Virus record (IMG/VR): IMGVR_UViG_3300020406_000804
Span: 26,462-90,461 of that record
Length of the DNA stretch: 64,000 nt
Source of the DNA: a virus
Reading direction: 5' to 3' (one strand)
The translations under genes were made by a program, and so were the position numbers. Shown one piece after another: positions 1 to 64,000 of this stretch (position 1 is the stretch's first letter; each line of letters begins with the position of its first letter). The notes beneath the pieces are model-generated. The model did not search any database. It had not been told where the DNA came from and saw only the letters and a list, made by a program, of their open reading frames with translations.

Positions 1-132
1 TATACAGAAACAATAAGAGATTTAAATTTATTTAAAATACCTTATGAAGTATTTAGTGATTCAAATAACTGGTCTAAAATTTTATCTAAATACTTGCCAA
101 GACAAGAAAACAAGCATGAGGTTATAAAGTGA
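1..132 (+). CDS. 3' end of an upstream gene (partial), unknown product
   Basis: Frame 1 is open from base 1 to TGA at 130-132 (YTETIRDLNLFK...HEVIK*). The stop overlaps the GTG start of the next gene (GTGA coupling). Confidence 0.6.
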   Translation, partial: YTETIRDLNLFKIPYEVFSDSNNWSKILSKYLPRQENKHEVIK

Positions 133-779
133 AAAAAGTTTTAATGGTTATGGCACACCCAGATGATGAAATCATATTTGGTTGGCCTATTTTTCAAGAC
201 GAATCAATTGAAAAAAAATTACTTATTTGTTCTTCTGATGCCAACAACCCTACAAGGCAATGGTGCAAAGACCGAAAATTAGCATTAAAAAAAATTTGTG
301 ATAAGCACAACGTAAGTCTAACTTGTCTTGACTATGATTCTTCATTCTATAAAACTCAAACAAGAAGACCCACAGGGATCCCTAGGACGCCCATGGGCGA
401 CTCTGTGGCGCCTTTTAGATCTATGTGTAAAGATATAGAACAAAATATTAAAATTCTTGAGAGAGACTGCGATTTTATATTTACACATAATCCATACGGA
501 GAATATGGCCATTTGGACCACATTCTTTTATTTGATTTGGTTTTGAAGAACTCTAAAAAACCAATACTAATTACAGATATGAATTTGCCCTCAAATTGGG
601 CTAGGTCTTACGCGCCTAGTAAAATTATGAAAAAACTGTTCTATAACAAAGAGTTTAAAAAAGATTTAAATATAGATTATAATAAATATAGCTTTATCAA
701 AAAAGAATATGAAAAGGTCAACAGTTGGACCTGGGGAAGAGAAACACCGCAATCTTGTAATTTATTTATAATTGAGTAG
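129..779 (+). CDS. PIG-L/LmbE-family N-acetylhexosamine de-N-acetylase
   Basis: Has the N-terminal AHPDDE and later THNPYGEYGHLDH (HxDH) metal-binding motifs typical of the PIG-L family. Confidence 0.85.
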   Translation: MKKVLMVMAHPDDEIIFGWPIFQDESIEKKLLICSSDANNPTRQWCKDRKLALKKICDKHNVSLTCLDYDSSFYKTQTRRPTGIPRTPMGDSVAPFRSMCKDIEQNIKILERDCDFIFTHNPYGEYGHLDHILLFDLVLKNSKKPILITDMNLPSNWARSYAPSKIMKKLFYNKEFKKDLNIDYNKYSFIKKEYEKVNSWTWGRETPQSCNLFIIE

Positions 780-809
780 TGTCCAAGAAAAGTAGGAAAG
801 TTTAAAAAA

Positions 810-1661
810 ATGTCAAAATGTTTAGTAACAGGTCACATGGGATTCATAGGATCTCAGCTGTTTAATAAATTAAAAACTTTAGGCCACGAAGTTTTAGGAA
901 TCGATTTAAAAGAAGGAAATGATATCCTAGAAGTTCTAAAAGATGGCTCAATAGAAGAAAAATATTTAGACTTTGCACCAGATTATATTTTTCATTTAGC
1001 ATGCATTCCTCGTGTTGCATACAGCGTGGAACAGCCTGTAGCAACAATGAAAAACAATGTTCTTGCTGGCAGCCTAACATTGAACTATGCAAAAGTTGTA
1101 GATGCAAAAAGAGTGATATATGCAGGCAGCTCTTCAGTTGTAGGAAACGGATCAGGTCCTGCATCACCATACGCACTTCAAAAGCTAGTAACAGAACAAG
1201 AATGTAAAATATATTCTCAATTATATGGTATAGACACAGTTACTTTAAGATATTTTAACGTTTATTCTGAAACAAAAATGGACGGTAACCCATACGCCAC
1301 CGCAGTAGCAAAATGGAGATATTGTTTAGAAAACAACACAAGCCCCTTCATTACAGGAGATGGTGAACAAAGAAGAGATATGGCATATTTAGAGGATGTG
1401 GTATCAGCGAACATCTTTGCTATGAACCATTCAGAAAAATTTTCAGGAGACTTTTTTGATATAGGTACCGGAGATAATATATCTTTAAATGAAATAAAAG
1501 AAATTATACTCAAGAACCATCCGGATGTTCAATTCGACTATATTGCTCCCCGTGAGGGGGACGTTCTATATACAAAAGCAAATATATCAAAAATACAAAA
1601 ACTAGGCTGGAACCCTTACATGAAAATTAAAGAAGGTATCGAATTGTGTTTTAAGAAGTAG
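810..1661 (+). CDS. NAD-dependent NDP-sugar epimerase/dehydratase (extended SDR)
   Basis: GxxGxxG (TGHMGFIG), catalytic Ser stretch (GSSS), YxxxK (YALQK), LRYFNVY and GDGEQRRD motifs. Confidence 0.92.
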   Translation: MSKCLVTGHMGFIGSQLFNKLKTLGHEVLGIDLKEGNDILEVLKDGSIEEKYLDFAPDYIFHLACIPRVAYSVEQPVATMKNNVLAGSLTLNYAKVVDAKRVIYAGSSSVVGNGSGPASPYALQKLVTEQECKIYSQLYGIDTVTLRYFNVYSETKMDGNPYATAVAKWRYCLENNTSPFITGDGEQRRDMAYLEDVVSANIFAMNHSEKFSGDFFDIGTGDNISLNEIKEIILKNHPDVQFDYIAPREGDVLYTKANISKIQKLGWNPYMKIKEGIELCFKK

Positions 1662-1794
1662 GTTTAGCCTTATGTTATATGATTTAATTTTTAAAAAAAT
1701 ACTACAATTCCCTAAAAATACTAATTTTTATAGTGAAGGGGCAAAGGTAGTTTTAACGAGAGCGATAAAAAAACAACTAATAGAGGAGTTTAAA

Positions 1795-2001
1795 GTGAAG
1801 TTATCAGATCAAGCAATGGGAGCCATTATGATGGCCCTTCAAAAAAGTTTAATGGAGCAAAGTGATATTGTTCCTACTTTGAAAAATTTTGAGTTTTCGA
1901 TAGACATATCAGAAAATTTAGTGATTAATAATCCACCTACATTTAAGGTGCCCGAAACTGTTTTTAGTCCTGAAACTAAGAAGACTTCAGGCTCAGATTA
2001 A
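1795..2001 (+). CDS. hypothetical protein (probable GTG start at 1795, inside track ORF 1672..2001)
   Basis: GAGGAG Shine-Dalgarno just upstream of the in-frame GTG; product MKLSDQAMGAIMMALQKSL...; stop overlaps the next ATG. Confidence 0.6.
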   Translation: MKLSDQAMGAIMMALQKSLMEQSDIVPTLKNFEFSIDISENLVINNPPTFKVPETVFSPETKKTSGSD

Positions 2002-2240
2002 TGCCGGCATACTGCTACAAGTGCAATATTTGCAAGCATGAATTTACAGTTCGACACTCTATGTTTTTCGAAGATCAACATTGTGTTGAATGCGGCACCA
2101 AAGATATATTTAAAGTGCCAAAAATTTTAGAAAAATTAAAAATAACATCTACTAAAAAGGTCGGTTCAATTGTAAATAAACACATAGAAGAGACCAGAGA
2201 AGAAGTTAAAAAACAAAAGTTGAAGTGTAAAGAGTTATAA
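2001..2240 (+). CDS. FmdB-like zinc-ribbon protein
   Basis: MPAYCYKCNICKHEF...CVECG gives the MPxYxYxCxxC...CxxCG pattern. Confidence 0.75.
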   Translation: MPAYCYKCNICKHEFTVRHSMFFEDQHCVECGTKDIFKVPKILEKLKITSTKKVGSIVNKHIEETREEVKKQKLKCKEL

Positions 2241-2241
2241 T

Positions 2242-2565
2242 ATGTGGTTTTGGTTATTTTGGACAAACTTTATAATACTTATTTTTTTGCTGCTTTATAT
2301 CAGATGGATACTTAAGTTTATAGAATCATCTAAAGAAGAAATTGATAATATATCTAATATTATATTTGATTTTAAATCTCATCTTGATTCTGTTCACGAG
2401 CTTGAGATGTTTTATGGGGATCAAACGTTGCAGCAATTGATGGAGCATAGTAATCAAGTCATAGAAGATCTTAGCAATATAGATTTTATCATTAATGAAG
2501 GAGAAGAAGATAAAGGAGAAGACGCAAGAGAAGAGAAAGTAATTGAGAAAAAAGAAAAAGAATAA
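2242..2565 (+). CDS. hypothetical membrane protein
   Basis: Hydrophobic N-terminal helix followed by an acidic helical region; tightly packed in the operon. Confidence 0.65.
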   Translation: MWFWLFWTNFIILIFLLLYIRWILKFIESSKEEIDNISNIIFDFKSHLDSVHELEMFYGDQTLQQLMEHSNQVIEDLSNIDFIINEGEEDKGEDAREEKVIEKKEKE

Positions 2566-3223
2566 TTATTTTACCAAAGTTCATGAGGACGCCATAGTAA
2601 GATATGCCTTATCTAGCTGTAGAAAAGAAAAAACCGAACTGTACGGAAAAATTATACAACCTGCTTTTAATGAAATGGTCGGAAAAATAATATTTACATA
2701 TAAGTTTAATAATTTGCCAAATATCGAAAGCTTGAGTGATGATTGCAAGATTTGGCTAACAACAATTTTAGATAAGTATGACCCTTCAAAGGGATCTAAG
2801 GCCTTTTCTTATTTTTCAGTTGTTACCAAGAATTGGTTTATTCATAAAGTTAAAAATAATTCTAAAATGTTAAAGAGGCAAGTATCTTATGAAAATTTAG
2901 TAGAAACAGGAGGACAAGATATACTAGGTACAGCTACAGGCATAGAAGAGTATTTAGATGAGAGAATCCAAAGAGAATTTTGGGAACAACTCTTAAAGCA
3001 AGTCGATAGTTGGGACACAGGTAACTTAAAACAAAATGAAAAAGCTGTGCTTGAAGCAGTAAAGGTACTTTTGCATAATATTGAAGATATAGAAATTTTT
3101 AATAAAAAAGCAGTCTACTTATACTTGAGAGAATTAACGGGACTTAACACTAAGCAAGTTGTTAATAACTTAAACAAGTTAAGAGAAAAATATAGACTTT
3201 TTAAAATTAAGTGGGATAAATAA
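2543..3223 (+). CDS. phage RNA polymerase sigma factor, T4 gp55-like (late transcription)
   Basis: N-terminal NYF motif and a region-2-like YDPSKGSKAFSYFSVVTKNWFI segment resembling gp55-family sigma factors; C-terminal HTH-like LRELTGLNTKQV. Confidence 0.7.
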   Translation: MRKKKKNNYFTKVHEDAIVRYALSSCRKEKTELYGKIIQPAFNEMVGKIIFTYKFNNLPNIESLSDDCKIWLTTILDKYDPSKGSKAFSYFSVVTKNWFIHKVKNNSKMLKRQVSYENLVETGGQDILGTATGIEEYLDERIQREFWEQLLKQVDSWDTGNLKQNEKAVLEAVKVLLHNIEDIEIFNKKAVYLYLRELTGLNTKQVVNNLNKLREKYRLFKIKWDK

Positions 3224-3250
3224 TAAATTTGTTTCGATTCTAGTTATTAT

Positions 3251-3544
3251 ATGAAAAAAAAACAAGATTTAGAAAACTATGTCGATCAGGCAACAAAAAA
3301 TATTGTTGACGATAGAGCAGCAACACAAACATTATTAATAAATTTAATGAAATATATGCAATCGGCAGAAGATAAACACAGAGAGTTCGGCTTAATAGCA
3401 GCAAAATATTTAGAAACGCTGCAAAGGTCTAATGAGCAGTTGGTTAAATTAGCAACAATATTGCAAAAAAAAGAAACAAAACAAGATCAAATAAGCGACG
3501 AAGACAGACAAGAATTATTTGATCTAATCAAAGGCGAAAAGTAA
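3251..3544 (+). CDS. hypothetical coiled-coil protein
   Basis: 97 aa helical ORF. A CTAGTTAT motif lies immediately before the ATG. Confidence 0.6.
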   Translation: MKKKQDLENYVDQATKNIVDDRAATQTLLINLMKYMQSAEDKHREFGLIAAKYLETLQRSNEQLVKLATILQKKETKQDQISDEDRQELFDLIKGEK

Positions 3545-4171
3545 ATGGCCAGAAAAGATATTAATAATATAGACCTCTTAGCAGGCAAAATGTTTGATGA
3601 GGTTCTCAATAACGATCAACAAACATCATCTTATGATAAGTTAAATGCCATATTTAAAAAAGTTAAAAGCTCTCATGCATCGACTGATCCTGGAGAATAT
3701 TACGGGTATCTAATGTATACAATGAAAAGAAATATGGGGTATTTAATAGATAGGTTTGGAAAAGATTCAAAATTTTTAAATGAAGTTGTAACTCAGCATA
3801 ACGAATCAAAATTTGACAATGATTCTGTTCTTTACGAATGTAAGGTTCACATACCAGAGATTTCAGGAATATTGCCAATTCCGGATCTGAAAAAAATAAT
3901 AAGAGCAATGAGGAGACCAGATGATATTGATGTTGAAAAGCTATTAGCTAAAATTGAAGCACAATACTATATTGATGCCGCAGCCGGTACTATGGAAGTT
4001 TTTAAGCTTATAATGTTTCCTAGCTTTTTTTATTATAATCCTCAAAAAGGTGGGCCCCCGCCTTATCACATATGTAGGGTTAGATTTTCTGACTCTATAC
4101 CAACAAAAGGGTGTGGCATATACATGGATACATTAGCAGAAACGTTTTTTGGATTTGAGTACAAAGGTTAG
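3545..4171 (+). CDS. hypothetical protein (possibly baseplate-associated)
   Basis: 208 aa ORF abutting the previous stop and preceding the baseplate genes; no recognised motif. Confidence 0.55.
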   Translation: MARKDINNIDLLAGKMFDEVLNNDQQTSSYDKLNAIFKKVKSSHASTDPGEYYGYLMYTMKRNMGYLIDRFGKDSKFLNEVVTQHNESKFDNDSVLYECKVHIPEISGILPIPDLKKIIRAMRRPDDIDVEKLLAKIEAQYYIDAAAGTMEVFKLIMFPSFFYYNPQKGGPPPYHICRVRFSDSIPTKGCGIYMDTLAETFFGFEYKG

Positions 4172-4195
4172 TTTAAATTAAGGATTTTAATTATT

Positions 4196-5260
4196 ATGGC
4201 TCGTTTTAAGAAAAAAAAATATAAACGAATAAAGGCAACTGCAGACTTTGACTCAATGAACGGCAAAGGAGACAAAAGTCTAAAAGAAGACGTACCTGAA
4301 TATTTGGCTAGATCATCTGATCTTGTAATAACACCAAATCATGATAACAATACAATGATTGTGATGGGTAGAGATAGATTTTCACTTGAAAAAGAGACCT
4401 ACTTTAACGAAAAGGGACACAAGAGGAAAAGAACAAGAGAACAATTTACTAGAGACCCAACAACAACTTCCTTAGTATCTGGCTACTCTGACCACCAAGG
4501 CGCCGGCGCAATTGATATTGTTGTCGGTCGAGGTGCACCATACCCAACATCGAGACCAGGCGCACCAATGGTACCTCTTTTCCAAACAGTTAGAGATTCA
4601 AAAGGCACCGGTAAGGGAATTACACTTGCAGATGGTGAGAGTAAACACCCTGGAATATTTATGGATGCTGCAAGAATATATATTAGTCAGATGTCAGATA
4701 TTGATAGGTATTTTGATATCGGTCATCCGGTAACGCACCCCGTTGATAGAAGCCCCTCATCTGCAATAGTAGTAAAAGCTGATCGTGTTCGCATGCATGC
4801 AAGAAGAGATATTAAAATCGTCGCCGGCGGCGATGGATCTGTTAATATGGACTCAAATGGCTATTCTATAAGAGAGCGGCCTAAAATACACCTCATCGTA
4901 GGAAATGGTGAGTTTGGATATTCCAGACAGCAGCCGATCCCTTTGGGGTACAATTTACTAAATTGTATAGAGAGGATATACAAGTGTCAGCAAAATATTT
5001 TAGAAGTGGTAAACAACCTAATAACAAGCCAAATGGCATTAAATATTGTGGTTGCAAATAGCATTCGAGTAAGTCCCTCTGGTCCCACTACCACGGACCC
5101 AGTTTCACAAGCAATGAGCGTGGTGAAGAGTTTTCAAGACATGAATGATTTGTTCAATGTATACTTTTCTAAATTTTATAATATTCCAGCAGACGAGTTG
5201 GGCTATTTGAACCCTAGTAATAGAAACTATGTTTTAAGCAGGAATGTAACAACGAATTAA
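4196..5260 (+). CDS. putative baseplate hub/central spike-related protein
   Basis: Beta-strand repeats (DAARIYISQ, SAIVVKADRVRMHARRDIKIV) resemble spike beta-helices; lies upstream of the gp25/gp6-like genes. Confidence 0.45.
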   Translation: MARFKKKKYKRIKATADFDSMNGKGDKSLKEDVPEYLARSSDLVITPNHDNNTMIVMGRDRFSLEKETYFNEKGHKRKRTREQFTRDPTTTSLVSGYSDHQGAGAIDIVVGRGAPYPTSRPGAPMVPLFQTVRDSKGTGKGITLADGESKHPGIFMDAARIYISQMSDIDRYFDIGHPVTHPVDRSPSSAIVVKADRVRMHARRDIKIVAGGDGSVNMDSNGYSIRERPKIHLIVGNGEFGYSRQQPIPLGYNLLNCIERIYKCQQNILEVVNNLITSQMALNIVVANSIRVSPSGPTTTDPVSQAMSVVKSFQDMNDLFNVYFSKFYNIPADELGYLNPSNRNYVLSRNVTTN

Positions 5261-5261
5261 T

Positions 5262-8200
5262 ATGAGTTATAAATTATCCATAGACTTCCAATCCAACGGC
5301 TCTATAAATTTTGGGCCTCGAACACCAGGAGAGATAGGAAGAGATATACTTGCAATTAAAATAGCACTAGGCGTTATACTTCCGTATGACCAGCAGGGGA
5401 ACGTTGTGCAAAATTTTAATCAAAATAGTCCTCTCGCATTAGATAACCAACGCTGGTTTGATTGTAGCAATGGTGAGGGTACCGACCTGCTAAAGGCTTC
5501 TACTTTTGATGTACCGCTGCAGCAAGCACTTGGTAATTTTCAGATGAATAATCGCTATTTGATAACAATGTATTTGTTTGAAAAATATGGAATCCCAGAT
5601 ATTCTTGCAAACGGCGGAGAAAATTTTGAATTATCAAAAGAATTTGATATTTACAATAAATTAGTTGAAAAAAATTATTACAAGTTATCTTCACTTTTTG
5701 ATTTGGAGTTTGGATATTTAGGAGAAGCCACTTTAGCTGTGATGCATGGCTGGAACCCTGGTACTCAAGTTGGTATAAAATCTTATTTTCATTCACCAGA
5801 AGTTTATGCTTCGTCACCTCAGGCCGTTACTTTAATACCAAAAGTCATGTATACAGACTTGAACCAAGGTATATTGGGCCCACCGCTTGAGGAGCTAATC
5901 TCATCAGGTACTATTACCAATGCAACACTATCTTTAAATAAAGAGTTATTTCAAGAATATATTAAAACATCTTCTGATTTTAATAATTGGGTACGCGTCG
6001 ATGACATTTCTGATTTAGATGAGGGGATGGTAAGGTTTCTGTATCCTTTTGAATATGCTGTAATAACGCACCCAATTATAACAGAACCCGTTGCAGGTAG
6101 CAATTTGTATCAAGGAGCATCAACGGCGATCTCATCAGGAGACATAGAAGCATCAGCGGAACATGTTATTCCTGGGCAAATAAGGTCAGAAAATGTTAGA
6201 AGATTTTATGAACCAGACCCCTTCTCTAATCCTTCACCTTTCACAATAGACGATGATAGAGTGGGATATTTTTATGAGACAAATTTTTTCTTAAATCCTG
6301 ACGGAAGATTGCCGTCTACAGAAGAAGACGTAATCAAGGCTATAGAAGAGGAGGCCCTCGGCCAAGTCTTAAGTTTTTATAGAAAACCAAAAATTTGGAA
6401 TTTTTTACTAGCCGACGGACCAGAAAGAAGAGCGCTAAAAAGAGTTTATTTTCCTTTTAGTCAAATACCCGCACCACAACACAATGGCTCTTATCCAAAT
6501 GATAGTAATTCATTTTCTGATAGCAGAATTAATGCAGTTTCTCAAATTTCTTATCTAAAAGAAAGAATATCACTTGATGAATCTGAAATTAATAGAATGG
6601 AGGACGTTAAAGAACCTAGAGAAAATTATGCATACCCACCGGTGTCAAGCTACGATGAGGTAAATTGGAGAGCAATAATTAACAGTCGAATCCGTCAACG
6701 AAAAGCTTCCATAGCAGAATACGAGCAAAAAATAAGTGATTTTTTAAATAATCGAGATTTTAATTTTCACGTTCTCACCACTGAGCCTATTCTAGCACAA
6801 TTAGACGAAAATCAAGCTTCATCGTGGAGAAGTATCGAAGATGGCTCATCCGCACCATTAATAGAATTTAAGGAATATCGCACACCGTCACTGCGACCTG
6901 GCCAGGCATATAGAGCTTACCTAGTCCTTAACAGGCAAAAACTTGATTTAATAAAATACGGCCAATCTCAAATTCTCGGAGATACTAATGCATACAGCAG
7001 TCCTAGTACCAGAACTCAAGAAATTCCAGAGGTTTGTTATGACCATTCAACAGATCAATCGCTAAGGACATATGAAGAGTATAAGACTTATGCTCAAAAA
7101 AGAAGAAGAGAAATAGCTAGAGAACTAAAAGCAGAATTTCAGAGAAGATCAGTAAATTCTGATAGCGGAGGAAGAAAAGTAGAAATCGATCTTGGATCAG
7201 GAATCGGGCCATTTGATACAAGAGGCGCCTTTTCAGGCCTTGCAGGTTTCAACAATGTTGAATCCGAGAGAGAGTACACAAGAAAAATCCTTTCAGGCCT
7301 TTTTGAGGGAACCTCAGAAGTGTTTGACAGATTAGGAATCACAGATTCTGATGTTAAAAATTTTCAAGATGTGATTGACACTCAGAACTTTTTTGGGGGA
7401 TCAAATGCAAAGAAAAACAAAGAAAACGCGGAATTTAATAAACTGTTTATAAGTCTAGAGAAACTAGAGCAGAGAATAGATCTCGTAGAAAAAGATTTAA
7501 GAAAAGCGGGAGAAATCATAGCCCGTGAAGGTATTGAATTTGAAGCTGGTAGTAATTTCGATGCGAACAATGAAGGTCAGCAGCTCAAAAGATTTTATAC
7601 GCAAATTAAAGAATTTATAACAGACTCAATTAATGCTGATTCTGCATTAGCCGAGTCTTGGGCCGACACTGGTCTAGGCGCTAGCGGAGGTTATGTATCT
7701 GAGACAGATAAAGTTTTTGTTCAGTTTAATTTTTCAAATGTTCTTTCTCAAGGGCCTGCTCCACTTGGTCCCAATAATGGTAAAGCGATAGTAGCAGTAA
7801 AAATTGGCGTTGATAAAGCAGGTTCTTTTGAAGGAATATTTACAACAGATGTAGAAATGATACCGAATAATTTAAATAATATCACAAGAATAGACAGGTA
7901 TGAAGCTTTATCAAGACCAAGGACTGTAAACTATATAGCTCAAATTGTTAATATGACTAGTCCTTTTTCCGGAGGTTCTTATGGAACCTCACCAGGGGCA
8001 GTGACCAAAAATATATTAACTTCTTTCTTGCAAGATACTTTAAATATTTGCAAAGACTTGGGCTTTGACGCAGAGAAGCACTCGGCTATCTCTTTGGTCG
8101 GCACCTTTACATCTGGATTGAAAATCAAACATTCGGACGAAGAAGCAGTATTTGAAATATTTAAAGAGTGGGGATACACAAATTTTACAAAACCTGCAAC

Positions 8201-11200
8201 CGCCTGGGCTATGGCAACCAGAAAAAATGCAGAGGACTCTCTAAAAGATACCTTTGATGAGGATAAGGCTCTTCGGGCTTTTGGCAAGTTATGCACAATA
8301 GAGCAAATTTATGAAGAGTTTTTGGACGCTATAGACTTGCCAACCCTTCTGTGCAATTATTTAGAATGCATAAAACTGCCCGGCTTTTCCCTAAAATTAC
8401 CTAGTTTATATCTACCACCTTTGCCAAGAATTCCAATTCTTGGCTGGTATGGAGCTTTAGTCAATTTTTTAATTGATGAGGTAGTCCAAATTTTAACTAG
8501 AATTTTATGTTCCTTTGTTAGGACAATCATTGATAAATTAGCTTTTCCTTTTTGCGAAGAGCAGCTAAACGATTTTATTGCTGCCGGCTCATCAACGGGA
8601 ATACCATTAATGAGTCAAGCTTTAGCTGAGGCTCTGACGAACACTGGGATAACAGGAGTCCGAAACCCCGGAGAAGATAACGGAGTCCAAGCAGAAAATA
8701 CTAAAAACTTTTTTGAAGACGTCGCACAGATTGTAACAGGTCCAGAATTATGTTATTTATTAGAGGGAAATCCTTTAGATGACGCCGGCATGGAAATGGT
8801 AAGGCGTTTAGCTGAGAAAAATAACCTAGGAGATCAACTGGTCAGTAACGAATCAATGGCAAATTTTTTTGGAGTGCTTGGGGCCTACGTTCCTCTGGAA
8901 TTATGCAATCAACTTTCAGCCGTACAGCAGCCGCTAGGAGCTGTTTGTGAAGATATTGCAGATGAGTTAAGGTCGATAAGAAATAGAATGCAGACCGGTG
9001 ACCGATCACTTTCGGAGGAAGAAGTAGAAAAAGTCTTAGATATTGCGAAGAAAAATCTAGAAGACCAAAAAAAGTCCTTGCAAGCATTGTCAGGTTCTGA
9101 TTTAAATTCTTTATTACCTGCAAGTCTAAACCCAACAGAAGAAAACATAATTAATACAAACCTACCACTTCAAATGCGGAAACAGTTGAAAATGGGAGTA
9201 GAAGGTATTTTCACGCCAACAAAACTGGCATACATGAGGAGTCTCAGCTCATTTGTACCAGGAATGTCAACTATTCAGCCATCTATATTGCGCCCAGGAG
9301 ATCCTGATTTTGATGATATTTCTGCTTTGAGGCTTGAGTCTGCATTGGAGCAATTAAATAATTTCGCCTCAGCTGTTGAGAGGTCGAAAATCTCAAAAAT
9401 GTTTGAAACATCCAACATAAATGAAGCTATTGGAAAATACCTTCCAGCTCGAAATCCATTAATGGCCCCGCCTAAGTTCGGTCCACGTCAGATTGTAGAA
9501 CTTTTTAAGGTCTTTGAGACAGAGAGGGTTCCAATAAGAGGCGGAGCTACTGACTCATCAGGAAAAAATTATCACTTAGTATTTAAAAAATATAGTCCGT
9601 CTGTGGTTCAAGGGATTTTCGATCAATCTTTTGGTGATGGAAGAAACGCTCCGCTTGTCATGACTACAGCCCATGCCCGCCACCGTGAAGTCTCCCATCA
9701 AAAATTTATGGAAATAATGTCTCCGGATCCGATAAAGGATAATAGTGAAAACGCCAATCAGGCGCTTCTGGTTGGCATACCAGAGGGTGTGAGCGAAAGT
9801 CAAAACTCGTATGGGCATAGTTTGTTTTATCATGCTACCGGCCAGGTAGCTGAAGTACATAAAATATTTATGAACAAACCACTCCGCCTTATAAACCGCA
9901 TACCACATGGACCTCAAGTAAGAATAGACGGATGGTCGGCGGAAGAGGCCCTCCCTAGCGATTCGTTAAATCGCGCATCACCAGCACCACCTCGTGACGC
10001 TCTACGCGTTTCAGCTGTGGCGAGAATGATGCCAGATATTATTATGTGGGATTATGAAGAGAATACTTTTCCGGTATTATCAGAAGATTCTTTTTATTTT
10101 GATGATTTTGACGCGGTCAACGACCAGGCACTCTCGACTGATTTACTCACCCAAACTCAGGGAATTGTAGATAAACTTTTGTTAGATAGTGCCGGCCTTG
10201 GGTTGATTACTTTACCTATCGGCCCAAAACAATCTTCCAACAACCCAAGACAAAGAGATTATTCTTACGAGGCTGTGGAGGAAAGGTTTAATCAATTTTT
10301 AGAAGGAAATCAAAAACTATTAGAGATTGCAAGAGAAAGAATTCAACATCTATCTGGTGTGATATCTGAACAGATTGAAAAGCTCCCAACTGTTAATCTT
10401 GAGCAATATTTGCCACTAATAGATAATGTATTTCAAAAAATAACTAATTTAGACTCTAGATTAATAGGAGATATAAATTATAGTAATGTAAAAACAAACT
10501 CAAATTCTCCTTCTGCGAACTGGAAAAAAATGGAGCCTTTAGATTATTTAAATATAAATTTTAGAGCCGGCACGTATACCCCTTCTGTAAAAATGGTTGA
10601 AATTGCATCAGACCAAAAAAATCTCGATACTTATAACATTGTAATTGATCAAGACTTTTTTCTACGCCAGCCAAGTAAGACAAACGACCCTTATCGAGGA
10701 GATTCAGAAATTAGTAATGAATCAGCCTTTTCTCTAAATGGACCAGATACTGACACTAGAAAAATATTTAGATTTTGCGAAACCTTGCCTAATCGCCTAG
10801 TATCAAAAAATGTTCCAAACTCGCCTGGCATCATTGGTGGCAAACAATTTTCAAAAAGAGAAGCATACGCGCAATGGATGATAAGTAATATAGTAGATGT
10901 TCAAAACTTTAGTTGTGTATTCACTACTGGTGCAAGAGAATATTTAAAGACCTATGCATTTAAATCCGCAACAGAACACACAATGAGAGAAGTTATTAAA
11001 AATATACAACATTCTTCTTTTTTTAACCGAGATTATGCCACTGGTCTGCATGACAGACTCTCAGCTAAATCATATACCATTCCCGGCACCAGATGCAGAA
11101 AAAATAGATATGGATTAACTGAAAATTCTGTAATGACATTTCAAAAAGTTTTACTTAAAGATTCTGTATCAATGATCGAGAATGAAATGAGAAAGCCAAA

Positions 11201-14200
11201 ATTTTCTCCATTTAATAGAAGTTTCGGGACTCCTGGGCCTATGCCCTCAGCAATGAAAAAGATCGCACTTGCAGTTTTTATTAGAGCCTGTATGTTAGAT
11301 TTTATATTAAAATCAGGAATGGCCATATCTGTTTGGTCTTTGACCCCAGTCGTACAGTCACCAATTATATTCAAGTATTTGATGAATCACGTTTTGGTTG
11401 AGCTAAATAGGAATAGGTTATTTAAAAATATTTGGGGACAAATTATACAAGAAATAGTACGCTCAAATAACCGAAATCAATCTTTAGAATCTTATCTGCA
11501 GAAAGAGCTTTTATCTTTTCCTGATCTTGTTAGGCAAGTGTTTCTTCCTGGACTAGGAGATAGAGACTACTACAACTGGCACGTCCATGGCATGACGGTC
11601 TCTCGACCTAAAAATAGAACTAATAATGCTACAAGATATAAATCTGCTCTTAATCTATGGGAGAACAGGGAAGGCGTCTTTAAGAGATTCCCAGTACCAT
11701 CAAAGGTCTATAGAAACACTGAACAAGTTCCAGAGATAGGAGGCAAAGCCTATGATGTTGGTTATTGGATGATGGAACCTTATAAAGAATCGGATGATAA
11801 TTTTTCAAAACTCTCACTAAATGCTACAAAGCTTCAAGATGGATCCGCGCCTCAACCGGCAAGAAGAATACTAAATAACGAGTTTATATACGAAGACTAC
11901 GTTAGGGTGTCTGGGCCGATCACGAAAAAAGCAAATACTGATGCCGTTAGTCCAATGATGAAATATCGACCACCAGCTCTAAGGTCTGTTGCCTCAACAT
12001 ACGAAAATTTGCCTGTGCTCAACTTTGATGATCCGACCGTTTTTGAGCCGTGGCACTATAGACATACGGAAGACCAAGGTATGAATTTTAGTGATGAGTT
12101 CGACGCCCCAACAGGTAATTTATTAGAGTCTTATTTTAGAAATCAGCCGGCAGACTCTACTTGGGACGAGGAAAAAAAGCAAAGATTATATGCTGTCATC
12201 CGGCCAAGTTATTATTATTATGATTTTGCTTTGTCGATTACGGCATATCTTGATTGTTACAGAAATTATATAAGTATTAATAGAGATAATCCAAATCGCC
12301 AACCTTTTTCTCAAAATTTGGAAATTGACGCGTTATTGAATTTTATTAATGGACAAGGAATAAATTTTCACGGAGTTAATACAGCCGAAAGTTTTGGATT
12401 TAATCAAATAGATCCAAACAATATAAATTATAGAGAGCTTCAAGCCATGCTTGGCGCAGGAATATTAATATACGGCCAACGTGTTCAAATTTATTGCGAT
12501 TTATTGGGTATTGATCTTTCGACCAAACTGCCTACTGCAGGCTCGTCTCAATATGGATTTAATTATGAAAATTTATCAAGCGAGGTTAAGCAAGCTGTAC
12601 TAGAACGTGCACGACCATTTTTAAATAAAAAATACGGCAATGAAGATTCCATAATATTTACAAATCCAACGTTTAATTCAATGATATCGTTCTCTGAGCC
12701 CGCCACCATTTACCCATGGTATGACGAGCGCTCCGGCCCCCGAGCAGCGAATTCGCACGTCGACAGTTCACTGACTACTTTTAATCTGCCATTCAACATC
12801 GAACGCCGCGCTAAGATGAGCCCATGGGATCCTGATCAAGATTATTCGGATGCCATCTCGGCATTCGCCGGCCTAAACTTGGGTGTTGAATCTATGACCG
12901 ATGAAGGTGGCTTTGTGATACCATTAAAAGTGTTCGATGAACATATGAGTTCCCTAAGAATGCACTATCAGAATAAAGACTCTTTATCTACATTCAATAA
13001 CCTAGTTGCAAGTTCAAATTTTTATTTAGGGATAAGATTAGTTCAGTTATTCTTTGACACAAATCCGAATAGTTTTTTTGATGTCTTTTTGGGTTCAAAT
13101 AACCTCAATAAGGTTGAAACATTATCTAAGGCTGAAAGAACATATTTTGTAACTTTTGAGGATGCTAGTCAGAACTATGCGCAATTCGGCCTTGCAATTC
13201 CAATTGTTTCATACGAAAAGCCACTGACACTTGATACCTGTGAGAGCGCTTTTGTGGGATCTCTTTATAGGCCCGGATCAGAAGATTTTGCCTTTATGAT
13301 GAGACAAATGGAAATAGAATTATCACAAACGCAAGAATATAAAGATTTTATGGACACTTTTTTCCCAATTAGAAGATTCATGGCTATAGCGACAGTCCAC
13401 TCGACATCGGCAATTGCAGGATTTAACGACCTTCCAGGTTTATTTGATAATGTAAAATCTTTAGCGTCTTTTATTGCTATGACAGCGATGACTCCAGAGT
13501 CAGATCGTCTAGGAGATGGCACACTTATGACTGGAATTATTGATCAGGTAGACTTTCAAAAGAAGCTGGGAGATGAGTTTCCTGGTGATCCTAATGATCC
13601 AAAGTGTTTTGAATTTCCAAATCTTACTAAAGATTTTTGGGATAACTTTTTCAAAGAGTTGGCAAATTTAGCAAAGTATTTTCCGTCTATATTGTTTAGA
13701 GGTTTAGCCAATAATTTAGACCCTGCCTACAAAGAAATGAGAGCACATTATTTAAATTGCGATATAAATCAACTAAACTGGAGAGGCTTAGGAGTTTCAA
13801 GTCCCCCAACTAGGCTAATTAACGGCTTAAACTTAGCCGGCGGTGATCACAGAACCAGATCTGGTAAGTATAACTCAATACTTTCGCAGCTTCCAATCGA
13901 CTTGTTTAAATCCTTGCTACCATTTCCTAGTCCTTTTTTACTTTCGTGTACAGTTTCTAAAACAATTTCTTATGCTTTTACCGGCTTTTTGCCTTTTATT
14001 GATTTATCCATGTACTTTAAGATACCTTGTCTTGATAGGGACATAAACTGGCTTACAAATGCAAAATATGATTTTGGAGCAAGAGGTAGATATGGGCACC
14101 CCGTAAGTCCTTTAACCGCGTTTGCACTATCAACATTACAACTTCCAGCCGACATAAACAAGAGAAATGTTAATTGCGAACCAGCAGAATCAATTTTATC

Positions 14201-14234
14201 CACAGAAAATGAATGTGAAGATATTGAAGAGTAG
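5262..14234 (+). CDS. giant (2990 aa) putative virion/baseplate protein with an N-terminal peptidoglycan-binding-like motif
   Basis: Uninterrupted 9 kb ORF between the spike-like and gp25-like genes. The N-terminal GRDILAIKIALG...FDVPLQQALGNFQ...GYLGEATL pattern resembles a PGBD. Confidence 0.6.
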   Translation: MSYKLSIDFQSNGSINFGPRTPGEIGRDILAIKIALGVILPYDQQGNVVQNFNQNSPLALDNQRWFDCSNGEGTDLLKASTFDVPLQQALGNFQMNNRYLITMYLFEKYGIPDILANGGENFELSKEFDIYNKLVEKNYYKLSSLFDLEFGYLGEATLAVMHGWNPGTQVGIKSYFHSPEVYASSPQAVTLIPKVMYTDLNQGILGPPLEELISSGTITNATLSLNKELFQEYIKTSSDFNNWVRVDDISDLDEGMVRFLYPFEYAVITHPIITEPVAGSNLYQGASTAISSGDIEASAEHVIPGQIRSENVRRFYEPDPFSNPSPFTIDDDRVGYFYETNFFLNPDGRLPSTEEDVIKAIEEEALGQVLSFYRKPKIWNFLLADGPERRALKRVYFPFSQIPAPQHNGSYPNDSNSFSDSRINAVSQISYLKERISLDESEINRMEDVKEPRENYAYPPVSSYDEVNWRAIINSRIRQRKASIAEYEQKISDFLNNRDFNFHVLTTEPILAQLDENQASSWRSIEDGSSAPLIEFKEYRTPSLRPGQAYRAYLVLNRQKLDLIKYGQSQILGDTNAYSSPSTRTQEIPEVCYDHSTDQSLRTYEEYKTYAQKRRREIARELKAEFQRRSVNSDSGGRKVEIDLGSGIGPFDTRGAFSGLAGFNNVESEREYTRKILSGLFEGTSEVFDRLGITDSDVKNFQDVIDTQNFFGGSNAKKNKENAEFNKLFISLEKLEQRIDLVEKDLRKAGEIIAREGIEFEAGSNFDANNEGQQLKRFYTQIKEFITDSINADSALAESWADTGLGASGGYVSETDKVFVQFNFSNVLSQGPAPLGPNNGKAIVAVKIGVDKAGSFEGIFTTDVEMIPNNLNNITRIDRYEALSRPRTVNYIAQIVNMTSPFSGGSYGTSPGAVTKNILTSFLQDTLNICKDLGFDAEKHSAISLVGTFTSGLKIKHSDEEAVFEIFKEWGYTNFTKPATAWAMATRKNAEDSLKDTFDEDKALRAFGKLCTIEQIYEEFLDAIDLPTLLCNYLECIKLPGFSLKLPSLYLPPLPRIPILGWYGALVNFLIDEVVQILTRILCSFVRTIIDKLAFPFCEEQLNDFIAAGSSTGIPLMSQALAEALTNTGITGVRNPGEDNGVQAENTKNFFEDVAQIVTGPELCYLLEGNPLDDAGMEMVRRLAEKNNLGDQLVSNESMANFFGVLGAYVPLELCNQLSAVQQPLGAVCEDIADELRSIRNRMQTGDRSLSEEEVEKVLDIAKKNLEDQKKSLQALSGSDLNSLLPASLNPTEENIINTNLPLQMRKQLKMGVEGIFTPTKLAYMRSLSSFVPGMSTIQPSILRPGDPDFDDISALRLESALEQLNNFASAVERSKISKMFETSNINEAIGKYLPARNPLMAPPKFGPRQIVELFKVFETERVPIRGGATDSSGKNYHLVFKKYSPSVVQGIFDQSFGDGRNAPLVMTTAHARHREVSHQKFMEIMSPDPIKDNSENANQALLVGIPEGVSESQNSYGHSLFYHATGQVAEVHKIFMNKPLRLINRIPHGPQVRIDGWSAEEALPSDSLNRASPAPPRDALRVSAVARMMPDIIMWDYEENTFPVLSEDSFYFDDFDAVNDQALSTDLLTQTQGIVDKLLLDSAGLGLITLPIGPKQSSNNPRQRDYSYEAVEERFNQFLEGNQKLLEIARERIQHLSGVISEQIEKLPTVNLEQYLPLIDNVFQKITNLDSRLIGDINYSNVKTNSNSPSANWKKMEPLDYLNINFRAGTYTPSVKMVEIASDQKNLDTYNIVIDQDFFLRQPSKTNDPYRGDSEISNESAFSLNGPDTDTRKIFRFCETLPNRLVSKNVPNSPGIIGGKQFSKREAYAQWMISNIVDVQNFSCVFTTGAREYLKTYAFKSATEHTMREVIKNIQHSSFFNRDYATGLHDRLSAKSYTIPGTRCRKNRYGLTENSVMTFQKVLLKDSVSMIENEMRKPKFSPFNRSFGTPGPMPSAMKKIALAVFIRACMLDFILKSGMAISVWSLTPVVQSPIIFKYLMNHVLVELNRNRLFKNIWGQIIQEIVRSNNRNQSLESYLQKELLSFPDLVRQVFLPGLGDRDYYNWHVHGMTVSRPKNRTNNATRYKSALNLWENREGVFKRFPVPSKVYRNTEQVPEIGGKAYDVGYWMMEPYKESDDNFSKLSLNATKLQDGSAPQPARRILNNEFIYEDYVRVSGPITKKANTDAVSPMMKYRPPALRSVASTYENLPVLNFDDPTVFEPWHYRHTEDQGMNFSDEFDAPTGNLLESYFRNQPADSTWDEEKKQRLYAVIRPSYYYYDFALSITAYLDCYRNYISINRDNPNRQPFSQNLEIDALLNFINGQGINFHGVNTAESFGFNQIDPNNINYRELQAMLGAGILIYGQRVQIYCDLLGIDLSTKLPTAGSSQYGFNYENLSSEVKQAVLERARPFLNKKYGNEDSIIFTNPTFNSMISFSEPATIYPWYDERSGPRAANSHVDSSLTTFNLPFNIERRAKMSPWDPDQDYSDAISAFAGLNLGVESMTDEGGFVIPLKVFDEHMSSLRMHYQNKDSLSTFNNLVASSNFYLGIRLVQLFFDTNPNSFFDVFLGSNNLNKVETLSKAERTYFVTFEDASQNYAQFGLAIPIVSYEKPLTLDTCESAFVGSLYRPGSEDFAFMMRQMEIELSQTQEYKDFMDTFFPIRRFMAIATVHSTSAIAGFNDLPGLFDNVKSLASFIAMTAMTPESDRLGDGTLMTGIIDQVDFQKKLGDEFPGDPNDPKCFEFPNLTKDFWDNFFKELANLAKYFPSILFRGLANNLDPAYKEMRAHYLNCDINQLNWRGLGVSSPPTRLINGLNLAGGDHRTRSGKYNSILSQLPIDLFKSLLPFPSPFLLSCTVSKTISYAFTGFLPFIDLSMYFKIPCLDRDINWLTNAKYDFGARGRYGHPVSPLTAFALSTLQLPADINKRNVNCEPAESILSTENECEDIEE

Positions 14235-14235
14235 T

Positions 14236-14243
14236 CTATTTAA
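14236..14243 (+). promoter_or_regulatory. candidate phage late promoter (CTATTTAA)
   Basis: Recurring motif in a short intergenic gap, followed by a GAGGTGAGG SD and the gp25-like gene. Confidence 0.5.
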
Positions 14244-14261
14244 TAGAGGTGAGGTAAAGTT

Positions 14262-14786
14262 ATGTCATATATAAATATTTTATCAAAAATTTCAAATAGT
14301 GTAACCACCCGGTCTCGGCCCATGCAGCCAAAGTATCCACTAAAGCAGGATTCAAGGTTTGGCTTTTACGGTGCAATAACCAGCACCGAAGAGTCCTTAA
14401 ATCAAGACTTTAAATTTTTGCTATTAACTGAGCCTGGATCTTGGCCAATGAATCCTGACTTGGGGATTGGTTTAAAAAAATATTTATTTGAAAACTACTC
14501 ATCAGAATCTTTATCAAATATAGGGTCAATAATACAAAATCAACTGACAGCTTTTTTGCCAAGAGTGAGATTGATCTCAGCTGAATTTAACGCGTCATCG
14601 GAGCAGAAAGAGCAAAATTCTCTCATTTTGAAGATAAGGTACTTAATTTCGGGAACTACGGAAGTAAATTCAGAGATACAATTAGATGAGAATGGCTATT
14701 TAAATATAGGAAAAGAAAGATTTAACAAAGTTTCTTCTAATTTTGGTGAATCGCTTGGGCTACAAAGTAAAGAAACCCGAATATAG
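14262..14786 (+). CDS. baseplate wedge subunit, gp25/GPW-like
   Basis: LNQDFKFLLLTEPGSWPMNPDLGIGLKKYLFE matches the gp25 LLTxxGERxxxPxFG pattern; lies directly before the gp6-like gene. Confidence 0.85.
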   Translation: MSYINILSKISNSVTTRSRPMQPKYPLKQDSRFGFYGAITSTEESLNQDFKFLLLTEPGSWPMNPDLGIGLKKYLFENYSSESLSNIGSIIQNQLTAFLPRVRLISAEFNASSEQKEQNSLILKIRYLISGTTEVNSEIQLDENGYLNIGKERFNKVSSNFGESLGLQSKETRI

Positions 14787-14797
14787 GATTTTAAAAA

Positions 14798-16600
14798 ATG
14801 AGTAATAAAAAAAGAGGAATTTCAAATACTAATTTTACTGAATCAACTTTTGATGAAATAAAAGAAAAATTAGTTAATCGAGCAAAAAATTATTATCCCG
14901 ATACATATCAAGACTTTAATAAGACTAGTTTTGGTTCCTTAATGATGGACACTGTAGCGATGATAGGGGAGCAACTTAATTTTTATAGTCAATTTGTCGC
15001 AAATGAAAATTTTTTAGAAACATCTAGGACAGCACAAGGAATTACCTCAGCTGCTAGAAATAACGGAATAGAAATATTTAATAAATACACAAGCGTTGGA
15101 CACTTAAAAGTGTTTTCAAGAATACCAGCAAAAAGTATACTTTCTGCACCAGATGAATCTTATAGGCACACTATTTTAAAAGGGATGATAGTGACAAGTG
15201 ACTCTGGTGCTCAATATACTACAACTGAAGATGTTATAATCGACGTTTCCTCCCGAAATCATATGGGAACAGAATTTTCAGACGATGGAAGCAGAGTAAC
15301 TTATTATGTCTACGAAACAGAGGTTCCAGTTGTTTCCGGTGAAAATAGAACTATAACTGTTGATGTTGGTTCATATCAGAAGTTTTTAAAAATAGAAATA
15401 AAAGATACCACAATCACTGAAATAATTAGTGTTGTAGATAGTAATCAAAATGAATATTTTGAAGTACAAAATCTTAGCCAAGACACAATATATAGAGAAA
15501 TTTCAGATAGAGTCACTAACAATCCTAATACAGTGTCAAGAATGGTTCCAGTTCATGCCCCCAGGAGATTTACCGTTCAGCATGTTGGTGAAAAAACATT
15601 TTTGGTTTTTGGTTTCGGATCAGAAAATAATTTAAAAGTTAAACCTATAGCAGATCCTTCAAATTTGGCTATCCAAGTTGATGGAAGGGAATACGTTAGC
15701 GATAATACATTTGACCCTTCAAAGATTACGAGTACTGATAAGTTTGGAATATCCCCAATAAACACAACGCTTACGATAACATATAGATCTAGCACAGCAG
15801 AGAATTCAAATGCATCCGCGCGCTCTTTAACAAATATAATATCTTCAGAATTTTTATTTAATGAGGAGGTTGGACTGGATTCCTCCGTTGTACAATACAT
15901 AAAAAATTCTTTAACCTGCGAGAATCAAGAGCCAATTAATGGTTCACTGACATTTTCTTCAACGCAAGAAGTTGTAGAAACAATAAAGGCTGCCCGCGGC
16001 TTTCGGGGCAGAGCTGTTACAATAGAAGATTATGTTGCTGCATGTTATGCTATGCCTTCAAAGTTCGGCTCCATAAAGAGAGCAGCAATATACAGAGACA
16101 AAAATGATTTTAAAAGAAATTTGAACCTTTATATTGTCTCTCAAGATAGTGCCGGCTTTCTTCAGACTCCAAGCACTGCATTAAAAAATAATTTAAAAAA
16201 ATGGCTAAATAGTGTCCGTATGGTTACCGATACTATTGATGTGTTTAGTGCAAAAATATTAAATTTAGGAATCTTTTTTGATGTTACCTTAGGCCAAAAA
16301 GCCGATCAGCTAACGATTCTTTCTCAAATTAGAAAAGAAGTTTACGAAGAATTGAATTTAAGCGCACCACAGATTGGTCAACATTTTTCAATTGGAGAAA
16401 TTGAAAGGGCCTTAACATCTATTTCTTCTATAGACAGGGTGAACTCCATTTCAATTGTCAACAGATCGGGCGCAGATTATTCAAGCATTCAATATGATAT
16501 TACATCTAATTTATCACCAGACGGCGGCATGCTTTATCTTCCAGAAAACTTTATTTATGAAATAAAAAAGGAAACTGATATTACGGGGATTATTCAATAA
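14798..16600 (+). CDS. baseplate wedge protein, T4 gp6/baseplate J-like
   Basis: FDEIKEKL...YPDTYQDF...GSLMMD...LNFY...NENFLETS at the N-terminus, FGFG, and RAVTIEDY. Confidence 0.88.
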   Translation: MSNKKRGISNTNFTESTFDEIKEKLVNRAKNYYPDTYQDFNKTSFGSLMMDTVAMIGEQLNFYSQFVANENFLETSRTAQGITSAARNNGIEIFNKYTSVGHLKVFSRIPAKSILSAPDESYRHTILKGMIVTSDSGAQYTTTEDVIIDVSSRNHMGTEFSDDGSRVTYYVYETEVPVVSGENRTITVDVGSYQKFLKIEIKDTTITEIISVVDSNQNEYFEVQNLSQDTIYREISDRVTNNPNTVSRMVPVHAPRRFTVQHVGEKTFLVFGFGSENNLKVKPIADPSNLAIQVDGREYVSDNTFDPSKITSTDKFGISPINTTLTITYRSSTAENSNASARSLTNIISSEFLFNEEVGLDSSVVQYIKNSLTCENQEPINGSLTFSSTQEVVETIKAARGFRGRAVTIEDYVAACYAMPSKFGSIKRAAIYRDKNDFKRNLNLYIVSQDSAGFLQTPSTALKNNLKKWLNSVRMVTDTIDVFSAKILNLGIFFDVTLGQKADQLTILSQIRKEVYEELNLSAPQIGQHFSIGEIERALTSISSIDRVNSISIVNRSGADYSSIQYDITSNLSPDGGMLYLPENFIYEIKKETDITGIIQ

Positions 16601-18426
16601 TGGCTATTGTAAAATTTTTTGCTTCGAAAGACAATACCATAACAAATGCATTTCTACCAGGCTTGAGAAGACGCGCTACAAGTTCAAACCAGGGGGCATC
16701 TGATATTATAGAGTTGCATTCTATCTATGGACAGTCAACCACTTCTTCCGTTGAGAAAACTAGGTTTTTGATACATTTCCCCACCAGTGACGTTCTTCAG
16801 TCTAGAACTGCTAATAATATTCCAGCATCTGGTTCTGTAGAATTTTTCTTGAGATTATTTAATGCTCGTCACAATACAACAACCCCAGAAGATTTTTCAG
16901 TATCAGTGACCCCATTACTGCAACCCTGGACAGAAGGCATTGGTTTGGATATGGAGACTTATTCTGACCTAGGTGCTTCAAACTGGCTTTCGTGCAGTAA
17001 AAATCTACCTTGGTCACACGAGGGTGGCACAGATTCTGAGTCTGTAAGGCCTAATCTGACTTCTGGATTGAAAGTTCACTCTTACTCACAATCATTAGCT
17101 TCCGGTCTAGAAGATTTAGAAATAGACCTTTCAGAATTAACTGAATTATGGCTAGAGCACGAATCAGGCGCTTCTATAGCTTCAACTAGTAGCCTAACGC
17201 TAACAGGCGTACCTAGCAACGAAGAAAAATTCAAACTACTCAGCACCAGCGGAGAATCGTTGGAGATTATATTTTCAACATCCTCCGCCACCACAGGGAG
17301 TACATCTTATGTTGAGAGGGCCGCTGGAAATATAACTAGCACAAGAAACAATCTTGTCACATCAATAAACAACTCCAGCTTGTTTTCGGCCGAGGCAGTG
17401 TCGACTAATGCCTTGAAAGTGACCCAAGCGGTAAAAGGGCATTATGGAAACACTAAAATTTCTTCTAGTGCCGGCATTCCAATTACAATTGTTGATTTCA
17501 ACGCTGGTTCGGGAATAGTCAACAACGGTGTTCTAGTAAAGCTTAGCGGATCCGCAGAGTCTGGAGATACACAGGTATCTTATTATACAAAAAAGTTTTT
17601 TGCAAGAAACAGCCAGTTCTTCTTTAAAAAGCCAGTTATAGAAGCAAGGTCTGCTTTATTAGTAAATGATGACCGCGGCGCCGTATTCAGATCCAGTTCT
17701 GTTGCACCGGCTGCTGATAATTTAAACAAAATCTATTTATATAACAACATCAACGGGGTCTATAGAGACCTGCCAACTACTGGCTCTGCTCTTTTGGTTA
17801 GATTCGTTCCAGATATAGCGCAAACACCAGTTTCCATGTCTGGAGGGTCGTTGGACGCATCAAAAACTTTTGTGACAGCTAGCAGGCATTCTACGGGAAT
17901 TTATGAAGTGGAGTTTGCATACAATGGGGCCGAAAATAAATTGAGAGATGTATGGCAGTATCAAAACTCAGGACAATACATTGAGCTTGTAACAGGATCA
18001 TCATTTAATATCAATAATTTTCCGTTATATAATTCTGATAGTAATTCTGAATATGTCTTCAATATAACAAATTTAAAATCAATTTACACTCAGGATGAAG
18101 ATGCAAAATTTAGAGTTCATACAAAAAAGAAAAATAGTGAATTAAACGTATACACTGTCGCAACTGGAAATTCAAAAGTTACAAATATTAAAGATGTTTT
18201 TTACAAAATAACACGAACAGCAGATGATGTAACAGTTATTAACTATTCAACCGGCAGTGGTGCAAAGTATAGTAAGTTGTCTTACGATATAAGTGGTTCG
18301 TATTTTGACTTTGATATGTCTATATTGGAGCCAAACTACCAATATGAAATATGCTTCTTGAGGCAAGAGGATACAAGATATATACAGCAAAAAGAAAAAT
18401 TTAGGTTTAGAGTAGAAAAGTATTAA
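16600..18426 (+). CDS. virion structural (baseplate/tail) protein
   Basis: Coupled to the gp6-like gene and Ser/Thr-rich. Carries the shared ~120 aa inserted module at ~17170-17510. Confidence 0.6.
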   Translation: MAIVKFFASKDNTITNAFLPGLRRRATSSNQGASDIIELHSIYGQSTTSSVEKTRFLIHFPTSDVLQSRTANNIPASGSVEFFLRLFNARHNTTTPEDFSVSVTPLLQPWTEGIGLDMETYSDLGASNWLSCSKNLPWSHEGGTDSESVRPNLTSGLKVHSYSQSLASGLEDLEIDLSELTELWLEHESGASIASTSSLTLTGVPSNEEKFKLLSTSGESLEIIFSTSSATTGSTSYVERAAGNITSTRNNLVTSINNSSLFSAEAVSTNALKVTQAVKGHYGNTKISSSAGIPITIVDFNAGSGIVNNGVLVKLSGSAESGDTQVSYYTKKFFARNSQFFFKKPVIEARSALLVNDDRGAVFRSSSVAPAADNLNKIYLYNNINGVYRDLPTTGSALLVRFVPDIAQTPVSMSGGSLDASKTFVTASRHSTGIYEVEFAYNGAENKLRDVWQYQNSGQYIELVTGSSFNINNFPLYNSDSNSEYVFNITNLKSIYTQDEDAKFRVHTKKKNSELNVYTVATGNSKVTNIKDVFYKITRTADDVTVINYSTGSGAKYSKLSYDISGSYFDFDMSILEPNYQYEICFLRQEDTRYIQQKEKFRFRVEKY

Positions 18427-18429
18427 AAA

Positions 18430-21400
18430 ATGACAGATTTTAATTTAAAAAACCCTACGGATATTAATAAAAATAAATCTTTTACGAAGAAGGATAACAT
18501 ACATCTTGTAAGCGAGAGAAACGAATTAGCATCAAAAAAGTTAGATAGTGATAAGATTTTACAAATTTACTCAGAATACGCTAACACGTTCAAGCCTCCA
18601 ATTCAGCCACTAGAGCCATCGACTTTTTCAAATTATGGAAAAGCCTCTCAATACTATGAAGATAGTATATATTCAATAATAAACTATTATCCTTTTGATG
18701 GTACCATGGAGGAAAATATTGCTTGGTTTATTTCTTCTTCGCATTTAGAGACATCCTTATTTCAGCAAGAATGGCCAACATCAGTGGGACATCTAAATTT
18801 TGATCATAGTCAATATCTTTCTTTCTACTCAGGCCCCCAAGCAATACAAGAATCAGAGTTTATTGGCCAGGCCAGAAATAATGAATCTGGATTGAAACTG
18901 GATCCCGATAAGGGAAACACAATAGAATTTTGGTTAAGAAAAGAAGCATTCGACGCGTCAAAACAAGATAGAGAAATATTGTTTGAAATTGGTTCATACC
19001 CCAATAAGCTGCCATCTTCAGCTAGTTCCACCTTGCAAGTTTATCTAACAACTTCGGCTGGAAACTGCTTTCGAATGAATTACAACTCAGGCTCTACATC
19101 TGTAAGTGACTTAGCAATAGGACCTTCCACCATGTCCTCCTCAGTTGTAGCAGATTCAAAGTGGCACCATTACGTTTTATCAATTTTTCAAAACGATAAA
19201 ATCTTAAATGTCAAAATGTACAAGGACGGCCAAGCTCTAAACACAGTAACCAACACTTTGTCAACTGCCATGGGTCCCATTGATTCTTACATGGCAGGAA
19301 CCATAGGGTCTTCGCTGTTAGCACAATCAGGCTCCCTCTCAGGATCTGTGGATTCGTTTAGATTCTGGAAGGGCTTAAGAAATTCAAGAGAAATAGAAAG
19401 ATACTATGACAAAAAAGTGCATGCGAGTGATCACACTGAAAAAGACTACACTAATCGCCTTGGAGCCAGCTTTAGGTTCAATCAGCCAACAATAGGATCA
19501 TCAACAGTAGATAGTTTGGTTCTCGATCATTCTGGCAATGACATAACAGCGCGAATAAAAAATTATACGACCTCTACCAGAGTTGCAACTTCGGCTATAG
19601 ATTTAAGTGATTCTGCTAATACCGAAATAAAAGATCCAATCTTAAAAGAAGCCCACAGTTCAGTGGAATCGTTACGACAAAGATTAGCAAAAATTGCCAA
19701 GTCTTATGATCTAGAAAATTTAAATAGTTTAGAAAGGATTTTGCCCTCCTGGGCCAGAAGCTCACTGTATGGCTTTGAGGACACTAAAGAGCTAGATCTG
19801 TTGTTGCATTTGATGGCAACTGTTTTTGATTCTGTAAAAATAAATCTTGATGCACTAAGGCTTAACACAAGACCAGAATACGCTGATTCTAGAAATCCTT
19901 TATATGAAACTTCGCAATCAAGTAATATTAGCTCCTCTTTGGAGAAGCCTGCCGATCTAGATTACGACATAGTCAATAATCAATTTTCTCAAAATAAAAT
20001 TGATTTTATGGCAAGAGTGATAGAAAATTACGGAATAGAGTTAAATAATTATTATCCCCTTTGGCACTCAGAAATAGAAGAGGTTGTGGAATCAATAGTT
20101 GGAAACATTAGATTAGAGAGAAGTATTTATGAAACACAAAATTTAATATATGATTGTTTAGCCAATGCAAGTGCTTATGTCCTCAGGAGGAAAGGGACTG
20201 AATCATCATTTAGATCAATATTGAATGCAGCAGGTCTCGGCAAGGATTTAATATCCACTAATATTATTGGTAAATATTCAAATATTTATTTGAATGACAG
20301 TAAATTTGACCTGGTCACTAGAAAGAAAAAAAGCATAAGCTTTATAGATAACGAAGAGGCGAATATTCACCTAACCTCGTTAAATTCAAATCAAAGAAGC
20401 TATATAGCTGCTGATACAAACGAGACTGAGTACACATTCGAGGGAAATTTTATTTTTCCCAAAAAAAAGAAAACATTTCACAACGTACAGGATTCAAGCG
20501 TTTTCGGAGTTCAATCAGTTTCAGCAATAAATAATAATTTAACTTTTGCAAGCCCAAATAATGCATCATTTGAAATTGTAGTATCTAAAGAATCTCTTTT
20601 ATCTAATACCGCAAAATTCAAATTAATGTCTTCTAATGTTGAGTTAGCCGGTATGACAAGTAGCTATTATAATGATATTTATGATTCTAGTGTTTGGAAC
20701 CTAGCATTAAAGATTACAAAAGATGTGGACAACAGTTTTATCCCCGTATCTTCTCCAAGCTATCTTGTTGAGTTTGTGGGAAAGAATTACATCTCAGATG
20801 AGTTAAGAAACTCCTTCCACCTAAGCAAGAGTTTAACAAATACAGAATATACAAATTTTAAAAATGCCAATAAAACAGTTTTTATTGGCGCAAACAGGAC
20901 AAACATTACCGGCTCTGTAATTATAAAATCTGATATCAAGGTGTTGGATTTTAACGGCTGGGGAACGTCACTTTCAGATGAAGAGCTATCCCATAGGGCT
21001 AAAACTTTAACAACTTTTGGCACTAATAGGCCATTTCTATTTGAAAATTTAAATAATGCCGAAAACATTCCAATATCAGATAGGTTGTATTTAAAGATGC
21101 AAACAGATAACTTAACATCGATTCCAGAAGATAATAGCTTGATAATACAGGACGAGATCTTTGGAGATCAAGAAAAAAGAGACTTTTTCTCTCATCTAGA
21201 TCCAAAAGCCGGCTTTAGTTATCCTTTTACTACATTTAATTTTACAAATAATCTTGATAATTCTATATCTTTAGAGTTTTTAAGTGCTGTTGAGAATATC
21301 CCGATAGGGAATATTCATGGTACCGATGGGATAGAAATAAAAGAAAACGACTCAAATAAATATGATTTAGATACAAAATCAGAATTAAAAATTATATCTT

Positions 21401-21939
21401 TTGAAAAAAGCATGTATAATATTATATCAAAGGATATGGTGCAATTTTTATCGGGCATAAAGTCTTTTAATAACTTAATAGGTGATCCTGTCAATAAATA
21501 TAGAAAAAATTATAAATTGTTATCTAATTTGAGGAGTAAATATTTCTTTAATTTAAAAAATGAAAATCAGTTTGAAAGATATGTGAATTATTATAAGTGG
21601 ATTGATAAAACAGTAGGCGTTTTTTTGAATCAGGTTGTACCAGCTGGCGTTCATTCAAACACGGGAATAGAAAACGTAGTTGAAAGTCATATTTTAGAGA
21701 GGAATAAAATTGACTATAAGCTTGCCTCTATAAAGCATTACGAACCAGAAGCCATTGAGGCCAGTTTGATAAATGGAAGAAAGTTTACTGAGACTGCAGA
21801 AGGCGGATGGACCACGCTTATAATCCCAGCCGACGCTGAGGAAGACCCACGCCAGGGCCCTGAAGGTCAAACATTGCTCCAGGTTTTTGAGACGTCCAAA
21901 AGTCAAAACTTTGATGGAAAAAATCACTTTCCTGATTAG
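18430..21939 (+). CDS. virion structural protein with LamG/concanavalin A-like domain(s)
   Basis: TIEFWLRK...WHHYVLS...MYKDG...SGSVDSFRFW is a LamG-like signature; position in the baseplate module. Confidence 0.7.
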   Translation: MTDFNLKNPTDINKNKSFTKKDNIHLVSERNELASKKLDSDKILQIYSEYANTFKPPIQPLEPSTFSNYGKASQYYEDSIYSIINYYPFDGTMEENIAWFISSSHLETSLFQQEWPTSVGHLNFDHSQYLSFYSGPQAIQESEFIGQARNNESGLKLDPDKGNTIEFWLRKEAFDASKQDREILFEIGSYPNKLPSSASSTLQVYLTTSAGNCFRMNYNSGSTSVSDLAIGPSTMSSSVVADSKWHHYVLSIFQNDKILNVKMYKDGQALNTVTNTLSTAMGPIDSYMAGTIGSSLLAQSGSLSGSVDSFRFWKGLRNSREIERYYDKKVHASDHTEKDYTNRLGASFRFNQPTIGSSTVDSLVLDHSGNDITARIKNYTTSTRVATSAIDLSDSANTEIKDPILKEAHSSVESLRQRLAKIAKSYDLENLNSLERILPSWARSSLYGFEDTKELDLLLHLMATVFDSVKINLDALRLNTRPEYADSRNPLYETSQSSNISSSLEKPADLDYDIVNNQFSQNKIDFMARVIENYGIELNNYYPLWHSEIEEVVESIVGNIRLERSIYETQNLIYDCLANASAYVLRRKGTESSFRSILNAAGLGKDLISTNIIGKYSNIYLNDSKFDLVTRKKKSISFIDNEEANIHLTSLNSNQRSYIAADTNETEYTFEGNFIFPKKKKTFHNVQDSSVFGVQSVSAINNNLTFASPNNASFEIVVSKESLLSNTAKFKLMSSNVELAGMTSSYYNDIYDSSVWNLALKITKDVDNSFIPVSSPSYLVEFVGKNYISDELRNSFHLSKSLTNTEYTNFKNANKTVFIGANRTNITGSVIIKSDIKVLDFNGWGTSLSDEELSHRAKTLTTFGTNRPFLFENLNNAENIPISDRLYLKMQTDNLTSIPEDNSLIIQDEIFGDQEKRDFFSHLDPKAGFSYPFTTFNFTNNLDNSISLEFLSAVENIPIGNIHGTDGIEIKENDSNKYDLDTKSELKIISFEKSMYNIISKDMVQFLSGIKSFNNLIGDPVNKYRKNYKLLSNLRSKYFFNLKNENQFERYVNYYKWIDKTVGVFLNQVVPAGVHSNTGIENVVESHILERNKIDYKLASIKHYEPEAIEASLINGRKFTETAEGGWTTLIIPADAEEDPRQGPEGQTLLQVFETSKSQNFDGKNHFPD

Positions 21940-21965
21940 AAATATAAGAAAAAGGATATTTAAAA

Positions 21966-24900
21966 GTGTCATTATATAGAACTCACATTTTAAGAATGAT
22001 CGAAGTAGAAAACTCCGCTTCACTTATGAGCCCCTTTATGGAGCTACCTCAACGCGAAACTGTCTTCAGGATTGGCCAAGGCGGCGTCCCATCAAACTCC
22101 GGCCCGTCTACTGGCGCCGAACCGGTGCCGTCTAATTTCGGCGCGGGGTTTTATAATATCATCAACATACGATCCGGCCGCGAGGGATCCGGAACCCAAG
22201 GTGCCTCTACTGGCGCCGAGAATAGCCCTCACGGCAACTATGATAGAGACTATGAAATTGTCCAAACTGCGGGCAGACTTACCAATAATAGATCTCTCGT
22301 TGCGACTGCATCTTCTTTCGGCACAGGCGCCGAGACTTACTTTGATTCAGAATACTTGACTGGGACTGTTGACTTTGTCAGAAGAGACAGGCAAAAAAAT
22401 AATCATATAATTGTTTCCACTTTTTATGGAATGCACGGACCAGAAACACATGGCATTTTTGCAACAGATAGAGATACAGAAGAATATAATCTTTACAATA
22501 CAATGAATTATAGAAACTCTATGGTCAGAGGAATTTTAAACGAGTTATCTGCAGAGCACTCTAGGCAGTTTGGTCTTTCGGGCAGAATAAGATCAGGTGT
22601 TTACATACCGTCGTTCCACAAAGTTCATAGAAATCCTAAAAGATTAGCTGGCGCTGGCCAAGACCAGCCAATTTATGATAACCTATTTGTACAAAATCAT
22701 ATGCCTCAAAATGATTTTGGGTACTGTTGGATATCTAAATCTTCAAGTGATACCGTTTATCAATTTTTAGAAAAAAATGCTAATTACGGACACCAACACT
22801 CTTTTTCAATATCTGGCTCGCTAGAATCATCGGAAACACTATCTTTTATTACATCATCTTCTTTAAATTCAAAGCTGGATTTCTTATATTTAAATACTCA
22901 TAATTCAAAAAGCCTTGATCTTCAATCGGGATTGATTACTAATTTTTCTAATTCTTTAAATTCTATATTATTAAATAATAACGGGCCCTATGGCTGGCCA
23001 AGTTGGAAGCAAATAAGAAATTCATATAATCCTTTGGTTAGAGCATATAGGAAAAACAATATTTTTACAACAGTTTTTAGAGATACTTCTCCAAATGTAT
23101 TTGCGCTCCCTGGTACAAAGTGGGACTATAAGAATACTAAAGAGGACCACCGGCCGAAAACAAAACCTAGAACAATAAAACAATACAAAGAAGTGCCGGT
23201 TACAAATAGATACTATCCGCTAGTATTTACCATTCAGCCAACATCCGACACTGAAATATTAAATATTATGATGTCCCAGGGAAAACGAGTTAACTCGCAA
23301 CAATATTCAAGCATGCTATGGAATATAGACTGGGCCGCAGCGTCAGAGGCTTTAAACTTTGAAATACCAGCGGTTCAAACAATAGTTCAGTCTTCAATAC
23401 AAAATAATTTAACTTCATATTCAAATGAAGAGTTTAGAGATGAAAAGGGATATTTCGAAACTGATTTTCTAGATTCTAAAGATTTGCATGATTTAAATAT
23501 GTTTATTAGAGAGGCGGTAAATAATCAATCGGGCCTAGACAATAGCTATCAGTTAAATTATACTGAGAAAATATATCCTTTAGAAGTAAATACGTATACT
23601 TCAGTTTCTAGAGACAGGGAAAGGTTTGTATTTTTTGGTTGGAACCCCGAAGCTTCACAGAGAACATTAAAAATGTCAGGAAATATTGAATATTCAAATT
23701 TTCTTTTTCCAAATATAAATATGTTTCCTGATATTGCAGCTGTAAAGGAGGAGAGCGAGTTTGACAAAAGCTATTATAATCGCTATGACTCTATAGATTT
23801 AAATAATTTTAATAATTCCGCTAGCTTTGATAAGCTAAATCACTTAACACAAAGTACCTGGGTTTTGGATTCTAGAGTGAACTTTGCTCAAAACCCAGTA
23901 AATATAACACAATCATTTTTCAACAATTCATCAAGTTTTATGGAAAGCAGATCACAAGGCACCCGAGGCGCAGGAATTTTACAAAATGATTTTAGTCTTT
24001 TTCCTCTTGGCATAAATGCTCTTCTAGGCGCACCACCAATAGCTCCGTTATATAGCAGAAGAGTTATTCAAAACTATAATTCTGACGCATATCTTGCTGG
24101 TGAGGCAAAGTGGGAAGCTGCCGACAATCATCCTGTAGGGCCATTTTACAAAGATTACGACACTTACTCTGAAGAAGTAAAACTAGTTGGCCAAGATTAC
24201 TCTCTAGTACCAGAATTTAGAATAAGTAAATATGTAGACGATATACTTACCACTTTAGACGAAGATAAGATTACAGAAAACATGCAGGATTTTTTAGAGG
24301 TCACAGGAGCGCTATATCACACCTCTTCAGAGGATGTACAGATAGGTAGGCAATTTTTTAAAACTTATTCAAATAGCGAATTTTTAAAATATTTCAAACC
24401 CTTACAAAAAAATAATGCATTGAATAATTTTAATCTTGAGCCAACTTCACTAACCTTAAAATGCAAAGCTGTCAAGAGATTTTTACCATACCGTGGTTTC
24501 TACCCAGCAGAAAGAGTCGTCCAATTATCTGAAATTTTTAATAAAAACTATATGCCAGAAGGTTCTTTTGAAACAGAAGTTATATCAACTCAAAGTTTAA
24601 TTTCCTCTTCAGCACAGGCAGACAGGGTGATTAGGGCTAGAATTGAAAACTCAAAGGCCATGGCCTTGAAGCCGCTCTTGGGCCCCGGGGTCTTAATGAA
24701 TTCAATCAAATCAGGTGTTGCAGTTGATTATCCAATGTTTTCTTCTTCTGTATCCCAATCTTTGGAAGCTATAAAAAATAATACAACTGGCAGTAATCTA
24801 GATATGCTAAACACCCATGCAGTGTTTGGCACTGGTGGCTTGTGTTTTACGGGGTCAGTACTAAACTCCTCAGCTGATGCTGGTATTCCAAGAATAACCG

Positions 24901-27776
24901 GGTCTATTTCTAGAAGAATAACTTTTGAAGATATTTTAGATCCTAGTCGCCTATACAACGAAGTTATATATGACAATGAGCCGCATCCAAGTTCTAGTTT
25001 GCTTTACGGATCTTCTTTCCACTTTTCTGTGCTTGAGAGACCTGCTAGATTTGGAACCTTGGATGTAGATCAAACCCGAACAAATACCGGTGTTGAATTT
25101 AAGAATACCGAACTGCAGTTCAGCGATAAAATTGCACCATTCAGATCAGCTGTACAAAATTTTTGTTCGGAAACAGTTAATTTTTTCTTAAACGAAGGAA
25201 AATTAACAACGATTTTATCTAATCCTGTTTCACCCAGGCTATTAAACGGAAAACAGTACAAGATGTTTGTATATCTAGAAAATACAGGCATCTCTACATA
25301 TGATAGACACTCATCTTTTGGTCCACCTGTCGATGCGGGAACAGTTCGCGTTCAGAGGTATGAGTTTGCAACAGCCTCAACGGGTGTACAGGCTAGTGGT
25401 TCGTTGAAGCTAACTGGCAGCTATTCAAATGCCAGTTCTCTGCACGGAGTTGACTTCACCTTAAAGGCAGTTAACTCGCTAGAGAGAACATATAAATTTT
25501 CTACGGGCTCATCCCCGGTAACTGGACAACTTGACTCTGGAAAATATATAATCAAAATTACAGGTATGAATACTTCTAATATTTTAAATGAAATAAATAC
25601 TGCAATAACAGACGTGCACAGTGGGTCTATAAATGTAACGGTAGTCGCACCAAGTAGCAGCGTTACATTTACTCAGGCTGAAACTGGAAGTGTTGGCAAT
25701 CACTCTATAAGCAAGTCAGGCGCGCAGGCTTCAAATGTATCTGTTTTAGGGTTCTTAGGAGGGCAGACCGGATCAATTACAACTTCCAAATTTCTATCAT
25801 CAACAAATGTTAACGAGAATAGCTCTCATGGATATTTGCCATATGTGCCACCATTTTTGGATCCAAAAACTACCCCATATGCTGAAGTCTCATTCACTCC
25901 AAGTAATACAGATAACTTTAGCATAAAAGAGATTATCGAGGGTAGCACAATAACTTATTATAATATGAAAGCACCCAGTAACCCAAATACGAATACAAAT
26001 TATATAAACTCAATGAATGTCGGAGCCAGCTTAAAATTAGATAAGTTTGTAAGATTAAAAGGTGACAATTTTAGTTTTGAAACGGTTGACGACCCTTCTG
26101 GAGCGACGGTCTCTGAATCTCCAATAGGAAATACTGACAAGTATCGGTGGGTCATACAGACTCGATGGGAAACCCCAGTTTTAAATTTTGAAAACGTATC
26201 CTCAAGTATTTTAGATATATCTAATAACTCAGTTGCAAAAGTTAATAATTCTCCATATAAGACGCGGTTTCAAGATAATTACTATATAGAAAGATCATCA
26301 TCCTTGACGCCTTATCTTACTGGATCTAGGGGTATGTGGCACCAGAAAGGAGAATTACTTGATCATAACTCTAATAAAGGGTATATTCTAGGTATTGCTG
26401 GGCCCCATGTTGAAAACGAAGATGCTGAAATACAAAATTTGGCAGTTGCTTTAGGTTTTGCACCCAAAGAGTCACAAAGATCTAATAACGCACAAGAAAT
26501 AAGGTATCGAAAAACTAAACTTGGAAAATTATCAAAAGACAAGAAAATTTGTGAAGCGGTCGTCGCGATACCGTATTATACTGATAATAAGGGAAAGATA
26601 ATACTTTTTTCGGTTTCCAAAAGTATGCTGACAAAAGCAAAGTCTTTCAACAAAAGAAGAAAAGATCAATTCAGGATAAATTATAGAAATAAGCAGAACG
26701 ACTATCAATCTTCGTTAAAGATGATACAGGAGTATGATGATTTTTACGGCGACACAGGCCGCTCTGCAGTGTCAAGTTTGGCGTACCAATTAAGAATGTT
26801 GGATAAGTATGTCTTACCCCCGCAATTTGACTTTGTAAGAAATGAAAATGTTGAAGCCCATGTGCAGTTTATTTTTCAATTTCAGGCTAACTTGAAAGAA
26901 TCAGATCTTGCAGAGATGTGGCAAAATTTGTACCCCTCTAGTGGCCAAGGGGCTTCAGTTGCTCAGCATTCACGAGTCTTTAAAAATAGAGAAGATGAAA
27001 ACAATAACAGAAAAGAATCAGAACTAGATACAGAGTATGTTACATGCAACATTAACATGCAAGATGCAATAAATAACCAATCGACATTTCAGAATCCAGA
27101 AATGTTTATGAAAGAAAAAGTCCGATGGCTAATATTTAAATCTAAATTTAGAGGGATGAGTAACTACAATAAGCTTGTAAACAAGTCAATCTCCTTGTTT
27201 GAAGAGGATATAATAAAAGAGGAGAAAGATCTTATTACAGATAACCTAGACCCAGGTTTTTTCTTTAACAACTATGGCTATAATTGGCCATATGATTATT
27301 TTTCAGTTGTAGAATTAGCAGAAGTTGAAGCAAAAATAGATTTTAATCCTAAAGGCCCGACACTAGAAGAACAAATTGAAATTGAAGAAGCCGTAGAAGA
27401 TTTAATTTTAGAGTTTACGGGGGCAGCAACAGTCACAACTCAAGTCCCAGAAGCAGTTTCAGCAGACCCGAAGCAGACAGATTTTGTTGCCAAAAACTTT
27501 ATAACGGCTGTAAACAGTGGATCAATTGACCAAATAACCTTAAGCAGAACCCTGAAGGAAGCAGGAACTTCACCACCATCTCCGGCAAACCAGATAACGA
27601 TAGATTTGCCAGATGGTTTTGCAGTAATTCCTGGAACTGAATCTATTTTTGTAAACGGTGTACTTCAAGTCCAAGGCGCTGGCAGTGATTATGTTTTATC
27701 TACCAATACAATAAACTTTACTTACGATTTGCAGACTATAGATATAGTAAAAGCTAATTATATAATGAATAATTGA
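21966..27776 (+). CDS. large virion structural protein (1936 aa; start uncertain)
   Basis: Long ORF in the tail module. Carries the shared inserted module (~25383-25765) and a C-terminal small beta domain (ESIFVNGVLQ...DY...INF). Confidence 0.65.
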   Translation: MSLYRTHILRMIEVENSASLMSPFMELPQRETVFRIGQGGVPSNSGPSTGAEPVPSNFGAGFYNIINIRSGREGSGTQGASTGAENSPHGNYDRDYEIVQTAGRLTNNRSLVATASSFGTGAETYFDSEYLTGTVDFVRRDRQKNNHIIVSTFYGMHGPETHGIFATDRDTEEYNLYNTMNYRNSMVRGILNELSAEHSRQFGLSGRIRSGVYIPSFHKVHRNPKRLAGAGQDQPIYDNLFVQNHMPQNDFGYCWISKSSSDTVYQFLEKNANYGHQHSFSISGSLESSETLSFITSSSLNSKLDFLYLNTHNSKSLDLQSGLITNFSNSLNSILLNNNGPYGWPSWKQIRNSYNPLVRAYRKNNIFTTVFRDTSPNVFALPGTKWDYKNTKEDHRPKTKPRTIKQYKEVPVTNRYYPLVFTIQPTSDTEILNIMMSQGKRVNSQQYSSMLWNIDWAAASEALNFEIPAVQTIVQSSIQNNLTSYSNEEFRDEKGYFETDFLDSKDLHDLNMFIREAVNNQSGLDNSYQLNYTEKIYPLEVNTYTSVSRDRERFVFFGWNPEASQRTLKMSGNIEYSNFLFPNINMFPDIAAVKEESEFDKSYYNRYDSIDLNNFNNSASFDKLNHLTQSTWVLDSRVNFAQNPVNITQSFFNNSSSFMESRSQGTRGAGILQNDFSLFPLGINALLGAPPIAPLYSRRVIQNYNSDAYLAGEAKWEAADNHPVGPFYKDYDTYSEEVKLVGQDYSLVPEFRISKYVDDILTTLDEDKITENMQDFLEVTGALYHTSSEDVQIGRQFFKTYSNSEFLKYFKPLQKNNALNNFNLEPTSLTLKCKAVKRFLPYRGFYPAERVVQLSEIFNKNYMPEGSFETEVISTQSLISSSAQADRVIRARIENSKAMALKPLLGPGVLMNSIKSGVAVDYPMFSSSVSQSLEAIKNNTTGSNLDMLNTHAVFGTGGLCFTGSVLNSSADAGIPRITGSISRRITFEDILDPSRLYNEVIYDNEPHPSSSLLYGSSFHFSVLERPARFGTLDVDQTRTNTGVEFKNTELQFSDKIAPFRSAVQNFCSETVNFFLNEGKLTTILSNPVSPRLLNGKQYKMFVYLENTGISTYDRHSSFGPPVDAGTVRVQRYEFATASTGVQASGSLKLTGSYSNASSLHGVDFTLKAVNSLERTYKFSTGSSPVTGQLDSGKYIIKITGMNTSNILNEINTAITDVHSGSINVTVVAPSSSVTFTQAETGSVGNHSISKSGAQASNVSVLGFLGGQTGSITTSKFLSSTNVNENSSHGYLPYVPPFLDPKTTPYAEVSFTPSNTDNFSIKEIIEGSTITYYNMKAPSNPNTNTNYINSMNVGASLKLDKFVRLKGDNFSFETVDDPSGATVSESPIGNTDKYRWVIQTRWETPVLNFENVSSSILDISNNSVAKVNNSPYKTRFQDNYYIERSSSLTPYLTGSRGMWHQKGELLDHNSNKGYILGIAGPHVENEDAEIQNLAVALGFAPKESQRSNNAQEIRYRKTKLGKLSKDKKICEAVVAIPYYTDNKGKIILFSVSKSMLTKAKSFNKRRKDQFRINYRNKQNDYQSSLKMIQEYDDFYGDTGRSAVSSLAYQLRMLDKYVLPPQFDFVRNENVEAHVQFIFQFQANLKESDLAEMWQNLYPSSGQGASVAQHSRVFKNREDENNNRKESELDTEYVTCNINMQDAINNQSTFQNPEMFMKEKVRWLIFKSKFRGMSNYNKLVNKSISLFEEDIIKEEKDLITDNLDPGFFFNNYGYNWPYDYFSVVELAEVEAKIDFNPKGPTLEEQIEIEEAVEDLILEFTGAATVTTQVPEAVSADPKQTDFVAKNFITAVNSGSIDQITLSRTLKEAGTSPPSPANQITIDLPDGFAVIPGTESIFVNGVLQVQGAGSDYVLSTNTINFTYDLQTIDIVKANYIMNN

Positions 27777-27803
27777 TAAATTTTTTAGAAATGGTGTTTT
27801 AAT

Positions 27804-29357
27804 ATGGAATTTTTTGATAAAAAAGAAGAAGTAATAGATGTTAAATTAACAAGATATGGCAGGAACTTGCTATCTAAAGGCATGTTCCGCCCGCAATATT
27901 ATATGTTTTTTGACGATGACATACTATACAATTCACAAAAAGCTGGGTTCACAGAATCACAAAACTCTACAGAAGTAAGAATTTTAGAAGAAACTCCAAA
28001 GCTTAAAACACAATATACAGTTTTGCCAATAGAAGAGCCATTTGAATCACCCGTGCCAGACGCTGCAAGAGAGTCTGTAACAGCAGCGATGATGTCGGAT
28101 ACACCAACGCCGCATTTTTCTGAGATGAACTTTGAAGACCTTGTTAACCCGGGGCAGTATAACTTAATTAGCGAAGAACAGCGCCAAGAGCAGATGTTTA
28201 ATCAGTTCCAGAGAGGCGGCGGAAGCATGATGTCTTCGCTCGAAAGAGTTGAAGCGCAAAGAGCAGCCATGGAAGACCTGCGAGAGCGACTGCGCTCCGC
28301 TGGTTATTCGCCCGGAGGAGAGCCGTATGGCGAACGTCGCACTCGTGAAAATCAAGACCGCGCACGCCGCGAATGGGAGGAGGAATATGGCTATTTGTTT
28401 GAGGAACAAAATAACCAATCCTCTCAAATGCAACAATTCTTGATTGCAAACACCGGTAGAGACGATGTAGCCGCGGAAGATGTTGTTGCCGATAACATGA
28501 CTGAGGATACGAGACAAAGACTCGACCAATTGGCCTCCCTAGCCTCCGGCGCCGGGGGCATGGCTCGAATGGACCCGCGCCGCGACACGGAAACGGAAAC
28601 AGCCAGTCCACTGCAAAGCGCATTTTTAGGTAGAGGCATGGATATTACCTCTGAAACCATGAAGCAAACCTCTACCGGGCTCCCTGGGGGCATGGATCTT
28701 GCGGAACCGCTAGACGGCGAAAGGATGGTCGGTTTTCTTTTGGGAGGCGCTGGAATAAGTATTCTTGAGCGAACATCCCGTGCCCGCGGCGCTGTACCAA
28801 CAGGCGCCGGCGCTAGTTACAATCTGCAAGAAAGGGCCTTGCTGTATCCACTATACAATCAAGAAATACAAAGCAAAACAGCACCCGCCTTCGATGTTTT
28901 TAGTTTGGACACTAACTTCTCAGGTTCTGTAACTTATCAACATTTTACTAGTTCTGGGATATTAAAAAATGTACCTCAATTAACAATGTCGCCGCAATAT
29001 GAAATAATAAAGGACTCTTCCGCCTTGAGACCACCTACTACGATAACTTCTGAAACTCATTTCGATTTAACCGGAGACGAAATTATTTTTGCAGATAACT
29101 CAAAATTGACTTTGAGGAAAGAGGAAATTATATTAGACATAGAAGAAATTAGTACTTTTGTGGGCAGTGATAACTTTACATTAGAGGTGTTTGAAATGAA
29201 AAAAACAGCCTCAGGTAAAGACATTCTAGAAAAACTAGAAGATATAAATTCTATTAGACATTTTTTTCACATAAAAGCCGATGAATCAATTAATTTTTCG
29301 GGAGTTCAACATTTATCTAAAAAACAAAGAAATGACAAAAAGAGGTTTGATTTATAA
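27804..29357 (+). CDS. virion structural protein with a GC-rich disordered insert
   Basis: N-terminus VIDVKLTRYGRNLLSKGMF...FFDDDILY parallels ORF 39177 (LLDAVLTDLGRKRLAEGVF...LGDEEINY). Confidence 0.65.
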   Translation: MEFFDKKEEVIDVKLTRYGRNLLSKGMFRPQYYMFFDDDILYNSQKAGFTESQNSTEVRILEETPKLKTQYTVLPIEEPFESPVPDAARESVTAAMMSDTPTPHFSEMNFEDLVNPGQYNLISEEQRQEQMFNQFQRGGGSMMSSLERVEAQRAAMEDLRERLRSAGYSPGGEPYGERRTRENQDRARREWEEEYGYLFEEQNNQSSQMQQFLIANTGRDDVAAEDVVADNMTEDTRQRLDQLASLASGAGGMARMDPRRDTETETASPLQSAFLGRGMDITSETMKQTSTGLPGGMDLAEPLDGERMVGFLLGGAGISILERTSRARGAVPTGAGASYNLQERALLYPLYNQEIQSKTAPAFDVFSLDTNFSGSVTYQHFTSSGILKNVPQLTMSPQYEIIKDSSALRPPTTITSETHFDLTGDEIIFADNSKLTLRKEEIILDIEEISTFVGSDNFTLEVFEMKKTASGKDILEKLEDINSIRHFFHIKADESINFSGVQHLSKKQRNDKKRFDL

Positions 29358-32300
29358 TGGTAGAACTTAGGAATTTAGACTTTCCAATACTGGAAACCAA
29401 AAAAATAACACTTTCAAAAGACAAAAATGATGAAGAAATCCTAAGGGTTGAAATTGATTACGCCTTAAGATCGAGATCCCCCCTCACTAGTTCAGGACTT
29501 AAAACTAGTCTTAGTTCTTTATATGTTTACTTTTTGGTTCTTGATAATATAGAGTTTGAGAAACTTTATTCATCTTTATCTTCACCTCAGCGCAAAATAG
29601 CTATTCAAAATATACTTAATCACAGTTATGGCAATATTCTTTTTAAGCATAGCAATTTAATTAGAGTTTCTTTAGCTGACGTCTTGAACACCTCATCATC
29701 ACCAACTTTGAGAGGCAGGGGAGAGCTTGGTACTGGTGCATTTAGTAGTATCGCCCCCAGCCCATCTAATACAAGAGAAATGATGTCAAAAATCACAATA
29801 AAATACTCCAACCGCGCGCTCTTCTCCACCGCCGGGTCCCCATTCCGACCAGGCACCGCGACAGGCTCGACACACTCTAGATCCGTTGGCGGCTTACATC
29901 TTCTGTGCTTTTTAGACTCTTCAGAAAATAACTCTAGTAGATCGGCAAGTACGGACTTAACTTATGATCACTTGCTTGAATACAATAGCCAGACAAGAAG
30001 ATTAGCAATTCCCAAAACAAGAAAATCATTTTTTATAAACGATCCCGAATATCCTGAAGTGCTTGGTCAGGCTTATCAGGGACCTGTGCATTACCACAGT
30101 ACCCTAAATCCTGGCGCCAACGGTTATGTTGGCTGGATGGCCGGATCCAATAAACCAGGGCACCCAATGGGCCCTCACTTGTCTGTAAAGGAAATAACCA
30201 ACTATAAAGTTCATTCTGACTCGTTTGTAGATATGGCACCAGAACTACAGATTCCGATTGTTTCTTTAAACTCAACTTCTGATACTGGTAGAAAACTTAT
30301 AAGTTTTTCAAATGTAGCCAACGGTGGCTCTGGCACTGGAGGCGCAACAACCGGACAAAGACCGGCAGGTCCCGGCGCCACAACTTCCTTGAGAGAAAGA
30401 AACGAGCTTTCAAATTCCATTCACGCCGGCTCGAAAAAAAATGAAACATTTGTAACAAAAGAGACAAAGCGCACCGCGCACTATAGGTCGATTTCTGCAA
30501 CAAACAATGGGCACATTGATTCAAATTATTGTGGATCTGTTATCGGGATTAATGTTTTAAAATTATTAAAAAACAATTCAATGCTTGGGACTTTTATAAA
30601 CTTGCACTTGAAAAAGAAAAATTCAGCAATAGTGAGAGAAATATTAAAATTTTTTGAAATTAAATATTTTTGTGTAAAGAGAGATAAAATAGAAGAAGAT
30701 TATAAAAATGTAAATACAAGGAGCACAAGGGTAGAAACAACCGATAAAGAAAAGTCCATAGACCTAATAACATCCAGAGATATTAATCCTGGAAAATTAG
30801 GGTCAGCACTCAATTCCAGGGCGAGTATTGAGCAGATAGACTTGGCTTTTTTTGATGGTACACTTCCACCTCCAAATATTAAAAACTACCTTCTAAAAGA
30901 TTATGATCTTTTTCATAATTATGACCATGGAAAATACACTTATTCTGTGGAGGTGCATTTTACAGACGCACCTATAAAATATGTACAGAATTTAGAAGCT
31001 GTTTTGAGTGTTGCAGTCTCATTTTTTTCTCAATATGTTTCCGTTGCAGAGGCGCCGGCGGTATATGATAGTACAGGGCAACATCTGTACGGTGCCTATG
31101 ATCCTGTAAAAAAGCGGCAAGTAAAGGCTTTTGCCAACGACGTTCGGCTCAACAAATATGTTAGCCTAGCGATTAAAGCATATTCCGAGTCGTATACGTT
31201 TTTCTCAGGAAGGCGAAAAAATTTAAATCAGTTGGCTAAGCAAATAATGACTTTTAATTATAATCAAAAAACCGCGAAAGACTTTTTAAGAAATTTGATT
31301 AAGATGCAAAAACATACAATAAAATTTTTAAAAAAATTTTCAAGTTATAGTAAGACAGATCAAGTAAATGGTAAAAGTGTACATGTTGAAAGTAAAACTG
31401 GTTCCATGGGCTCAGATCTTCTTCAATCATCTTCTAACACCAATATCGTACACGATGTTTCAAATCTAAACGAAGTTTTAATAGACAATGTCCCACCTAC
31501 TGGACTGAGCGAAGAGTTTCCTTCTAAAACAAACTTTTTGAGAGGATTGCAACTACATCGCCCCACGGCCGGCGCAAACAAAATTTTAGAATATGTACCA
31601 GGTAGATATGTTAATATCTCAAAAAGCAGATACGAGGTAGACCACAATACAACAAGTGTCTCAAACTCGATATCAAGCCCAAGTTCAATAATAAGTTTAA
31701 AAAGAGTGTCCCGTCGTCCTGGCGTAAAGGTGTTTATTAGTGGCAGAAACTCAACGTTTCTTCAAAAATCTAGATATGATAGGTTATCTTCTGACCAGAA
31801 GTTTGTTTTTGATACAAAATTAGCGGTTTTAAAATCTAACCGAGGCTCTAATTCGGATTTAAAATCAAAGCCAAACGAATTTTTTCCAGGTTTTTTACAA
31901 ACAAATAATTCTGCTTTATCAATTTCTGCTTCTGGTTTTGCTAAATTCAAAAATTCTAAAGATGAAGATAAAATTTTTGAAAAAGTATTGGGCAGAATTA
32001 TCCCTGATATGTCTAGTGAAATGCAAACAAACATACTAACTTCTGCTTTTAATGCTAAAGACTTTAAAGAGTTTGAAAAATCAATTAATGATACCTATAA
32101 GGAACAGATTTCTCTTAGGAAAACGCTTGGTGTTTTTTATCAAAATTTCCATAGATACTTAAGCTTTAATAGATTGCTAAATAAGCAGAGAATTAACAAA
32201 TTAGATTACAGACAAATATTTAATAGGGGAGAGGCCAGAGCAACATTACAAACAAATGAGACAATGACAAATCAAGATATATTTGAAACAGAAAAATTTA

Positions 32301-32476
32301 GAATAGTGTGCGTCACTCCAGGATTGGGAAATGCTTACATAGATGATACCGGATTTAGGCAGATGATGCAAGCAAATACAAGCAGAAATACTTCTAGGTT
32401 TACCCTATTTAAGCTAGAGTCTGATGACGAAAACAAGTCACCTTCTATCAATAACGGTGTCATAGTGAGGATATAA
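29357..32476 (+). CDS. putative virion structural protein (1039 aa)
   Basis: Long ORF coupled to the upstream gene within the tail module. Confidence 0.55.
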   Translation: MVELRNLDFPILETKKITLSKDKNDEEILRVEIDYALRSRSPLTSSGLKTSLSSLYVYFLVLDNIEFEKLYSSLSSPQRKIAIQNILNHSYGNILFKHSNLIRVSLADVLNTSSSPTLRGRGELGTGAFSSIAPSPSNTREMMSKITIKYSNRALFSTAGSPFRPGTATGSTHSRSVGGLHLLCFLDSSENNSSRSASTDLTYDHLLEYNSQTRRLAIPKTRKSFFINDPEYPEVLGQAYQGPVHYHSTLNPGANGYVGWMAGSNKPGHPMGPHLSVKEITNYKVHSDSFVDMAPELQIPIVSLNSTSDTGRKLISFSNVANGGSGTGGATTGQRPAGPGATTSLRERNELSNSIHAGSKKNETFVTKETKRTAHYRSISATNNGHIDSNYCGSVIGINVLKLLKNNSMLGTFINLHLKKKNSAIVREILKFFEIKYFCVKRDKIEEDYKNVNTRSTRVETTDKEKSIDLITSRDINPGKLGSALNSRASIEQIDLAFFDGTLPPPNIKNYLLKDYDLFHNYDHGKYTYSVEVHFTDAPIKYVQNLEAVLSVAVSFFSQYVSVAEAPAVYDSTGQHLYGAYDPVKKRQVKAFANDVRLNKYVSLAIKAYSESYTFFSGRRKNLNQLAKQIMTFNYNQKTAKDFLRNLIKMQKHTIKFLKKFSSYSKTDQVNGKSVHVESKTGSMGSDLLQSSSNTNIVHDVSNLNEVLIDNVPPTGLSEEFPSKTNFLRGLQLHRPTAGANKILEYVPGRYVNISKSRYEVDHNTTSVSNSISSPSSIISLKRVSRRPGVKVFISGRNSTFLQKSRYDRLSSDQKFVFDTKLAVLKSNRGSNSDLKSKPNEFFPGFLQTNNSALSISASGFAKFKNSKDEDKIFEKVLGRIIPDMSSEMQTNILTSAFNAKDFKEFEKSINDTYKEQISLRKTLGVFYQNFHRYLSFNRLLNKQRINKLDYRQIFNRGEARATLQTNETMTNQDIFETEKFRIVCVTPGLGNAYIDDTGFRQMMQANTSRNTSRFTLFKLESDDENKSPSINNGVIVRI

Positions 32477-32479
32477 GAT

Positions 32480-35400
32480 ATGCCATTTAATTCGCGTGCC
32501 CTGAGTCAAATTGCCCAAACAGTATCCACAACAGTCACACCAGCAGTCACACCAGCTCTAGCTCTACCTGGCCGACAGCAAGCTGCTAGCAGAACTACAG
32601 GCAATACCAATATGGTTGCGCAAGTCGCTGCAGCTGTCGCGCAGATGCCAGCACAAAATGCAAATGCCAATAGTATGGTAATACAACCTCAGTCTGTTCC
32701 AAAAGCTAATACGTCTCCCTTGTCCACCTCGGCGAATTTAAACTTCGCGGGCCTAGGCCTGCCATTTGCTGGCCAGACTCCTACCACAACCGACGACAGT
32801 GAAACTGAAACTTCCGAACGCGTCAATGCCAGCGGCATGGCGGCTATCGCAGGTATCGCAGCTGCAGTCGGCACCCCGGAGCCGGATGTGGGTATTGTTG
32901 TGCAACCTCAACAAGCAGACACTTCCACCATCAGGCAGGTGGCAAACGCCGTTATACCACCTGCAGATAACAATCAATTTCAAATCCTTGTTGATGCCCA
33001 GCAGGATGAAGCTTCCAGTGGAAACAACGACGGCATAGCTGCGGTTCGCAATGCCGCCATTGGCCAACTCGGTCCGGACATGTCCGCCTTTGAGGTGCTG
33101 CCGGAGATGCCTGGCACCGCAGCCGAAAGCGCCGACGATGTAGCTCAACAATCTCAAAACGCCTCTTCTATCCTCGGTGCGGTTATTCCACCAGACTTCA
33201 GCACCCTCCAGGCTGCAGCTGCCGCGGCAGCGGTGGTCGAAGAAGCTGAAGCTGCTGACCCGCTGCTGGATCCCGATATCCTACTCAGAGTCAACCGGCC
33301 AGACACCTTGGTTCTTCCTGATGAGGAAGAGCAAGGAGATGGTGAACAGATCCAGTTCAACCAAGGTATGAACCAAATAAGTTTTCAAGGTTTCGACGCA
33401 GCGGTCGATGCTGATGAAGCCTTCAAGGCCCAAGATGGTGCTGACCAGCTGCTGAATCCCGATGCTTTACTACTCAATTTCGGCTCCGGTGAAGGAGAAG
33501 CCGATACCGGCGCCGGCAGCCCCGATGACCCTTTTTACGGAAGTCAATGGAGGGGCGGGACTTTGGAAGATCTTCCAGTGCTGGACGTCGGCGGTGGCGA
33601 AGGCACGGCAACTGGCGGAGATAAGGCGGCCATTACATCAGGCACTGGCTATGCCGCCACAGGCACTAACACAGCTGCTACCGGTGTTGATTGGGCTGAT
33701 GGCGACGGCCAAGTATCAACAGGTGCTACGGGTGCAACTGGCGCCACCGGCGCGCAAAATGCTGCAACATATCGTGCAGGCTTTTCAGATAGTTTTTGTG
33801 ATGATAGAGACCCATCAGAACAATATGTTTCAAACGCCGGTGCTTCAGCGCCATCAACTGGGCTATTAGGCGTGAACACAGCGCCACTACCATCTGATTT
33901 TATATTTGAAAGGACTTCAATAATTCCAAGATTGCGCCGCCAAGGCCCTGGTGGCACGGGCGCAACTGGCGCAACCGGCGCTGGCTCTGGAGGATTTGCC
34001 GCTTCTTTTGGAAGAAAAAATTATATGATCCCACAGCAAAATTATTATAATGATTTTATAGGCCCAAATTTTGATTTTATAGCAAGACTTAAAGAAGAGG
34101 CACAGGTGCAAAATTATAACTTTTCTTCAGAAGCTTCAAATTTAGTCGACGACCTCAGATATGTAGTTGGTGGGGTTTTCGACCATCTTGCGACAAGGGA
34201 CGGAAAGCCAGAAGTTACACGTCAGCATATGCAAAAGGTCACCGGAGCTTCAACGGGGGCGACCGGAGCAACCGGAGCAACCGGTTCAGAGCCAGAAGAT
34301 CCTTCGAGAGGCATTCACGATCAAGCCGCACGGCGAGGCATGTCGTTGGTTATTCAGGGTGCGGCGGAAAGCGCGCCTAGGATTACCGACACATCAGATA
34401 TTGATGAAGCGTTCTCTGGAGACCAAGGAGAGTATAGAACCACTGTAGTTTTAAATGCAGATCGTCTTGCCAGTTCAAAAATAAGACTGCCCCCCGCATC
34501 CTCTCTTTCAAGCAGGCACAGTGTAGTTTACGGCTTGAATGTTGAGGAAGCAATTAGCAACGTTCCAGAATATATTGCTTACCATATAGGGGAAAACAGA
34601 TTTAAGTTTGACCACACCTTTGTAGCACCAGTAGGGTATACAGGATATATGGCTAGTTTAATGAATAATGATATAGCAGAGGCACAAGTTAGATCTAACT
34701 TGGTTAGTCTTGCAACATATAATATTAGGCCCGAAAGCCAAACTCTTGCAGGCTTGCAAAATGGTGAAATTAGCAAAAAAAGTGTTTATAGACAATATGT
34801 TACAGATTACGGGATAGGAGATATTCGTCCCCAGGCGTTTCGATTGTCAAATGCTAATGGCGATCCTGATGCCTGTGTCCAAGATATAATACAAAAATTT
34901 CCTGCAAGAAAAGTTGTGGAAATGGACGAGATAAACAAAGATATACGTAATGCGATAGAGCACCCTAATATGTTGTCGGATCAGGTTGAGAATCTCGGTG
35001 ATGATTCGCCCGTGGCTCCGACGCCGATGATGAATAGGTGGGTGCATGCAAATGTTAATGTTCTTAACCAAATAAAGTTTAAAATGTCCCACAGTTCTTT
35101 GATCGCAGATGTGTTTTCCAAGCACTCCATGGACTTTCTTCTTTTTGAAATGATTGACCAGCTGACCCCTGCTAATTCTACACATTATACACAAATTTTA
35201 GATAACTCCTTAAACAACCCAGAATTAAATTCCTATACCCTCAGTGCCCAAGCAGACCTTGCAGCTGTAAACTTGCGTCCAAATGAATATCAGTGCCCGA
35301 TTCAAACAATGAGAAAAATGATAGAAAACATTCCTTACTTGAACCAACCTCAATATAATTTTGATATTGATACGAATAGTTATCCTCTGGGATTTGAACA

Positions 35401-37750
35401 CTATGTAGAATATGCAGCTGCAGATCTTTTAGGAACTCAAGGCGCCACCACCCCGGGAGAAGTCTTAAGGGCCAAATTTTATGATTTATTTAACAACCAC
35501 AGCATTGATGCACTTGATGGCAGCGTCACGCTTGGGGGTTTTAAACAAAATTTGGGGACTGTCATTTTGTACGACCCCGCGTTCACCCCAGAGAATATAT
35601 TCAGAAAATCATATGAAATATTTAACGGAACACCTTGCGTCTCAGAGGTCCTTGCATATAGGGTGGAGAAAATTGATACAGCCAGCGGAATAAAGTTGCA
35701 AGATTTTTACTTTATGAACACCTCTAAAATAGATGAATTTACATTTTACGATTCTCAGGTTATATCTGGTAAAAGTTACACTTATAGGATATACACTATA
35801 AATATAGTCTTCGGCGCAAAATATTATTATAATTATGCGAACGCCAAAAGGTACGTATACGATGATAAATTTCGCCCGGGAGAATATCTCACCACGATTA
35901 ATTTCAATGGTGAGGCTATTATTCGGTCAATCGGCGCGCAATCTGGTGCTGCTACCGGTGCAACCGGCGCAGATGTGAGTGATATGTCCGAACCAGAGAA
36001 AAAGATTCGCAGGTGGGATTTAGACGAAAAAGTTACAATTGCGTTTGATATGGTTGTAACTCCAGAGATGAGAATTATAGAAGCTCCGTATTATGAAGAG
36101 ACTATAGTCACTTCAACTAATACGAGACCACCAATATACCCGACTGCCATGGCTACTAGGTCCAGAAGATATACTGATTCTTTTCCGGAGCCAGTTTATT
36201 TTCAAATGAGTCCATCTAGCGGAGATTTTAATGCCGTTCCTATTCCAATTTTAGAAAAAGATATAGAAATGATAAACGATACGGCAAGAAAGCAGCTTTC
36301 CTCAGATGCAGTCGAAGGAAATTCTGTTTTCCAAGGAGAATTAAATTTTTCTTCTTTTGAACGCCCATCATTATATCAAATGATATATATTATCCCAGAA
36401 GATCAAGATTATATGCCTTATAGTTATAATAATTTTTCAGTAGGCTCTGTTGTAGAGGTGGACGCAAATTCCCCTCTTTTCGATGTTAATTTACCAGTAA
36501 ATACTTGTGTGTATATAATTTTTAGAGCAATTAATTCTGGGGGAATATCAAACCCAAGTCCAGTGTATAAGTTTGTCCACAGTAATTATGGTGATGGATC
36601 TCACATATTTTTTGATATTGTTTCTTTATCACAAAGAAGAGTTGACGATTTAATTGCTTATGATAAATTTATACACATAGGCCTAGCAAGAGAACATACA
36701 AGATTCAATCTTGGCGCTCCCACAGGCGCCTCAGTCACCGCCGCAAGAGCGACTTTGAGCCGGGGGATGAACATTATTGCCAGAGCGGCCGGATCCGGAA
36801 CAGGAGCCACTGGCACTGAAAACGGCAATAACATTGATTTAACGACTGCACCAGGCGATATGCAAAATGTAAACCTTGGCCCTGCGAGTAATCGTATCTG
36901 GGGGCGACGTTTTAAATTTAGAATAAGATCTTTATCTTCTGGCAATGCTTTTGATATTAACACTACTTTCAACTACCGGAAATCTGTAATTGGTGCACCA
37001 GATGAGATAGACAACTATAATTTAGAGTGTGCTGACAACCTTAGTTTGGATAGGCTAGGACGTCGAGTCCAAAACGCTCAACGATCTGATGAGCTTTTGG
37101 CCATGGGCGAGAGAGGCTGTCACGGAGATGGAATTACGACCAGACCAGATATCGTCATAAATAACGAAGAAGATTCAAGTGACCTTGTATTTGACCTTTC
37201 AGTGGTTGCTGGCCAGAGTGCTTTCGGGTCCGAGACTATGACTCTCAGTAGTGACGAGACCGTCGATTTCGTACCCATGACCCCTTTTGCTGGGACACTT
37301 CCATTTATCTCAGACGCCGCTGTCGACGACGCGGTGCAAAATCAATTAAACAGAGTTCTCCCTGGGCAAGTCATCATCGATGTGAGAGGTTCCCTCGCCC
37401 AAGTAGATCCCGAGGGTTTGATGATCGGCAGCAGTACTCTAGACCCCCAAGAGGCACAACAGGGACAATCCACCGAGCCCACTGTAGAGGCAGTCGCCCA
37501 ATTCATAAATTTACAACGACAGTCCGGCGCCATACGACCCGCCTCAAGCACAACTTTGACACTGCCGGGGCAACAAGCGAGCACGAGCAATAGTAGCCAA
37601 ACGCAACCCGTCGGCGTCGTAATGCCAAGCGCAAACACACTGCAGCAGCTAGCTGCTGTTGCTGGGATACCCACCACCACCACGACGACTTCTCGAAGCG
37701 CAACATCGATGCTTATTCCGCGCCGGACGACAGGAAGGACAGGCTACTAA
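32480..37750 (+). CDS. putative virion protein (1756 aa) with low-complexity termini, GAT-triplet repeats and Fn3-like segments
   Basis: Ala/Gln/Thr/Asp-rich N- and C-termini and repeated TGATGATGA peptides. FYDSQVISGKSYTYRIY and YIIFRAINSGGISNPS resemble fibronectin type III strands. Confidence 0.6.
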   Translation: MPFNSRALSQIAQTVSTTVTPAVTPALALPGRQQAASRTTGNTNMVAQVAAAVAQMPAQNANANSMVIQPQSVPKANTSPLSTSANLNFAGLGLPFAGQTPTTTDDSETETSERVNASGMAAIAGIAAAVGTPEPDVGIVVQPQQADTSTIRQVANAVIPPADNNQFQILVDAQQDEASSGNNDGIAAVRNAAIGQLGPDMSAFEVLPEMPGTAAESADDVAQQSQNASSILGAVIPPDFSTLQAAAAAAAVVEEAEAADPLLDPDILLRVNRPDTLVLPDEEEQGDGEQIQFNQGMNQISFQGFDAAVDADEAFKAQDGADQLLNPDALLLNFGSGEGEADTGAGSPDDPFYGSQWRGGTLEDLPVLDVGGGEGTATGGDKAAITSGTGYAATGTNTAATGVDWADGDGQVSTGATGATGATGAQNAATYRAGFSDSFCDDRDPSEQYVSNAGASAPSTGLLGVNTAPLPSDFIFERTSIIPRLRRQGPGGTGATGATGAGSGGFAASFGRKNYMIPQQNYYNDFIGPNFDFIARLKEEAQVQNYNFSSEASNLVDDLRYVVGGVFDHLATRDGKPEVTRQHMQKVTGASTGATGATGATGSEPEDPSRGIHDQAARRGMSLVIQGAAESAPRITDTSDIDEAFSGDQGEYRTTVVLNADRLASSKIRLPPASSLSSRHSVVYGLNVEEAISNVPEYIAYHIGENRFKFDHTFVAPVGYTGYMASLMNNDIAEAQVRSNLVSLATYNIRPESQTLAGLQNGEISKKSVYRQYVTDYGIGDIRPQAFRLSNANGDPDACVQDIIQKFPARKVVEMDEINKDIRNAIEHPNMLSDQVENLGDDSPVAPTPMMNRWVHANVNVLNQIKFKMSHSSLIADVFSKHSMDFLLFEMIDQLTPANSTHYTQILDNSLNNPELNSYTLSAQADLAAVNLRPNEYQCPIQTMRKMIENIPYLNQPQYNFDIDTNSYPLGFEHYVEYAAADLLGTQGATTPGEVLRAKFYDLFNNHSIDALDGSVTLGGFKQNLGTVILYDPAFTPENIFRKSYEIFNGTPCVSEVLAYRVEKIDTASGIKLQDFYFMNTSKIDEFTFYDSQVISGKSYTYRIYTINIVFGAKYYYNYANAKRYVYDDKFRPGEYLTTINFNGEAIIRSIGAQSGAATGATGADVSDMSEPEKKIRRWDLDEKVTIAFDMVVTPEMRIIEAPYYEETIVTSTNTRPPIYPTAMATRSRRYTDSFPEPVYFQMSPSSGDFNAVPIPILEKDIEMINDTARKQLSSDAVEGNSVFQGELNFSSFERPSLYQMIYIIPEDQDYMPYSYNNFSVGSVVEVDANSPLFDVNLPVNTCVYIIFRAINSGGISNPSPVYKFVHSNYGDGSHIFFDIVSLSQRRVDDLIAYDKFIHIGLAREHTRFNLGAPTGASVTAARATLSRGMNIIARAAGSGTGATGTENGNNIDLTTAPGDMQNVNLGPASNRIWGRRFKFRIRSLSSGNAFDINTTFNYRKSVIGAPDEIDNYNLECADNLSLDRLGRRVQNAQRSDELLAMGERGCHGDGITTRPDIVINNEEDSSDLVFDLSVVAGQSAFGSETMTLSSDETVDFVPMTPFAGTLPFISDAAVDDAVQNQLNRVLPGQVIIDVRGSLAQVDPEGLMIGSSTLDPQEAQQGQSTEPTVEAVAQFINLQRQSGAIRPASSTTLTLPGQQASTSNSSQTQPVGVVMPSANTLQQLAAVAGIPTTTTTTSRSATSMLIPRRTTGRTGY

Positions 37751-37780
37751 AATTTATTTAAATAAAATATAAATAAATTT
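37750..37780. repeat. 11-bp perfect AT-only inverted repeat
   Basis: AAATTTATTTA (37750-37760), a 9 nt spacer, then TAAATAAATTT (37770-37780), in the gap before the NTase pair. Confidence 0.55.
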
Positions 37781-37803
37781 AATTTTTGTGATATGATAAA
37801 ACT

Positions 37804-38469
37804 ATGTTAGTACCAGTTAAGGCAAAAAATTTTTACTATAAAGTGGGTAACATTCAAACAACGGTGCCCTGGTTTAGACCAGACCCCCAATATCTGAATT
37901 CTTGGAAAGAAGAGTTTTTCAGTCACAATGAAGTCACTCAGTTCAGATATTTTCTTCATGGATCTTCCCTCCAGAATGCAAGATGTTTTGATATAGATCT
38001 CATGATGGCTAATAAATACAGCAACCCAAAACAATTAGAAAGAGTCATGGAGATTGCACTCACTGCCGGCTTCAAAAACAGGCAATATATAGATTTACAT
38101 TGGGTTAGTCCCCCCGCCGATAGAATACTTGAAAAAAGCCCATGTAACCACTTTGAGATAGCCTGCAACAGTTATCTGCAAAATGGTTACTGTACTCTAA
38201 AATCTTGTGTCGACACCCATGCTATAGATAACATGGTTAAATACGGTAGAACAATTGTAAGAGGCAATAAAATTGTATTTAGCCATTTAAACGATAAATG
38301 GCATGACGCATCTAAAGATGCTATATTTGGAGGTACAGAATTGCTATATAAAAAATGCACCGTCATCGTACCCAGGATAATTAAAAAAATGCAAAATAAT
38401 TTTTATAAAAATCCAATAGTTGAAATAACTAAAGACACAAATTTTATGGAAATAATACAGTGGGCATAA
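37804..38469 (+). CDS. putative Pol-beta-superfamily nucleotidyltransferase with Cys4 motif (paralogue 1)
   Basis: LHGSS-x6-FDIDL (hG[GS]...DxD), a third Asp in YIDL, and C-x6-C-x8-C-x4-C. Confidence 0.6.
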   Translation: MLVPVKAKNFYYKVGNIQTTVPWFRPDPQYLNSWKEEFFSHNEVTQFRYFLHGSSLQNARCFDIDLMMANKYSNPKQLERVMEIALTAGFKNRQYIDLHWVSPPADRILEKSPCNHFEIACNSYLQNGYCTLKSCVDTHAIDNMVKYGRTIVRGNKIVFSHLNDKWHDASKDAIFGGTELLYKKCTVIVPRIIKKMQNNFYKNPIVEITKDTNFMEIIQWA

Positions 38470-39107
38470 ATTACTTTCATTACTGTAAGGGCCCTTGCGA
38501 AACTTCTATACCATGGCTCGCCCCTGATCCTATAAATTTGAACAACTGGAAAGAAGATTTATATTCAGAAATTGATGATTTTGGTAGCTATAAATTATGG
38601 CTCATGGGCGGCGCCATCGAAAGCCGTCAATCTTGGGATGTAGACATTCAAATTTCAGGGCCACTCAATGATAAAGATTTATTAGAAAATATAATGATAA
38701 CGGCAACTAATTTAGGGTTTAAGAATAGAACTCTTATAGACTGCTTATACACAGATTTGCCAGAAGAGTACTTATCGATGGGTAATCTCTGTAAGGGTAT
38801 GCAGATTGCTTGCGAAGAAACAGTTAGAACAGGGCAATGTACTGGAATGAACTGTGATAAAAATATAACCAAAGTTAAAAATACAATGGTAACTATATGC
38901 CGGGAAATATATAAAAATGGAGAAGAAATTTCTTGCTATAGAAGAGCAAAGCAGATACATAATAATTTATGGGCGACAGAAAATGTACCACACCCATGTC
39001 AATATTACAAGTGCGTGGAAAGGTACAGGAAACATAAAACTAATTTAACTTATCCGATTTTAATAAATCGAGATATTGATTTTAAAAATTATTTATCTTG
39101 GGCGTAA
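38460..39107 (+). CDS. putative Pol-beta-superfamily nucleotidyltransferase with Cys4 motif (paralogue 2)
   Basis: LMGGA-x6-WDVDI, LIDC and the same C-x6-C-x8-C-x4-C spacing. Shares PW..PDP..LN.WKE, GFKNR and the terminal WA with paralogue 1. Confidence 0.6.
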   Translation: MGINYFHYCKGPCETSIPWLAPDPINLNNWKEDLYSEIDDFGSYKLWLMGGAIESRQSWDVDIQISGPLNDKDLLENIMITATNLGFKNRTLIDCLYTDLPEEYLSMGNLCKGMQIACEETVRTGQCTGMNCDKNITKVKNTMVTICREIYKNGEEISCYRRAKQIHNNLWATENVPHPCQYYKCVERYRKHKTNLTYPILINRDIDFKNYLSWA

Positions 39108-39138
39108 TATAAATACAAGATAAAATACAAGTAAATAA

Positions 39139-39146
39139 CTATTTAT
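39139..39146 (+). promoter_or_regulatory. candidate phage late promoter (CTATTTAT)
   Basis: Recurring intergenic motif ~30 nt before the SD-led gene at 39177; preceded by an AAATACAAG direct repeat (39111, 39123). Confidence 0.55.
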
Positions 39147-39176
39147 TAGTGATTTTGATTTGAAAGGAGCAAATTA

Positions 39177-40190
39177 ATGGCGTTTTTAGATAATTCAGGA
39201 GACATCCTGTTGGATGCAGTTTTAACTGACTTGGGAAGAAAAAGATTAGCAGAGGGGGTTTTCAATGTAACTCAGTTTGCTCTTGGTGATGAAGAAATAA
39301 ATTATGGCCTATACAACACTAGTGATACCCGCGGGTCTCTGTTTTATGACTTGGAGATAATGCAGACACCTATTCTTGAAGCATTTACAAGTAACGAGTC
39401 CCTTATGAAAACAAGGCTTCTTACTTTCTCAAGAACAGATCTGCTGTACATGCCAATCTTAAAGATTAACGACAAAGTAGAAGAAGTCAAGCCATCATCA
39501 AGTAATAATGGATTTTTGCTTTTGGCAGACCGAGACACCGTAAAAGCGAATCCAACAGCAACCGCCCGGGCAGAAGCTGGATTTATTCCTGGAATGTTTA
39601 GGGCAGAAGACAACGCGCGATTTAGCACAAAATGTATAAATGTTGATCAAGGTATAGATAGCACTGAAGATGGAAGAACTGTTTTACATGAAATGGATAG
39701 ATCTCTATACGAGACAGCCTATTTGATCAAAGTAGATAATCGTCTCTTAAAGCTACAGTTACCCCGCGGCCTAAAAAATTACAACTCTTTTAGTCCAATT
39801 TTATCTGAACAGTACCTTGACGATGATTACGTGGCAACATACTACATTGTTACTGGGCTGCCCGGATCTCCGATAGTGGAGCCTAGGAATGGCGCCTTTA
39901 GATCAAGAAACCTAATAAACGACAACGCAACAGAAAACACGACAGAGATAGAAGAAAACGAAATGTTTCAGGGGCCCCTAGGAAGAGTTTTACAATTTGT
40001 CCCAAGAGTTACAGATGAGGTTCAATTTTCTAATTCGTTTTTTACAAAATTGGGCTCAACCGGATCCAACCTAACATATCGAGGACAAACAATTTCAAGC
40101 TACAAGTTCATTGATACGAGTATCAGTGTTCAGGGTATGACTACCGGATATTCAATTGATATCCCAATTAGAATTATAAAAAAGAGTTAA
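39177..40190 (+). CDS. virion structural protein (tail/baseplate-associated)
   Basis: AAGGAG SD; MAFLDNSGDILLDAVLTDLGRKRLA...FALGDEEINY N-terminus is paralogous to ORF 27804. Confidence 0.7.
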   Translation: MAFLDNSGDILLDAVLTDLGRKRLAEGVFNVTQFALGDEEINYGLYNTSDTRGSLFYDLEIMQTPILEAFTSNESLMKTRLLTFSRTDLLYMPILKINDKVEEVKPSSSNNGFLLLADRDTVKANPTATARAEAGFIPGMFRAEDNARFSTKCINVDQGIDSTEDGRTVLHEMDRSLYETAYLIKVDNRLLKLQLPRGLKNYNSFSPILSEQYLDDDYVATYYIVTGLPGSPIVEPRNGAFRSRNLINDNATENTTEIEENEMFQGPLGRVLQFVPRVTDEVQFSNSFFTKLGSTGSNLTYRGQTISSYKFIDTSISVQGMTTGYSIDIPIRIIKKS

Positions 40191-40217
40191 TTTTTAGTTA
40201 AAGACCAGGAGAAAAAA

Positions 40218-41654
40218 ATGAGTCAAATTTCTTATAAATCGCTAACACAAGATGACATAGACATTTCAAGAACCATATTGCATGAATCAGTGCCAATTAC
40301 TGGAACTTTATTGTCAGGAACATACGCTACATCGTCTACATCAGGAAGAGAATTAAATATTAAAACATACACGCACGGTATGTTTCAATCTATTTACGAC
40401 TACCCTCACTTATCTTCCTCTTCAAACCATTTGCTGGATGTCACAGTGGGCCTTTCGACTACACCCACCGCGTCACTTTCCGCATCCAACGTAAACCAGG
40501 TTTCAAAAAAAGTGAACATCTATAACCAAATGGCTCAAGTGCTAGCTGGATACACAACTGCTAGCACTATCAGAAGATTTGACAATGACGGAAACTTGAC
40601 TGATGGAGTTGGAAAAATAGATAATGCAATATTTTTAAATTTTTCTAGGCTATTAACAAAAGATGAAATTAAAAAGGGATCTTTCTCCATGGTCATCGGC
40701 GCTGGCAGCGCGTATGCTAGCCCGTATGGGTCAACAATAACAGTCTCAGACTCTACTGCAACAACAAATTTCAGAACAAACTCTCCGGCTGGTGAGTATG
40801 GCTTTCTAAAGAATACAGCTGCAGCAGCATCTGTAAATATTGTTTTCACAGGTGCACCGAGTACTGGTAACGCAATAACAATTCGTGCAATTAAAGAAGA
40901 TGCAACATTCGCATCCGCGTCCTTTTCAGCGCATGGCTCAAACAACACTGGTCTAAACTTTGACAAAAGCGGCACCACAGCTGCTACAGTTGCAAATTTA
41001 AAAGCTGCAATCGAGCGAAATACTGATATCAAAGATCTTGTCACAGTCAGCGCTGTGCAGTCAGGTACAACAATAACGGTGACACAGGTAAACAAAGGTG
41101 CTGGAGGCAACACTACGGTTACGAGCAACTTGGCCAACGTTTCAGTTGGCGGAGCGACAGCAGGACAAAGTGGCGTTTTTATCGGTGGAGTTTCTAATAT
41201 CACAACAGGCTTGATCTATTACCAAGCTGGTATTGCCGTTCTCACTTCCTCTGTTTTCGGAGACTCTACTCAAATAATGAACAATGCGTCATCATCTCAC
41301 GATGATGTTCTGACAAATGCTACTATCGATGACTTTGCAGACGGTCTTCGGAGAAGAGTGCAAAATGTAACTTTTAACAACACAACAGAATTAAATTCAT
41401 CGATTTATTTTTGCAGGCTAAAAGCAAATGAATTTAATTATAGTTCAAATCCAACTTATTTGTCAGAAAGTAAAATTGTGGTGAAGACAAATCCTGGAGT
41501 TGTGAATGAATACTTGACTCCTCCAATTTCATATGTGACAACTGTTGGTCTATATTCTGCTAACAATGAATTGCTAGCAGTTTCAAAATTGTCTGAACCT
41601 TTAAAGAAGACCCCAACGAATGAACTGACACTGAGGGTCAGACTGGATTACTGA
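40218..41654 (+). CDS. virion structural protein (tail-associated)
   Basis: C-terminal FNYSSNPTY...YVTTVGLYSANNELLAVSKLSEPLKK...VRLDY is shared with the next ORF and resembles tail-fibre attachment domains; carries the shared inserted module. Confidence 0.7.
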   Translation: MSQISYKSLTQDDIDISRTILHESVPITGTLLSGTYATSSTSGRELNIKTYTHGMFQSIYDYPHLSSSSNHLLDVTVGLSTTPTASLSASNVNQVSKKVNIYNQMAQVLAGYTTASTIRRFDNDGNLTDGVGKIDNAIFLNFSRLLTKDEIKKGSFSMVIGAGSAYASPYGSTITVSDSTATTNFRTNSPAGEYGFLKNTAAAASVNIVFTGAPSTGNAITIRAIKEDATFASASFSAHGSNNTGLNFDKSGTTAATVANLKAAIERNTDIKDLVTVSAVQSGTTITVTQVNKGAGGNTTVTSNLANVSVGGATAGQSGVFIGGVSNITTGLIYYQAGIAVLTSSVFGDSTQIMNNASSSHDDVLTNATIDDFADGLRRRVQNVTFNNTTELNSSIYFCRLKANEFNYSSNPTYLSESKIVVKTNPGVVNEYLTPPISYVTTVGLYSANNELLAVSKLSEPLKKTPTNELTLRVRLDY

Positions 41655-41656
41655 AA

Positions 41657-44600
41657 ATGGGTTTCAAAAAATTTGATTCTAAAGATTTGATTTACAATCA
41701 AATTATAACAAACCCTAAATTTAAATTTTTAATCCACACCGGTAGTGTATACTTACAAAACGAAAAATCTAAAGACGGAGATTTTTCTAATAAAATAAAG
41801 CATGTATCCCAAGGTCATGTAAATTTGCATGAGCTTAATATTAATAGACCAAGTGACAAGATAATATTTCCTTTTGTCCATAAGTCTAGTGAGCGCTTGG
41901 CGTTTAACGGCAGCTCTATAACTTCAATTAGTGATTTTGATAATACTGAAATTTCTGAACTTGGGGACCAGATAGCGGGTTCTTACCCCATGTCTGCTTC
42001 TGTAAGCAGGATTTTCATTCCAGCCGGATTTGAAATAAACGAATACGACGCTACTGGCCAAATCGCAAATCAAGCCCATGCTAACAAAAAATATATAAGA
42101 TCTTTAAGAAATGTGATAGAAACCCAAGCACATATAGGATATAATAATAAATACAATTCTCTGGGTACAGAGAAGGTCAATATGGTCTGCGTTCCAGGAA
42201 TTTTTTATGGCTCAAAAATAAATAGAGGCAGCGTAAAATTAAGCACTTATGTAACCGGTACTCTTGTAGCCACTGCTACCGATCAATATCAAGACGGCCG
42301 CTTGATAGAAACTTATAATATAACAAACGTATCAACAGTAACTGAAGAGACCAGTCAAGAGGTGGAAGTTTTAGATTCAGTAGATTTTACCAACGCTACT
42401 GGATCTGTTTCCTCGTCAGGTTCGCCCACGCAATATCGATATGATAATATAATTTTTGCCTCACAATCTGCAGTGACAAGTTTTTCAGATAGATTATTTA
42501 CGCATCCGAAACTCGGCCGCGCCGATGGAAATAATACGCTTCGAGAAGGTACTTTTGGCGGCGCCGCAGTGGTTAGCGGCAATATCATGGCTATAACACA
42601 CAAGGGAAATCTTACCAACACCCCCCAAGATCTTTATAGGGGTAATCAAGGCATATTCTTTTTTAAAAGTGGTTCTTCTGGTTGGCAATTTTCAAATTCC
42701 ATATTTCCCGACGCATCTATCTACCCCAAAACTCGACGAAGTGATAGTGAAGTTTCTAGCTATATGGTCGGCAAGTCTTTTGACTTTGAAGGCGACCTTG
42801 CGGTTCTCGGCGGCTTAGTTGATGGAGGCATGGGCGGAGAACATGATAATGATAAACTTTATATATATAGAACCGGAGCAGCTGGCTGGAACCTCGAAGC
42901 AACGCTGACAACAGCTTCTTTCGTGCCGGCTCAATGGCAATACGACGGTGATAATCCAATGAACAACTATTATCAACGCGACAATACACATGGCATCTTT
43001 AGTAGTTGTAAAATTTATAACAATAGGATTGTTGTGGGTGGTTTTGATTTTGTAAAACGCCGCGTAGGCGGTGGAGATTCGTTTGCCGGAGTAGCCACAT
43101 TTACCAGTTCTTCTGATGCCGGCTGGGCTTTTGAACAATTTTTAACCTCCAGTCACACTCACAGCGCCAATACAAACGTTGATGACGATCACCGCAAAGG
43201 AATCGGCACCAATGGCGCCGGCGGAAACCAAAACCTTGATATGCATGGCAATCGCATCATCGCTGGCGGCAGAGGTGGATATGACAATATCGTAAACATT
43301 GTTGACAATGGCAGAATTAGTGTGTGGCAATCTGGAAGTGAAGGTTGGGAAGAAGAGACTCAGATAGATTTATTTAGTGCAGGGTTGACCTCTTCAGTTC
43401 CTTTTGGAGAAGGCGCAAATGAGTATCATATCTCGAATCTTGACAATGGCTCAGGTCAGTGGTACGCGGGCACGCAAGAGTTCAAAATGTATACATTTTT
43501 TGGCTACTGGTCATGTGCAATTAGCGGTAGTTATATCGCAGCTTCAGCACTTGGCTATGGAAGTCCCAATAACAGATCATTTGTAAAAAATAGAATTTTT
43601 ATGTTTAGAAGCTCATCTGAATCAGGCTGGGACTTAGAAGCCAGTCTTAGATCCCCAAATCCATTTACTGGTGGTACCGGCTCTCGTGGGACTACTAGTT
43701 ATAAAGACAGTTTTGGATATAATTTAGCTTTCAACAACTCAGTCCCAGGTATGTTGGTTACGCGCGCACTCGATTACTCGCCCACTGCCAAGGATCCTTA
43801 CGATCCACATGGCCGCGTCCATATTTACAAATCCTCCTCGGCATCTGGATGGGCTCTTGCCCAAAATATTGATAACCCTTACCTTGGAACACCAGTAACT
43901 TCTAGAAATTTTTATAAAAAGTATGGCGAGCACCCCAACCCTCACGGTTCTCTTAGGCAAACAGATTCAATTGGATTTGACGGTACAAATATAGTTGTGC
44001 CCTTTAGCCAAATTATAGAGTCTGAAAATGATACTGGAACTACAGTAGAGCAATATCGATTCGGTGCGGTCCAGGTACTTCAAGGATCAGCATCCTACAG
44101 AACAGAAACGCAAACAACAGAGTCTACAAAAACAGTACATGTAGGCGACAATAAGCAAGTTGGTTTGGCAATTTATAACCAAGGTATTTTTATTTTAACA
44201 TCATCAGCCGGATTCGCAACGGGCAGCTTAGAGAAATATGAGTCTACTCTATTAACGACAAGCTCAGCTTGGGCAAACTTTGGTACAGGACTCCGGCAAG
44301 TTGGGGAACAGTTAAATCACGGCACCTGCCCAAATACTTCTTATACTATAGATTTTGAGGGCGTGAATAAAGTTCCAACACTAACTATGTATGCTTATTC
44401 TGAGATAGGAGAAAACAACTACTCTCACAACCCAACCTTTTTGACAGAATCCCGTATATCAAACACAAACTATAGTAAGGATTCATTTTTACAAAACTCA
44501 ATAGAAATAAAGAGCGTAAATAAATCAGAATACAGTGATTTTACCGAAGATCATAAAAATACGACTTACATTTCTAAGATTGGAATATATGACAAGTATA

Positions 44601-44689
44601 AAAATTTAATCGCCATTGCCTCTCTTGCAAATCCTGTCAAAAAGACTGAAAAGAGAGATTTTATGTTTAAAATAGGAATTGATTTTTAG
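41657..44689 (+). CDS. tail-associated protein with an inserted FG-GAP-like beta-propeller
   Basis: C-terminal NYSHNPTF...YISKIGIYDKYKNLIAIASLANPVKK...IGIDF is paralogous to ORF 40218; about 7 internal repeats of the type G-x-h-x-h-[FY]-x-S-x-S-x-GW. Confidence 0.7.
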   Translation: MGFKKFDSKDLIYNQIITNPKFKFLIHTGSVYLQNEKSKDGDFSNKIKHVSQGHVNLHELNINRPSDKIIFPFVHKSSERLAFNGSSITSISDFDNTEISELGDQIAGSYPMSASVSRIFIPAGFEINEYDATGQIANQAHANKKYIRSLRNVIETQAHIGYNNKYNSLGTEKVNMVCVPGIFYGSKINRGSVKLSTYVTGTLVATATDQYQDGRLIETYNITNVSTVTEETSQEVEVLDSVDFTNATGSVSSSGSPTQYRYDNIIFASQSAVTSFSDRLFTHPKLGRADGNNTLREGTFGGAAVVSGNIMAITHKGNLTNTPQDLYRGNQGIFFFKSGSSGWQFSNSIFPDASIYPKTRRSDSEVSSYMVGKSFDFEGDLAVLGGLVDGGMGGEHDNDKLYIYRTGAAGWNLEATLTTASFVPAQWQYDGDNPMNNYYQRDNTHGIFSSCKIYNNRIVVGGFDFVKRRVGGGDSFAGVATFTSSSDAGWAFEQFLTSSHTHSANTNVDDDHRKGIGTNGAGGNQNLDMHGNRIIAGGRGGYDNIVNIVDNGRISVWQSGSEGWEEETQIDLFSAGLTSSVPFGEGANEYHISNLDNGSGQWYAGTQEFKMYTFFGYWSCAISGSYIAASALGYGSPNNRSFVKNRIFMFRSSSESGWDLEASLRSPNPFTGGTGSRGTTSYKDSFGYNLAFNNSVPGMLVTRALDYSPTAKDPYDPHGRVHIYKSSSASGWALAQNIDNPYLGTPVTSRNFYKKYGEHPNPHGSLRQTDSIGFDGTNIVVPFSQIIESENDTGTTVEQYRFGAVQVLQGSASYRTETQTTESTKTVHVGDNKQVGLAIYNQGIFILTSSAGFATGSLEKYESTLLTTSSAWANFGTGLRQVGEQLNHGTCPNTSYTIDFEGVNKVPTLTMYAYSEIGENNYSHNPTFLTESRISNTNYSKDSFLQNSIEIKSVNKSEYSDFTEDHKNTTYISKIGIYDKYKNLIAIASLANPVKKTEKRDFMFKIGIDF

Positions 44690-44692
44690 CAA

Positions 44693-45294
44693 ATGATAAA
44701 TTTTAATAAAAAAAAAATAAGTTTTTAGCTAAAAAAATAACAACCTTAAGAGAAGAGCTAATTTCTGCAAAAGAAATATTGCAATCGGCCTCAACACAAA
44801 TAAACGAATTATATAAACAGCAAAAAATACAAGATACTAAACAAGTAGATCAAGAAAGCTCAGGCCTGGCCTCTCCGAATGATGCGGCCACACTAAGACA
44901 TCCTGATGTGCCTAAAAGTCACGATAAGGTAGGCACTGCTGAGGGGAGAAAACTTTTTAAGAAAATAGCAACCAAAATCCATCCAGATAAGCTTCATCAC
45001 AAACAGGATGATCACCAAAAACAAAAAGAATTAGAAATGTATTCTGCCGCCTCTAGTGCATTAGAAAATAATGATTTGGTAATATTGTTCGAAATTGCAA
45101 ATGATCTGGGCTTAAAATTTGAAATGACAGAAGATGTAATTAAACAAACAGAAGAAAAAATAAAAAATATAAAAAAAGAAATAGAAGATATCGAAAAAAC
45201 ATTTGCATGGAAATGGTTTTTCAGCGATAATGAATTAACAAGACAAAGAATTTTAAATAAATTGTTTAGGATATTAGATGAACAAAAAAAATGA
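44693..45294 (+). CDS. J-domain (DnaJ-like) protein; 5' end interrupted at an A10 run
   Basis: LFKKIATKIHPDKL has the HPD motif. The ATG at 44693 is one frame off the main ORF (44710 onward) across A10 at 44708-44717. Confidence 0.7.
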
Positions 45295-45829
45295 GATAGT
45301 ATTAGGCTTAGATATATCAACATCAATTACAGGCGCGACACTAATGAGTAACGGGGAAATAATTGAAACCTTATACTGGGATACCAGGAACAAAAGATTA
45401 TTTCCATCACTTTATGAAAAAGCAGCCTTTATAAGAAGAAATTTTATATATTTGGAAGAAAAATATAAAATTGATTCAATCTTTATAGAACAATCCTTGC
45501 AGTCGTTTAGGAGTGGTTTTTCCTCTGCTAAGACACTTTCAACGTTATCAAGATTCAACGGAATGGTCTCTTTGTTAAGTTATCAAATGTTTAACAAAAA
45601 GCCAGAAATGGTAGCGGCGAGTACTGCTCGCAAGCTCGCAGGGATTGAAATAAAAAGGGGCGAAAATGCAAAAGAGAAAGTTTTAAAACATGTTGTTGAC
45701 AAACACCCGCAAATCGTGATAGAGTATACAAAACATGGAAATCCAAAACCTGGAATGTATGATATGTGTGACAGTATAATTATCGCACATGCGGGAGAAA
45801 AAATTGTCAGAGAAGCTCAATCTGCTTAA
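45278..45829 (+). CDS. RuvC-like Holliday junction resolvase
   Basis: VLGLDISTSITG (first Asp), IFIEQ (Glu) and YDMCDSIIIA (DxxD). Confidence 0.85.
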   Translation: MNKKNEIVLGLDISTSITGATLMSNGEIIETLYWDTRNKRLFPSLYEKAAFIRRNFIYLEEKYKIDSIFIEQSLQSFRSGFSSAKTLSTLSRFNGMVSLLSYQMFNKKPEMVAASTARKLAGIEIKRGENAKEKVLKHVVDKHPQIVIEYTKHGNPKPGMYDMCDSIIIAHAGEKIVREAQSA

Positions 45830-46727
45830 AAACGCGCTAGGTAAATGTTGGCACAATGGTCCGGAACATTTATTTCGGTGCCCAAGATGCAATCATCATA
45901 AACTAAAACTATCAGTAAATATCGAAAAAAACGCTTTTAAGTGTTGGATTTGTGATTACTCAGGGACAAAGATATCGAGCTTGATCCGTAGTCATGCTCC
46001 TTCTTATTTTCCTGAATGGACCCAGCTTGATGGTGAAGTTGATATTTCTAAATATGATTTTATTTTTGAGGAAAAACAAATAGAGTTAACTCAGACGCAG
46101 GTTATTCCCCTACCAGAAAATTTTCAAACTTTAACGGGAGAAAAGGCTCCTGTTAAGAAAAAACCATTGAAATATCTTTATTCAAGGGGTTTTACAGATA
46201 GAGACATCCTACTTTGGAAAATAGGATTTTGCAACTATGGAGAATACCAAAATAGAATCATAGTGCCTAGTTTTTCTAAGCGCGGCGAGGTAAATTTTTT
46301 TATTGCAAGAACGTATACAGAAGAATGGATGAAATATAAGAACCCTAAAGTTAGTAAAGATATTATATTCAATGACTTAAATATTGACTGGGACGAGGAC
46401 ATAATTTTAGTCGAAGGTGTTTTTGACGCTATGAAGTGTATGAACGGAATACCTATGCTTGGCTCAAGTCTTAGAGAAAATTCAAAATTATTTCAGAAAA
46501 TATGCAGAGAAAAGCCAAATGTGTATTTGGCTCTTGATGCCGATGCAAAGTCAAAAGAATTTAAGATAGCAAAAAAGCTAGCAGAATATGGAATTAAAGT
46601 TATGTCTATTGATGTTAGCGGTTATCTAGACATTGGGGAGATGCCACAAGAGGTGGTAGAGCAGAGAAAAAGAAATGCGGATATTGTATCCGATTTAGAC
46701 TATTTACATTATAAACTTGATTTTTGA
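45789..46727 (+). CDS. DNA primase (Zn-finger plus TOPRIM)
   Basis: CPRCNHHK...FKCWIC zinc finger, KYKNP, LVEGVFDAM and LALDADA TOPRIM motifs. Confidence 0.9.
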   Translation: MREKKLSEKLNLLKNALGKCWHNGPEHLFRCPRCNHHKLKLSVNIEKNAFKCWICDYSGTKISSLIRSHAPSYFPEWTQLDGEVDISKYDFIFEEKQIELTQTQVIPLPENFQTLTGEKAPVKKKPLKYLYSRGFTDRDILLWKIGFCNYGEYQNRIIVPSFSKRGEVNFFIARTYTEEWMKYKNPKVSKDIIFNDLNIDWDEDIILVEGVFDAMKCMNGIPMLGSSLRENSKLFQKICREKPNVYLALDADAKSKEFKIAKKLAEYGIKVMSIDVSGYLDIGEMPQEVVEQRKRNADIVSDLDYLHYKLDF

Positions 46728-46737
46728 GGATTAAAAC

Positions 46738-46908
46738 ATGGAACTTACAAAAAGAAGACTAAAAGAAATAATCGCAGAAGAGATGAGCCACTTAGCAGAA
46801 ACAGGTGACCTCAACATGATCACCGAAGCAGAAAAGAAGGCTTTCGCAATCATCCTCGAAAAGCTTACACCAAATCAACTAAAAGACTTAGGGCTCAAAA
46901 AAATTTAG
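46738..46908 (+). CDS. small protein (56 aa, not in ORF track), possible head-internal protein
   Basis: GAGGA SD, then MELTKRRLKEIIAEEMSHLAETGDLNMITEAEKKAFAIILEKLTPNQLKDLGLKKI*. A CTATTTAC motif lies at 46700. Confidence 0.7.
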   Translation: MELTKRRLKEIIAEEMSHLAETGDLNMITEAEKKAFAIILEKLTPNQLKDLGLKKI

Positions 46909-46937
46909 TTGACACTCCCCGTTAACTTTGGTATAAT
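46909..46937 (+). promoter_or_regulatory. consensus sigma70-type promoter with extended -10
   Basis: TTGACA (46909-46914), a 17 nt spacer, and TATAAT (46932-46937) preceded by TGn; 30 nt upstream of the GGAG-led gene at 46968. Confidence 0.9.
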
Positions 46938-46967
46938 AAGTATACTATAACCATTTACGGAGAATAA

Positions 46968-49900
46968 ATGAGATTTGCTCATATCGCGGATACCCACATC
47001 CGGAATTTAAAATACCATTTTGAATACAAAGAAGTATTCAAACAACTTTACAAATCACTAAAAAAAGAAAACGTAGACTATATTATCCATTGCGGAGATA
47101 TAGCCCATACTAAAACACAGATATCACCAGAGTTTGTAGATTTGTGTCGTGATTTCTTTGAAAACTTAGCAGCCATTGCACCCACTTACATTATATTGGG
47201 CAATCACGATGGTAACCTGAGAAATGATTCTAGGCAAGATGCCTTGTCGCCAATTGTAAAAGCCATCAACTCGCCAAACCTTACTCTACTTAAAAGCGCG
47301 GGAGAGACAAAATTAAACGATCATTTTTGTTTAAATGTTCTTTCGGTGTTTGACGAAGAGAATTGGGTCGCCCCGACAAATCCAGAAGCAGTTAACATCG
47401 CCTTATATCACGGTGCAATTGACAGATCAAAGACAGATCAAAACTGGACCCTCGGCGGAGATCATAATGTTGAAATTTTTGATGAGTTTGACTTTGCCTT
47501 CTTGGGAGATATTCATAAAACTCAGCAGCTAGATAAGGAAGGCCGTATTTGGTATGCTGGTTCAACAGTTCAGCAAAATTTCGGAGAGTCGCTAGACAAG
47601 GGTTATTTACTTTGGGATATTGAAAATAAAAATAAATTTACCAACAGACTTATCACATTTGATAACCCAAAACCATTCGTCACCGTAAAATTAACAGAGA
47701 AAGGAAATCTTCCAAGAGCACCAATACGAATCGGCGCCAGAGTGAGAATAGTATCAGAATCAAACGTTTCTTTAGACAGGGTTAGAAAAGCAATCGAAGC
47801 AGTAAAATACAAGCACTCGCCAGAATCTGTGACTTATTTAAACAGGGCAGCAAATCAAAAAATAAACGTTTCCGCACCAGAAGGTTTAAAAAAGCAGGAT
47901 CTTAGAGATTTAAAAACTCAAGAAAAGTTGATGGCCGAATATTTGAACGAGTTTGAAGCAACAGACGAGGTCTTAGAAAGAGTTTATAGCCTGAACAAAA
48001 AATATAATAAACAAATAGAAGATAACGAAGAGGTGCTTAGAAACATAAATTGGTCTCTGCAGAGTCTAGAGTGGGATAACCTCTTTAATTATGGCGAAGG
48101 TAATTTTATTGATTTTACTAAGCTTGAGGGTATTGTAGGAATATTCGGAAAAAATTATTCTGGCAAATCTTCTATTGTTGACAGCCTACTATATACAATG
48201 TATAACTCAACTTCAAAATCAATCCGAAAAAATCTTAACATTATCAATCAAAATAGAGATTCTTGCTTGGGCCGAGCTAAAATTAAAGTAAACGGCCAGG
48301 ATTTTATCATTGAAAGAACATCTAAAAAGTATGTCAAAAGATTAAAGGGGGTAGAGACGCAGGAAGCCAGTACTGATTTGGAATTTTATAAAGAAGACCT
48401 ATCAGGAGAGGTCACTGGGTTGAACGGTACATCAAGACAAGATACGGACTACAATATACGAAAGAACTTTGGGACTGTTCAAGATTTTCTCATGACTTCC
48501 ATGGCGTCTCAACTGGATTCTCTTTCGTTTATTAACGAAGGATCAACAAAGAGAAAGGAATATTTAGCAAAATTTCTCGATTTACAAATTTTTGATAAAA
48601 AATTTAAAATGGCAAAAGAAGAGTCAGCAGCTACAAAAATAGCACTTAGAAAATTAGATGATGTTGATTTCGATGAACAGATAAAATCAATAAGCAAAGA
48701 TATCACAAAAAGTGAACTATCTATTGAATCCAACAAGGCGCAGTGTAAATCAATGAGAGCTGAGCTTCAAGAATTAAATTCTCAAGTAGTAGCCTTATCA
48801 GCAAAAATAGATTCAGTACCAGCGGAGATAATAGACCCAGTACTAACGCACCAAGAGATCTCTAGAAGAGAGAGGTTAATATTAAAAACCTCCGCGGATA
48901 AACTCAAGACAATTCAAGCCTTAGAAGAAAATCAGAAGAAGTTTGAAAAAATAAATGATTTCTTGAACACATTTAATGTAGATTCCTATAGAGTTAAAAA
49001 AGAAGAAATTGATCAAAAAAAGAAGAGTCTAGAAAGTTTATTATCTGAAATGAGTAGCCTTTCGGAAGAAAAGGTTAGAGGCACTAAAAAGCAAGACCTT
49101 TTGTCTGAAGTCCCGTGTGGCAACCAATATCCATCTTGTAAGTTTATTAGTGACGCGCATACTGCAGCTGCTCTAGTTCAGATTACTGAATCAAAAATGA
49201 ACGCCAATTCGTTAAAGATAAATAATTTAGGAAAAGAAATACATGAAAGCAACCCTTCTCAAGTTGAAGACCATTTAAGAAAACATGATCTCCTTCTCGA
49301 AAAAAAAGTAAATTTAGCAACATCCATTGCAACGGGTAAAATCAAGATTGAAAGATCTGAGGCCCTATTATATAGGGAACAAGTTGAGTTAGAAAATTTA
49401 AAAATTAAAAGCAAAGAGTATGATGAAAATAAGGATGCAATAGAGAATTTAAAGCAATTGCTTAGTGATTTGAGAAATCTTCAATCTCTTGAAAGAGAAA
49501 AGGAATCAGAAATAGAAAGCTGTGAGACAAGAGTCATGAAGCTACATCAAAAGCATGGGTCTTTAGAGCAAAAGCTCAAATCAGTAAACGCGCAATTAGA
49601 AGAAAAGCTTGAACTAGAACAGGACTTTGCCGCCTACCACCTACTTATGACATGTTGTCACCCAAATGGCGTCTCTTATGAAATTATTAAAAATAGACTG
49701 CCTTTTATAAACGAAGAAATAGCAAAAATATTAGCTAATATTGTAGAGTTTGAAGTTTTTATTACAAATAATGAAGATAAGCTAGACATTTTTATCAAGC
49801 ACCCAAGGCACGATCCGCGGCCATTAGAGATGGGATCTGGAGCAGAAAAGACTATTGCGAGCATGGCAATCAGGCTTGCATTTCTAACGGTGTCTAGTTT

Positions 49901-50105
49901 ACCAAAGTCAGATCTATTTATATTAGATGAGCCTGGCACTGCCCTCGATGAGGAGAATATGGAAGGCTTTGTAAGAATCTTAGACATGATAAAGGGATAC
50001 TTTAAAACAGTTATACTTGTTTCTCATTTAGACAGTTTAAAAGATTGTGTAGACATGCAGATAAACATAGAAAAAAAGTCAGGTTATGCACACGTTAACA
50101 TATAA
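46968..50105 (+). CDS. fused Mre11/SbcD nuclease - Rad50/SbcC ATPase (T4 gp47+gp46-like)
   Basis: Phosphoesterase motifs (ADTH, CGDI, GNHD, LYHG, GDIH), then Walker A GKNYSGKSS, coiled coil with a central CGNQYPSC hook-like motif, signature GSGAE, Walker B ILDEP and H-loop VSH. Confidence 0.92.
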   Translation: MRFAHIADTHIRNLKYHFEYKEVFKQLYKSLKKENVDYIIHCGDIAHTKTQISPEFVDLCRDFFENLAAIAPTYIILGNHDGNLRNDSRQDALSPIVKAINSPNLTLLKSAGETKLNDHFCLNVLSVFDEENWVAPTNPEAVNIALYHGAIDRSKTDQNWTLGGDHNVEIFDEFDFAFLGDIHKTQQLDKEGRIWYAGSTVQQNFGESLDKGYLLWDIENKNKFTNRLITFDNPKPFVTVKLTEKGNLPRAPIRIGARVRIVSESNVSLDRVRKAIEAVKYKHSPESVTYLNRAANQKINVSAPEGLKKQDLRDLKTQEKLMAEYLNEFEATDEVLERVYSLNKKYNKQIEDNEEVLRNINWSLQSLEWDNLFNYGEGNFIDFTKLEGIVGIFGKNYSGKSSIVDSLLYTMYNSTSKSIRKNLNIINQNRDSCLGRAKIKVNGQDFIIERTSKKYVKRLKGVETQEASTDLEFYKEDLSGEVTGLNGTSRQDTDYNIRKNFGTVQDFLMTSMASQLDSLSFINEGSTKRKEYLAKFLDLQIFDKKFKMAKEESAATKIALRKLDDVDFDEQIKSISKDITKSELSIESNKAQCKSMRAELQELNSQVVALSAKIDSVPAEIIDPVLTHQEISRRERLILKTSADKLKTIQALEENQKKFEKINDFLNTFNVDSYRVKKEEIDQKKKSLESLLSEMSSLSEEKVRGTKKQDLLSEVPCGNQYPSCKFISDAHTAAALVQITESKMNANSLKINNLGKEIHESNPSQVEDHLRKHDLLLEKKVNLATSIATGKIKIERSEALLYREQVELENLKIKSKEYDENKDAIENLKQLLSDLRNLQSLEREKESEIESCETRVMKLHQKHGSLEQKLKSVNAQLEEKLELEQDFAAYHLLMTCCHPNGVSYEIIKNRLPFINEEIAKILANIVEFEVFITNNEDKLDIFIKHPRHDPRPLEMGSGAEKTIASMAIRLAFLTVSSLPKSDLFILDEPGTALDEENMEGFVRILDMIKGYFKTVILVSHLDSLKDCVDMQINIEKKSGYAHVNI

Positions 50106-50120
50106 TACACAGGAGGGTTT

Positions 50121-50324
50121 ATGGTGGCAAGATTAAAGGCATTTGCGGATAAGTATGTAGAAAGGTTTATATCAAGAAAATTTTTGGCATGGATTACAGC
50201 AACAGCGCTTTGTACCTATGGCACAGTAACAAGTTCAGATTGGGTAGCTGTTACACTGGCGTATATAGGGTCACAAGCTCTAGTAGACTTAGCAACTCAG
50301 TGGAAACATGGGCCTGCCGAATGA
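50121..50324 (+). CDS. putative holin
   Basis: 67 aa with two hydrophobic segments, an SRKF motif and an AGGAGG SD. Confidence 0.55.
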   Translation: MVARLKAFADKYVERFISRKFLAWITATALCTYGTVTSSDWVAVTLAYIGSQALVDLATQWKHGPAE

Positions 50325-50719
50325 CGCTTCTAGCAATTAAGAAATTTTTACAACATTCTTGGTCGTGGTTAAAAAATAACTGGAAAATACCACTTTTACT
50401 ATTGTGGACTTTGTTTGTGTATGTGACCTCACGGCGAAATACGCAGGCAATGAAAGATGTCATAGAGTCTAACAAAAATGCGTACAAAAAAGAAATAGAA
50501 GCGATTAATGAAGCACACACCGACAAAGTTTTAAAATTGAAGAATCTTCACGAAGAGTTTCAGAAAACTCTTTCCGATGTTGAGGAAAATTTTTCACAGC
50601 GAAAAAAAGACCTTACTAAAAAACAAGCTGAAGAAATTAAAAAGATTGTGATAAAATCTAAAGGGCAGCCAGAGATTATAAAAAAACAAATTCAAGAGGA
50701 GTTCGGCATTGAATTTTAA
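50321..50719 (+). CDS. membrane-anchored coiled-coil protein (spanin-like?); probable start 50321
   Basis: ATGA overlap with the holin stop; N-terminal TM (WKIPLLLLWTLFVYV) followed by coiled coil. Confidence 0.5.
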   Translation: MTLLAIKKFLQHSWSWLKNNWKIPLLLLWTLFVYVTSRRNTQAMKDVIESNKNAYKKEIEAINEAHTDKVLKLKNLHEEFQKTLSDVEENFSQRKKDLTKKQAEEIKKIVIKSKGQPEIIKKQIQEEFGIEF

Positions 50720-51191
50720 AATTATTGCAATTATTTATTTCGTTATTGTTTCTTTCTTGTGCAGTACTTTTACAGGTATGGGCACAGTCTATGCCCAAAC
50801 TCCACGCGGCAAACACGTAACTGACCTAAACATTCTTAAAATTCTCGATTTGAGCGCGCCTGATTATGACCCTGTTTGGTGTTATAATTCAGAAGCCAAT
50901 TCAGTTCTAATCTCAAAACCAAATCAAGTCAGGCAAGAGTGCGAAATCACCCTGCAGAATGAACTGACAAAGCAAAAGGTTAGACACGACTTTCAGATCG
51001 ACACCTTAAAAATAGAGCTAGATTCACTGAAAATTAAGAGCCAGAGTGTAATTTCAATAAAAGAAAAGCAAATAGAAGAACTTACCGAGGCTGCCTTAAA
51101 TAGTTCTAATAATAATTACCTTTGGTGGGCGTCCGGCGGCTTCATCTTAGGCGCAACTTCAGTGATAGGAATATTTCTTATAGTAAAATGA
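50709..51191 (+). CDS. secreted/membrane coiled-coil protein (spanin-like?)
   Basis: Signal-peptide-like N-terminus, coiled coil and a C-terminal TM (WWASGGFILGATSVIGIFLIV). Confidence 0.5.
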   Translation: MNFKIIAIIYFVIVSFLCSTFTGMGTVYAQTPRGKHVTDLNILKILDLSAPDYDPVWCYNSEANSVLISKPNQVRQECEITLQNELTKQKVRHDFQIDTLKIELDSLKIKSQSVISIKEKQIEELTEAALNSSNNNYLWWASGGFILGATSVIGIFLIVK

Positions 51192-51562
51192 GTGAAGATA
51201 ACTTAAACAAAATTGCTAGCTTAGAAAAAGCAATAAGTAAAAAATATGGTGTTGAAGCGATTCAAAACCCGAAAAGCTTTTGGGATCCCGAAAAAGAGAA
51301 AAAATATTTAAAAGAATTAGAAAAATTTTATGAATATAGGGACAAGAAGACAACAAGAAAAAAAACTGGAAATATAACAATTACTGTTAGTACTGCTAAA
51401 AAAGAGGGAGATCCAAGGGTCTGCCCAGTTTGTGGCACCTATTCATTGACACCAAGGGACGACCTTTATATGACAAAATTTGAAACATGTTATAAATGTT
51501 ATATCCAACATATTGAAGGTAGAGAAGAACGTTGGAAATCGGGCTGGAGACCAAACAACTAA
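51188..51562 (+). CDS. hypothetical zinc-finger protein; probable start 51188
   Basis: ATGA overlap with the previous stop; CPVC...CYKC; ends in WKSGWRP. Confidence 0.65.
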   Translation: MSEDNLNKIASLEKAISKKYGVEAIQNPKSFWDPEKEKKYLKELEKFYEYRDKKTTRKKTGNITITVSTAKKEGDPRVCPVCGTYSLTPRDDLYMTKFETCYKCYIQHIEGREERWKSGWRPNN

Positions 51563-51589
51563 CTATTTATTATTAGCAAACTATTTATT
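51561..51589 (+). promoter_or_regulatory. tandem candidate late promoters (AACTATTTATT x2)
   Basis: Two exact 11-mers at 51561 and 51579, upstream of the gene before the terminase. Confidence 0.6.
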
Positions 51590-51608
51590 GCAAGAGGGTT
51601 ATAGACAA

Positions 51609-52091
51609 ATGGCAACAACTTTAGAAATTATAAATGGTATCTCGCAAGTGCTCGCTAATACATATGATGGCGCCCACAACGAGTCAGGAGAGCCAGTAAA
51701 GATTGGATTAAGAAGAGAGGAAGGCAACCCGTTAGTTGACCACCGCATAATGGATGGCTTCAGCGCGCAGATCGCTGCCGGCCGTCTACATATCAAATAT
51801 CATACTGAGATACCACTTAAAGAAGTTCACTCAAATGGCTTCGAAGGAGAAATGGAGTCAATGGTAGAGAAAATTAAGTCTTTTCTGCAGAAGGAATTTA
51901 AGAAAGTGACAAAATCTTCTCTTTCTCTTTCGGACCCAAGCGAGGTTGACGTCCTAGTCGAGTACGTCTCGCGCATCCGATGTAGTGTAAAAGTTCATAA
52001 GTGTTATGCGATCGGTAGCATTCCGGTTGAAGCAGAGAAAGAAGTAGATCCAGAATTCGAAAAATTTACTCAACTCAGCGGCCTGAAATAA
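51609..52091 (+). CDS. hypothetical protein upstream of terminase; probable start 51609
   Basis: GAGGG SD before the in-frame ATG (MATTLEIINGISQ...). Confidence 0.65.
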   Translation: MATTLEIINGISQVLANTYDGAHNESGEPVKIGLRREEGNPLVDHRIMDGFSAQIAAGRLHIKYHTEIPLKEVHSNGFEGEMESMVEKIKSFLQKEFKKVTKSSLSLSDPSEVDVLVEYVSRIRCSVKVHKCYAIGSIPVEAEKEVDPEFEKFTQLSGLK

Positions 52092-52101
52092 GAAGGGCCA
52101 C

Positions 52102-53688
52102 ATGGCAATAAAACTCACTAAACAAGAAATAATGAAAGAAATTGTCCGCTGTGGCAAGAAGCCTGGGTACTTTATAAATACCTATGCAAAAATTACCCAC
52201 CCGATGAAGGGCTTGATTCCATTTAAGCTTTACCCTTTTCAAGAAGATCTTTTGGATGATTTTGAAGATAACCGTTTTAACATAATTTTAAAAGCTAGAC
52301 AACTTGGCATTTCTACGATTACAGCTGCATATGTAGCCTGGATGATGATGTTTCATAGAGAAAAAAATGTTCTAGTAATCGCAACAAAATTTAACACAGC
52401 TGCAAACTTAGTAAAAAAAGTAAAAGCAATAATTAAGCATCTACCCGATTGGCTAAAGATATCGAACGTTTCAATCGACAACAGAACATCTTTTGTTTTA
52501 ACAAATGGCTCACAGATAAAAGCATCTTCAACATCTGGAGACGCCGGCCGTTCTGAGGCATTGTCCTTGTTGGTTGTTGATGAGGCCGCCCATGTTGACG
52601 GCCTTGACGAGTTGTGGATGGGCTTGTACCCTACTCTTTCAACTGGTGGTCGTTGTATCTCCCTATCTACACCTAATGGTGTCGGAAATTGGTTTCATAA
52701 AAATTATGTTGAAGCAGAAAACAAAACTAACGATTTCCATCCAACAAAATTAACATGGGACGTGCACCCAGAGAGAGATATTGAATGGTTTGAAAAAGAA
52801 ACTAGAAACATGTCAAGAAGAGAGATTGCCCAAGAGTTAGAGTGTAATTTCAATATGTCTGGAGAAACTGTTTTCGCATCAGAAGATCTAGAAGTTTACA
52901 GTAAAAATATAAAAGATCCCAAATATAGGACTGGATTTGACAGAAATCTTTGGATTTGGGAAGGCTTTGAGGCTGGCAGCTCTTACTTGTTAACAGCAGA
53001 CGTTGCAAGGGGTGATGGAAAAGATTATTCTGTCTGTCATGTGTTAAAACTTGAAACAATGGAGATCGTGGCAGAATATCAAGGAAAGTGTACACCCGAT
53101 ATATTTTCAAGGGTTCTTTTCGATCTTGGGGTAGAATATGGCAAATCTTTACTAGTTGTAGAAAATAATTCCGTTGGCTATGCAGTTCTGGAAAAATTAA
53201 AAGACCTAAAATATCCAAATTTATATTATTCTATTAAGTCTACTCATGAATTTGTTGAAGAATACCAAGCAGAACAAATGTCAAATGCTGTAATTGGGTT
53301 CTCAATGACCTCTAAAACTAGGCCTTTAATAATTGCCAAACTAGAAGAATTCATAAGAAATAACCTAATTAAAATATATTCATCAAGGCTTTTGGCCGAA
53401 ATGAGAACTTTTGTTTGGAATAATGGCAAACCAGAAGCTATGAGATCTTACAACGATGACTTGATTATTGCTTGTGCTATTGGCTGCTGGGTTCGCGATA
53501 CTGCTTTAAATTCTAGTCAAAAAGATATAGAATATGTTAAGGCTTTTATTGGATCAATAACTAAAACATCCAATAACTTAGATACTAGAATAAATGGCAT
53601 GGTTGACCACGGAAAAATTAAAATGACAAATAACATAAAATCCCATGCTAAAAACGTTGTTGATTTTCCGTGGCTATTTAAGGGTTGA
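52102..53688 (+). CDS. terL: terminase large subunit (T4 gp17-like)
   Basis: LYPFQ, Walker A KARQLGIST, Walker B LLVVDEAA, STPNG, nuclease ADVARGDGKDYS and NDDLIIA. Confidence 0.96.
   Translation: MAIKLTKQEIMKEIVRCGKKPGYFINTYAKITHPMKGLIPFKLYPFQEDLLDDFEDNRFNIILKARQLGISTITAAYVAWMMMFHREKNVLVIATKFNTAANLVKKVKAIIKHLPDWLKISNVSIDNRTSFVLTNGSQIKASSTSGDAGRSEALSLLVVDEAAHVDGLDELWMGLYPTLSTGGRCISLSTPNGVGNWFHKNYVEAENKTNDFHPTKLTWDVHPERDIEWFEKETRNMSRREIAQELECNFNMSGETVFASEDLEVYSKNIKDPKYRTGFDRNLWIWEGFEAGSSYLLTADVARGDGKDYSVCHVLKLETMEIVAEYQGKCTPDIFSRVLFDLGVEYGKSLLVVENNSVGYAVLEKLKDLKYPNLYYSIKSTHEFVEEYQAEQMSNAVIGFSMTSKTRPLIIAKLEEFIRNNLIKIYSSRLLAEMRTFVWNNGKPEAMRSYNDDLIIACAIGCWVRDTALNSSQKDIEYVKAFIGSITKTSNNLDTRINGMVDHGKIKMTNNIKSHAKNVVDFPWLFKG
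53674..53681 (+). promoter_or_regulatory. candidate late promoter (CTATTTAA) for the portal gene
   Basis: Recurring motif at the terminase 3' end, 21 nt before the portal ATG. Confidence 0.45.
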
Positions 53689-53694
53689 TGAAAA

Positions 53695-55689
53695 ATGGCA
53701 AAGAAAAATAAGAATAATACTAGAAATCCACAAAGTGTTCTGTTCAGAAGGTTAACAAAATTATTATCAGGGCCCCTAACCCAATATCGAACCCAAAATA
53801 ACCACCGCCTCAGAAGATTAGACCTAGATAGGTACGCTTCAAAGTTTACTTCAGCTAGCGGCCGAGATTTTAAAAAGACAGCCTACAACCCATATGATAA
53901 TTTACAAGCAGGATACATGGCCTCTCAGCAGCGAACAGAGAGATATGTAGACTTTGATCAAATGGAATATACTCCTGAAATTGCATCATCTTTAGATATA
54001 TACGCTGATGAAATGACAACCTATTCGTCACTTAGCCCTATGTTGTCGATAGATTGCGATAACGAAGAAATAAAAACAATATTACATTCTTTGTATTTAG
54101 ACGTGTTAAATATAGAGCATAATCTTTTTTGCTGGTGCAGGACAATGTGCAAGTATGGAGATTACTTTTTGTATTTAGATATCGATGATTCTCTGGGCGT
54201 GACTTCCGTTATTGGCTTGCCGACAACAGAAATCGAGCGCTTAGAAGGTGAAGATAAAACAAATCCTAATTATGTCCAATATCAATGGAATTCTGCCGGC
54301 TTAACACTTGAAAATTGGCAGGTTGCTCATTTTAGAATTTTAGGACAAGATAAGTATAATCCATATGGAACCTCTGTTCTGGAACCCTCAAGAAGAATTT
54401 GGAGACAGCTAACGCTTCTCGAAGACGCGATGATGGCATATCGCATAGTGCGGTCCCCCGAACGTAGGGCTTTTTATATAGATGTTGGAAATATACCACC
54501 TCAAGATGTTGAGCAATATATGCAAAAAGTTATGTCCACTATGAAAAGAAACCAAGTTGTAGATTCCGAAACTGGAAGGGTAGACTTAAGGTACAACCCT
54601 CTTTCTATAGAAGAAGATTATTTTATACCTGTGCGAGGAGGTACTAGCGCTACAAAGATAGAGCCTGTTGCAGGTGGCAAGTACACGGGAGATATAGAGG
54701 ACGTAAAGTATTTAAGAGATAAGCTATTTTCAGCGTTGAAAATTCCAGCAGCTTACATATCTTCTGATGGAGAGAAAGCAGTTGAAGATAAAACAACTCT
54801 GGCACAAAAGGACATAAGATTCGCAAGAACAATTCAAAGACTTCAAAGATCAATAATCTCAGAGTTAGAAAAAATTGGGATCATACATTTATATACTCTC
54901 GGCTACAGAGACGAAGATTTAGTTTCTTTTAAGTGCCATTTAAACAACCCTTCAAAAATCGCAGAAATGCAAGAGCTAGAACATTGGAAAACAAAATTTG
55001 ATATTGTGGGTACCGCAACTGAAGGATTTTTCTCTAAGCAGTGGCTATCCAAGAGACTTTTTGGCATGTCTGATGAAGAGTTTGTTAGAAATAGAAGAGA
55101 GATGTTCTATGATAAGCGCTATGAGGCAGCACTAGAAACAGTTGGCGAAGCAGAGCAGGCCGCAATGACAGCCGGCCTTGATGCTGGGCCCGACGCACTA
55201 GGGGGAGATCTCGGAGAGCCAGGTGGAACAGGGGTCGTAGGCCAAGAGCCTGAACTTGGAGCAGCAGCCCCCGCTACCCCTGACATCACCGCAGCGGCTG
55301 ACGCTCCTGCCGGCGCCGCACCCGCGGAAGGGGACCTTTTAGCAACACCTCCCGGCAAGAGAGAAGACGACTCAGGAAGAACCACTACAGAAAAGTCTCA
55401 CGGATGGTATTCACCACGAAGCTTATCTCCTGGTGGAGATAGAAGAAAAACGTCTGGCCCTAGAAAGAAAAACATGTCAAGAGCAGCAAGTCCAGAGACC
55501 GGAACTACAAGAAAACTGTATCCCGGCTACAGCGATCTCACCGGCCTGGCAAAAGGCACCAGTATTTACGAATCTAAAGGCACTAATTATAAAGTAGAGG
55601 AATTAAAAATTCTTAAAGAACAGAGAGAATTAGATACACTCTTTGAAAGCCTAAAGGAGAAGGATAAGAAAAATGAGACTAAAACATAA
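53695..55689 (+). CDS. portal protein (T4 gp20-like)
   Basis: LLEDAMMAYRIVRSPERRAFYIDVGN, EEDYFIPVRG, DIEDVKYLRDKLFSALKIP and DIRFARTIQRLQ are gp20-family motifs. Confidence 0.95.
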   Translation: MAKKNKNNTRNPQSVLFRRLTKLLSGPLTQYRTQNNHRLRRLDLDRYASKFTSASGRDFKKTAYNPYDNLQAGYMASQQRTERYVDFDQMEYTPEIASSLDIYADEMTTYSSLSPMLSIDCDNEEIKTILHSLYLDVLNIEHNLFCWCRTMCKYGDYFLYLDIDDSLGVTSVIGLPTTEIERLEGEDKTNPNYVQYQWNSAGLTLENWQVAHFRILGQDKYNPYGTSVLEPSRRIWRQLTLLEDAMMAYRIVRSPERRAFYIDVGNIPPQDVEQYMQKVMSTMKRNQVVDSETGRVDLRYNPLSIEEDYFIPVRGGTSATKIEPVAGGKYTGDIEDVKYLRDKLFSALKIPAAYISSDGEKAVEDKTTLAQKDIRFARTIQRLQRSIISELEKIGIIHLYTLGYRDEDLVSFKCHLNNPSKIAEMQELEHWKTKFDIVGTATEGFFSKQWLSKRLFGMSDEEFVRNRREMFYDKRYEAALETVGEAEQAAMTAGLDAGPDALGGDLGEPGGTGVVGQEPELGAAAPATPDITAAADAPAGAAPAEGDLLATPPGKREDDSGRTTTEKSHGWYSPRSLSPGGDRRKTSGPRKKNMSRAASPETGTTRKLYPGYSDLTGLAKGTSIYESKGTNYKVEELKILKEQRELDTLFESLKEKDKKNETKT

Positions 55690-56506
55690 TAAAAAAAGAA
55701 ACACTGCTTTTGTTTACGAAGCTTTGGTGCGCGAATTAACAGAATCTGTTGTCAAAAACAATAAAAACAAACAAAATAAGATTGTTTCAATATTAAAGGA
55801 TCATTTTACAGCCAATTCTGTGTTGAAAGAGGAATTAGATCTTTACAAATCAATTTATGAAACCAGGCATATAGAAAAGTCAACAGCTGAAAAGATAGTC
55901 TACCACGTAAAAGAGAAGCATGATTCGCTTGATAAAAAAAAGTTGTTTCAAGAACAGAGTGCTTTAATTAATAAAATTAACAGAATTTTATCCAATAAGG
56001 TTTACAATAAGTTTGTGCCAAATTATAAAACAATAGCCTCCGTTTACTCGATATTCCAAGACGCCCTCCCAGTTAAGGACAGGGTCCTACTAGAAGAAAA
56101 TATAGTCCAACACATGTCAGCTTCCATAGAAGAAAGAAAAACAAGCCTCCATCAGCCGATAGATTCACTTGTATACAAAACATTTGTTAACAACTTTAAC
56201 GAGGAATATTCGGATTCTTTAAATGAAGGTCAAAAAAAATTACTTGGCCAATATATTTCTTCGTTTGCCGATAACGGGTCTGAGTTTAAGCTTTATCTGA
56301 ATGAAGAGATAGGAGACCTCAAAAGTAGAATTAAAAAAGCTGCAAATTTAAAAGACATAAAATCAGATTTCCCTCTTAAAGAAAAGCTTGATAAGATTTA
56401 TAATATCTTAGATGAAACAAAAAATAGAGTGATAGATACTAAAACTATCGAAATAGTACTCAGTACCCAGGATTTGCTAGAAGAGCTAGAAAAAGATGAC
56501 GATTAA
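55673..56506 (+). CDS. hypothetical head-module protein
   Basis: Overlaps the portal stop; helical; begins KHNKKRNT. Confidence 0.65.
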   Translation: MRLKHNKKRNTAFVYEALVRELTESVVKNNKNKQNKIVSILKDHFTANSVLKEELDLYKSIYETRHIEKSTAEKIVYHVKEKHDSLDKKKLFQEQSALINKINRILSNKVYNKFVPNYKTIASVYSIFQDALPVKDRVLLEENIVQHMSASIEERKTSLHQPIDSLVYKTFVNNFNEEYSDSLNEGQKKLLGQYISSFADNGSEFKLYLNEEIGDLKSRIKKAANLKDIKSDFPLKEKLDKIYNILDETKNRVIDTKTIEIVLSTQDLLEELEKDDD

Positions 56507-57038
56507 AGCAGAAATAAATTTCGATCCCAGAGTAAAGCTCAAGGCAAAGCGAACACTTGATGGAAATATAATAATTTTTGATCACGAAGATATTGATATA
56601 GTCTTAATTCCTGAAAAAAGAAAGTGTTTAACTTTTCCGAAAAAAAGCATGAGCGACAAAGTTTATTCTGCTCAAGACCGAATGTTTAATTTTATGTTTA
56701 AAAAAGGAATAGTAGACAATTCTACCATTAGAGGCGGAAATATATTCGGATCCATGGAAGCTGAAATTTTAGAATCAAAAGTTTCAGGAGTTGATTCTAT
56801 TCAAGCATTTTTGTTTGTTTTAAACGAATATATAGATCAAGAGCGCCCATACTTCCGCAGAGACGATGTTTATGACGATGCGAGATTAGATAACCTCTTG
56901 AGGCCAAGCGATGAAGAATCCACAGAGCTTGGCGATGTGCCGCAAGCTACTAATAAGGGATCTCACGACCCGTCAGTGAGACCTTACGGCTTTCAATATA
57001 ACTATTCTCTAGTTCGAGAGAGTGAAAGTGAAGATTAA
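56496..57038 (+). CDS. hypothetical protein
   Basis: 180 aa ORF coupled to its neighbours. Confidence 0.6.
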   Translation: MTIKAEINFDPRVKLKAKRTLDGNIIIFDHEDIDIVLIPEKRKCLTFPKKSMSDKVYSAQDRMFNFMFKKGIVDNSTIRGGNIFGSMEAEILESKVSGVDSIQAFLFVLNEYIDQERPYFRRDDVYDDARLDNLLRPSDEESTELGDVPQATNKGSHDPSVRPYGFQYNYSLVRESESED

Positions 57039-57355
57039 TGACATTTATTTGGTTTTGCCTTATTTCGTATGGCCTCACACAAATATTAATATACGGAAAA
57101 ATATTCGACCCAATAAGGCCAAAGTCAGGAAAGTTAGGGCAATTGCTTAGTTGCCCAATGTGCACAGGCTTTTGGGTTGGCATATTTTTATGGTCCGTAA
57201 AAGACTACACTCAACTAATTAATTTTGATAATTCTTACATAACTTGCTTCCTATTGGGATGCGCCTCATCGGCTGCCTCATTTCTTGGAAGCATGTTTAT
57301 GGGGGATGACGGAATCAACATAAATCATAGAGTTTATGTAGAAAGGAACGATTAA
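57038..57355 (+). CDS. small membrane protein with CxxC (DUF1360-like)
   Basis: Hydrophobic segments flank LLSCPMCTGFWVG. Confidence 0.55.
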   Translation: MTFIWFCLISYGLTQILIYGKIFDPIRPKSGKLGQLLSCPMCTGFWVGIFLWSVKDYTQLINFDNSYITCFLLGCASSAASFLGSMFMGDDGININHRVYVERND

Positions 57356-57356
57356 T

Positions 57357-57422
57357 ATGAGAATCAGAGGAATGAAAAGGTGGAGTTTGCAGCCTGTTCG
57401 TCGTTGTTGTACGGGCAAATAG
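57357..57422 (+). CDS. possible 21 aa micro-peptide
   Basis: AAGGAA SD-like sequence upstream; MRIRGMKRWSLQPVRRCCTGK* fills the gap before the protease gene. Confidence 0.35.
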   Translation: MRIRGMKRWSLQPVRRCCTGK

Positions 57423-57427
57423 CTGAC

Positions 57428-57442
57428 GCGGGTGATCCCCGC
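57428..57442 (+). promoter_or_regulatory. GC-rich hairpin upstream of the protease RBS
   Basis: GCGGG-TGATC-CCCGC followed by ATTT, in otherwise AT-rich DNA. Confidence 0.4.
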
Positions 57443-57464
57443 ATTTACAAATTGAGGTAAAAAA

Positions 57465-58070
57465 ATGAAATTATTACGAGAGTATTACGAACTTTGCGAC
57501 GGTGGCATATGCCAAGACCTATTAACTGAGGATGAAAAAGCCCGAGTTGCCAAAGGTGCTATAATTTTGTCTGGAGTTATGCAGATGTCTGAAACTCAAA
57601 ACGGCAACGGCCGAGTTTATCCACATGCTATCTTAGAAAGAGAGATTTCTAGTTATGTAAAAATGGTTAAAGAACGCCGAGCCTTAGGGGAATTAGACCA
57701 CCCAGATTCAAGTGTCATAAATTTATCTAATGCATCACATTTGGTAACCGATATCTGGATGGATGGAAAGAAGTGTATGGGCAAAATAGAAGTTCTGAAT
57801 ACGCCATCTGGAAATGTTTTAAAAGAACTAGTTAACGCTGGAGTTAAGCTTGGAATATCTTCTAGGGGTATGGGCTCCGTCTCTGAAAGAAACGGAGTCA
57901 CTATGGTAGAAGATGACTTTCAGCTAATTTGTTTTGACATGGTCTCTGATCCCTCAACGCCGGGAGCATTTATGATGTCCGAAGCAAAAGGTGTTCCAAA
58001 TATTTTTAACAAATCAGATAAAATTAATAGAGCCCTTAACGGGTTCTTGTACAAGTTTGAGGAAAAATGA
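57465..58070 (+). CDS. prohead core protease (T4 gp21-like)
   Basis: NGNGRVYP, ALGELDHP, ASH, GISSRGMGS and FDMVSDPSTPGA. Confidence 0.95.
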   Translation: MKLLREYYELCDGGICQDLLTEDEKARVAKGAIILSGVMQMSETQNGNGRVYPHAILEREISSYVKMVKERRALGELDHPDSSVINLSNASHLVTDIWMDGKKCMGKIEVLNTPSGNVLKELVNAGVKLGISSRGMGSVSERNGVTMVEDDFQLICFDMVSDPSTPGAFMMSEAKGVPNIFNKSDKINRALNGFLYKFEEK

Positions 58071-58474
58071 AAAAATCAGAACTAAAAAAAATCATCAAAG
58101 AGTGCGTTAAAGAGGTTTTGTTCGAAGAGGGAATATTATCTTCTTTGGTGGCAGAAGTTGCATTTGGAATTTCTAAAGCTCAAAATCAAATTTTAGAACA
58201 AAATAGCACACCACCTCAGCAAGACAGCCAACTAAACATTACAGCAGCTAAAGAGGAAAAGCGAAAGAAACTTTTAGAAACAAAAAGAAAAATGATAGAC
58301 GCAATGGGCAACAAAAATTTTAACTCAGTTTTTGAGGGTACTGAACCATTAGCACAGCCTTCTGCTACAGTTCCGGCACATTCTCCTCTTTCTGGAAAGG
58401 ATCCTAATGATGCGGGTGTAGACATTTCAGGGCTTTTTAGTCTTGCAGGTAATAAGTGGAATCAATTAAAATGA
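58067..58474 (+). CDS. hypothetical head-module protein
   Basis: Coupled to the protease. Its MKKSELKKIIKECVKE N-terminus resembles that of ORF 46738. Confidence 0.65.
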   Translation: MKKSELKKIIKECVKEVLFEEGILSSLVAEVAFGISKAQNQILEQNSTPPQQDSQLNITAAKEEKRKKLLETKRKMIDAMGNKNFNSVFEGTEPLAQPSATVPAHSPLSGKDPNDAGVDISGLFSLAGNKWNQLK

Positions 58475-58501
58475 GAAATAAGGACAACAAAGGAATTAAC
58501 A

Positions 58502-58738
58502 ATGGGTAGAAGAACGCCAGTTCATATAGAAGTTACGATTAAAGACCAATCTCAAGTTGAAAGAATGATTAAAAAATTTACTAGAAAATGTAAAAAATCA
58601 GGTCTTTTTGACGAACTTAAGAGAAGAAGGTATTATACAAAAAAGTCAGTGAAACTAAAAGAAAAACGCGAGAGAAAGAAAAAGCTTTCGCAAAAGTCAA
58701 CACAAGATTATAAAGATAAGTTTGATAAACTAAAGTAA
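58502..58738 (+). CDS. rpsU: phage-encoded ribosomal protein bS21
   Basis: 78 aa, highly basic. VERMIKKFTRKCKKSGLFDELKRRRYYTKKSVK matches the bS21 pattern (E.AL+RF++....G...E.+.R..Y.KPS). Confidence 0.85.
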   Translation: MGRRTPVHIEVTIKDQSQVERMIKKFTRKCKKSGLFDELKRRRYYTKKSVKLKEKRERKKKLSQKSTQDYKDKFDKLK

Positions 58739-58753
58739 GCAGGAGCAGTTTAG

Positions 58754-60112
58754 ATGTATCGAAGAGAAGCAGCTATAAATTCAAGATCAATTTATTTTGA
58801 CGGCAGGTCCGGCGCCGTTGACCGCGCGGACTGCGTTGTTGTCGGGGACCACGATGTTTTTAGTTTTGGCGACGGTTCGGGCAATGATAAGCCTTTCACC
58901 TTTACCGCTTGGGTTTATGTAGAAGCGCCTGGTTCTGACAACGGACCTTTTATAACAAAAGGAAACTCTGGCGGAGCCACTACTATAGAGTACATATTCA
59001 AACATGAATCTGGCGTGTTAAAGGCTTTTTTGTACAATGGTAAAGCAGGAGAGGGTACATTTAACAGGCTCGCGGTGACAGCCACCTCGGCCACCATCCC
59101 AGCTTCCACATGGGCACATGTTGCTTTGACATACGATGGAAGTATGAACCATGCTGGTCTAAAGCTTTACACAAATGGAGCACTAACTGCATCAAATACG
59201 GTAGAAAATGGAGACTATAGCACAGACGGAGGAACAAGAAACACAAGTGAGCCACTTATAATTGGAAAAACAAATAATAACTCTCCATTGGGGGCCCAAG
59301 CGTTCGAAGACAGAATGGCTGACATTTGCATTTTCAGTAAAGAGTTGTCAGCAACTGAAATAGCAGAAATTTATAATGGAGGTGCAGTTAAGAATATGGC
59401 CAAAGCTTCCACTTATAGTGATTTAACATCTTGGTGGAAAATGGGAGATGACAGAGATGGCCCTCTTTCAGGAGGAATTATAGATTATGTGGGTGGCTAC
59501 AACGGGACACTAACCAATGGTGCCACGATAGCTTTAGAGGTAGATTTAGCGTCTGACTTAGATCCTGAAAATTTTCAAATGTTCACGCAAACTAGTCACG
59601 GAAAAACAAGGCAACTAAAATTTATTACACCACCTGGCCCACGACCAGATTATGATAATATTTTAATGCCACTAGGTCCAAGTCAAATCGAATCGGGTGA
59701 AGCTAAGGATACAGTAGATACAGCCACATATCCAGAGTTGGCAAATGCAATACCTAGTTTTCGCACTGATCCAGATATAAAATTAAATGGAGTTCCCTGT
59801 TCGTTTAGCACTGAAAATCAAAGATATTTAATAATATTTCAAGACTGTCTTCCTACACTTTCAAATGTTGTTGTTCAGGTTTGGGGCTTCTCATACGCTA
59901 TGCCAAGGTGGTCGCCGCTATACGATTTATATGGAATTGAAGTAAAACAATCACAAAACAATGCAGTTCAGTTAGGTAAAATTTATGAGATTGCTGGAGT
60001 AGACAAAGTCTGTCTTGTTAATTTTTCGCAAGCAAACCCAGGCGGACAAGCGGTAAATAGAACATTTGATAAAAACACTGATCACATTTCGTTGGCAGTT
60101 TGCACTTTCTGA
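58754..60112 (+). CDS. LamG/ConA-like domain protein with shared C-terminal domain (putative capsid decoration/fibre)
   Basis: FTFTAWV...WAHVALTYDG...LYTNG...MADICIFSKELS is LamG-like; C-terminal TENQRYL...AGVDKV...CTF. Confidence 0.75.
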   Translation: MYRREAAINSRSIYFDGRSGAVDRADCVVVGDHDVFSFGDGSGNDKPFTFTAWVYVEAPGSDNGPFITKGNSGGATTIEYIFKHESGVLKAFLYNGKAGEGTFNRLAVTATSATIPASTWAHVALTYDGSMNHAGLKLYTNGALTASNTVENGDYSTDGGTRNTSEPLIIGKTNNNSPLGAQAFEDRMADICIFSKELSATEIAEIYNGGAVKNMAKASTYSDLTSWWKMGDDRDGPLSGGIIDYVGGYNGTLTNGATIALEVDLASDLDPENFQMFTQTSHGKTRQLKFITPPGPRPDYDNILMPLGPSQIESGEAKDTVDTATYPELANAIPSFRTDPDIKLNGVPCSFSTENQRYLIIFQDCLPTLSNVVVQVWGFSYAMPRWSPLYDLYGIEVKQSQNNAVQLGKIYEIAGVDKVCLVNFSQANPGGQAVNRTFDKNTDHISLAVCTF

Positions 60113-60120
60113 CTATTTAT
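60113..60120 (+). promoter_or_regulatory. candidate late promoter (CTATTTAT)
   Basis: Recurring motif immediately after a stop codon and before the GGAG SD of ORF 60139. Confidence 0.55.
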
Positions 60121-60138
60121 AAATAATGGAGATTAAAA

Positions 60139-60543
60139 ATGTCACAATTTAAACATACTAGCTGGGGGAGGACACGCCGACCAAAAAGTGTTCATGGCGC
60201 TTCCGGTACAGCAGAAGCAGCCACATCAACCAGCGATCCTACAAATAACGCCGCAGACAACAGTGGCCAAGGATACTCAACAGAAAACCAAAGATTTTTA
60301 CATATGTTGTTGGACACATCGGTTCAGAACGAAGACCGAACAGTAACTGTTTATGGCTATTCTTACGTAACTAACCGATGGGCGCCAATTCGAGATGTTA
60401 GAGGCAATTTAGTAGATTTAGTATGCGACCAAGAATCTAAATACCAGATATTTGAGATATCTGGCGTAGATAAGGTCTACTTTAAGATTAATGGCGCTCT
60501 TCACGCAAATAATTTTTTCTATGCAGCATTTTCAACATTCTAA
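60139..60543 (+). CDS. stand-alone copy of the shared C-terminal domain (putative decoration protein)
   Basis: TSWGRTRRPK...STENQRFLH...SGVDKVYF...STF aligns with the C-termini of both flanking ORFs. Confidence 0.7.
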   Translation: MSQFKHTSWGRTRRPKSVHGASGTAEAATSTSDPTNNAADNSGQGYSTENQRFLHMLLDTSVQNEDRTVTVYGYSYVTNRWAPIRDVRGNLVDLVCDQESKYQIFEISGVDKVYFKINGALHANNFFYAAFSTF

Positions 60544-60558
60544 TTTAAGGCAAAAAGT

Positions 60559-61986
60559 ATGAGACGCAAAAAAGTAAATACTAATTCAATAAAATTCGAT
60601 GGGGCTAATGATAGAATAGTGATTCCAATTTCTGCTGACCGATCAAAGCTAAGCTTTGTCGAAGGCACTCCCGCAGAGATCGCAGCCGGAACAGCTAAAG
60701 ATAAACCATTTTCTCTTGCTGCTTGGATTTTTGTTGAAGACGTAACAACTGGTCTCGCCACCGTCGGGACCATAGGAGATGGTTCAATCCTCAGCATTCT
60801 CGATCAAGACACCGGCACAAACAAGCACGAATATCTTTTTACTAGAACAAACACTACTCACGACCAGGACGCAGACGGTGCTGATAACTTGTTGTTGTGG
60901 CTATATGATTCCGGCGATCATCTCGGTCGCCGCTTGATGGTTAGAACAACGTCAAACCCCTTGCAGAGTGCAACTTGGCATTTGATTGTTGCGACTTATG
61001 ATGGTTCTGCTCACCAAAACGGAATAAATTTTTATGTCGATGGTGTACTACAAACAGTTCACCGCAATCAAACTGGAAACCCTTACACTCATATGCGGCC
61101 CAATGCAGCGCTGCGGGCTGCAATTGGAGGCTACCCCGTTGAGCGAGGAGATTTCGAAGATAGGATGGCAGACGTATATGTGTTTGACAAAGAATTGACA
61201 TTAGCAGAAGCTAAAGAACTCTACAACGGCGGAAAAGTCAAAGATATGACTAAAGCTTCCACTTATAATAATTTGCTTTCCTGGTGGAAAATGGGGGATG
61301 ATCAAGATGGCCCGGGCGCACTAGGAATAAAAGATTATGTTAGTAGCAATCATGGCACCTTGACCAATGGCCCGTTTATAAAGTACTCTCCGGATTTAGG
61401 AACAGATTTTATCACTTTAACTGACAACCATATTTACACTAGTTTTGGAAGAACGCGAACTCCCAAGGGAATAAATAAAGATGGAACAAGATTATCACAA
61501 GTTACTTGGGCTGAATATAATGATATAGTAAAGCGCAATGATATGGACAGAGCATTCCCTAATTCAACTTACTATGTTGACGGCAATGTTTATAAAACAA
61601 TAAACGGAGTTGATACCTTAATTTCATATAACGTAGAAAATCAAAGATATTTGCACTTAACAGCAGACCTTACAAATTATTCCCGCACCAATATTCTTGT
61701 AGTACCATGGTATTGGTATTCTGGAAATCAAATTTTTATTCGTTTTGCTGCACTAGAAAATCCCCTGACGTCCCCGGGTATAGTCTCTAAATCAAACATA
61801 AACTATACAAATGACCTACAGGTACTTGCAGCCACCAAACAACAAGTCTCTTCAAAGGTTTTGCAGCTTTACGGAGCAGATAAGGTTTTCTTCCAAGTTT
61901 TCTCGGCATCTGGCACTTCTCTTAATTCAGGTGGAGGAAGCGAATCAGATGATATTTTAATTTTTGCAGGTGTTAGTACTTTTTAG
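60559..61986 (+). CDS. LamG/ConA-like domain protein, paralogue of 58754..60112
   Basis: DKPFSLAAW, WHLIVATYDG, FEDRMAD, KASTY...SWWKMGDD; C-terminal TSFGRTRTPK...ENQRYLH...GADKVFF...STF. Confidence 0.75.
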   Translation: MRRKKVNTNSIKFDGANDRIVIPISADRSKLSFVEGTPAEIAAGTAKDKPFSLAAWIFVEDVTTGLATVGTIGDGSILSILDQDTGTNKHEYLFTRTNTTHDQDADGADNLLLWLYDSGDHLGRRLMVRTTSNPLQSATWHLIVATYDGSAHQNGINFYVDGVLQTVHRNQTGNPYTHMRPNAALRAAIGGYPVERGDFEDRMADVYVFDKELTLAEAKELYNGGKVKDMTKASTYNNLLSWWKMGDDQDGPGALGIKDYVSSNHGTLTNGPFIKYSPDLGTDFITLTDNHIYTSFGRTRTPKGINKDGTRLSQVTWAEYNDIVKRNDMDRAFPNSTYYVDGNVYKTINGVDTLISYNVENQRYLHLTADLTNYSRTNILVVPWYWYSGNQIFIRFAALENPLTSPGIVSKSNINYTNDLQVLAATKQQVSSKVLQLYGADKVFFQVFSASGTSLNSGGGSESDDILIFAGVSTF

Positions 61987-62032
61987 TATTTTAGCGTTAA
62001 AAATTTTTCCTTCCCTTTAAAACATTAAAACA

Positions 62033-62040
62033 CTATTTAA
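62033..62040 (+). promoter_or_regulatory. candidate late promoter (CTATTTAA) for scaffold/capsid genes
   Basis: Recurring motif in the intergenic region before the scaffold gene. Confidence 0.55.
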
Positions 62041-62097
62041 TAAAGACAAGTTTATTTGTTTACGCGTAAATATATCATTTGTTAGGAGTCGAAAAGG

Positions 62098-63291
62098 ATG
62101 TCAAATTTATTAGAGAAAGCTATAATTGACGCTGAGGCGTTAAAAGAAGCAGCTTTAAAGAATGCTGAGCAGCTTGTAGTGGAAAAGTATTCAAAAGAAG
62201 TCAAAGAAGCGGTTAATAAAATTTTAAATGAAGCTCCTGAGGATGAAATCGGAGGCTTGGCCCCAGAAGACTTAGGGATGTCAGACGTGAATCAGGCCCA
62301 AGATGAATTTGATTCACTTACCGGCGATACAGAAGAAATGGGAGAAACAGAAGATTCTCCTGAGCAAAAAATGGATCCTGAATCCCTGGTAGGCGGCTTG
62401 CCAGATTCCTTCAGCAGCGAAGAAGACGAGCTAATAACAATTAAGCTTGATTCGTTGGAAGCGGACTATGAAGAAGAAGATGAAGTCGATGGCCCATTCG
62501 CCAGCGGCGAAGAAATGTCAGATGATGAGATAGGAATAGATATATTTGACGACGAAGAAGCAGATATTCAAGCAGATGATTTCGACACATCCCCAGATCA
62601 AGATTTTACAACTGACTCTACCCCCGCGGGCATCGATATAGGAATAACTGAGCAGATGGTAGAAGAAATTCTTAGTGAACTCGGCGCTTCTGGTGAAGAT
62701 ATAGACATCGATGAACTAGCAGAAAGAGTTAGAGTTGATATAAATCCGCAAAAGTCTGGATGGGCTGGCACTCCAGAATCAATAATGCAAGAATATGAAG
62801 CAATGCTTCTCGCCAGAGAGCAAGACGAAGAAGTTAAAGAAGAAAATGAAGAGCTTAGAAAAGCAGTAGCGGATCTTAAGCAAGAAAATAAAATTCTCAG
62901 CTCTGCGGCTAAAAAGCTGCAAGCTCAAAATGATAAGTATGAAACAGCTTTTAACACTTTGCAAGAAAAGTTGGAGACCATGAATGTCTCAAACGCGAAG
63001 TTGCTGTACATAAACCAGGCTCTAGAAAATGCCTCCTTGAATGAGCGACAAAGAAGAAAAATTGTCGAAGCCATTTCAAAAGCCGGAACTGTACAAGAAG
63101 CAAAGATAGTCTTTGAAACTATGAATGACACAGTTACAACTACTTCAGACGTGAAGAAAGATGCAACTTTAAATGAAATGGTTTCAAGAAGGTCGTCGCT
63201 ACTTGTCGCGGCTCGTAATGAGCAACCAAACAAGGATGCTAATCCTTTGTATTCAAGAATGCAAAAATTAGCAGGTATAAAGACAAAATAA
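62098..63291 (+). CDS. prohead core/scaffolding protein
   Basis: Very acidic middle, C-terminal coiled coil, ends RMQKLAGI; lies directly upstream of the major capsid gene. Confidence 0.8.
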   Translation: MSNLLEKAIIDAEALKEAALKNAEQLVVEKYSKEVKEAVNKILNEAPEDEIGGLAPEDLGMSDVNQAQDEFDSLTGDTEEMGETEDSPEQKMDPESLVGGLPDSFSSEEDELITIKLDSLEADYEEEDEVDGPFASGEEMSDDEIGIDIFDDEEADIQADDFDTSPDQDFTTDSTPAGIDIGITEQMVEEILSELGASGEDIDIDELAERVRVDINPQKSGWAGTPESIMQEYEAMLLAREQDEEVKEENEELRKAVADLKQENKILSSAAKKLQAQNDKYETAFNTLQEKLETMNVSNAKLLYINQALENASLNERQRRKIVEAISKAGTVQEAKIVFETMNDTVTTTSDVKKDATLNEMVSRRSSLLVAARNEQPNKDANPLYSRMQKLAGIKTK

Positions 63292-63319
63292 AATTTTTTA
63301 GAAAAGGAGGTGATTTTTA

Positions 63320-64000
63320 ATGTCTGTTTTACAAAAACTAACAGAGGGCGTCCAGTCTCGCGATATGCAAGCTGAAGGCGCAGCTCTACTTAACAAGTGG
63401 GAAGCTACTGGCTTGCTTGAGGGTCTTAACGAAGGCCAGCAAAAGCAGGGAATGGCAGTACTTCTCGAAAACCAGGCGAAGGAACTTCTTCGAGAAGCTT
63501 CGTCTATGGCTGCAGGTGATGTCGAAGGCTTCGCTGCAGTTGCATTCCCAATCGTTCGTCGTGTATTCGGTGGACTAATCGCTAATGATCTTATTTCAGT
63601 TCAGCCAATGAGTCTTCCAAGTGGATTGATTTTCTTCTTGGATTTCACTCATGAATCTACCGGAGAGTCACTCTACGGTGGTCGCAAGGTTGGTCGTGAA
63701 ATCCTCGACGGTATTGAAGTCGCTGGTGGATTTTATAACCTAAATCTTAGTGCTAAGGCAGGAGCCAGAGTAAAGAGCGCAACACCAGGTTCAACAAACG
63801 GCAAAATGACCGCTCGCGCAACTACTGTTGATGTTGACAGGGACAACGAAGATTTCGACCCAGATTTGGTTGGTGTAGAAAGATTAGTTCTACGAAATCT
63901 TCCAGTTGCTGGTGCCCGGGCTGCCCAATTGGACCCAGGAGCCGCCGCCGCGGCTATTCTCCACCAGAGAGGCCATGACATCACCAACGTCACAGCTGGT
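63320..64000 (+). CDS. major capsid protein (T4 gp23-like), truncated by the window end
   Basis: AGGAGGTGA SD, then MSVLQKLTEG...KWEATGLLEGL...LLENQ...AFPIVRRVFGGLIANDLISVQPMSLPSGLIFFLDF, the gp23-family N-terminal signature. Confidence 0.93.
   Translation, partial: MSVLQKLTEGVQSRDMQAEGAALLNKWEATGLLEGLNEGQQKQGMAVLLENQAKELLREASSMAAGDVEGFAAVAFPIVRRVFGGLIANDLISVQPMSLPSGLIFFLDFTHESTGESLYGGRKVGREILDGIEVAGGFYNLNLSAKAGARVKSATPGSTNGKMTARATTVDVDRDNEDFDPDLVGVERLVLRNLPVAGARAAQLDPGAAAAAILHQRGHDITNVTAG

What the first reader, a model, noticed from the sequence alone, without database searches (positions are those of the whole stretch)
37804..39107. Tandem pair of Cys4 nucleotidyltransferase-like paralogues inserted in the tail module
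Seen: two overlapping ~215-220 aa ORFs align end to end (PW..PDP..LN.WKE; hG[GS]-x8-D-h-D; GFKNR..ID; terminal WA). Both carry an identically spaced C-x6-C-x8-C-x4-C motif. They interrupt a run of structural genes and are flanked by their own intergenic signals. Established: hG[GS]...DxD plus a third Asp is the Pol-beta NTase signature, shared by LicD/fukutin phosphotransferases, MNT/AbiE toxins and CD-NTases. Inference: this may be an undescribed two-subunit metal-binding (Zn or Fe-S) NTase system. It could transfer NMP or phospho-groups onto virion proteins or glycans, modify host targets, or counter nucleotide-signalling defence. I do not recognise this Cys spacing from a named family.
Basis: partly seen in the sequence, partly recalled or inferred. 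Interest (0 to 1): 0.8.

Follow-up and report, generated by a model that had tools for sequence, protein, structure and literature searches.

The report
Duplicated phage nucleotidyltransferase with Cys4 insert
Two neighbouring genes of an uncultured marine T4-related phage are diverged copies of a previously unnamed, phage-only branch of a well-known family of nucleotide-transferring enzymes, usually present as one copy among tail-type genes, and nobody yet knows what they modify.

Summary
ORF1 (37804-38469) and ORF2 (38460-39107) are full-length paralogues (29% identity, E 8e-27). Both carry hG[GS]-x8-DxD, a third Asp and an identically spaced C-x6-C-x8-C-x4-C.

They hit no Pfam, PHROG or NCBIfam model directly, and nothing in 50,697 GenBank phage records. 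An exhaustive search found 71 relatives. In a 67-sequence alignment the two DxD Asp are invariant and the third position is always acidic. One clade of relatives passes Pfam's NTP_transf_2 threshold and aligns to the Cys4 clade at 99.1% hhalign probability. They are therefore divergent Pol-beta-type nucleotidyltransferases.

The gene is not a random insertion. In 14 of 20 distinct related IMG/VR loci one homologue lies in the same syntenic module. The pair is lineage-specific: 20 of 20 loci and 5 of 5 whole records hold one copy. The Cys4 stretch is an insertion confined to one clade. One member has His as the fourth ligand, which favours a metal site.

This is a new variant of a known kind, of moderate interest.

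The parts
37768..37775 (+). TATAAATA, a T4-type late-promoter-like motif 28 nt upstream of the ORF1 ATG, in a 53-nt AT-rich spacer
   Evidence: The consensus is recalled knowledge. 0 of 20 homologous loci have it upstream of their copy, so it is a weak lead only.
37804..38469 (+). ORF1, 221 aa, pI 9.0: divergent Pol-beta-type nucleotidyltransferase, in a clade with P0002 (64% identity) and P0003 (41%)
37960..37998 (+). ORF1 catalytic motif hG53-S54-x8-D63-x-D65
   Evidence: G53, D63 and D65 are invariant in the 20-sequence alignment A1.
38092..38094 (+). ORF1 D97, the third carboxylate (YIDLHW)
   Evidence: conserved in 90% or more of A1; the equivalent column is D in 62 and E in 5 of 67 sequences.
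38143..38208 (+). ORF1 Cys4 insert, C114-x6-C121-x8-C130-x4-C135
   Evidence: It is an insertion relative to the PF01909-positive clade.
38460..39107 (+). ORF2, 215 aa, pI 5.8, GTG start overlapping the ORF1 end by 10 nt (translational coupling inferred): paralogous nucleotidyltransferase, in a clade with P0074 (87% identity) and P0004 (44%)
38607..38645 (+). ORF2 catalytic motif hG50-G51-x8-D60-x-D62
   Evidence: D60 and D62 are present in 67 of 67 sequences, G50 in 63 of 67.
38739..38741 (+). ORF2 D94, the third carboxylate (LIDCLY)
   Evidence: D in 62 and E in 5 of 67 sequences.
38790..38855 (+). ORF2 Cys4 insert, C111-x6-C118-x8-C127-x4-C132
39108..39115 (+). Second TATAAATA, in the 69-nt spacer before the next gene. 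That gene (39177) has a clear AAGGAG ribosome-binding site, whereas ORF1 and ORF2 have none.

Best explanation
ORF1 and ORF2 are two catalytically intact copies of one enzyme. It belongs to an unnamed, phage-only branch of the Pol-beta-type (Pfam NTP_transf_2) nucleotidyltransferase superfamily.

Shown:
- They are paralogues.
- Both keep the hG[GS]...DxD...D set that binds the two Mg2+ ions and the NTP triphosphate in this superfamily.
- The family is homologous to proteins that pass the Pfam model.
- The family's normal state is one gene per phage, sitting among tail, baseplate or fibre-type genes of uncultured T4-related myoviruses.
- The tandem pair is a duplication older than this phage but specific to its lineage.
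- The C-x6-C-x8-C-x4-C stretch is an insertion of about 20 residues after the third-Asp strand, and it is confined to one clade.

Inferred:
- Each protein transfers an NMP from an NTP to a hydroxyl acceptor.
- The Cys4 insert binds a metal, most simply structural Zn.
- The enzymes act as dimers, as many small members of the superfamily do, so the two paralogues may form a heterodimer or may have split acceptor or NTP specificity.
- They are made late, at low level (no Shine-Dalgarno, coupled starts), together with the tail genes.

My best guess for the acceptor, at about 0.3, is a macromolecule of the tail module: a protein side chain or a glycan on a virion protein. The alternative is a nucleic-acid end.
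For: Paralogy.

Family: 71 representatives at E <= 1e-3 and 23 at E <= 1e-10 among 1.84 billion.

Catalytic columns: D60 in 67/67, D62 in 67/67, position 94 D in 62 plus E in 5 of 67, G50 in 63/67.

Link to Pfam:
- Profile A2 finds P0081, P0082, P0083, P0085 and P0088 at about 1e-29, and all carry PF01909.
- My own hmmscan gives 25.4-27.7 bits against a cut-off of 21 for 5 of 5. The second half of the fused protein P0071 scores 26.7 bits.
- hhalign of the Cys4 clade (A3) against that clade (A6): probability 99.1%, E 1.8e-18, with the Cys stretch opposite a gap.

PDB by profile:
- Profile A2: all 5 matches up to E 10 are Pol-beta NTases (Poly A polymerase entries 4wby, 4wbz, 1vfg; MNT 8xeo, 8xeh), aligned at hGG...DxD, E 0.5-1.5.
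- Profile A6: 4wby at E 0.013.

ESM Atlas leads for both ORFs are NTP_transf_2, GlnD and DUF6932 clusters.

Synteny and copy number:
- 12 of 20 distinct loci have homologues of the window genes at 39177 or 40218 within 7 kb. Two more have the RuvC and primase homologues that follow the module.
- 20 of 20 loci have one copy.
- 5 of 5 whole records have one copy, including a complete 203-kb genome.

Duplication age: ORF1 and ORF2 fall in separate supported subclades (SH-aLRT 99 and 98) of one Cys4-bearing clade (99) (quick tree).

Metal site: exact spacing in 15 of 88 stored family proteins, plus L006h and L007h. P0012 has C-x6-C-x8-C-x4-H.

Dimer idea: fused two-domain forms P0054 and P0071 have two scored domains each, with both acidic triads kept. 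ORF1 has pI 9.0 and ORF2 pI 5.8.

The insert is neutral to acidic, and the family's median pI is 6.8. Neither fits a nucleic-acid-binding knuckle.
Against: - ORF1 and ORF2 themselves match no Pfam, PHROG or NCBIfam model. A direct PF01909 search of the contig finds nothing. The assignment is therefore transitive.
- All PDB sequence hits are non-significant and cover only about 30-45 residues.
- No structure could be predicted. The Atlas's own models are poor (pLDDT 0.52 and 0.56) and their matches to named NTase clusters are weak (TM by query 0.35-0.44).
- Nothing identifies an acceptor.
- One lineage (L011-13) has the gene between UvdE and DHFR, in a DNA-metabolism context.
- In many loci the gene lies at the border with RuvC, primase and SbcCD genes. 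Tail linkage may therefore be positional only.
- The neighbours called 'structural' have no family or PDB hits.
- Single-copy relatives argue that a heterodimer is not needed.
- Cys-less members in the same module argue that the metal site is not essential to the core function.
Confidence: 0.6

Rival explanations
1. They are nucleic-acid 3'-end nucleotidyltransferases. They would repair or tail RNA or tRNA (a minimal CCA-adding or poly(A)-type head domain), or fill in DNA ends, countering host nucleases or serving recombination.
For: - The only near-significant solved relative is an entry named Poly A polymerase (4wby, E 0.013), with a very similar hVGGvv...WDVDhvv motif.
- Phages are known to carry RlaP and CCA-adding Pol-beta NTases for RNA repair (PMC7824862, passages read). 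Short phage 'tRNA nucleotidyltransferases' are described in T7-like phages (PMC7693777, passages read).
- In L011-13 the gene lies between UvdE and DHFR, near an exonuclease. In many loci it lies 1-4 kb from RuvC, primase and SbcCD.
Against: - The match is confined to motif A. The proteins are 215-221 aa against 390-410 aa for those chains.
- No PolyA_pol, RlaP or Pol X model or structure was matched.
- No tRNA genes lie in the window.
- Family pI is not basic (median 6.8), and the Cys insert is neutral to acidic.
- The gene's commonest company is fibre or baseplate-type genes.
Confidence: 0.2
2. They are counter-defence or host-takeover enzymes. They would nucleotidylate a host protein (for example a HEPN-type toxin, as MNT antitoxins do) or a small signalling or antibiotic-like molecule, and might be delivered with the virion.
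For: - Weak PDB matches to MNT (8xeo, 8xeh).
- The family size of 170-220 aa resembles small-molecule NTases (recalled).
- The family is phage-only and patchy: it is absent at the syntenic place in Flavobacterium phage immuto and Microcystis phage Mel-JY01.
- The lineage-specific duplication, with both copies intact, is the kind of pattern seen under arms-race diversification.
Against: - No HEPN or other partner is conserved next to the gene. Its immediate neighbours differ between lineages.
- The N-termini have no early Glu, so there is no T4-type LxE capsid-targeting leader (sequence; the leader rule is recalled).
- The conserved position inside a late structural-type module in 14 of 20 loci is unusual for accessory counter-defence genes.
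Confidence: 0.15
3. They are non-catalytic assembly or structural proteins that merely retain a nucleotidyltransferase-like fold.
For: - The position among structural-type genes.
- T4 gp63 is a precedent for a nucleic-acid enzyme that also promotes tail-fibre attachment (recalled, not checked here).
Against: - All three carboxylates and the Gly of hG[GS] are kept across 67 sequences at 18% mean column identity. That is hard to explain without catalysis.
- There is no Shine-Dalgarno before ORF1 or ORF2, in contrast with AAGGAG before the next gene. This fits a low-abundance enzyme.
Confidence: 0.05

Closest known systems
Pfam NTP_transf_2 (PF01909), minimal Pol-beta-fold nucleotidyltransferases such as MNT and kanamycin nucleotidyltransferase
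   Same: - The hG[GS]-x(8-12)-DxD motif plus a third acidic residue about 32 residues later.
- Small size.
- A sister clade of the family passes the Pfam threshold and aligns at 99.1% hhalign probability.
   Different: - ORF1 and ORF2 do not reach the model themselves.
- They carry a conserved N-terminal extension of about 45 residues (F.Y..G...T.PW.RPDP..LN.WK).
- They have a non-helical-looking C-terminal half ending in DF...I.W[AP].
- This clade has the Cys4 insert.
- There is no HEPN partner.
- The family is found only in phage contigs.
Solved chains deposited as 'Poly A polymerase' (PDB 4wby, 4wbz, 1vfg), which I recall to be the class II CCA/A-adding enzyme of Aquifex aeolicus
   Same: The closest motif A by sequence: yhVGGvv....WDVDhvv.G. 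E is 0.013 with profile A6 and 0.5 with profile A2.
   Different: - Only about 30-45 residues align.
- Those enzymes are 390-410 aa.
- The neck, body and tail domains and nucleotide-selecting motifs B-E of class II enzymes are recalled features. They were not looked for here.
- No Pfam hit to the PolyA_pol family.
GlnD/GlnE protein nucleotidylyltransferases
   Same: Atlas structure search places the GlnD NTase region among the nearest named neighbours of both ORFs: TM by query 0.35-0.44 over 112-134 aligned residues. These enzymes nucleotidylate a protein Tyr (recalled). That is the chemistry I favour for a tail-module acceptor.
   Different: - The structural lead is weak and comes from low-confidence models.
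- There is no sequence match.
- GlnD and GlnE are large multidomain regulators.
'Mini-PolX' pairs with a DUF6267 ligase-like partner, noted by earlier agents of this scan in other T4-related giant phages
   Same: Tandem or duplicated small Pol-beta-type genes in late operons of uncultured T4-related phages (AI notes, unchecked).
   Different: - No Pol X structure appears among PDB profile hits up to E 10.
- No ligase-like neighbour.
- No head-targeting leader.
- The look-up by sequence found no look-alike in earlier windows.
T4 gp63 (RNA ligase 1 and tail-fibre attachment protein)
   Same: A nucleotidyl-transferring enzyme functionally tied to tail-fibre assembly in a T4-type phage (recalled, not checked here).
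   Different: - A different fold (covalent ligase or capping NTase).
- No sequence relation was tested or claimed.
- This is an analogy of context only.

Membership tests
Pol-beta-type nucleotidyltransferase superfamily (Pfam NTP_transf_2, PF01909) | hG[GS] followed within about 8-13 residues by [DE]h[DE]h | tested here: met
   ORF1 has G53-S54...D63-I-D65 and ORF2 has G50-G51...D60-V-D62. In alignment A2 the columns are G in 63/67, D in 67/67 and D in 67/67.
Pol-beta-type nucleotidyltransferase superfamily (Pfam NTP_transf_2, PF01909) | A third carboxylate on a later strand | tested here: met
   D97 in ORF1 and D94 in ORF2. The column is D in 62 and E in 5 of 67 sequences. That it lies on a strand is inferred from the hydrophobic LID/VDI context.
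Pol-beta-type nucleotidyltransferase superfamily (Pfam NTP_transf_2, PF01909) | A significant match to the family model | tested here: inconclusive
   - Direct: none for ORF1 or ORF2. 1 of 20 close relatives matched, at E 0.09.
- Transitive: 5 of 5 flagged relatives and one half of fused P0071 score 25-28 bits against a cut-off of 21.
- hhalign of the Cys4 clade against that clade: 99.1%, E 1.8e-18.
Pol-beta-type nucleotidyltransferase superfamily (Pfam NTP_transf_2, PF01909) | An alpha-beta-alpha-beta-alpha-beta core with the three carboxylates clustered | not testable with these tools
The Atlas's own models (pLDDT 0.52 and 0.56) give NTP_transf_2 clusters at TM 0.35-0.41 by query and 0.59-0.66 by target. 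These are leads only.
LicD / fukutin phosphotransferases | A match to the LicD model | tested here: not met
   No LicD hit at E <= 1 for ORF1, ORF2 or the 20 members of A1.
MNT-HEPN toxin-antitoxin pairs | An adjacent HEPN partner and an MNT of about 100-130 aa | tested here: not met
   - The neighbours are a 1756-aa and a 337-aa protein without Pfam hits.
- Neighbours differ between loci.
- MNT chains match only at E 0.65-0.81.
- The proteins are 215-221 aa.
AbiEii / MenT (DUF1814) NTase toxins | A match to the family model | tested here: not met
   No such Pfam hit. PADLOC was not searched.
CD-NTase / cGAS | A match to a CD-NTase model, and a size of about 300 aa or more | tested here: not met
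   No Pfam hit. The proteins are 215-221 aa.
[quoted passage not shown] | A head domain plus neck, body and tail (about 400 aa) and a match to the PolyA_pol model | tested here: not met
   Only motif A aligns. No Pfam hit. The length is about half.
Family X DNA polymerases (mini Pol X) | Sequence similarity to Pol X palm and fingers | tested here: not met
   No Pol X chain among the hits up to E 10 with profiles A1, A2 or A6. No Pfam hit.
Cys4 metal-binding module (Zn or Fe-S) | Four ligands with conserved spacing, and ligand-type substitutions | tested here: met
   - Exact spacing in 15 of 88 stored family proteins, plus L006h and L007h.
- P0012 has His at the fourth position.
- C114, C121, C130, C135 and G128 are invariant in A3.
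- Metal identity and actual binding were not testable here.

The most novel reading that the evidence does not exclude
The family is a virion-maturation enzyme. It would covalently nucleotidylate (for example AMPylate or UMPylate) Tyr or Ser hydroxyls on flexible Gly-rich C-terminal tails of tail-module proteins, a post-translational modification not described for phage particles. In 13 of 20 loci the gene directly upstream ends in a Gly-rich tail, often ...GGY, ...GGYSG or ...GISS, against 17 of 266 other genes. In this lineage the enzyme would have duplicated into a metal-bearing heterodimer, or into two enzymes with split acceptor specificity.
Probability: 0.1. Interest if true: 0.8.

Novelty: new variant of a known kind. 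Interest (0 to 1): 0.5.

Why it matters
Small Pol-beta nucleotidyltransferases act as antitoxins, toxins, resistance enzymes, signal makers and RNA repair enzymes. A phage-only branch that current Pfam, PHROG and NCBIfam models mostly miss has no proposed substrate. It is fixed inside the tail-type gene module of a widespread group of uncultured marine T4-related phages, and it was found in none of 50,697 deposited phage genomes.

If the acceptor is a virion protein or glycan, this would be a new kind of particle modification bearing on host recognition. If it is a nucleic-acid end or a host molecule, it would add a new counter-defence or repair tool. The clade-specific Cys4 insert and the independent duplications (a tandem pair here, fused double domains elsewhere) give direct handles for biochemistry.

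Tried and rejected
**Searches that gave nothing**
- Direct family scans of ORF1 and ORF2 (Pfam, PHROGs, NCBIfam) gave only noise: LSM at E 0.056 and Kp4 at E 0.023.
- tblastn against 50,697 GenBank phage records with ORF1, ORF2, P0079, P0083 and P0030: no match.
- Single-protein scans of IMG/VR: none. Alignment A4 in IMG/VR: none.
- Both metagenome scans (A4, A5): none. Pairing in the closest relatives (P0002, P0003, P0004, P0074) could therefore not be examined.
- Search for longer fusions (407-2000 aa): none, which is weak evidence.
- PDB searches with the neighbours, as single proteins and as profiles A8 and A9: nothing.
- Tail sheath model on the contig: no match.
- Look-up of earlier findings by sequence: none.

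**Candidates tested and rejected**
- Adjacent small ORFs in L006 and L007 as hidden paralogues: rejected (hhalign probability about 0.1%).
- Immuto's 403-aa 'putative nucleic acid binding protein' at the syntenic place gave E 2e-4 with the A2 HMM. It has no hGG or DxD and only 46% hhalign probability, so I rejected it as chance.
- P0070 (1666 aa, a repeat protein) is a spurious phmmer hit. It does not score with the A2 HMM.
- A T4-type late promoter as a family feature: 0 of 20 homologous loci have TATAAATA upstream of their copy.

**Caveats on what I did use**
- The Gly-rich-tail enrichment (Fisher p 6e-10) is inflated by related loci. Roughly 6 of 11 independent upstream families show it. 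Other proteins of the same modules also have such tails, and the window's own upstream protein has only ...TGRTGY.
- Sequencing runs: no RNA holder was listed.
- Contigs laid on the region show only that near-identical phages carry the same ORF1/ORF2 junction, in 3 runs of 3 studies: X4, X6 and X9.
- The careful tree did not finish, so the quick tree is used. Rows left out of it: P0001 (identical to ORF1), P0070, P0054, P0071, P0089, P0067, P0049, P0059, P0060, and every protein outside 150-240 aa.

**Literature**
- Four searches found no paper on a tail-module Pol-beta NTase, and none holding the term DUF6932.
- For PMC7824862 and PMC7693777 I read only the passages returned by 'find'. For all other papers I saw only search listings.
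- Supplementary files were not opened.
Full report
**1. Setting**

The window is bases 26462-90461 of a 90.5-kb IMG/VR virus contig that CheckV rates 46% complete.
- It encodes a T4-type portal (PF07230, E 7e-81), a T4-type large terminase and a gp6-like baseplate wedge protein.
- By portal, its nearest named relatives are Flavobacterium phage immuto and Microcystis phage Mel-JY01, at about 42% identity.
- Runs labelled marine or seawater metagenome hold the stretch.
- From 5262 to 44689 all genes run on the + strand with gaps of 0-27 nt. The exceptions are the two gaps flanking the finding, of 53 and 69 nt.

**2. The observation**

ORF1 (37804-38469, 221 aa) and ORF2 (38460-39107, 215 aa, GTG start) overlap by 10 nt. 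They align end to end at 29% identity, E 8e-27.

C-x6-C-x8-C-x4-C sits at ORF1 114-135 and ORF2 111-132. Both flanking spacers hold TATAAATA, which I recall as the T4 late-promoter consensus. The window has only 11 such sites against 7.0 expected, and 0 of 20 homologous loci have one before their copy. I treat it as a weak lead.

ORF1 and ORF2 lack a Shine-Dalgarno sequence, while the next gene has AAGGAG.

**3. What the proteins are**

Neither ORF hits Pfam, PHROGs or NCBIfam, nor any of 50,697 GenBank phage records. An exhaustive phmmer search of 1.84 billion representatives with ORF2 found 71 proteins at E <= 1e-3 and 23 at E <= 1e-10. Most are 170-230 aa.

In a 67-sequence alignment (A2, mean column identity 18%):
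- D60 and D62 are invariant.
- Position 94 is Asp in 62 and Glu in 5.
- G50 is Gly in 63.

This is the hG[GS]...DxD...D signature of Pol-beta-type nucleotidyltransferases.

The link to the named family is transitive but strong.
- Profile A2 retrieves P0081, P0082, P0083, P0085 and P0088 at about 1e-29, all with precomputed PF01909.
- My own hmmscan gives them 25.4-27.7 bits against the cut-off of 21. The second half of the fused protein P0071 scores 26.7 bits.
- hhalign of the Cys4 clade (A3, 9 sequences) against that clade (A6, 6 sequences) gives probability 99.1%, E 1.8e-18 over 143 columns. The G-G, DxD and third Asp are in register, and the Cys stretch lies opposite a gap.

PDB profile searches are not significant, but they point one way.
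- With A2, 5 of 5 matches up to E 10 are Pol-beta NTases: three deposited as Poly A polymerase and two MNT.
- With A6, 4wby reaches E 0.013.
- With A1, the only match is an unrelated chain at E 0.14.

The ESM Atlas gives NTP_transf_2, GlnD and DUF6932 clusters as the named neighbours of both ORFs, from low-confidence models.

**4. Is the pair a system?**

I obtained 29 related IMG/VR loci, 20 of them distinct. Each has exactly one family gene within about 7 kb. Five of five whole records have exactly one copy, including a complete 203-kb genome with terminal repeats. Small ORFs next to the homologues are not hidden paralogues.

A quick maximum-likelihood tree of 82 rows places all Cys4 proteins inside one clade (SH-aLRT 99). 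ORF1 and ORF2 fall in separate subclades, with support 99 and 98. Each subclade contains proteins from other samples: P0002, P0003, P0008, P0009, P0019 and P0068 with ORF1, and P0074 and P0004 with ORF2.

The duplication therefore predates this phage, but it is confined to its lineage.

Near-identical phages in three other runs from three studies do carry the ORF1/ORF2 junction.

In a distant clade the domain has independently become a fused double. P0054 and P0071 each have two domains, scored at 1e-19 to 1e-20. ORF1 is basic (pI 9.0) and ORF2 acidic (pI 5.8).

These points allow a dimer or heterodimer but do not show one.

**5. The Cys4 stretch**

Exact spacing occurs in 15 of 88 distinct stored family proteins and in the homologues of L006 and L007. 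Within the Cys4-bearing clade some members have lost it: P0010, P0015-18, P0020 and P0047.

P0012 reads C-x6-C-x8-C-x4-H. A Cys-to-His swap fits a metal ligand better than a disulfide. The insert is neutral to acidic, so it is unlikely to be a nucleic-acid-binding knuckle.

Syntenic homologues without the insert (L009, L010, L019-L027, L031) show that it is not needed for the core role.

**6. Context**

The gene is missing at the syntenic place in immuto and Mel-JY01.
- In 12 of 20 distinct loci it lies within 7 kb of homologues of the window genes at 39177 or 40218.
- In two more loci it lies beside the RuvC-like and primase genes that follow the module.
- The exact slot varies between lineages.
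- One lineage (L011-13) has it between UvdE and DHFR.

The neighbours themselves remain unidentified.

The same contig has two GT4 glycosyltransferases, two ATP-grasp enzymes, a methyltransferase and an epimerase about 36 kb upstream.

One unexpected pattern is that the gene directly upstream of the NTase ends in a Gly-rich tail in 13 of 20 loci, against 17 of 266 other genes. This comes with caveats:
- The loci are related.
- Other module proteins share the trait.
- The window's own upstream protein ends only in ...TGRTGY.

**7. Verdict**

These are two intact copies of a divergent, phage-only Pol-beta nucleotidyltransferase. The gene is normally single-copy and resides in a tail-type late module. 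This clade carries an inserted, probably metal-binding Cys4 element.

- Shown: the chemistry class, by homology.
- Inferred: NMP transfer, dimerisation, metal binding and late low-level expression.
- Unknown: the acceptor. I lean, at about 0.3, towards a tail-module protein or glycan over a nucleic-acid end (0.2) or a host or defence target (0.15).

Four literature searches found no description of such a tail-module enzyme. Known phage Pol-beta NTases such as RlaP and CCA-adding enzymes (PMC7824862, passages; PMC7693777, passages) were not matched.

It is a new variant of a known kind, of moderate interest.

Noticed in passing
Loci L005, L009, L010, L016, L019-L026, L032 (the gene ending just before the NTase homologue); window 37700-37750: The protein encoded directly upstream of the NTase gene ends in a Gly-rich tail, often with a terminal Tyr or Ser (…SGGGSGGGY, …GGSSGGYSG, …QGGGGISS), in 13 of 20 loci against 17 of 266 other genes. 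These upstream proteins belong to several apparently unrelated families. The window's own 1756-aa protein ends only in …TGRTGY. This might mark acceptor tails, or it might simply be a trait of this module.
   Followed up: partly
window 41370-41654 and 44400-44689; L019:4685-4990, L020:2336-2641, L023:7650-7955, L027:7650-7955, L031:7650-7955, L009:9992-10300, L010:9873-10181: A C-terminal domain of about 95 residues (…TTVGLYN..NELLAVAKLSKPL.K......RV.LDF/Y) is shared by the 478-aa and 1010-aa proteins and by several proteins of immuto and Mel-JY01. It also occurs as a stand-alone 101-102-aa protein, which in five loci directly follows the NTase gene. No Pfam, PHROG or PDB match.
   Followed up: partly
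window 39177-39330: The N-terminus of the 337-aa protein (MAFLDNSGDILLDAVLTDLGRKRLAEG…) is conserved in many phages. When marine metagenome contigs are laid on the window, summed contig depth there reaches 200-360, against 0-20 over most neighbouring bins. This suggests a very widespread structural-type gene family with no annotation.
   Followed up: partly
window 32480-37750: The 1756-aa protein upstream holds several short Gly-Ala-Thr triplet runs (GATGATGATG, TGATGATGA). They look like collagen-type G-X-Y repeats in a fibre-like protein.
   Followed up: no
G000:C1:16800-28100 (L015 3826-15122; window 1-1661): A glycan-type gene cluster in the same contig: two GT4 glycosyltransferases, two RimK-like ATP-grasp enzymes, a methyltransferase and an NAD-dependent epimerase or dehydratase. 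A PhoH-PIN fusion and a PD-(D/E)XK nuclease lie just before it.
   Followed up: partly
window 46968-50105: One 1045-aa ORF joins an SbcD-like phosphoesterase (residues 1-340) to an SbcC or Rad50-like ATPase (residues 265-1040). It is a fused gp47/gp46-type nuclease.
   Followed up: no
Proteins P0054 (391 aa) and P0071 (384 aa), from the representative search: Fused tandem doubles of the same NTase domain, each half keeping the acidic triad. They have C-x-C pairs in the linker region. This is an independent duplication of the family in another clade.
   Followed up: partly
L003 7735-8946 (immuto35A_162): The immuto gene annotated 'putative nucleic acid binding protein' sits where the window has the NTase pair. 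It gives a weak HMM match (E 2e-4) but lacks hGG and DxD. I judged it a chance match.
   Followed up: yes
window 58754-61986: Two LamG (Laminin_G_3) proteins, of 452 and 475 aa, lie between the head-protease region and the capsid gene. Another LamG domain occurs in the 1169-aa tail-module protein at 18430-21939.
   Followed up: no
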